Shown: positions 1 to 20,167 of the stretch, in pieces | Position numbering within the stretch: the first letter of the stretch is position 1 | Layout of the letters: each line of letters starts with the position of its first letter | Source: Armatimonadota bacterium | GTDB taxonomy: Bacteria > Vulcanimicrobiota > JACPDS01 > JBDRKI01 | Assembly (NCBI GenBank): GCA_043814095.1 | Contig: JBDRKI010000109.1 | Location: forward strand, 1 to 20,167 | Direction of reading: 5' to 3' | DNA: 20,167 nucleotides | The notes under the pieces: model-generated | Seen by the model: the letters and a program-made list of their open reading frames with translations, nothing else | Database searches by the model: none | What the model was told of the DNA's origin: nothing | Translations under genes and position numbers: made by a program

Positions 1-1463
1 TAATCCTGGAAAGCACGACTTATCCCGGGACAACCGAAGAAGTTATGCTTCCCATATTAAGTTCTAACGGCTATAAAGTCGGCGAAGATTTTTACCTTGC
101 TTTCTCGCCGGAGAGAGTTGATCCCGGCAATAAAATATACACGACAAAAAATACCCCTAAAGTTATAGGCGGCGTTACAGATAACTGCCGAGAGCTTGCC
201 AAAGAGCTTTACGGAAAGGCGCTGGAGAAAGTTTATGCAGCTTCATCTCCCCGCGCGGCTGAGATGGTAAAACTTCTTGAAAATATTTTCAGGTCGGTTA
301 ATATCGCGCTGGTGAACGAACTTGCGGTTTTATGCAAAAAAATGGATATAAATATATGGGAAGTTATAGATTTAGCATCTACAAAACCTTACGGCTTTAT
401 GCCGTTTTATCCCGGCCCTGGCTTAGGAGGGCACTGCTTAGTTAAAGATGAATATATTTATTTGAAAGAGGGAAGTAAGGTTAGGACCACGACAATCGGA
501 CAGGAATTTGAAAGACTGAACGGTGATTCTAATGTTTTAAAACACGATTTTTTAGGCGCAAAATTTGTAAAACCGTTAAACACGGATGCTCTTTCTTTTG
601 ATTTAAATAAAGAAAAAAATTGTTATAAAGAAGTGAGGATGTTTACAAAAAGATATTATCCCGGCGAAATTTTAACATTTATAACAAAAGACGGGAGAAG
701 AATATCGGTTACAGATAAACACCCTATGGTTATTTATGATAAAACCTTATCAGTTAGATCGGCGGTTGATGTAAAGGTCGGGGACGGTATGGTTGCAGCT
801 ATAAATATGCCAGAAGAATTTATTAATTTCAAGGTTGAAAATAAATCATATGTAAAATTACCGAATTTTGCAGTTGTAGAAATAAAGGACATTAAGAAAA
901 AAACGGGATCAGATGTATACTCTTTAGAAGTGAAAGATACTAACACTTTTGTAACTTCTTACGGGATTATCACACATAACTGCATTCCAATAGATCCTTT
1001 TTACCTTACATGGAAGGCAAGAGAGTATGATTTCCAGACCAAGTTTATTGAGCTTGCGGGAGAAATAAATATACAGATGCCTTATTATGTTGTAAATATG
1101 GTTATGGATGCTCTTAACAGCAAGAGTAAGACCTTAAAAGGTTCTAAAATTCTTGTTCTGGGGGCCGCTTACAAAAAAGACATAGATGATTCCAGGGAAT
1201 CTCCTTCTTTGAAAATAATTGAAATACTGGAAGGCAAGGGCGCTCTTGTCAGTTATAATGATGATTACATAGAGCAGATAAAAGTGAACGGCAAAGAGTA
1301 TAAATCTGTTAAGTTTGAAAATCTTAAGGATTATGATTGTGTCGTAATTGCCACTGATCACAGTTATTATGATGCAAAGAAGATTTTAGACCAAGCCGGA
1401 CTTATAGTTGATACGCGCAACGCGATGAAAGAGTATAAAAATGAAAAAATCTGGAGATTATAA
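1..1463 (+). CDS. wbpA: Nucleotide-sugar dehydrogenase (UDP-GlcNAc 6-dehydrogenase, WbpA/WecC family), 5'-truncated by the window edge, intein-containing
   Basis: The frame is open from base 3 (ILESTTYPGTTEEV, a conserved family motif), so the true start lies upstream of the window. Family motifs: SPERVDPGN, AEMVKLLENIFRSVNIALVNE, PGPGLGGH|CIPIDPFYLTWKAREY after removing the insert, and LGAAYKKDIDDSRESP. Confidence 0.93.
   Translation, partial: ILESTTYPGTTEEVMLPILSSNGYKVGEDFYLAFSPERVDPGNKIYTTKNTPKVIGGVTDNCRELAKELYGKALEKVYAASSPRAAEMVKLLENIFRSVNIALVNELAVLCKKMDINIWEVIDLASTKPYGFMPFYPGPGLGGHCLVKDEYIYLKEGSKVRTTTIGQEFERLNGDSNVLKHDFLGAKFVKPLNTDALSFDLNKEKNCYKEVRMFTKRYYPGEILTFITKDGRRISVTDKHPMVIYDKTLSVRSAVDVKVGDGMVAAINMPEEFINFKVENKSYVKLPNFAVVEIKDIKKKTGSDVYSLEVKDTNTFVTSYGIITHNCIPIDPFYLTWKAREYDFQTKFIELAGEINIQMPYYVVNMVMDALNSKSKTLKGSKILVLGAAYKKDIDDSRESPSLKIIEILEGKGALVSYNDDYIEQIKVNGKEYKSVKFENLKDYDCVVIATDHSYYDAKKILDQAGLIVDTRNAMKEYKNEKIWRL
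435..980 (+). mobile_element. Mini-intein (182 aa, no homing endonuclease) in the nucleotide-sugar dehydrogenase
   Basis: In-frame insert that splits GGH|CIP. It starts with Cys (CLVKDEYI, block A), has block B TxxH (ISVTDKHPM) and block F (DVYSLEVKDTNTFV), and ends ITHN followed by Cys+1. It is too short for an endonuclease domain and has no LAGLIDADG motif. Confidence 0.95.
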
Positions 1464-1464
1464 T

Positions 1465-2463
1465 ATGAAAAATATCGCTGTTATAGGAAGCGGGGGATGG
1501 GGGCTTAATATTATCAGAAACTTCGCCGAGCTTGATAAGCTTGCCGCGGTTTGTGATATTAATAAAACTAACTTTGAAAAACTTGAAAAAGAATACCCGG
1601 GCATAGTCCTTACCAAAAACATTAAGGATATAATAAAGGATAAGAGCATAGAAGGCGTTGTTGTTGTCACGCCTCCCGCGACCCATTTTAAGCTGGCAAA
1701 AAAGCTTATACTTGCCGGTAAAAACGTCTGGGTTGAGAAACCGGTTGCTTTAAAAAGCAGAGACGCGAAGAAACTATGGGATTTATCATTAAAGAAAAAT
1801 AAAATAGCCATGGCAGGCCATACTCTGCTTTATAACCCGGCTTACCTCAGGTTGAAGCAGCTTATAGATGAAGGTTATTTCGGGGATATTTACCATATTT
1901 ACTGCAGGAGACTGGGTTTCGGGAAAGTAAGGAAGAACGAGAATGTGCTGTGGAGTCTGTCGGTTCATGATATAGCGGCAGTTCTGTATCTTACGGGAAC
2001 TCTCCCTGTGGAAGTCAGCTGTATCGGAGCATCTTACATACAGAAAGGCACTGAAGATATTATTTACGCGAATCTTAAGTTTGAAGGGGAGCTCACCGTA
2101 AATATTAATTCAAACTGGCTGAACCCCTATAAGGAAAGAAAACTGGTTCTTACGGGAAGCGAAGCTTCTGCAGTCATAGATGAAATGAATAATGAGAATC
2201 CGTTGAAAATTTACAATCAGAAAATCATAAAGCTGCCGGTAAGGGACTTGAAACAGGAATATTTTCCCATGCATAAGGAAAATGCAGTTAATATTGATAT
2301 TAATAACTGCGAGATGCTTCGTGAGGAATGCAGGCATTTTATTGACTGCATAGAGAAAAACACCTTGCCGAGAACTGACGCAAAGAGCGGTTATGAGACG
2401 GTTAAAATACTTGAGAGGTGCACACTTTCAATGAAAAAGAAAGGCAGATGGGTTAAAAATTAG
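1465..2463 (+). CDS. Gfo/Idh/MocA family oxidoreductase (WbpB-like sugar 3-dehydrogenase)
   Basis: N-terminal Rossmann motif IAVIGSGGWG, VVVVTPPATH, VWVEKP and SVHDI. The start is placed at ATG 1465, with GGAG at 1453-1456, just after the upstream stop. The ORF-track start at 1441 lacks this support. Confidence 0.88.
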   Translation: MKNIAVIGSGGWGLNIIRNFAELDKLAAVCDINKTNFEKLEKEYPGIVLTKNIKDIIKDKSIEGVVVVTPPATHFKLAKKLILAGKNVWVEKPVALKSRDAKKLWDLSLKKNKIAMAGHTLLYNPAYLRLKQLIDEGYFGDIYHIYCRRLGFGKVRKNENVLWSLSVHDIAAVLYLTGTLPVEVSCIGASYIQKGTEDIIYANLKFEGELTVNINSNWLNPYKERKLVLTGSEASAVIDEMNNENPLKIYNQKIIKLPVRDLKQEYFPMHKENAVNIDINNCEMLREECRHFIDCIEKNTLPRTDAKSGYETVKILERCTLSMKKKGRWVKN

Positions 2464-2472
2464 GAGGAACGC

Positions 2473-3234
2473 ATGAATAACATAATTCATGAAAGCGTAA
2501 AAATGGGGAAAGACGCAAAGATCGGAAATTTTACAACGGTTATGGAAGACGTAAAATTAGGGGAGAATGTCGTAATAGGAAACTGTGTTACTGTTTACCC
2601 CGGGACCGTGATAGGCAATAATGTTATAGTGGGGGATAACTGTGTTATAGGCAGGTCTCCTGTTGTAGCTAAAGCAAGCACGCTAAAAAAGCGCGGCGAC
2701 TTGACAGGCGAAAAACTTCCTTCCCTTGTTATGGGCGACTGTATTACGGTTGGTTCATCAGCCGTTTTATACTGCGGCACTACCATAGCTGATAATGTTT
2801 TTATTGCGGATCTTGCTTCCATAAGAGAGAACTGCCGCATAGGCAATAATGTTATAGTGGGAAGAGGCGTAACTATAGAAAATCAGTGCACTATAGGAGC
2901 ATACACAAAGCTTCAGGCCGAAGCTTATCTTACGGCTCTTTCGGAAGTGGGCGAAAATGTTTTCATAGCGCCTACTGTTTCAACGACCAATGATAATTTT
3001 ATGGGAAGAACCGAAGAAAGGTTTAAACACAGAAAAGGAGCCACCATTAAAAAAGGCGCCAGGATAGGCGGGAACGCAGTTCTTCTTCCCGGCGTAACCG
3101 TCAGTGAAGACGCGGTTGTTGGGGCTGGTTCTGTTGTTACGAAAGACATACCCGAGCGCATGGTCGCTTACGGCAATCCGGCGAAGGTTCAGAGAGAAAC
3201 ACCCAAAGAACAGCTTCTGGAGGCTCAGAAGTAA
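2473..3234 (+). CDS. Hexapeptide-repeat N-acetyltransferase (WbpD-like)
   Basis: Many left-handed beta-helix hexapeptides, VFIAPTVSTTND, and C-terminal VGAGSVVTKDIP...YGNPAK. RBS AGGAGG at 2462-2467. Confidence 0.9.
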   Translation: MNNIIHESVKMGKDAKIGNFTTVMEDVKLGENVVIGNCVTVYPGTVIGNNVIVGDNCVIGRSPVVAKASTLKKRGDLTGEKLPSLVMGDCITVGSSAVLYCGTTIADNVFIADLASIRENCRIGNNVIVGRGVTIENQCTIGAYTKLQAEAYLTALSEVGENVFIAPTVSTTNDNFMGRTEERFKHRKGATIKKGARIGGNAVLLPGVTVSEDAVVGAGSVVTKDIPERMVAYGNPAKVQRETPKEQLLEAQK

Positions 3235-3286
3235 ACTCTTGATTATCGTTTTTTTAAACCGGTAGTTAATTTTTAAAGGAGTAAAT

Positions 3287-4402
3287 ATGCAGAATACAAT
3301 AAAAAACATTCCGATCTTAGACTTAAAGAGGCAGTACCGGGAAATAAAGAAAGAGGTTGAACCTGCGGTATTAAATGTTTTGTCAAGCGGCGGCTATATC
3401 TTAGGCAAAACCGTTGAGGAGTTTGAAAGATCCTGCGCGGAATATCTGGGAGCAAAATACGCGATAGGCGTAAATTCCGGAACAGACGCCCTCCAGCTGG
3501 GACTTATGGCGTATGACATAGGGCCGGGGGATGAGGTTATTACAACCTGTTTCTCGTTTTACGCGACAGCCGAAGTTATAAGCACATTAGGGGCAAAACC
3601 TGTGTTTGTGGATATAGAACCGGACACTTTTAATATTGACGTCAGTAAAATTGAGCAGGCAATAACGGATAAAACAAAGGCCATAATTCCCGTGCATCTG
3701 TACGGGCAGTCCGCTGATATGGACAAGATTATGGAAATAGCAAAAAAATACAATTTAGCCGTAATAGAAGACTGTGCTCAAAGTTTCGGTTCAAAGTATA
3801 AAAACAAGTTTACCGGCACGATAGGTGATGTGGGAGCATTCAGCTTTTTCCCGACCAAGAATTTAGGGGCCGCCGGAGACGGCGGGCTTGTAACCACAAA
3901 CGATGATAAACTGGCTGAGAAGATACAGATTTTAAGAGTGCACGGATCTAAGGTAAAATATTTCCATGACTATATAGGCATAAACTCACGTCTTGACGCC
4001 CTGCAGGCGGCAATACTCAGCATTAAATTAAAGTATATTGATAAATGGAATAAGGGAAGAGGAACAATAGCGAAAAAATACACAGAAAAGCTTAAAGGTT
4101 CTAAAACCGAAACCCCTTATATGAAAGAAGACAGGGATCATATATTCCACCAGTTTACAATTAAAGTTCCAGACAGGGACCAGCTCCAGGAATTTTTAAA
4201 GACAAGAGGCGTAAGCACATTTATTTATTACCCGCTAAGCCTTCATCTCCAGCCTGTGTATGAGAATCTCGGCTACAAAAAAGGTTCTTTCCCTGTTGCG
4301 GAAGATGTGCAAAATAAAGTTTTATCCCTGCCCGCTTTTCCTGAGCTTACCGATGATGAAATAGATTATGTTACCGGCAGTATAAAAGAATTTTATAAAT
4401 AA
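3287..4402 (+). CDS. DegT/DnrJ/EryC1/StrS PLP-dependent sugar aminotransferase (WbpE-like)
   Basis: Motifs NSGTDAL, IIPVHLYGQ, VIEDCAQS, SFFPTKNLGAAGDGG (PLP lysine) and NSRLDALQAAIL. AAGGAG RBS upstream. Confidence 0.95.
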   Translation: MQNTIKNIPILDLKRQYREIKKEVEPAVLNVLSSGGYILGKTVEEFERSCAEYLGAKYAIGVNSGTDALQLGLMAYDIGPGDEVITTCFSFYATAEVISTLGAKPVFVDIEPDTFNIDVSKIEQAITDKTKAIIPVHLYGQSADMDKIMEIAKKYNLAVIEDCAQSFGSKYKNKFTGTIGDVGAFSFFPTKNLGAAGDGGLVTTNDDKLAEKIQILRVHGSKVKYFHDYIGINSRLDALQAAILSIKLKYIDKWNKGRGTIAKKYTEKLKGSKTETPYMKEDRDHIFHQFTIKVPDRDQLQEFLKTRGVSTFIYYPLSLHLQPVYENLGYKKGSFPVAEDVQNKVLSLPAFPELTDDEIDYVTGSIKEFYK

Positions 4403-4504
4403 GCTTTATAAATAATAAAATAAAAAAGGTTCAAATCCTTTCAGTGTAGAAATTTAAGATTATAAAAGGATACAAAACGTTTGGCTTTTGAAAGGAGATT
4501 TTAT

Positions 4505-5017
4505 ATGAGAGCTTTAAAAGTCGTCTCTGTTATACTGGTGATTATATTTCTGTTTACAGCGGTCTGTTTTGCTAAGAACAAAATTAAAGATTATGATTTC
4601 GGTGTGGGTATAGGCATACCTTACGGCGGTATCGGAGCCAATGTTGAGGTCGGCAGGGATTATGTCTTTACGGCAGGTCTCGGTGTTATGCCTTTTACCG
4701 ACGCGTCAACCAAAAATACCCAGATCGGCTGGTCAACAGGCTTAAGATATTATTTTAAAAAAGAACTTGCCCCTGGATTAAAATGGAGAGTAAGCGCTCT
4801 TTACGGCACGGTAGCTTATATTGAAAGAAATTATGCAAATAATGTAACCGGCGGTACTGTAAAAGAATATGAATTATTAACCGGTTTTGCCCCGGCCGTG
4901 GGTATAAGAGGCGAGAACTGGGATTTTGATATCGCGTATCCTCTGGGATATACGGTTCCCGAGGGAGTTATGGAGAGAGGCGGGAAAATAAAGCTTTCTT
5001 TTGGATTCAGGTTCTAG
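4505..5017 (+). CDS. Small exported protein, probable outer-membrane beta-barrel
   Basis: ATG 4505 follows an AAAGGAG RBS. Signal-peptide-like N-terminus (MRALKVVSVILVIIFLFTAVCFA), Gly/aromatic alternating strands (GVGIGIPYGGIGANVE, WSTGLRYYF) and a C-terminal beta-signal-like KLSFGFRF ending in Phe. Confidence 0.65.
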   Translation: MRALKVVSVILVIIFLFTAVCFAKNKIKDYDFGVGIGIPYGGIGANVEVGRDYVFTAGLGVMPFTDASTKNTQIGWSTGLRYYFKKELAPGLKWRVSALYGTVAYIERNYANNVTGGTVKEYELLTGFAPAVGIRGENWDFDIAYPLGYTVPEGVMERGGKIKLSFGFRF

Positions 5018-5052
5018 AATATATAATATGATGCGTAAGTTTTCTATTTAAC

Positions 5053-5100
5053 AGGGTCAAGTTTATGAAGTTAAAAGCTGAATTTCATAAGCCTGACCCT
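5053..5100. repeat. Intergenic inverted repeat (20-bp arms, 8-nt loop); terminator- or REP-like hairpin
   Basis: AGGGTCAAGTTTATGAAGTT (5053-5072) pairs with AATTTCATAAGCCTGACCCT (5081-5100): 17 Watson-Crick pairs, 2 G-U pairs and 1 mismatch. Confidence 0.75.
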
Positions 5101-5132
5101 AAATTATTAAAATATACATAAAGAGGGTTCTT

Positions 5133-5705
5133 ATGTCTAAAGAATTAAAAGCGGATTTAGTTGAACTTTACAAGCAACTTTGTTTGGAAACAAGAGAGAA
5201 ATACAATAGAGTGCTTCCTTTCTCTGAAGCCGTTGTAGACAGGTGGGAGAAAGCAAAATTGCTCGGATTCGGACAGAATACCAGCATTTATGATTCAAGC
5301 ATTGTAATAGGCGACGTGAAAGTCGGTGAGAATACCTGGATAGGTCCTTTTACCCTGCTTGACGGTTCGGGCCTTCTGGAAATAGGTTCATGGTGCAGCA
5401 TTTCTACCGGGGTGCAGATTGTAACCCATGATTCGGTAAAGTGGGCGCTGACAGGGGGAGTTGCGGGATATGAAAAATCTCCGGTTAAAATAGGAGATCG
5501 CTGTTATATAGGTTCTAACTCTATTATACTGAAAGGTGTTGTTATAGGGGATAATGTGGTTGTGGGCGCGAGCAGTATGGTTAATGATGATATACCTCCT
5601 TATTCCATAGCTGTCGGGACGCCCGCGAAAGTTATAGGGAAAGTTGTGATAGATAATGATAAAGTCAGATTTGAATACTTTAAAAAAAGAGAAAACGAAA
5701 AATAA
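5133..5705 (+). CDS. Hexapeptide-repeat acyltransferase (putative sugar O-acetyltransferase)
   Basis: Motifs VKVGENTWIGP, EIGSWCSISTGVQIVTHDS, IGDRCYIGSNSIILKGVVIGDNVVVGASSMV and AVGTPAKVI. Confidence 0.9.
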   Translation: MSKELKADLVELYKQLCLETREKYNRVLPFSEAVVDRWEKAKLLGFGQNTSIYDSSIVIGDVKVGENTWIGPFTLLDGSGLLEIGSWCSISTGVQIVTHDSVKWALTGGVAGYEKSPVKIGDRCYIGSNSIILKGVVIGDNVVVGASSMVNDDIPPYSIAVGTPAKVIGKVVIDNDKVRFEYFKKRENEK

Positions 5706-6759
5706 TTTAAGGGTCTTGTTCGGCCCTATTCATATAGCCGGTAATTTTTTAGGATATTCTCAGGGGCTTTCCTCTCTCGGAGTATCATCTAAAATTGTTT
5801 TAACTAAGAAGCATTCTTTTGAGTATAACGATAAAAATACAGAGTATCTCGGCAATAAAATAGATTTAAACAAAGTAAATTTAAAATTTGATAAAGGCAG
5901 GATAAGAGGCAGTTTTAATTTATCAAATTATAAGTTTCTTAAGTTTATAGATAAGTTTGATATATTTCATTTTACTTTCGGTCATTCGCTCCTGTCAGAG
6001 AACAGGGATATCCCCATTTTAAAATCAAAAGGCAAAAAAATTGTTATGCAGTTCTGCGGATGCGATATAAGGTGCAGGGATATAGTAACCTCTGAGAATA
6101 GGAAAGCAAGTCCCTGCACTGACTGCAGGATAGAATGCATTACCGCACAAAAGAGAGATACGGTTAAATTCTGGGAGACTCACGCAGATGCGATTATAAG
6201 CCATCCGGAGTATTCACAACTTCTTACAAAGCCTTATCACTATTTTATAATAGGTATAGATCCGGATAAATGGGATGAAGGGAAACTTCAGGAAAATTCT
6301 GTACCTTTAATAGTGCATGCTCCAAGCATGCAGGATGTAAAAGGGACAAAATATATAGTTGAGGCTGTTAACAGTCTTAAAAACGAAGGGTATGATTTTG
6401 AGTTTAAACTCCTTGAGAATATGCCCAATGATGAGCTTAAAACAATCCTTCAAAAAGCAGATATAGTTGTTGACCAGCTTTTATGCGGGTGGTACGGCCA
6501 TCTGGCCGTGGAATGTATGGCGCTCGGCAAGCCTGTTCTTGCTTATGTTGATGAAAAATGGTGCCGGCAGGTAGGTTATGCGGTAGAAGTTCCTATTATA
6601 AACACGACAAAAGATAATATATATGAAAACTTAAAGAAACTGATTAAAAACCCCGGATTAAGGAAAGATTGCGGGAGAAAGTCAAGAGAATACGTAGAAA
6701 AGGTTCATGATTACAGAAAGGTTGCAAAAGAGCTTTTAAATATTTACAGCAGTATTTAA
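5656..6759 (+). CDS. Glycosyltransferase family 4 (GT-B fold); start uncertain
   Basis: Motifs LIVHAPS...VKGT, ADIVVDQL and YGHLAVECMALGKPV, plus the C-terminal SREYVEKVHD helix. The ATG at 5656 overlaps the upstream gene by 50 nt. Confidence 0.85.
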   Translation: MIKSDLNTLKKEKTKNNLRVLFGPIHIAGNFLGYSQGLSSLGVSSKIVLTKKHSFEYNDKNTEYLGNKIDLNKVNLKFDKGRIRGSFNLSNYKFLKFIDKFDIFHFTFGHSLLSENRDIPILKSKGKKIVMQFCGCDIRCRDIVTSENRKASPCTDCRIECITAQKRDTVKFWETHADAIISHPEYSQLLTKPYHYFIIGIDPDKWDEGKLQENSVPLIVHAPSMQDVKGTKYIVEAVNSLKNEGYDFEFKLLENMPNDELKTILQKADIVVDQLLCGWYGHLAVECMALGKPVLAYVDEKWCRQVGYAVEVPIINTTKDNIYENLKKLIKNPGLRKDCGRKSREYVEKVHDYRKVAKELLNIYSSI

Positions 6760-6774
6760 GGCGATTAAATTAAT

Positions 6775-8049
6775 ATGAAAATACTTCTTCTTGTTACAAA
6801 TGACATAATAAATGACTCGCGGGTGAAAAGAGTTGCTTCAAGCCTTGCTTCGTTTGGTGCCGATCTAACCGTATTCGCCAGAAGAAGCGAGTATGCTCCT
6901 GATGAAGAAACTTGTGGAGGATACAGGATACGGCGCGTTATAGGGCCTTATTATAAAAAGAAAAGGAAAAAGAGTAATCTGGATAAAGTACCTGTTTTAA
7001 GCTGGTTCTTTGAGGCAAGGAAAAAGATTGATAAATACAAGATAAATATATCAGGTTTTAAAATAAAATTTAAGAAAATAAATGATAATGATTATAACGG
7101 CATGTTTGAGATAAATAAAGAAGCGGAGAAAAAACATATAGAAGAAGTTCTGGAGAATAATAAAATATTTGTCATGGAAGCGTTAAAGGTAAAACCGGAT
7201 GTTGTTTACTGCAACGATCTTGATACATTGATAAGCGGGGTTGAGCTTAAAAATAAGACAGGATGCAGGGTTATTTATGATGCGCATGAGCTTTTCAGCG
7301 AACAGTTTACGAATAAATCTGACGAGTGGAAAGAATATTTTTTTGAACTTGAAAAGACCTTGATAGGTTTTGCAGACGGGGTTATAACCGTTAACGAATC
7401 TATAGGGAAAGAGCTTGTAAAAAGGTATAATATAAAAGATTATACCGTTGTTGCAAACTGTGCAAGGTATAAAAGCATAAATCTTAGGCCTTCCAAAAAA
7501 GAAAAAACCATACTTTACCACGGCAGGTTTGAGATTAACCGGGGTATTGAAGAACTTGTGGAAGCGATGAGGTATATAGAGGGCGCCAAACTTATATTAA
7601 GGGGGGACGGCTTTATAAAAGACAGGCTTGCTGATATAATTAAAGAACATAAGCTAGATAAAAAAGTTATATTTAAAAACATGCTGCCAGTGGATAAGGT
7701 TATAGAAGAGTCCGCAAAAGCCGATATAGGCGTTATAGCGTATGTGCCGAACTGTTTAAATAATTATTTCTGTACGCCGAACAAACTGTTTGAATATATA
7801 ATGGCAGGTTTAGCTGTATGCGGCAGTGATCTGCCGGAGCTTAATAATTACATAATAGGCGGGGGTATAGGAGAAGTTTTTGATCCGCGTAAACCCCGCA
7901 GTATCGCAGACAGCATAAATAAGATACTGGGTAATGAAAATATTTTGAAAAGATGCAGGGATAATGTCCGAGTTCTTGCGAAAGAGAAAATTAACTGGGA
8001 GATCCAGGAGAAAAAGCTAAAAGAAATTTTAATGCTTGGTGATATATGA
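6775..8049 (+). CDS. Glycosyltransferase family 4
   Basis: Motifs DSRVKR, PDVVYCNDLDTL, IYDAHEL, YHGRFEINRGIE and PNKLFEYIMAGLAV. Confidence 0.92.
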   Translation: MKILLLVTNDIINDSRVKRVASSLASFGADLTVFARRSEYAPDEETCGGYRIRRVIGPYYKKKRKKSNLDKVPVLSWFFEARKKIDKYKINISGFKIKFKKINDNDYNGMFEINKEAEKKHIEEVLENNKIFVMEALKVKPDVVYCNDLDTLISGVELKNKTGCRVIYDAHELFSEQFTNKSDEWKEYFFELEKTLIGFADGVITVNESIGKELVKRYNIKDYTVVANCARYKSINLRPSKKEKTILYHGRFEINRGIEELVEAMRYIEGAKLILRGDGFIKDRLADIIKEHKLDKKVIFKNMLPVDKVIEESAKADIGVIAYVPNCLNNYFCTPNKLFEYIMAGLAVCGSDLPELNNYIIGGGIGEVFDPRKPRSIADSINKILGNENILKRCRDNVRVLAKEKINWEIQEKKLKEILMLGDI

Positions 8050-8939
8050 AAATAAGCGTTATTATATGTACATATAACAGAGCCGACCTTATAAAAGGGG
8101 CGGTTGAAACCCTTATAAATCAGGATTTAAAAAAGTGTGATTACGAGATAATAGTCGCTGATGACGGCTCAACCGACAATACTTCCGAAGAGGTGTGCTC
8201 AATAAGGACAGACGCGAACCTAAGGTATTTTAAAAGGCCTCACCAGAGCAGGTCCGCGGCAAGGAATTACGGCATAAATCAGGCAAACGGGGATTACATA
8301 CTTTTTGTTGATGATGATATTTTAGCCCCGCCTGATCTTTTAAACCAGCATTTAAAATATCTTGAGAGAGGCGGGAAAATAGTCGTAAGGGGACCGGTTG
8401 TAAATACCCCTTATTATGACCTTGAAAAAAACAGCAAAGCGAATATCCAAGATTTTTCAATGGCATTTTTCTGCACCTGCAACGCTTCGGTGGACAGGCA
8501 GGTTCTGCTGGATATAGGCGGTTTTGACGAAAATTTCACCGAATACGGCTGGGAGGACACAGAGATCGGCCTCAGGATGCGCAACCGTGGCTATAAAGTA
8601 AAATTTAACATGGACGCGGTTATTTACCATTATAAACCTAAAAGCGCGGATGATCTTGGGGAATATATACAGAAAGCCGAAGAACTGGGCAGGACAGCGG
8701 TTGAATTTTATAAAAAACATCCCAGTTTAAGGGTAAGCATGGCTACGGGGATTAACCCTATACACAGGATCTGGCAGGGTGTCGCATCAAATTACTTTAT
8801 AAAGAATCTTGCCGTAAATCTTATAAAAAACGAAAAAATAGCAAGCAACAAAAACTTATCATATTTTTTAAAAAGCAGGATTTTTAATTATTATTATCAT
8901 AAAAGCATAGGTGATAAATTAAAAGGCAAAAAATCTTAG
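8046..8939 (+). CDS. Glycosyltransferase family 2
   Basis: Motifs ISVIICTYNR, ADDGSTD, ARNYGI, LFVDDD and GGFDENFTEYGWEDTE. ATGA overlap with the upstream gene. Confidence 0.93.
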   Translation: MKISVIICTYNRADLIKGAVETLINQDLKKCDYEIIVADDGSTDNTSEEVCSIRTDANLRYFKRPHQSRSAARNYGINQANGDYILFVDDDILAPPDLLNQHLKYLERGGKIVVRGPVVNTPYYDLEKNSKANIQDFSMAFFCTCNASVDRQVLLDIGGFDENFTEYGWEDTEIGLRMRNRGYKVKFNMDAVIYHYKPKSADDLGEYIQKAEELGRTAVEFYKKHPSLRVSMATGINPIHRIWQGVASNYFIKNLAVNLIKNEKIASNKNLSYFLKSRIFNYYYHKSIGDKLKGKKS

Positions 8940-8963
8940 AAAATAAAAAGCAAGGGTGAGATT

Positions 8964-9854
8964 ATGGATATTTCAATACAAATATGCTCGTATAACAGGA
9001 AGAATGTTCTTGAGAAATGTTTAAGAGCTCTGTGCAACTTAAATTATGACAGGGACAAGTTTGAACTTGTGCTTGTTGATGACGGATCGGTTGACGGGAC
9101 AGGGGAGCTTGTGAAAAATCTTAATATGCCTATAAAGCATAAATATATTTATCAGGAAAACCAGGGTCTGGCTACTGCCAGGAATAAGGGCATACGCGCC
9201 GCGGAAGGAAAATACATATTATTTATTGATGATGATATAATAGCGGATAAAGAACTTCTTAATGAGCATATAAAGTTCCATGAAAAATATATGAGAAGCG
9301 TGGTTAAAGGCTGGGTTAACCATGTAGATGACCTGGATAATATAACAAAGCCCAAATTTACCTGGGCGGATTTTTCAACCGCTTTTTTCTGGACTTCAAA
9401 TGTGTCGGTTGAACGCAAGTTTTTGCTCCAGTCCGGGCTTTTTGACGAGGAGTTCCGCGAATACGGCTGGGAGGATTTAGAGCTGGGCTTGAGGCTCCGC
9501 AAGCTGGGTTTAAGTTCAAGATTTAACAAAGATGCGGTAGTTTACCATTATAAAGGTATGTGGAATAAAGAGCGCCTTGAGAGAAGCATTAAGGTATCAC
9601 AGGCAAAAGGAAGAACAGCCGTTTTATTCTGCAAAAAACATCCGGGGGCCAGGGTGAAAATTGCTACCGGAAATTATTTTTTAAGAAAATTTTTAAATAC
9701 GGTATTATACTGTGCCGGCTCGGGCGAGAAGCTCTGTAATGGCCTTCTTGAGAAGAGAAATTCCGGAAAATATACATCGTTTGATATATTCCTTGCTAAA
9801 AGATTAATTGATTTTGAATATTTCAGGGCTATGTCAGGGGAAGAAAAAAAGTAG
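8964..9854 (+). CDS. Glycosyltransferase family 2 (paralog of 8046-8939)
   Basis: Motifs ISIQICSYNR, VDDGSVD, ARNKGI, LFIDDD, FFWTSNVSV and GLFDEEFREYGWEDLELG. Confidence 0.93.
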   Translation: MDISIQICSYNRKNVLEKCLRALCNLNYDRDKFELVLVDDGSVDGTGELVKNLNMPIKHKYIYQENQGLATARNKGIRAAEGKYILFIDDDIIADKELLNEHIKFHEKYMRSVVKGWVNHVDDLDNITKPKFTWADFSTAFFWTSNVSVERKFLLQSGLFDEEFREYGWEDLELGLRLRKLGLSSRFNKDAVVYHYKGMWNKERLERSIKVSQAKGRTAVLFCKKHPGARVKIATGNYFLRKFLNTVLYCAGSGEKLCNGLLEKRNSGKYTSFDIFLAKRLIDFEYFRAMSGEEKK

Positions 9855-9875
9855 AAAACAGAGAGTAAAGATATA

Positions 9876-10895
9876 ATGGAAAAGAAAGAACATAATTTTA
9901 AAAATATAGTCATAATTAACACAGGGGCTTTAGGAGATAATCTTTTATCAACTCCTTTAATTGAAGCGCTTTACACGCAGAACCCCGGTTGTTTTCTAAG
10001 CCTTGTAACATCAAGGCCCGGTTATGATGCATTAAAAACCAATCCCTGTATAAAAGACTTCTTTATAATTGACTATGATAAATCTTCATTTGCCGACAAA
10101 ATAAAGTTGGGTGCGGACCTAAAAGCTTTAAATCCGGAACTGGCCGTGAATTTAACCGAGAAAATATGGGGATATATATGGGCATTTTTATCAGGGGCTC
10201 CCGTAAGGGCCGGATTTATCCCCGGGATGAGCCAGCCCGTGAAATCTATGCTTGTATCCCCCTTGATTAACCGTAAGGTATACTTCCATAATGATTTGAA
10301 TGAAAAAAGTACGATGCACGAAGTGGAAAGGCATTTCCTAATTTTAAAAGCGCTGGGCATTGAAAAAGAGCCGGGAAAGTTAAAGATAAGCATTCTGGGA
10401 AACTTTAAACATGATTTTAAGGGCGCCTCTGTAGTGCATTTAACACGGAAATGGTTCAGCTCCGGCTGGGACGAGGAAGATTTTATTGACCTTATTAAAC
10501 ATGTTTCGCAGGTTCTTTCAAATACCCCTGTTATAGTATCATACGGGACCCTTGAAAAAGACTGGGCAGGTGATATTATAAAAAGGGTTGAATACATTAA
10601 CGGGGTAAAAGCTTACTATATAGGGGATATTATAGAGTTTGCCGGAATTCTAAAGGACGCAGGCGTAGTTATATCGCCTGATACGGGGATAATACACCTT
10701 GCGAGTGCTTCAGGCGCGCCTGTTGTGGATATTTTTGAGGAAAAATATTTTGAACACAATTCGAACCGCTGGTATCCCTGGAAAACAAAATATATTTTAA
10801 TTAAAAGAGAAGAAAAAAAAGAAGATAAAAATAAAGAAGAGTTTTTTGAAGATATTGTTGATTCAATGAGGGAGTTACAATGTTTATTAGTGTAG
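9876..10895 (+). CDS. Glycosyltransferase family 9 (ADP-heptose:LPS heptosyltransferase-like)
   Basis: Motifs GALGDNLLSTPLI, HEVER, ISPDTGIIHLASASGAPVV and RWYPW. Confidence 0.9.
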   Translation: MEKKEHNFKNIVIINTGALGDNLLSTPLIEALYTQNPGCFLSLVTSRPGYDALKTNPCIKDFFIIDYDKSSFADKIKLGADLKALNPELAVNLTEKIWGYIWAFLSGAPVRAGFIPGMSQPVKSMLVSPLINRKVYFHNDLNEKSTMHEVERHFLILKALGIEKEPGKLKISILGNFKHDFKGASVVHLTRKWFSSGWDEEDFIDLIKHVSQVLSNTPVIVSYGTLEKDWAGDIIKRVEYINGVKAYYIGDIIEFAGILKDAGVVISPDTGIIHLASASGAPVVDIFEEKYFEHNSNRWYPWKTKYILIKREEKKEDKNKEEFFEDIVDSMRELQCLLV

Positions 10896-12835
10896 TAGTG
10901 CCGACATATAACAGGGCGGATACATTAAAATATGTTCTGCCGTCGCTGGCCGGCCAGAGTTATCCGAACGATAAATATGAAATTATTTTATGCGACAGCG
11001 GTTCAACCGACGAAACCAAACAGCTGCTCAAAGAGCTGTCTATACCGAACTTAAGACATATTACTGTAGAGAACAGGGGTAGGGCATATGCAAGAAACGC
11101 CGGCATAAGTCATGCCCAAGGCGATATTATTTTATTCACTGATGCCGATATTATAGCGGACAAGAACCTTATTTATGAACACGCAAGGATGCATCAAAAG
11201 CACCCCGACCTGGCTGTCGTGGGGTGCGAGGTACAGGTAAACTCAATTGATGAAATTACCGGCATCATAAACGGGGTTAAGGAATTAAAGCCCATACATC
11301 CTTCACGAAAACGCCATCTTCCGTGGTATTTCTTTCTTACTGGCAACGCTTCGGTATCAAAAGAAAGCCTTCTTGTTGTAGGGCCTTTTGATGAAGATTT
11401 TAAAGGCTACGGCCATGAAGATCTGGAGCTCGGGTACCGTCTGTCCCGCATGAAGTATCATATAGTATATAATCCCAAAGCGGTAAATTATCATCTACAC
11501 CCGGTTTCTTTTGAAGAAAAGTGCGGAAAGATGTACCAGTCGGGGAAAGCAACGGTTAAATTCTATAATAAGCACCATGATTTTGATATTAAGCTGAAAC
11601 TGGGATATACGCCTGTTTCCACTATTATTCATTCTTTGATATCGCCTAAAGGCAAATTTTTTCAATACTGCAGGAAGAATAACGAGAAAAGCAGTCTGTG
11701 CAGGGAAATAATATTACAGCATTACTACATTACAGGCATAAAAGACGCTTTAAAAGGCCGGACAAAAGATATTGATACCATACAGGATAAAGGCGAGATA
11801 GAGAAAGAGAAAGTCAACAAGATACTTGTTATAAGGATAGATCATCTGGGTGATGTAATATGCTCGCTCCCGTTTATAAAATCTCTTCAGGATAACTTTT
11901 TCAACGCGCAGGTGGATGTGATTGTTTCATCAGGCACCCAGCAGGCTTTGTATAAAGCTTCTTTTATACATGAACTTATGGTATATAATCCCGGTTATTC
12001 CAAAAAAGAAGTGGCCGGTTTAGTAAACTTCCTTAAAAACAGAAAATACGATATAGCAATAGCCCTGTCGCCTACTTCGGCATCATATTACCTGGCATAT
12101 AAATCAAAAGCAAAAAGAAGGTTCGGCTGGGTATATATAAACAGGCCGGTAACTGCTTTCGCTACAAAATTCGCGCTTACCGATCCCCTTTATATGAATT
12201 ATGAAAAGCTTTTGAAAAAAGGTGAAAAAATACCCCATGAAGTTGAACAGACTCTGGATTTGGCGGAGAAGATGGGCGTAAAAATAAGTGATGACAAATT
12301 ATTTATTGATATATCGGAAGATGAAAGACTGCATAATATAAAACAGCTGGAGCTGCTTAAATACAGTAAATGCATAGGGCTTCACCTGTCACATAAATGG
12401 TTCAGCACCGATTTCTTAGACAGAGATTTTACAACCTTTGTGGAAAAACTGCTTGATCATTTCAGGGATTATACTTTAATAATAACCGCGGGCCCCGAAG
12501 AAGTTGATTATGTAGATATATTTAAAGACAGGATAAAAAGCGGCAGGATTCTGTTTTTAAAAGAACTTCCCTTTAAGGTCTGGGCTTCTGTTTTAAGCTA
12601 CTGCAGGTTTGTAATAACGATGGATACCGGCGCAACCCATGTGGCAGCCGCGGCCGGAGTGTCTGTAGCGTGTGTGTTTGAAGATGGGAAATACGATAAA
12701 TGCTCCCAGCAGTGGTATCCCTGGGGAGTTAAAAGCTTATTATATAAAAAAAGAGATATAAAGCAGTTAAAAGAAGAAGATTTTAAGAAAATGGAATATC
12801 TTACCAAAGACGAAGAAGTAGAAGCAAGAAGATAA
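10880..12835 (+). CDS. Bifunctional GT2-GT9 fusion glycosyltransferase
   Basis: The N-terminal half is GT2 (ISVVVPTYNR, CDSGSTD, LFTDAD, FFLTGNASV, YGHEDLELG). The C-terminal half is GT9 (ILVIRIDHLGDV, PHEVEQ, TMDTGATHVAAAAG, QWYPW). GAGGGAG RBS upstream. Confidence 0.92.
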   Translation: MFISVVVPTYNRADTLKYVLPSLAGQSYPNDKYEIILCDSGSTDETKQLLKELSIPNLRHITVENRGRAYARNAGISHAQGDIILFTDADIIADKNLIYEHARMHQKHPDLAVVGCEVQVNSIDEITGIINGVKELKPIHPSRKRHLPWYFFLTGNASVSKESLLVVGPFDEDFKGYGHEDLELGYRLSRMKYHIVYNPKAVNYHLHPVSFEEKCGKMYQSGKATVKFYNKHHDFDIKLKLGYTPVSTIIHSLISPKGKFFQYCRKNNEKSSLCREIILQHYYITGIKDALKGRTKDIDTIQDKGEIEKEKVNKILVIRIDHLGDVICSLPFIKSLQDNFFNAQVDVIVSSGTQQALYKASFIHELMVYNPGYSKKEVAGLVNFLKNRKYDIAIALSPTSASYYLAYKSKAKRRFGWVYINRPVTAFATKFALTDPLYMNYEKLLKKGEKIPHEVEQTLDLAEKMGVKISDDKLFIDISEDERLHNIKQLELLKYSKCIGLHLSHKWFSTDFLDRDFTTFVEKLLDHFRDYTLIITAGPEEVDYVDIFKDRIKSGRILFLKELPFKVWASVLSYCRFVITMDTGATHVAAAAGVSVACVFEDGKYDKCSQQWYPWGVKSLLYKKRDIKQLKEEDFKKMEYLTKDEEVEARR

Positions 12836-12837
12836 GA

Positions 12838-12864
12838 AAAGCCGCCTGGGTCTCAGGCGGCTTT
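12838..12864. terminator. Bidirectional rho-independent terminator between the convergent blocks
   Basis: AAAGCCGCCTG-GGTCT-CAGGCGGCTTT forms a perfect 11-bp stem with A-rich and T-rich flanks, immediately after the stop at 12835. Confidence 0.88.
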
Positions 12865-12907
12865 ATTTCTATAATATATCATACACCGCTTTTAAAATAA
12901 TAAAGAC

Positions 12908-13996
12908 TTAGATTCCTTCCATCTGCGGGCCTTCTGTTGCGGCAAAAGTGGATGCCTGCGGCTGGAGCCTGCCGTATCCCGCGATTTTACTGGAGTGTAT
13001 TTCATTTGTGTTCTGCAGGGTAACTCCTCCGTGTGAGGGTGATGCGGCAAGCATTGTGTTTTTATCAACATAAATCGCTACATGCGTAACCCTTTTATAA
13101 GCTATGCCTGACTGATAAGAAGTATTTTTAAAGAATATTAAGTCGCCCGGTTTGGGATCTTTAACCAGGGTCATATTATTTTTGCCTTGTTCGGCGTGCA
13201 TATACTGTATGTCCGCTAATCTTGTGGAAGGGTCAGCTTTAAAGGAATTGCTGATGGCTTCCGAGCCTATGAGGGCTCTTCTTGTAAGCATTGCGCAGTC
13301 AGTCGTGTATTCTCCGTCTCCGCCGAGGTGGTAGGGTTTGCCCAGATCGCATAACGCGGTATAGAGTATTTTTCCGGATACCGTTTTCTCCGGATGGTAC
13401 TGGTCGCTTTTTACAGGGTCAAATTTCCAGAAAGTGCCGTCTTTTACTCCCGTTATAAGTTTGGAAGTCTGCAGATCAATCTGGTTTCCGCTGGGTTCAA
13501 TACCGTATATTGACTGGAATAAAGCAACCGCCTTGGCTGTTCTTTGGTTATATACGCCGTTCACCTGTATAAATCTTCTCATTTTAGGATGCCATTTAAT
13601 AAGCATCTTCTGGAGATCTTTTACCTCTTTGCCGGTTGATCCCAGCTTTAAATTATGAAATTGATTTGCTTTTTCCGAGTCAACTTTCTCTATTTTCTGC
13701 GTGCTTTCGGTGCTTTTTGATTCATCAAGAGGCTGTATTTTTATAACTTGAGGCTTAAAGTCTCCGGTTTGTTCATAAATCTTCTGCGCCTGCATGGCTA
13801 TATACTGGTCAAGTTTTTCAGTCTCGGTAAGCGGGGTAGGCATGTTCTGGGGGGTTGTTTTTTCAATATATTGCTGAAGCTGGTCCGAAAATGCAAGCAT
13901 ATCCGGTTTGGGCTCTGCCTGTTTTCTGAAAAACGGCTGGGCTTCATCCGGTATTTTATTCTGTTTTATTGGTGAAAAATCCATCGGATTTGTCAT
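12908..13996 (-). CDS. NlpC/P60 (C40) peptidoglycan endopeptidase with a PG-binding-like domain
   Basis: PG-binding-like segment LKLGSTGKEVKDLQKML...NGVYNQRTAKAVALFQSIYGI. C40 motifs LGKPYHLGG, TDCAMLT, PKPGDLIFF and THVAIY. No hydrophobic signal peptide. Confidence 0.88.
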   Translation of the reverse strand: MTNPMDFSPIKQNKIPDEAQPFFRKQAEPKPDMLAFSDQLQQYIEKTTPQNMPTPLTETEKLDQYIAMQAQKIYEQTGDFKPQVIKIQPLDESKSTESTQKIEKVDSEKANQFHNLKLGSTGKEVKDLQKMLIKWHPKMRRFIQVNGVYNQRTAKAVALFQSIYGIEPSGNQIDLQTSKLITGVKDGTFWKFDPVKSDQYHPEKTVSGKILYTALCDLGKPYHLGGDGEYTTDCAMLTRRALIGSEAISNSFKADPSTRLADIQYMHAEQGKNNMTLVKDPKPGDLIFFKNTSYQSGIAYKRVTHVAIYVDKNTMLAASPSHGGVTLQNTNEIHSSKIAGYGRLQPQASTFAATEGPQMEGI

Positions 13997-14115
13997 ATCA
14001 ATTCACCGCTTTCTGTTACGTAATGCGGATGGTGTTAGTTCCATCCAATTTAATTATAGGGTATTTATGCCTCTTTTAATATCCTCCATATGGAGTATTT
14101 TAAAAGCCCTTATTT

Positions 14116-15306
14116 TTAAGGATTTCTTCCTAAATATAGGTGCATATGGTCTCCGGTTTTGTTTTTACTGTCATAAATATATTCATTGTAGCATCCGAAC
14201 TGGCCGTAAAGCTTGTTCTCTTTTATGAAATTATTTATTAAATAAACAACTTTTTTGGACTCTTCACCTGATATATGTCCTTTTCTTGTATAAATCTGGC
14301 AGTCAATGGCATGTCCTATGCTGTGCTTTGAACCTTTATCATTGGACCTTAGACCGCTTGTCAGTATTACAGAGTATCCGTAAGTGTTAAGATAAGCCGC
14401 AAGGGAAGTAAAAATACCTGTAAGCTTTGTGCTTACCCCTATTAAAAGGTAAGTATTTCTTACAAAAGAACCCAGCCTGGAAGCCATCTGTCTTCTTCTT
14501 CTTTTATTTTTTATAAGGGCGTAAGTTTTTGATATGCCGTTTTTACACAGTAGAGCATAAGTTTCTTTCTTAAGAGAAGTGTTAAGCGGATATTTTTTTA
14601 AACTTGCTGTTCCGTTTAAAATGTCATTGAAAACAGCAAGATCTTTATTCGTTATTTCATTACCCTTGGAAGGAAGGCCGAATCTGTACTTAAAAAGCTG
14701 TAAAGCTGTGTATGTTTTTTGATCAAATATATCGCTTTTTTCATCTAATTTTTCATCACACGGCAGCCATTTATTAATGCTATTTTTTATAAATTTTGTA
14801 TATTTTGAAGAGTATCCGATATTATAAGTTTTACATATGGGAAATTTTTCTTTACCTTTTTTGGTATTTACTAAAAAAGTAATTCCTTCTTTAATAGTAT
14901 GGCCGTCTTTCAAATAGTCATATAAAAATTTACCTTCCGTATAATTTTCATATTTTTCAAGATCAGCTATTTTTGCGGGATTTGTAAAAAGTTCTTTAAC
15001 TTCAGGTGTTATTTCACCGGTAAAAGCAATATCATGACATCTTGCAAATATTTTTATCGTATTGAACATATTTGCGTCATAGATACCCGTTTTAAATATT
15101 TGTTCCGCAGGATTTTCTTTATAATAAGGCAGATTATCTGTCATCCATTTGGATAAAAACTTCTGAATAGCTGTTATCTGCTCTTTTGACAGGTTTTCTT
15201 TTATACTGCCGCACGGCAGTGTAACTATAGTTGCCCCGGTTTTAACAGAACTTATAACCCGGTTAGTTATTAAATTGTATGTTTCTCCTGATTGATTAAT
15301 AAACAT
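14116..15306 (-). CDS. M15-type Zn metallopeptidase (cell-wall peptidase) with two divergent PG-binding-like modules
   Basis: C-terminal ILTSGLRS, SKHSIGHAID (SxHxxGxAxD) and DHMH (HxH). The start is placed at ATG 15306: AGGAG lies 5 nt upstream, and the N-terminus MFIN matches the paralog's MYIN. Confidence 0.85.
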   Translation of the reverse strand: MFINQSGETYNLITNRVISSVKTGATIVTLPCGSIKENLSKEQITAIQKFLSKWMTDNLPYYKENPAEQIFKTGIYDANMFNTIKIFARCHDIAFTGEITPEVKELFTNPAKIADLEKYENYTEGKFLYDYLKDGHTIKEGITFLVNTKKGKEKFPICKTYNIGYSSKYTKFIKNSINKWLPCDEKLDEKSDIFDQKTYTALQLFKYRFGLPSKGNEITNKDLAVFNDILNGTASLKKYPLNTSLKKETYALLCKNGISKTYALIKNKRRRRQMASRLGSFVRNTYLLIGVSTKLTGIFTSLAAYLNTYGYSVILTSGLRSNDKGSKHSIGHAIDCQIYTRKGHISGEESKKVVYLINNFIKENKLYGQFGCYNEYIYDSKNKTGDHMHLYLGRNP

Positions 15307-15335
15307 ATACACTCCTGTATTCTCCCTCTATATAT

Positions 15336-15405
15336 ATTATAGTGTATGTTTATCCGATAAATATTAACAAAAAGTTAACAAAATGTTAACATTTTGTTAA
15401 CTTTT
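15336..15405 (-). promoter_or_regulatory. Promoter with TATAAT -10 and four 11-bp-phased (G/A)TTAAC boxes (OmpR-family/WalR-like)
   Basis: ATTATA at 15336-15341 reads TATAAT on the - strand. Hexamers lie at 15363, 15374, 15385 and 15396. 15370-15405 is a perfect 36-bp palindrome. The array is nearly duplicated at 18341-18385. Confidence 0.75.
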
Positions 15406-15470
15406 AATGGCAAAAAATAGCTCAAAGCAAGGTTTTTATTAATAAGCCGGTATATTTAAAGCTTTTATTC

Positions 15471-16913
15471 TTAAAGTTCTTTTGATTCCAGCAATTGTAT
15501 ATCTCCATCCGGCATTATTTTATATCTTTCAATTGTTTCTTTTTCAACGGTTATTTTGGTCTCAAGCTGACCTATTTTAGTGCCGTCTGGCCGGAACCAG
15601 TCTGTTTTAAGATATTTTTTAACATATTTTGCGTACTCAGTGCCGTTTGTAAAAGGCACCCTGTGGAAAGATGTGAATGTCCAGTAATCGCCTTTTTCCT
15701 GGTTTCCGTGATTGTCTGTCTGACCGGCAAAACTCATCCCTTTGATTTCTTCCGCAAATTGATGTTTGCTTTCAGGTATATTGTCTTCTATAGCCATGAC
15801 ATCTTTATAGTAAGGAGAAGTTGTATTTATCTTAACTCCATGCAGCACTTTTATATTAGGATCTGTTAAGGGCTCTTTCTCTATTTTTATTTCTTTGCTC
15901 TTTATTTCCGTTTTTTCTACAGGAGCTTTCTCCTCGCTTTTTTCCGGTTTCGCAATATTATTTTTAATCCATTTTATTGTTAATTTTAAAGGTCCGTCTT
16001 TACTTAATTTTTCAAGCAAACCGAATATCATATTTTTGTCTTCTATTTTTGCTTTATTGCCTATAGCAACCAATATTTCCGCGATACCTTTTCTGGCATT
16101 ATCGTTTCCCTGTATTTTTTCATTCCCAAGCAGGTTTAAAAGGTTGCCGAAGACACTTGTTCCTAATCCAGTTATTGTATTTATTGTGTCTTTACGCACT
16201 TCATCTGATTTATTCATCAAGAAGAAAATTTTATTAGCTGATTTAGTAAGAACATATAATTGAGGTCTTTTTTGAGTATTTGTTAAAAGCGATACAAGTT
16301 CTGCATCTTCAGCTTTTTTGGCTTCTTCAGCCTTCTTAGCTTCTTCAGCTTTCTTGGCATCTTCAGCTTTCTTGGCTTCTTCAGCTTTCTTAGCTTCTTC
16401 AGCTTTCTTAGCTTCTTCAGCTTTCTTAGCTTCTTCAGCTTTTTTGGCATCTTCAGCTTTCTTGGCATCTTCAGCTTTCTTGGCATCTTCAGCCTTCTTA
16501 GCTTCTTCAGCTTTCTTAGCTTCTTTTAATTTAGCTTTAGCGTCATCTATTTTATCCAGCTTTATTTCCCTTAATATTTTTATTCCAACTCTCAGTTTAC
16601 TTATTTCATCCGCGTTCTTATTAATTACTGCCGTTCTTTCATCAAAGGAAATATTCTTATTGTTCTGAGCTGTTTTTATAAGGACATATCTGTCATATAT
16701 TTCTTTTTGAAGCCTTAAGAAAAGTTTTTCTCCCGCTACTTTATTATTGTATCTGTCCAGGAAATTTAAAAGCAGAGTTTTGATGGAGTCTTCCTTTATT
16801 ATGGTGTTTACCATCAAACTGTTTATAAGGGTGTCTGCCGCGCTTTTAACCCTTTTGTTCTTAAACTCTTCATAAATAAAATTGCCGTATCCTACTCCCG
16901 GTAATTCTTTCAT
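15471..16913 (-). CDS. Hypothetical protein with central AE(E/D)AKK repeats; helical N-terminal and middle regions
   Basis: 480-aa ORF with a strong GAGGAGG RBS, starting 12 nt after the stop of 16926-18278 (probable operon). No recognisable catalytic motif or signal peptide. Confidence 0.8.
   Translation of the reverse strand: MKELPGVGYGNFIYEEFKNKRVKSAADTLINSLMVNTIIKEDSIKTLLLNFLDRYNNKVAGEKLFLRLQKEIYDRYVLIKTAQNNKNISFDERTAVINKNADEISKLRVGIKILREIKLDKIDDAKAKLKEAKKAEEAKKAEDAKKAEDAKKAEDAKKAEEAKKAEEAKKAEEAKKAEEAKKAEDAKKAEEAKKAEEAKKAEDAELVSLLTNTQKRPQLYVLTKSANKIFFLMNKSDEVRKDTINTITGLGTSVFGNLLNLLGNEKIQGNDNARKGIAEILVAIGNKAKIEDKNMIFGLLEKLSKDGPLKLTIKWIKNNIAKPEKSEEKAPVEKTEIKSKEIKIEKEPLTDPNIKVLHGVKINTTSPYYKDVMAIEDNIPESKHQFAEEIKGMSFAGQTDNHGNQEKGDYWTFTSFHRVPFTNGTEYAKYVKKYLKTDWFRPDGTKIGQLETKITVEKETIERYKIMPDGDIQLLESKEL
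16302..16523 (-). repeat. 18-bp coding tandem repeat, about 12 units encoding AE(E/D)AKK
   Basis: The + strand unit is approximately TTCAGCTTTCTTAGCTTC. It encodes 11 complete AE[ED]AKK hexapeptides plus partial units at each end (74 aa). Confidence 0.95.
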
Positions 16914-16925
16914 AATTGCCTCCTC

Positions 16926-18278
16926 TTATATATTTATATGGAAATGATCGCCGGTAGTTGATTTAAATTTTACGATATACTCATTGTAATATGTAAAACT
17001 TCTACCGGTCTGATTCCTGAACTGCTCAATTATCTGAGCTACAACTTTAGATTCCGCCTTTGCTATATATGCGCCGTTTTTACGCACTACAAAATCTATT
17101 GCTCTTCCCGTGCAGTGAGTGGAATCATAATCATACGGCCTTCTCCCGCTGGTTATTATAAGATCATAACCGTATTGATTTAAAACAGAGTATAATTCAG
17201 AAAACAGGTCAGCTGTTTCTTCTTTAATTTTAATTTTGGAACATATATCTGCCCGGGTTACTGTTCCGCGATACATACTGCAGCTGCAGGGTATCTGCCA
17301 GTTATATATATTGCCGTTATAGGTTGAAGTATATGCGGGGTATAATCTTCCCCTGCTCGCAAGCATTGCTCTTTTAAGCGAATATTTTTTTCTTCCCGGT
17401 ATCAGGCTTATTTTCTTATATGCTTTGGCGGGACCGTATTTACAGATTGTTTCATATACCAGTTTCTGCCACCTGTCTTCAAATTCATATTCGGGCTTCT
17501 TTTCAGGGTCTAGATTATCGCATAATATGTCGGTAAAAATTTCAAGATGCCGTTCAGTTATAACATTGGAATTGCAGTGCAGCCCGAATCTTTGATTGAA
17601 AAGTTCAAGAGCGGCTATTGTGGCTTTATCAAATTTATTTGTTTTATCAAGTTCCGCGCCTTTATGGGGCATTTTGCTCATCCAGTCTTTTAAGTAATGC
17701 TTTATTAAGTCAACATAATCCGATTCTTCGCCAAGTTTATATGTTTTGCAGATAGGATGCTTTGAGTTATTAAGATTGGAAATGAGGCTTAATCCCTCAT
17801 CTATTCCCTTGCTGCATACCGCTCTGTATAATATTGCGCCCTGGGCTGATTTTAATCTATAGGGGGAATCTTTTTTATCAAAACTACCCGCTGCTATTTT
17901 TTTAAATGCGGTTAGATGTTCTTCTGTGAGTCTTTCGCCGTCAAAGTTTATATCGTAGCAGGTTGAAAAAACATCCAGGAATTTTAAGGTATTATCGCCG
18001 TATTTAAAAGGGAGTCCGAACATCGCGTAGATTGAGGATGATTCTACCTCAGGGTCGGCAACAGATGCGCCGATTAAATTTTTATAATAGGGGGTTTTGC
18101 TTACCCATCTGTATAAAATTTTATGTATGGTGTAAATTTCTTTAGAATTGTAATTTTTAAGCCTTTTTGGCGACAGAGCGCTGGCTTCAGCAATTAAAGG
18201 ATATTTACTGAAGATCCCGTTTATTACCCGCTTTATTATTGAATTTTTTCCCGTTGCCGGGAACGAGTTAATATACAT
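16926..18278 (-). CDS. M15-type Zn metallopeptidase with two divergent PG-binding-like modules (paralog of 14116-15306)
   Basis: C-terminal IITSGRR, STHCTGRAID and DHFH. It shares PICKTY, LNxYGY, YNEYI and TGDHxH with the paralog. Confidence 0.85.
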   Translation of the reverse strand: MYINSFPATGKNSIIKRVINGIFSKYPLIAEASALSPKRLKNYNSKEIYTIHKILYRWVSKTPYYKNLIGASVADPEVESSSIYAMFGLPFKYGDNTLKFLDVFSTCYDINFDGERLTEEHLTAFKKIAAGSFDKKDSPYRLKSAQGAILYRAVCSKGIDEGLSLISNLNNSKHPICKTYKLGEESDYVDLIKHYLKDWMSKMPHKGAELDKTNKFDKATIAALELFNQRFGLHCNSNVITERHLEIFTDILCDNLDPEKKPEYEFEDRWQKLVYETICKYGPAKAYKKISLIPGRKKYSLKRAMLASRGRLYPAYTSTYNGNIYNWQIPCSCSMYRGTVTRADICSKIKIKEETADLFSELYSVLNQYGYDLIITSGRRPYDYDSTHCTGRAIDFVVRKNGAYIAKAESKVVAQIIEQFRNQTGRSFTYYNEYIVKFKSTTGDHFHINI

Positions 18279-18315
18279 CTTTACACCTTATAAGTATAGA
18301 TCTACTTATATTTAT

Positions 18316-18385
18316 ATTATAATATACAAAGGTTCGAAAGATATTAACAAAAAGTTAACAAGTTGTTAACTTTTTGTTAACTTTT
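18316..18385 (-). promoter_or_regulatory. Second copy of the TATAAT + 4x (G/A)TTAAC phased-box promoter
   Basis: ATTATA at 18316-18321 and hexamers at 18343, 18354, 18365 and 18376. The offset from the -10 to the first box is 27 nt, the same as in the 15336 copy. Confidence 0.75.
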
Positions 18386-18420
18386 ATTAAATATCTTATC
18401 AATGAACATCTTTTTATAAT

Positions 18421-19815
18421 TTACATAAAATCATTGTAAGCTTTAAGTACGTTCGCAACATAGTATTTAGTTTCAAGGGGGAGCTCCATTTTGTCGTATT
18501 TTTTGTGTTTTTTGAATTCCTGTTCCACTTCTGTAGGCCCCCTGTTGTATGCCGCAATGGCCAGCTTTAAGTTGCCGTTGAACCTGTCCAGCATTTTTCT
18601 TAAGTATTTTGAACCGCACATAATATTGGTTTCTATGTCAAAAATTTCACCGCTTTCATATTCTTCAAGATAACCGATGTCTTCTGCCGCTATTTTTGTT
18701 ACCTGCATAAAGCCGCAGGCATCCTGACCGGACACCTCTTTATGTCCGAAACTGGATTCTACGGATATTACGGCTATAATAAGGCCGGGAGGGAGGCTGT
18801 AAAGGGTACTTGCTTTTAAGACAGCCATGAAAAACTCATCAGTGTTAAACCCGTTTTCTCCGGCAGCTTTAAGAATCTGTTCTTTGAAGGGCTTTAATCT
18901 GGAAAACATATCGGCAAGAGTGAAAAACTTTTTTGTTTTCAACTGCAGTTTCTGTTTTGTCGCTTTTTTCTTCCCTGTGAATATAAGCATACCTTTATGC
19001 AGCCCGTGTTTTTCAAGCATTCTGTAAAGCCGGGATTTTTCATAAGAAAGATCTTTCCATGATTTTACAAAAGCGTTAATATGGGCTTTTGTAATGGTAT
19101 GGTTGTCGGAAGTTCTAATTTTCATTAATTTTGAGAATGCCTTTAATGCCATGAGCATATCGGAATCAAAAATATCATTTACTTTTATCTGCGCTTTATC
19201 TGGCAGCCATATATTTAATATGGTTTTTATGGCGGGTATTTCATCGTATTTATCGCCCTGTCGGTATTTTCTTGGAATATCCAGCGTTTCCAAATATCCT
19301 GTCAATCCCATGTCAACTGTTTTTATACCCTGTTCCATTAATATTTTGGGCGCTTTAATTGAAACAAAGATATGGTTTTTATTAGTCTTTTCAAAAGCTT
19401 TTAATCCTTTATGCAGGCCGTGTTTACAGATTAATTGATAAAGTTTTTTTCCGTCTGTTTTTTTATTCTTGTATTTCTTTTTTCGGAAGAAAGAAAGATC
19501 CTGTAAATCTTTAAGTGCTTGAATATGTTCTTGTGTGATTTCATCCATGGCAAACTGTTTTATATTATATATTATTGAAAACGCTTTTAACGCGGCTGAG
19601 GCATCGGCATCAAAATTCTGGTTTGCGGTAAGCTTTGAGCCCGGTGGCAGCCACTTATTCATCAGAATTTTTAAAGCCGTTATTGTTTCGGATTTTTCGC
19701 CGGTTTCAAACCGTAAGGGTTTTAAATTTTGCAGCATAACGCGCATTCTGTCCGGAAGAATAATCCGTCCGCCGGCCTGCCGGCTTTTTTGAATATTGAT
19801 TGATTCATTTTCCAT
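18421..19815 (-). CDS. Lytic transglycosylase (SLT family) with two tandem divergent PG-binding-like modules
   Basis: SLT motifs AVISVESSF (catalytic Glu), ACGFMQV, NIMCGSKYL, AIAAYNRGP and ETKYYVANV. Internal repeat WLP...FD.D...ALKAFS...IT..HI...LY....KHGLHKG. GGAG RBS. Confidence 0.9.
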   Translation of the reverse strand: MENESINIQKSRQAGGRIILPDRMRVMLQNLKPLRFETGEKSETITALKILMNKWLPPGSKLTANQNFDADASAALKAFSIIYNIKQFAMDEITQEHIQALKDLQDLSFFRKKKYKNKKTDGKKLYQLICKHGLHKGLKAFEKTNKNHIFVSIKAPKILMEQGIKTVDMGLTGYLETLDIPRKYRQGDKYDEIPAIKTILNIWLPDKAQIKVNDIFDSDMLMALKAFSKLMKIRTSDNHTITKAHINAFVKSWKDLSYEKSRLYRMLEKHGLHKGMLIFTGKKKATKQKLQLKTKKFFTLADMFSRLKPFKEQILKAAGENGFNTDEFFMAVLKASTLYSLPPGLIIAVISVESSFGHKEVSGQDACGFMQVTKIAAEDIGYLEEYESGEIFDIETNIMCGSKYLRKMLDRFNGNLKLAIAAYNRGPTEVEQEFKKHKKYDKMELPLETKYYVANVLKAYNDFM

Positions 19816-20108
19816 TTTTAGCTCCGTTATTTGTTGGGTTAAAATATCAAAAGTATAATCCTCTATCTTAATTATAAAGGGATATTTAATTGACGGGTAT
19901 CCGTCAAAAGAAGTATTTTAATGTTTTTTTGTAATTATTTCTAAAAAATCTTAAATATAATGAAAAATACGTTTTTGGGGAGCGGTTAACATATTTCATT
20001 GAGGAAACAGGTAAACTGTAATAAAAAGTATATATTTGTTGATTTTTTTATAATATAAGTATAATATATTAAAATAAGTGTTGAAATGTCAAGTAGATAA
20101 GGTAATTT

Positions 20109-20167
20109 ATGGAGAATATAATACTGGCTTCAAAATCACCCCGCAGGGTTGATCTTCTTAAGAAGAT
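20109..20167 (+). CDS. maf: Maf family nucleoside triphosphate pyrophosphatase, N-terminus only (runs off the window)
   Basis: ATG 20109 after AAGG translates as MENIILASKSPRRVDLLKK, matching the Maf N-terminal signature ILASxSPRR. Confidence 0.85.
   Translation, partial: MENIILASKSPRRVDLLKK

Follow-up and report, generated by a model that had tools for sequence, protein, structure and literature searches.

A PG_binding_1-type module with a helical extension in four clustered peptidoglycan hydrolases of an Armatimonadota bacterium

Introduction

The locus analysed here codes for four peptidoglycan hydrolases in which a segment of ~110 residues recurs beside different catalytic domains. It raises the question of whether these segments are one unit and what that unit does for the enzymes. 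The window, which is the whole stretch of 20,167 nucleotides, was followed up by profile searches, structure modelling and comparison of related genomes. We lean towards the reading that the module binds the wall and positions the enzymes that carry it, which would be Sec-independent hydrolases with the flagellar type III system as their probable export route.

Genes and module copies of the locus

The sequence-only reading of this DNA had proposed seven copies of a shared module. Seven homologous segments of 103–135 residues are present at those places, all in the four clustered minus-strand genes: one in the NlpC/P60 protein, two in each of the LAS/M15-like proteins M15a and M15b, and two in the SLT protein (Table 1). 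Residues W, P, F, T and Y are invariant in their alignment. The loop between helices 1 and 2 is enlarged in M15a-1 and M15b-1, and the loop that precedes the trailing helix is shortest in SLT-2. Profiles leaving out one protein at a time recovered every copy when run on the full set of 10,557 six-frame ORFs (at least 60 aa) of the genome, with domain E values reported. With M15a and M15b both left out, their four copies were found at E 1.2e-8, 2.4e-10, 3.2e-4 and 2.7e-10; overall, E lies between 1e-8 and 1e-20 for six of the seven copies and is 3e-4 for the weakest. Within this ORF set nothing else passes E 0.01 (the best unrelated ORF is at 0.025) and an eighth copy was not found in the genome, which is 99% complete. 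The homology of the segments, and with it the module as a real unit, is confirmed.

Table 1. Genes, module copies and box arrays of the window. E values are those obtained with the protein left out of the profile.
Feature	Position	Strand	Description
NlpC/P60 endopeptidase gene, 362 aa	12908..13996	-	one module, then catalytic domain
Module copy 1	13319-13654	-	NlpC residues 115-226; E 7.9e-12
LAS/M15-like metallopeptidase gene M15a, 398 aa	14116..15312	-	two modules and catalytic domain
Module copy 3 (M15a-2)	14497-14832	-	M15a residues 161-272; E 3.6e-20
Module copy 2 (M15a-1)	14857-15222	-	M15a residues 31-152; E 8.3e-9
Box array upstream of M15a	15364..15401		four GTTAAC(A) boxes, 11 bp spacing, then TATAAT
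Gene inside cluster, 480 aa	15471..16913	-	(AKKAE[ED])n repeat at residues ~125-205; without module
LAS/M15-like metallopeptidase gene M15b, 450 aa	16926..18278	-	two modules and catalytic domain
Module copy 5 (M15b-2)	17382-17747	-	M15b residues 178-299; E 1.2e-19
Module copy 4 (M15b-1)	17757-18161	-	M15b residues 40-174; E 6.7e-13
Box array upstream of M15b	18344..18381		four GTTAAC(A) boxes, 11 bp spacing, then TATAAT
Lytic transglycosylase gene, 464 aa	18421..19815	-	two modules and SLT domain
Module copy 7 (SLT-2)	18964-19272	-	SLT residues 182-284; E 2e-9
Module copy 6 (SLT-1)	19375-19716	-	SLT residues 34-147; E 1.1e-14

The NlpC/P60 protein matches Pfam NLPC_P60 at residues 219–334 (E 1.1e-13; 51.5 bits, cut-off 23) and PG_binding_1 at residues 121–171 (E 2.9e-6), while the SLT protein matches Pfam SLT at residues 332–443 (E 1.7e-23). 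M15a and M15b are 30% identical over their full length. Their M15 label stands at the level of motifs: residues H388, G391, D395 and H447 of M15b are invariant and the H-x6-D and H-x-H motifs are so in 17 relatives, but no Pfam M15 model reaches its threshold in any of the 17 members scanned; for M15a the value is E 0.058 (M15_4) and for M15b E 0.014 (M15_3). For the 480-residue product, family and fold searches gave no informative match.

M15a and M15b each have a promoter of their own that contains an array of GTTAACA boxes. The window has nine matches to GTTAAC(A) for 0.72 expected, a number reached in none of 100 shuffles, and such arrays are common to ~40 other promoters of the genome. 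The genes checked downstream of other arrays are mostly non-flagellar, and 19 of 28 have no Pfam family; the remaining ones include three caspase-like proteins, an HtrA-like protease and an M90-like peptidase. This sharing was counted against the flagellar reading, as was the position of the four hydrolase genes, which adjoin a sugar/glycosyltransferase cluster and not flagellar genes.

Fold of the module

The first ~75 residues of the module have the ordinary three-helix fold of PG_binding_1, a resemblance that had been noted for its first half. This is the sole supported Pfam family; it matches two of the seven copies, spanning residues 7–57 of 112, and reaches threshold in only one. The AlphaFold2 model of M15b-2 (pLDDT 92.1, pTM 0.85) has helices at residues 10–24, 41–53, 65–75, 92–104 and 106–114. 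When it was compared with 48,161 solved chains, the top 15 matches all carried PG_binding_1-type wall-binding domains, among them those of SleC, CtpB, the lysins of phages AP3 and phiKZ, and 1lbu. SleB-N (6tci) superposes with an rmsd of 1.8 Å over 67 residues and a Z of 7.4, in a range (6–7.4) often reached by chance for helical models, and the fold is therefore called on the consistency of the top 15 matches and on the Pfam hit, not on Z alone. The match is confined to model residues 1–91 in the 11 of these 15 rows that have a contiguous single-domain chain range.

Three features are new relative to this known core: helix 1 is followed by a Trp-x-Pro signature, and the core by a variable loop and then by two extra helices (‘..LY..x.K.G..K..’), which are modelled as forming one compact five-helix domain with the core. 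The extension is covered neither by a Pfam model nor by a solved structure of PG_binding_1. The sequence-only reading had rightly set the conserved Trp and the trailing helix outside the family; the ‘IT......F’ of its pattern, on the other hand, is part of helix 3 of the canonical PG_binding_1 fold. Among 479 domain hits the column of the Trp holds L or I in 235 and W in 51. The extension by itself is only moderately conserved in sequence: leave-one-out profiles of its 35 columns find SLT (E 8.8e-6), NlpC (3.1e-6) and M15b (5.6e-4) again but miss M15a (E>10), a failure counted against the favoured reading. Note that the trailing helix of the NlpC copy (GKILYTALCDLG) leads directly into G-K-P-Y-H-L-G-G, where the NlpC/P60 Pfam model starts (residue 219), and may also serve as the catalytic domain's first helix.

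Distribution, partner domains and gene neighbourhoods

In a sample of 401 genomes of the phylum, 14 have the extended module. A 26-sequence module profile matches 143 of 155 fetched proteins, 24 of them with the extended signature, whose partner is always a LAS/M15-like (12 proteins), NlpC/P60 (nine) or SLT domain (three, plus P0078 by eye). The presence of three catalytic domains, in the window and elsewhere, agrees with the proposed shuffling onto different enzymes. Contrary to what had also been proposed, the module is not lineage-specific: single-copy versions are present in high-GC families that are distant members of the phylum, and among metagenomic proteins.

None of the 24 extended-module carriers has a Sec-type N-terminus. 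Their N-terminal 12-residue hydropathy is below 1.6 throughout, and 57 of 119 ordinary PG_binding_1 proteins are at 2.0 or more. The NlpC/P60 protein of the window has a long N-terminal region without signal peptide, in which this value peaks at 0.21. Relatives G067, G061, G053 and G059 carry the gene for an NlpC/P60 domain plus module directly after flgF-flgG-flgA-flgH-flgI, so that four of six NlpC-type loci examined in relatives, across two families, occupy the flgJ position. The other two (G097, G083) do not adjoin flagellar genes and none of three M15-type loci (G057, G053:C93, G001) is flagellar; these five loci were counted against the favoured reading. A separate Rod-binding FlgJ of ~100 aa is found in five of five relatives tested and in genome G000. 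The latter has a full flagellar export cluster, whose small SLT also lacks a signal peptide (by eye), both in favour of that reading; that the cluster already contains an SLT of its own was counted against it. G000 also codes for two extra proteins made of the FlhA C-terminal domain only. FlhA is present in 380 of the 401 genomes, so that presence and absence patterns are uninformative on the flagellar link. Neither this link nor the family-wide lack of signal peptides figured in the sequence-only reading.

Function of the module

We favour a role of the module as the predicted sacculus-binding and positioning part of hydrolases that would enter the periplasm independently of a Sec signal. The family's simplest member is an NlpC/P60 endopeptidase with one module. 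Its gene comes right after flgI where FlgJ is a 100-residue rod-cap domain only, which makes flagellar type III export the likeliest route, and for the family as a whole the missing export signals and the flagellar neighbours in some relatives hint at the same. Outside the cell, the module would keep the catalytic domain attached to the glycan mesh. In the lineage of the window it would have been duplicated in tandem, with more binding sites and possibly higher avidity, and joined by recombination to catalytic domains of the LAS/M15-like and SLT types. If this is true, the four-gene set can cut both glycan strands and peptide stems, and its enzymes might act in flagellum assembly. Wall binding is putative even for the parent family PG_binding_1. 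Of the earlier ‘targeting or export module’, targeting is the better half because the domain core is a wall-binding fold, and nothing shows a role in export.

We judge it unlikely that the two extra helices serve docking or export rather than wall binding and make the module an adaptor by which different hydrolases are brought to a single machine. Export signals of type III systems are N-terminal, whereas the modules come after an N-terminal region of 30–115 residues and in the model the extension packs against the wall-binding core instead of forming a free peptide. The restriction of the extended form to signal-less proteins (24 of 24) and its association with three unrelated catalytic domains would suit an adaptor, as would the two extra FlhA C-terminal-domain proteins of G000. 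Candidate docking partners would be FlgJ as the rod cap, rod proteins, an export chaperone or the export gate. Passages of PMC8517470 would fit this as well, since there the known flagellar hydrolases encoded separately are reported, or proposed, to work together with single-domain FlgJ.

It is just as improbable that the four genes are weapon or lysis genes (antibacterial or predatory effectors, or domesticated phage lysins) with the module as their cell-wall-binding domain. Phages typically have modular lysins of this kind, signal-less and with PG_binding_1 at the N-terminus, and the structural matches include those of AP3 and phiKZ. The NlpC and SLT catalytic domains are hit by PHROG tail-lysin and endolysin families, and the operator type of M15a and M15b is common to genes for caspase-like proteases and other degradative enzymes. 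However, the 20-kb contig has no phage structural, holin or integrase gene, small immunity-like genes are not paired with the enzymes, and tblastn of M15b against 50,697 phage records found none at E<=1e-3. No viral predicted structure matches past the 70–77-residue core at low rmsd, no T6SS sheath (VipB), VirB4 of T4SS or phage-type contractile sheath was found in the 99% complete genome, and the NlpC-type relatives are housed in flagellar operons (four of six loci).

PG_binding_1-like pro-domains keep matrix metalloproteinases and the SleC zymogen inactive until cleavage. That the modules are likewise a removable pro-region, cut by a protease at a conserved basic-x-x-L-A-S-R-x-G linker, is less probable still. 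In its favour, the A-S-R triplet just after the last module is invariant in nine of nine aligned two-module M15-type proteins, the linker pattern matches 12 of 24 extended-family proteins (NlpC- and SLT-type ones included), the structural matches include chains of pro-MMPs and of zymogenic SleC, and many proteases share the GTTAACA-box regulon. However, the SLT and NlpC proteins of the window lack the motif, the single-module NlpC type has no linker as its trailing helix continues into the catalytic domain, and there is no conserved cysteine-switch-like residue, Cys positions not co-varying.

Comparison with known systems

The favoured wall-binding module shares with PG_binding_1 (PF01471; SleB-N 6tci, the Streptomyces albus Zn DD-peptidase 1lbu, phiKZ gp144 3bkh) the three-helix core, the pattern G..G..V..LQ..L ... 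(D/N)G.(F/Y) ..T..A(L/V)..F ... G..(I/L)(T/D)..T...L and a position N-terminal to peptidoglycan hydrolases, among them the LAS/M15 enzyme of 1lbu. It differs by Trp-x-Pro after helix 1 and two further helices predicted to pack on the core, and its carriers, unlike many ordinary PG_binding_1 proteins, have no signal peptides. Phage endolysins (phiKZ gp144, the Burkholderia phage AP3 lysin 5nm7) are also signal-less with a wall-binding domain before the catalytic domain, and their type matches the module core structurally. Unlike them, the hydrolases of the window have neither phage context nor, for M15b by tblastn, sequence match in phage records, and the two extra helices are unmatched in the viral structure library.

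The genome resembles the SltF (Rhodobacter/Cereibacter) and BB0259 (Borrelia) systems in coding for a single-domain FlgJ and a separate hydrolase. The best NCBIfam model for the SLT protein is the flagellar-assembly transglycosylase BB0259 type (E 1e-18, far below its cut-off). SltF and BB0259 use Sec signal peptides, and BB0259 requires its own, according to passages of PMC8517470, whereas the module proteins have none; they carry the extended module and the N-terminal region of BB0259 is unrelated.

Salmonella FlgJ unites a rod-cap domain and a GH73 glucosaminidase and is exported by the flagellar system, as is established and stated in passages of PMC8517470. The NlpC/P60-module protein of relatives lacks both the Rod-binding domain, which is encoded by a separate gene, and GH73, and is a cysteine endopeptidase type rather than a glycosidase. 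Its gene nevertheless occupies the flgJ position after flgI, and its lack of a Sec signal is as expected of a flagellar-exported protein such as Salmonella FlgJ.

Seven homologous modules on four hydrolases

The window is an entire contig of 20,167 bp. The four wall hydrolases encoded on its minus strand share a module of ~103-135 residues, found once in the NlpC protein and twice each in M15a, M15b and the SLT protein. The sequence-only reading had picked out these seven segments by eye; they do align, with W, P, F, T and Y invariant in all of them. Profiles built with one protein left out and searched against the 10,557 six-frame ORFs of the genome that holds the window (G000) recovered every omitted copy (NlpC, E 7.9e-12; SLT, E 1.1e-14 and 2e-9; M15a, E 8.3e-9 and 3.6e-20; M15b, E 6.7e-13 and 1.2e-19), the top unrelated ORF being found at E 0.025. 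When M15a and M15b were left out jointly their copies were detected at E 1.2e-8, 2.4e-10, 3.2e-4 and 2.7e-10. A search of this genome, which is 99% complete, with the full profile gave no copy beyond the seven. A leave-one-out profile restricted to the extension, the part beyond the common core, recovered SLT (E 8.8e-6), NlpC (E 3.1e-6) and M15b (E 5.6e-4) and failed to recover M15a; the extension is, as judged by these searches, less conserved than the core.

Main features of the window, in order of position
Feature	Position	Strand	Remark
Sugar-nucleotide and glycosyltransferase cluster	1-12,835	+	Gene annotation
Strong two-way terminator hairpin	12,838-12,864		Separates the plus-strand sugar cluster from the five minus-strand genes
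NlpC/P60 endopeptidase gene	12908-13996	-	Pfam NlpC/P60, E 1.1e-13
M15a gene, LAS/M15-like	14116-15312	-	Best M15 Pfam model M15_4, E 0.058
Four GTTAAC(A) boxes at exact 11-bp spacing, then TATAAT	15364-15401		Upstream of M15a
Repeat protein gene (480 aa)	15471-16913	-	Family and fold searches without match
M15b gene, LAS/M15-like	16926-18278	-	Best M15 Pfam model M15_3, E 0.014
Four GTTAAC(A) boxes at exact 11-bp spacing, then TATAAT	18344-18381		Upstream of M15b
SLT lytic transglycosylase gene	18421-19815	-	Pfam SLT, E 1.7e-23

The fifth minus-strand gene, located between the two M15 genes, codes for a protein with ~13 tandem AKKAE(E/D) hexapeptides at residues ~125-205. It has neither a signal peptide nor the module, and family and fold searches with its C-terminal region, the protein atlas included, gave no match. 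In the plus-strand cluster, the UDP-glucose/GDP-mannose dehydrogenase gene (45-1463) carries an intein (Pfam Intein_splicing, E 5.6e-12, residues 181-312) placed between the central and C-terminal dehydrogenase domains. The last gene of this cluster (10880-12835) codes for a 651-aa fusion of a family-2 glycosyltransferase and a family-9 (heptosyltransferase-type) domain, and is directly preceded by a separate family-9 gene.

A PG_binding_1 core with an extension

The gathering score of PG_binding_1 (PF01471), 23 bits, is exceeded by one of the seven window copies, that of NlpC (27.8-30.5 bits). The second copy of M15a reaches 20.1 bits, while the remaining five have no match to this family at E<=10, a threshold at which the Pfam search returned nothing of substance beyond PG_binding_1 for any copy. 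Among the 17 members of the M15-type family, 9 match PF01471 at E<=0.1. The Pfam match of the two copies is limited to residues 7-57 of 112: no existing Pfam model thus covers the whole unit, and the trailing helix lies outside the family as the sequence-only reading had held.

A first AlphaFold model, of the NlpC copy with a 7-row alignment, was good over the first 50 residues and poor thereafter (pLDDT 50-60), and served one Foldseek run only. The second model used a 26-row alignment of the window copies, relatives' loci and single-module proteins. It represents the second copy of M15b, with pLDDT 92.1, pTM 0.85 and helices at residues 10-24, 41-53, 65-75, 92-104 and 106-114. A VIA comparison of this model with 48,161 solved chains placed proteins with wall-binding domains of the PG_binding_1 type in all of the top 15 rows. 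The best match is the SleB N-domain (6tci; rmsd 1.8 A, 67/73 residues, model residues 1-76), whose Z of 7.4, like any below 8, is not decisive alone; the others are CtpB, SleC, the phage AP3 and phiKZ lysins, 4xxt, 5tv7, L,D-transpeptidases, 1lbu, SltB3 and EpsAB. Matches on one contiguous domain are confined to model residues 1-91, and helices 92-104 and 106-114 have no counterpart in them. Foldseek also ranked the PG_binding_1 set first (71-82 columns), with probability up to 1.0 but E of at least 0.25; here again the core was matched and the extra helices were not. Matches in the viral structure library were to wall-binding domains of lysins and spanned no more than 70-77 columns at low rmsd, and the protein atlas gave only PG_binding_1 clusters and one 261-aa NlpC/P60 cluster (TM 0.65 over 108 residues).

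From the Pfam, AlphaFold and structure matches, the first ~75 residues of the module, including the "IT......F" helix, are an ordinary three-helix fold, which superposes on solved PG_binding_1 domains as had been anticipated for its first half. By its fold the core belongs to PG_binding_1, and the whole unit extends beyond both the family model and the solved examples found. The additions to the shared three-helix core are Trp-x-Pro after helix 1, a variable loop of 10-25 residues, which in relatives often reads G-[ST]-F-W, and two helices, of which the first has "LY..x.K.G" and the second is short. Note that the Trp column reads L 135, I 100 and W 51 times in 479 domain hits.

Catalytic domains

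The NlpC protein scores 51.5 bits with NlpC/P60 (PF00877; cut-off 23) and has the catalytic-Cys motif T-D-C-A-M, invariant in 6/6 orthologues. The window SLT protein scores 82.8 bits with PF01464 (cut-off 21.3) and its E-S catalytic motif reads V-E-S-S. The initial "M15" label of the two other proteins holds only in part. The Pfam models stay below threshold (M15_3, 16 bits, cut-off 23.2; M15_4, 14.4 bits, cut-off 25) and M15 models match only 3 of the 17 family members at E<=0.1. Yet H388, G391, D395 and H447 (M15b numbering) are invariant in all 17 aligned members, forming an H-x6-D and an H-x-H that fit the H-x(3-6)-D and H-x-H signatures of zinc binding and catalysis in M15/LAS peptidases. 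A profile compared with solved structures aligns the H..GrA.D site to the zinc site of the hedgehog N-domain, at only E 0.75. Both proteins are, on these motifs, best called LAS/M15-like.

The last module is joined to the catalytic domain by a linker, basic-x-x-L-A-S-R-x-G, at residues ~272-282 of M15a and ~300-312 of M15b. Its A-S-R triplet is invariant in 9/9 two-module M15-type proteins and found in some NlpC- and SLT-type family members; the linker may be a processing or recognition site. A disulphide between "CK.Y" at the start of the module and "LCK" in the trailing helix was considered and dropped, the two Cys not co-occurring across the nine proteins. In G001, the only order-mate of G000, a two-module M15-type gene (L002/L044, contig C165, 5204-6563) is split into ORFs of 169 and 257 aa, the second module beginning upstream of the start codon of the second ORF; either a frameshift, a stop or an error of assembly lies behind the split. 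A small SLT gene with a signal peptide adjoins it on the opposite strand.

Occurrence and partner domains

Searched against 1.84 billion representative proteins, the module profile found 688 matches at E<=1e-3. Most of the best 150 of the 688 are long and contain 4-11 ordinary PG_binding_1 repeats, with a match confined to profile positions ~3-70. The extended form was recognized by a residue signature, namely the Trp together with an aromatic residue and a Gly in the trailing helix, which the match also had to cover. It is present in 24 of 155 proteins tested, which comprise these best 150 and 5 from a word-index homologue search (143 of the 155 match the 26-row profile). Reaching the profile end had been tried as a sign of full length and was abandoned: tandem canonical repeats misled it, giving 48 proteins where the signature retains 24. 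The partner domains, whose listing the sequence-only reading had proposed, are LAS/M15-like in 12 of the 24, NlpC/P60 in 9 (five being close orthologues) and SLT in 3 (plus P0078, assigned by eye). The word-index search yielded close NlpC orthologues only, scanning the NlpC protein against named genomes found no relative, and a metagenome scan with its alignment (A3) returned mostly ordinary PG_binding_1 proteins. No description of the extended module was found in the literature searched; it offers a clean sequence marker for such enzymes in metagenomes.

Within the phylum the module occurs in 14 of 401 sampled genomes: G000, G001 and 12 others of 5-9.5 Mb from families f16, f18 and f19 (GC 60-66% in the five loci measured). 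In those 12 the module is present as a single copy, joined to NlpC/P60 (6 loci) or to a LAS/M15-like domain. The 401-genome tallies include 14 unpublished genomes (G230, G247, G212, G370, G263, G344, G245, G275, G177, G328, G359, G391, G232 and G329), which enter the denominators and the FlhA count only; none is module-positive or holds a described locus. In NlpC-type proteins the trailing helix continues into G-x-P-Y-x-x-G-G, with which the NlpC/P60 domain begins, and in the single-module M15 type this helix is still followed by G-[FY]-P-[FY]. For these reasons the module may have been copied from an NlpC/P60 protein together with the first catalytic helix, which later became part of it.

N-termini and a possible flagellar link

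The maximal 12-residue hydropathy of the N-terminal ~50 residues, a crude stand-in for a signal-peptide predictor, is below 1.6 in 24/24 extended-form proteins and at least 2.0 in 57 of 119 ordinary PG_binding_1 proteins, both sets drawn from the best 150 of 688 plus 5. By this measure the contrast is clear. The four window hydrolases range from 0.21 to 1.39, and their ORFs are not extendable upstream because each begins at the first start codon after a stop. The N-termini of module carriers read as rich in Ser, Thr and Asn.

In four of six relatives' loci (G067, G061, G053 contig C101, and G059; two families) the gene coding NlpC/P60 plus module directly follows flgF-flgG-flgA-flgH-flgI, the position that flgJ takes in the classical operon. 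The flgI stop and the start of this gene are 9 bases apart in G061, and in G059 the gene is followed by a flagellin gene. The remaining two loci, in G097 and G083, have a SelR gene beside it instead. A separate ~100-residue Rod-binding FlgJ with no hydrolase domain is encoded by 5/5 relatives tested and by G000, whose 104-aa ORF (contig C55; PF10135, E 1.1e-14) is the only Rod-binding match of the genome. PF10135 matches none of the five minus-strand window proteins at E<=1. A complex prediction of the NlpC protein (A3) with stand-alone FlgJ (A5) scored 0.00 against a mark of 0.32, which is evidence neither way. FlhA is found in 380 of 401 sampled genomes, and co-occurrence of module and flagellum therefore cannot test the link.

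The flagellar export cluster of G000 is complete (FliH, FliI, FliJ, a small SLT, FliK, a hook-type protein, FliM, FliN, FliO, FliP, FliR, FlhB and FlhA). Its SLT (192 aa; L037 on contig C54, 16513-17091, minus strand), whose gene lies between fliJ and fliK, shows no hydrophobic N-terminus on inspection by eye, and therefore at least one flagellar-operon wall hydrolase of G000 is signal-less too. For a flagellar lytic transglycosylase such an N-terminus would be unusual, because SltF and BB0259 use Sec signals. As separate observations, no FlgI (P-ring) match was found in the 99%-complete G000, and its flgG is directly followed by the short flgJ where high-GC relatives have flgA-flgH-flgI. Besides full-length FlhA, two further ORFs (C4:6322-7311 and C67:7470-8351; frames of 468 and 430 aa) match only the cytoplasmic C-terminal half of FHIPEP/FlhA.

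M15a and M15b each have their own promoter with GTTAAC(A) boxes. Arrays of three or more such boxes, 11 bp apart and with TATAAT behind them, occur at about 40 places in G000, among them before the hook-type gene of the flagellar cluster (C54:14583-15404); together they suggest a single large regulon of the response-regulator type. A Pfam scan of 28 genes downstream of such arrays left 19 without a family. Among the others are genes for three caspase-like proteins, an M90/lethal-factor-like peptidase, an HtrA-like protease, and SLBB, HD and PAD-like proteins. M15a and M15b would belong, on this promoter evidence, to a large regulon of proteins mostly without assigned function or degradative. 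The window cluster neighbours glycosyltransferase genes, not a flagellar locus, and the three annotated M15-type loci of relatives (G057, G053 contig C93, and G001) have no flagellar neighbours. The GTTAAC(A) promoters, the position of the window away from flagellar genes and these non-flagellar loci speak against a simple flagellar role.

Possible roles

On the favoured reading, the five-helix unit is a putative wall-binding and positioning domain. Its carriers would cross the inner membrane independently of Sec, most plausibly via the flagellar type III apparatus, a passage that their presumably unstructured Ser/Thr/Asn-rich N-termini would serve. In the periplasm the module would keep the enzyme on the sacculus, and tandem copies could increase avidity. 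In its fullest form, the proposal is that the flagellar type III apparatus also delivers a wall-cutting toolkit (cysteine endopeptidase, zinc peptidases and lytic transglycosylase), all bearing this PG_binding_1-derived adaptor, whose extra helices would dock the enzymes at the growing rod/FlgJ cap, and that the toolkit was expanded in the window's lineage under the GTTAACA-box regulon. The complete chain is unlikely to hold. If true, the regulon shared with proteases would suggest use beyond flagellum assembly, for example in envelope remodelling or attack on other cells.

That the module acts as a docking or export adaptor is improbable as well. The four hydrolases could also be weapons or phage-derived lysins, which we regard with considerable doubt. 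No phage genes are present on the window contig and tblastn of M15b against the phage record collection gave no match, setting these enzymes apart from phage endolysins; PHROG matches are to the catalytic domains or the canonical wall-binding core, and none touches the extension. Markers of other exporters that work independently of a signal peptide, namely T6SS (VipB), T4SS (VirB4) and phage-type sheaths, were not found in G000. Very unlikely is a pro-region role, in which the modules would be cleaved off at the basic-x-x-L-A-S-R-x-G linker, although A-S-R conservation between last module and catalytic domain would suit it.

The two-helix add-on frames a defined question, whether it alters the wall part or the partner recognized by a PG_binding_1 domain. 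Should the flagellar link fail, a lineage-restricted elaboration of a common domain remains, of modest import. A signal-less family with a flagellar-operon member would be of specialist interest if its export route were confirmed.

Comparison with known systems

How the flagellum and other large machines pass the cell wall remains a matter of debate. To our knowledge, the known flagellar helper enzymes are glycosidases with either a rod-cap domain or a Sec signal. A 2006 study of FlgJ domain plasticity by Nambu et al. may describe peptidase-type FlgJ variants, which may bear on NlpC/P60 at the flgJ position; no description of an NlpC/P60-type enzyme at this position was found in the literature searched. 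SltF and BB0259 are described as separate hydrolases with Sec signals that accompany a single-domain FlgJ, the signal of BB0259 being required (PMC8517470). FlgJ's own activity is reported to be dispensable in Salmonella in a 2026 paper (PMC13584718).

The extended-module enzymes may be likened to the machine-associated hydrolases FlgJ and SltF, an analogy in which two defining features, the Rod-binding domain and the Sec signal, fail. As compared with dual-domain FlgJ, the window hydrolases have no Rod-binding domain and are encoded elsewhere; in relatives the NlpC/P60 plus module gene takes the flgJ position in four of six loci. SltF and BB0259 use Sec signals, whereas the window hydrolases and the extended family have no hydrophobic N-terminus by the hydropathy test; like those systems, in which a single-domain FlgJ is paired with a separate hydrolase, G000 encodes a rod-cap-only FlgJ. 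To these known arrangements the extended-module family would add a cysteine endopeptidase at the flgJ position, a set of periplasm-acting hydrolases devoid of a classical export signal, and a recognizable wall-binding adaptor moved among three enzyme classes.

Follow-up and report, generated by a model that had tools for sequence, protein, structure and literature searches.

Four modular murein hydrolases without signal peptides form a lineage-specific chromosomal cluster in a flagellated diderm bacterium

We analysed a stretch of 20,167 nucleotides (the window), and found that its minus strand carries five co-oriented open reading frames, A to E, four of which encode murein hydrolases (Table 1). 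Its host, an uncultured diderm with flagella, branches deeply within the Eremiobacterota, a poorly known phylum. We show that these four modular enzymes form a chromosomal set specific to the lineage, that in each of them a C-terminal catalytic domain follows one or two N-terminal peptidoglycan-binding repeats, and that none of the five predicted products has a recognisable Sec, Tat or lipoprotein signal. As to function, we tentatively prefer a bacteriolytic kit whose export would take one step and avoid the periplasm; almost as probable is that the enzymes act like endolysins on the wall of the producer itself.

Table 1. Features of the hydrolase locus (window coordinates)
Feature	Positions	Strand	Residues	Basis or remarks
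Bidirectional GC-rich hairpin terminator, A / convergent glycosyltransferase gene	12838..12864	.		
Gene A	12908..13996	-		362 aa, NlpC/P60 peptidase
A N-terminal region, conserved, of unknown type		-	1-115	
A PG_binding_1	13484-13636	-	121-171	Pfam
A NlpC/P60	12995-13342	-	219-334	Pfam
Gene B	14116..15312	-		398 aa from GTG; 396 aa from ATG two codons downstream
B LAS/M15 domain	14119-14466	-	283-398	SKHSIGHAID, NEY, GDHMH
Twin GTTAAC array upstream of B	15370-15405	.		
Gene C, orphan repeat protein	15471..16913	-		480 aa, between D and B
C central KAEEAK/KAEDAK repeat	16306-16525	-		18-bp unit, 12.2 copies
Gene D	16926..18278	-		450 aa; AlphaFold model, motifs
D helical PG-binding-like repeats		-	~38-135 and 173-291	AlphaFold model
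D disordered linker with conserved M-L-A-S-R-G junction	17274-17393	-	296-335	
D LAS/M15 zinc peptidase domain	16929-17273	-	336-450	STHCTGRAID, NEY, GDHFH
GTTAAC array upstream of D	18344..18380	.		Three units, 11-bp spacing
Gene E	18421..19815	-		464 aa, SLT lytic transglycosylase
E repeat 1, PG_binding_1-like	19399-19710	-	36-139	BLASTP vs D and B
E repeat 2, PG_binding_1-like	18952-19278	-	180-288	BLASTP vs D and B
E SLT domain	18487-18822	-	332-443	Pfam SLT 1.7e-23

The gaps between the genes, from A to E, are 119, 158, 12 and 142 nt. The terminator behind A has stems of 12 and 11 pairs, seven of them G-C, and a T-rich tail follows on either strand; of the 12 plus-strand ORFs in the window, 11 encode sugar-nucleotide or glycosyltransferase functions, the twelfth being without a family. 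These 7 kb hold four of the eight SLT, M15-like and NlpC/P60 genes that tblastn located in the 2.5 Mb genome, a clustering far beyond chance. No holin-, phage- or secretion-like gene was found in the window by family scan and a screen for small membrane ORFs, in agreement with the original prediction. None of the 60 small ORFs with at least two transmembrane segments in the genome lies on the cassette contig, although the holin screen is incomplete, as holin families are too diverse, and the contig ends only 352 nt upstream of E, so that an adjoining holin or exporter gene could escape notice.

SLT, two M15-type and NlpC/P60 genes, and hence three catalytic chemistries, had been predicted, and Pfam, motifs, a PDB profile search and AlphaFold models together bear this out. 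The SLT domain of E scores 82.8 bits (Pfam cut-off 21.3) and retains the motifs VESSF, GFMQ and AYNRG; E would cleave glycan strands. Among NCBIfam models E comes closest to one for flagellar assembly lytic transglycosylases, though over no more than the domain and below threshold (67.5 bits; cut-off 234). In A, NLPC_P60 reaches 51.5 bits and PG_binding_1 27.8 bits (cut-off 23 for both), with the motifs TDCAM, THVAIY and SPSHGG, and the enzyme would act on another stem-peptide bond than D and B, typically gamma-D-Glu-diamino acid.

D and B, which are paralogs (30% identity over 454 alignment columns, E 4e-43), belong to the Hedgehog/DD-peptidase (LAS, M15) type of zinc peptidase. B also has two PG-binding-like repeats before its catalytic domain, with the junction M-A-S-R-L-G. 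Both share S-x-H-x-x-G-x-A-x-D, NEY and G-D-H-x-H, although they reach no M15 cut-off in Pfam (M15_4, 14.4 against 25; M15_3, 16 against 23.2). Searched against the PDB, the domain profile picks up Hedgehog N-terminal domains (E 3.9e-5), and the AlphaFold models resemble ChiX, Ply500, the T5 L-Ala-D-Glu peptidase, LdcB and Hedgehog-N. For D, Foldseek gave probabilities of 0.97-0.99 to Ply500, ChiX and LysB4, and the model reached Z 7-8 to PG-binding folds and Z 6-7.7 to LAS peptidases; these structural similarities are moderate (Foldseek E 7e-3, TM 0.42-0.50), and VIA Z scores of 6-8 fall in a range that the tool deems common. The nearest structures to the catalytic domain are L-Ala-D-Glu endopeptidases and LD/DD-carboxypeptidases, and, judged by family, D and B would cleave a stem-peptide bond.

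Gene C starts 12 nt past the D stop and is preceded by GAGGAGG. Family scans gave no family at cut-off, database matches were restricted to the repeat, and an Atlas search gave no match exceeding chance; its first 115 residues are similar to one ORF at the end of another contig (C7). GC3 is low in B and C (B, 0.27; neighbouring genes, 0.35-0.45). All five ORFs are intact, with the catalytic motifs kept. The two GTTAAC arrays belong to an intergenic repeat that recurs throughout the genome and are not specific to the locus: adjacent GTTAAC pairs occur 94 times, on 59 contigs.

The signal-less N-termini had also been predicted. As each ORF begins at the first ATG, GTG or TTG past the upstream stop, no longer N-terminus is available for A-E through alternative starts. 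The best 10-residue Kyte-Doolittle mean in the first 40 residues was 0.12 to 1.53 for A-E, against 2.65 to 3.73 in signal-bearing SLT and NlpC paralogs of genomes G000 and G001; clear signals were seen in housekeeping SLT and NlpC/P60 paralogs on contigs C99 and C111. No 19-residue window in A-E reached the transmembrane level (maximum 1.56), and hydropathy revealed neither a signal peptide nor a membrane segment in A-E or in any of 10 relatives of the chassis family.

This chassis, one or two divergent PG_binding_1-like repeats of which only that of A passes the Pfam cut-off, had been proposed as common to all four enzymes. A homologous N-terminal region is indeed common to B, D and E (E against D and B by BLASTP, E 1.4e-10 and 4.7e-6), while A has one repeat of it. 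The family is very rare: among 1.84 billion representatives the search gave 35 matches at E <= 1e-3, and besides B and D only about 10 contain the chassis. In three of these 10 relatives NlpC/P60 (86-114 bits) replaces M15 behind the chassis, so C-terminal domains are exchanged within the wider family, as had been suggested. A metagenome locus (L116/L117) retains the order SLT, M15, NlpC/P60, amid the housekeeping genes Maf, PfkB, FTCD and TldD/PmbA; its ortholog of A, directly behind the M15 gene, is 71% identical, while M15 is about 30% and the SLT domain 33% identical, and its SLT protein lacks the chassis found in E. We also noticed a short LAS peptidase without a signal peptide (contig C23) across the phylum, and a LAS domain whose surroundings in a relative from the phylum (L008) look phage-tail-like, judged by N-terminal sequences alone.

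Diderm markers of the host include GT9 heptosyltransferases, a LolA-like protein and MlaE. Further markers are a T2SS and type IV pili, secretins (matched four times, each time in a different ORF) and the TolC family, to which six open frames with 12 half-domain matches belong. A complete flagellar export gate lies with a rod/hook cluster on contig C54, in which an SLT gene without a signal peptide is embedded between fliJ and fliK. This flagellar type III apparatus is the sole signal-independent exporter that we identified; a genome search found no VirB4 (T4SS), TssC (T6SS), contractile sheath, LrgA holin or Spo0A. No link between A-E and the flagellar apparatus was found: the N-terminal module of the short M15 family, faintly visible in the flagellar-cluster SLT, gave no match to A-E in a genome-wide HMM search at E <= 10, and against A-E alone only 1.8 bits for E and -0.6 bits for A.

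The original prediction saw in the cassette the logic of polymorphic effectors, and this comparison is only partly supported. T6SS Tae/Tge and Xanthomonas T4SS X-Tfe effectors also lack a Sec signal, span several wall chemistries, diversify fast and have modular C-termini; they come with periplasmic immunity genes, a recognition domain and a dedicated T6SS or T4SS. In contrast, we found no effector trafficking domain in A-E, for which PADLOC and NCBIfam gave domain-level matches only, and no immunity gene at the locus, whose gaps of 119-158 nt leave no room for one; VirB4, TssC and a sheath were not found in the genome. Module swapping and unequal divergence do occur, but because the chassis is a peptidoglycan-binding repeat such swapping is not specific to effectors, being ordinary in lysins and autolysins. 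Wall remodelling, the other option offered there, is also conceivable.

Closer in build are the modular endolysins of jumbo phages of Gram-negative bacteria, namely of phage phiKZ (gp144, KZ144; PDB 3BKH) and of Burkholderia phage AP3 (PDB 5NM7). They lack a signal peptide and have an N-terminal PG_binding_1-type domain before a C-terminal enzyme, which in gp144 is a lytic transglycosylase like that of E; their binding domains align structurally with D residues 172-267 (Z 7.2 and 6.9). Unlike them, the cassette comprises four genes and three chemistries in a chromosomal, non-phage setting, with a very divergent, mostly doubled repeat, no holin or spanin, and an order conserved amid housekeeping genes in a relative. 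The Streptomyces albus G zinc D-Ala-D-Ala carboxypeptidase (MEROPS M15A, PDB 1LBU) is secreted with a signal and propeptide. Like bacterial Hedgehog-like DD-peptidases, it combines PG_binding_1 and the zinc domain as B and D do (binding domain Z 7.5; H-x6-D and H-x-H zinc motif shared), whereas B and D have no signal, two repeats and a conserved disordered junction; Roelink (2018; PMC6027127) places the bacterial Hh-like domain in the periplasm by prediction. Foldseek ranks ChiX (PDB 5OPZ), the L-Ala-D-Glu endopeptidase of the holin-dependent ChiWXYZ secretion system of Serratia marcescens, first for the D catalytic domain (probability 0.98, E 7e-3, TM 0.46/0.42). This chromosomal, single-domain LAS/M15 enzyme is encoded beside a holin and spanins and serves chitinase export, and two studies (PMC4259817, PMC5778951) describe it as acting in tandem with the holin ChiW; the cassette has no holin, spanin or cargo, and adds binding repeats and three further hydrolases.

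These likenesses suggest that the enzymes may wait in the cytoplasm and gain access to the producer's own wall by way of a holin-like lesion or some other Sec-independent route. They might then lyse the cell in a programmed manner and so release DNA, vesicles or cargo, as in holin/endopeptidase secretion in Serratia, or open the wall locally. We consider this a serious possibility, though a somewhat doubtful one. Cytoplasmic retention would explain the absent immunity genes, and B, D and E each have a separate promoter region. However, beyond the missing lysis partners, no phage gene flanks this locus or that of the relative, a single lysin would be enough for lysis yet four diversified ones are kept, and the divergence of M15 and SLT far outpaces that of A, an unusual pattern for a housekeeping autolytic role.

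It seems unlikely that the enzymes open the wall for the host's own flagellum, type IV pili or T2SS, exported through the flagellar gate like FlgJ. All three machines are encoded, and the signal-less SLT of the flagellar cluster, the phylum-wide short LAS peptidase and the NCBIfam model of E (below cut-off) are consistent with such a role; but the cassette lies among LPS genes, machine genes adjoin it neither here nor in the relative, an SLT is already provided by the flagellar cluster itself, and rod-binding-like N-termini and the short LAS module are missing. A multi-enzyme set with fast turnover and duplication would also be unexpected for such factors. Slightly less probable still is a decaying remnant of prophage or tailocin lysis or virion lysins with no present cellular function. 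PHROGs matches to tail lysins and endolysins (E to phrog_2013, 1.9e-22; A to phrog_329, 5.8e-13), the low GC3 and the LAS domain of L008 would fit it, yet the PHROGs matches are confined to the catalytic domains, the ORFs are intact, the order is kept among housekeeping genes, and neither a phage structural gene in the window nor a sheath gene in the genome was found.

Export in one step remains our tentative preference. The hydrolases would be synthesised in the cytoplasm, where they would be harmless, and would be exported from the diderm producer in one step that avoids its periplasm, with the flagellar type III apparatus as candidate exporter; a TolC-dependent type I route is also conceivable. 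Outside, they would attach to peptidoglycan left exposed on other cells, such as monoderms, damaged cells or debris, and lyse it, and, judging from their families, the three chemistries could jointly dismantle a sacculus. The outer membrane would shield the producer's wall, which would account for the absence of immunity genes. Against this preference, a binding domain joined to a catalytic domain without a signal is also the build of endolysins, whose target is the wall of the producer. In the course of evolution, the M15 and SLT genes would turn over fast by duplication, replacement and domain swapping at the conserved x-L-A-S-R-x-G junction, while the NlpC/P60 gene would stay stable.

The source genome (G000) was assembled into 129 contigs of 2.5 Mb in total with 39% GC, and is rated 99% complete; the window is its entire contig C109 (20,167 bp). 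Positions 1–12835 are occupied by twelve plus-strand ORFs, eleven of which are sugar-nucleotide or glycosyltransferase genes, including some with GT9 heptosyltransferase-type domains, and one of which has no family. These are followed by a hairpin and the five genes A–E, whose positions are listed in the table. Only 352 nt of the contig remain upstream of E, and they hold a promoter-like site and no notable ORF. The GC3 values of B (0.27) and C (0.30) lie below those of the adjoining genes (0.35–0.45).

Positions of genes A–E and of the preceding hairpin in the window
Feature	Position	Strand	Length	Remark
gene A	12908–13996	−	362 aa	
gene B	14116–15312	−	398 aa	
gene C	15471–16913	−	480 aa	
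gene D	16926–18278	−	450 aa	
gene E	18421–19815	−	464 aa	
GC-rich bidirectional hairpin	12838–12864	both		between the plus-strand ORFs and convergent A–E

Two other features of the contig were noticed. At the start of the contig, the gene for UDP-glucose/GDP-mannose dehydrogenase (3–1463, plus strand) contains an intein, which was matched by Pfam Intein_splicing at residues 195–326 (6e-12), between the central and the C-terminal domain. In addition, arrays of GTTAAC (TGTTAACAnnn, two to five units at an exact 11-bp spacing) are located at 15370–15405, upstream of B, and at 18344–18380, upstream of D. We rejected the idea that they are operators private to this locus, since the same 11-bp-spaced arrays occur in intergenic positions across the genome, in 94 adjacent pairs, and on 59 contigs among the rows listed. 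The total number of GTTAAC sites in G000 is not raised (750 versus about 817 expected), and the signal consists in their clustering. Many arrays precede TATAAT-like boxes by 15–30 bp; they may act as promoter elements of the −35-like or UP-like kind, or be bound by a global regulator.

Genes A and E were assigned by Pfam. SLT enzymes are characterized by a catalytic Glu in an E-S motif and by GLMQ-like and AYNAG-like motifs. Residues 332–443 of E matched SLT (Pfam PF01464) with 82.8 bits against a cut-off of 21.3, and contain VESSF (352–356), GFMQ (368–371) and AYNRG (422–426). In NlpC/P60 enzymes the catalytic Cys is followed by a His and then by a third polar residue. Residues 219–334 of A matched NlpC/P60 (PF00877) with 51.5 bits (cut-off 23), and its ortholog at the metagenome locus L116 with 50 bits; Cys234 (TDCAM), His305 (THVAIY) and His322 (SPSHGG) were assigned by eye from the sequence as candidate catalytic residues of A. 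NCBIfam gave only domain-level matches for A–E, far under their cut-offs.

B and D are paralogs, being 30% identical across their whole length (BLASTP, E 4e-43). They share the motifs S-x-H-x-x-G-x-A-x-D, NEY and G-D-H-x-H, which in D read STHCTGRAID (386–395), NEY and GDHFH (443–447) and in B SKHSIGHAID (328–337), NEY and GDHMH (387–391). We aligned eleven LAS domains from the window, G000, G001 (by GTDB kinship the one other genome in the order of G000), one relative from a metagenome and five more genomes of the phylum, and the residues H, G, A, D, NEY, G, H and H were invariant in all of them. Run against the PDB, the profile of this alignment matched 28 sequences, of which the 25 best were Hedgehog N-domains (best E 3.9e-5); the full-length two-sequence profile of B and D had no match there. 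The AlphaFold model of full-length D (pLDDT 75) was related by Foldseek to Ply500, ChiX, LysB4, Hedgehog-N and LdcB with a probability of 0.85–0.99, and gave a VIA Z of 6–7.7 to LAS peptidases, with 6.5–7.7 for VldE-C, the T5 L-Ala-D-Glu peptidase and Ply500. For the LAS domain modelled alone (pLDDT 79, pTM 0.75), the top Foldseek matches were ChiX, Ply500, LysECD7, ShhN, EndoT5 and LdcB, with a probability of 0.75–0.98, but E was at least 7e-3 and TM 0.42–0.50; these matches form one coherent family with moderate scores. Because of the motifs, the profile link to the PDB and the two models, we call B and D probable divergent members of the LAS/Hedgehog-DD-peptidase superfamily, outside any single Pfam M15 family. 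The original prediction of M15-type Zn peptidases is thus upheld by the motifs, the Hedgehog profile link and, moderately, the fold, but not by the Pfam M15 models, which stayed below their cut-offs (B, M15_4, 14.4 versus 25 bits; D, M15_3, 16 versus 23.2 bits). The three chemistries that it had named, SLT, M15 and NlpC/P60, were all found, and catalytic motifs, in A candidate ones, are present in all four hydrolases.

The remaining gene, C, belongs to no family found in profile searches. It contains an 18-bp repeat in 12.2 copies, encoding KAEEAK/KAEDAK, and all 197 matches in a word-based homolog search came through this Lys/Ala/Glu repeat, with a BLAST coverage of at most 45% and mostly below 25%. 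An Atlas search with residues 206–480 gave a best score of 0.77 and TM of at most 0.31, within the chance range.

E, D and B have homologous N-terminal halves (BLASTP, E 1.4e-10 to 4.7e-6), here called the chassis, and in each of the three proteins one repeat is also homologous to A in its PG_binding_1 region (E 3e-6 to 2e-4). The Pfam model of this domain (PF01471) matched A with 27.8 bits against a cut-off of 23 and B with 20.1 bits, under the cut-off; D and E gave no match. In the model of D the chassis is helical, and residues 142–259 were superimposed on peptidoglycan-binding folds at Z 7.2–8.0, a range common for helical models; the partners were SleC, a C. difficile peptidoglycan-binding protein, SleB-N, CtpB, the N-terminal part of the S. 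albus DD-peptidase (1LBU) and that of phiKZ gp144. The BLASTP links to A and the fold matches of D lead us to regard the chassis as a putative doubled, divergent peptidoglycan-binding repeat. It is followed by a disordered linker (residues 296–335 in D, pLDDT below 50) with the motif basic-x-x-(L/M)-A-S-R-x-G (B 274–281, D 302–310; columns 340–360 in the alignment of chassis relatives), which is retained with either type of catalytic head, M15-like or NlpC/P60. The motif could serve in processing or autoinhibition, or it could mark a junction for recombination.

When 1.84 billion representatives were searched exhaustively (HMMER) with a profile of B and D, 35 proteins reached E ≤ 1e-3. Besides B and D, these were ten proteins with the chassis (P0003–P0012) and 23 that matched the catalytic domain alone, from about profile position 319 on. 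The heads of the chassis relatives are M15-like in seven cases, one with a weak M15_3 match and six with no M15 match, and NlpC/P60 in three (P0008, P0011 and P0012; 86–114 bits). The x-L-A-S-R-x-G junction is present in all ten but P0011, where the alignment shows a gap instead, and nine of the ten come from short metagenome contigs. Within the phylum, 139 of 401 genomes have a match (four of the 401, G177, G212, G275 and G391, are unpublished and were used in that count alone). Among the phylum matches listed, beyond which the search had 35 more, only G000 and one G001 match, to profile position 240, reach into the chassis. Word-based homolog searches with D and with residues 1–320 of E returned the query alone, and no relatives of the P0010 locus were found in genome contigs. 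Current Pfam models miss two families seen here, the Hedgehog-like LAS domain in its divergent form and the putative doubled binding repeat.

In G001 (C165, L012:4582–6563) we also observed a shorter gene with a binding repeat and a LAS domain (257 aa) and, just upstream, a 169-aa repeat ORF; the two are possibly one split gene. This LAS gene stands back-to-back with an SLT gene whose product has a signal peptide.

The order of the genes was examined in a relative. The metagenome loci L116 and L117 (39–40% GC, similar to G000) carry a 260-aa SLT without signal peptide and without chassis, then P0010 (chassis and LAS domain), then a 360-aa ortholog of A, flanked by Maf, PfkB, formiminotransferase-cyclodeaminase, C39-like peptidase and TldD/PmbA genes. 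A and its ortholog share 71% identity, against only 30% between P0010 and D, 32% between P0010 and B, and 33% between the SLT domain of this relative and that of E. Because this order is kept amid those flanking genes, the core trio of SLT, LAS and NlpC/P60 is ancestral and chromosomal and not prophage-borne. The synteny test for which the original prediction had called found the core order kept in this relative, and its refuting case of prophage lysins was not borne out. In G000 a second LAS gene and C have been added, and E has acquired the chassis.

Elsewhere in the phylum, a LAS domain of G024 (L008:1498–2862) lies in a neighbourhood that looks phage-tail-like, as judged from N-terminal sequences alone. 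A groundwater-metagenome DNA run contained 0.07 of the words and a few contigs of 150–180 nt identical to parts of B and E, while its matches in C were unrelated repeats; no RNA run among the sequencing runs listed carried locus sequence.

It had been predicted that the four hydrolases have no Sec-, Tat- or lipoprotein-like N-terminus, and our measurements on A–E agree. Each ORF begins at the first possible start past the upstream stop, which leaves no room for a longer N-terminus. The best 10-residue hydropathy in the first 40 residues was 0.12 to 1.53 for A–E and −0.13 to 1.61 for ten family relatives, versus 2.65 to 3.73 for the signal-bearing SLT on C99, NlpC/P60 on C111 and SLT of G001. 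By hydropathy, none of the ten chassis relatives has a hydrophobic N-terminus, and no twin-arginine or lipobox pattern is visible in A–E.

Short signal-less LAS/Hedgehog-like peptidases of about 185 aa were also seen phylum-wide. They share an N-terminal helix (…NRIQxIQ…) and an SF(D/E)xML motif, and include C23:55561–56109 (+) of G000 (= L112:7562–8110), L013:6820–7377(−), L003:1495–2079(−) and L009:1489–2061(−). The ORF over the LAS match of G034 (L005:856–1767) has, by eye, a hydrophobic signal-like N-terminus. An N-terminus common to A–E and flagellar-type hydrolases was considered and rejected, as an HMM of the short LAS proteins and the flagellar SLT hit none of A–E. Built without G000 sequences, this HMM found the C23 peptidase at 1.3e-7 and the flagellar-cluster SLT at E 0.12, rank 3 of 2554, a weak lead that the N-terminus of the latter may resemble the short LAS family.

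In an rpoB tree, G000 was placed on its own long branch within a 16-row Eremiobacterota/Vulcanimicrobiota clade (SH-like support 99). It looks like a diderm because its genome encodes heptosyltransferases, MlaE, a LolA-like protein, secretins (four matches in four ORFs), a T2SS, a type IV pilus machine and the TolC family (12 half-domain matches in six open frames). Its flagellar gene cluster, on contig C54, is complete and has an embedded 192-aa SLT, likewise without signal peptide. VirB4, TssC, phage sheath, LrgA and Spo0A each had no match in this genome, while the control genomes gave the expected response. Of the export genes that the original prediction proposed to seek, the T6SS gene TssC and the holin family LrgA had no match, and flagellar genes are present, away from the locus. 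A sporulation link of the locus was rejected, Spo0A not being found in the genome.

Some further components of secretion systems were observed. Among housekeeping genes, C4:6190–7566(−) encodes a soluble protein of the FlhA cytoplasmic domain (458 aa, FHIPEP 322–653) and C67:7431–8699(−) a soluble 422-aa fusion of FlhB-C (244–335) and FlhA-C (455–654). FHIPEP was found in all 41 phylum genomes searched (G000 and 40 relatives), many with 2 to 18 matches, and most extra matches are limited to model positions of about 300 to 656, which looks like a phylum-wide expansion of FlhA-C domains. Contig C60 of G000 (L125:1865–13370) has tandem secretin genes of 866 aa (AMIN/STN domains) and 492 aa downstream of pilM/pilN and a prepilin peptidase gene; genes for two giant TPR proteins (1247 and 1147 aa) come after them.

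The locus thus contains four intact, motif-complete predicted murein hydrolases of three chemistries with a putative peptidoglycan-binding chassis and no classical signal, and has no immunity gene, holin or trafficking domain. Its genes have diverged unequally, domains are swapped on the chassis and the core order is kept in the relative. The logic of polymorphic effectors, which had been proposed for it, was supported in part: as in polymorphic toxins, a variable C-terminal domain is joined to a constant N-terminal region. Unlike in those systems, there is no immunity gene downstream (the gaps between A–E are 119, 158, 12 and 142 nt, and C, the only extra gene, has neither signal peptide nor family), no trafficking domain was detected with Pfam, NCBIfam or PADLOC (the last gave no match at all), and the secretion markers VirB4, TssC and sheath had no match in the 99% complete genome. 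The nearest architectures are modular Gram-negative endolysins of the gp144 type, the S. albus enzyme with PG_binding_1 and DD-peptidase domains, and ChiX. Bacterial Hedgehog-like DD-peptidase domains are predicted to be periplasmic according to PMC6027127. Our searches of open-access full text listed no description of a comparable cluster in this phylum; the original prediction had not recognised the locus as a described one either.

The route of the enzymes to a wall, and the owner of that wall, are a matter of inference, and two readings fit. Tentatively, we favour the reading that the enzymes exit in a single step and lyse peptidoglycan that is exposed on other cells. Export would then avoid the periplasm and the producer would be shielded by its own outer membrane; there would be no signal peptide because the periplasm is avoided, and no immunity gene because of the outer membrane. 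Such a use fits the multiple chemistries and the fast gene turnover; against it, the sequences reveal no export link, and A–E appear not to have the N-terminal module of the short signal-less LAS family. Nearly as likely is the reading that the set is endolysin-like and, once the membrane has been breached, attacks the wall of the producer itself, in the way that ChiX acts with the holin ChiW (PMC4259817 and PMC5778951). This is the best fit to the architecture, but it leaves the upkeep of four diversified enzymes unexplained and no holin was found: neither holin nor spanin lies beside the hydrolases, the locus having no further ORF, the contig none of the 60 small ORFs with at least two TM segments in the genome, and the genome no LrgA.

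Two other explanations fit worse than these. It is very unlikely that the hydrolases serve in the assembly of a machine: a flagellar cluster with its own signal-less SLT does exist, but A–E lie outside it, have no Rod_binding match and are not matched by the HMM of the N-terminal module, as would be sought in FlgJ-type enzymes. We consider a dead phage remnant to be more improbable still, the four enzymes being intact. As for one-step exit and attack on other cells, an extended form of it appears unlikely, namely, in this deep Eremiobacterota lineage, an immunity-free bacteriolytic arsenal of polymorphic hydrolases on a private peptidoglycan-binding chassis, whose heads would be swapped at x-L-A-S-R-x-G and which would leave by the type III gate of the flagellum or by some route not yet described, never meeting the producer's own wall, with the phylum's many soluble FlhA-C paralogs as possible extra substrate docks. 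If true, wall-lytic weapons would here be deployed in a way new for a diderm.

Wall hydrolases endanger their producer, and genomes usually reveal how they are exported and restrained, whether by a signal peptide or holin or by immunity genes or a secretion system. In this locus, the four intact enzymes, of three chemistries, have none of the usual control signs, in an arrangement that is kept in a relative. Action on the producer's own wall, if true, would mean that the locus points to holin-independent autolysis. One-step export, if true, would add a new way out for bacteriolytic proteins, in a phylum of which hardly any members have been cultured, and would provide a source of endolysin-like enzymes with Gram-negative-type wall-binding modules built in.
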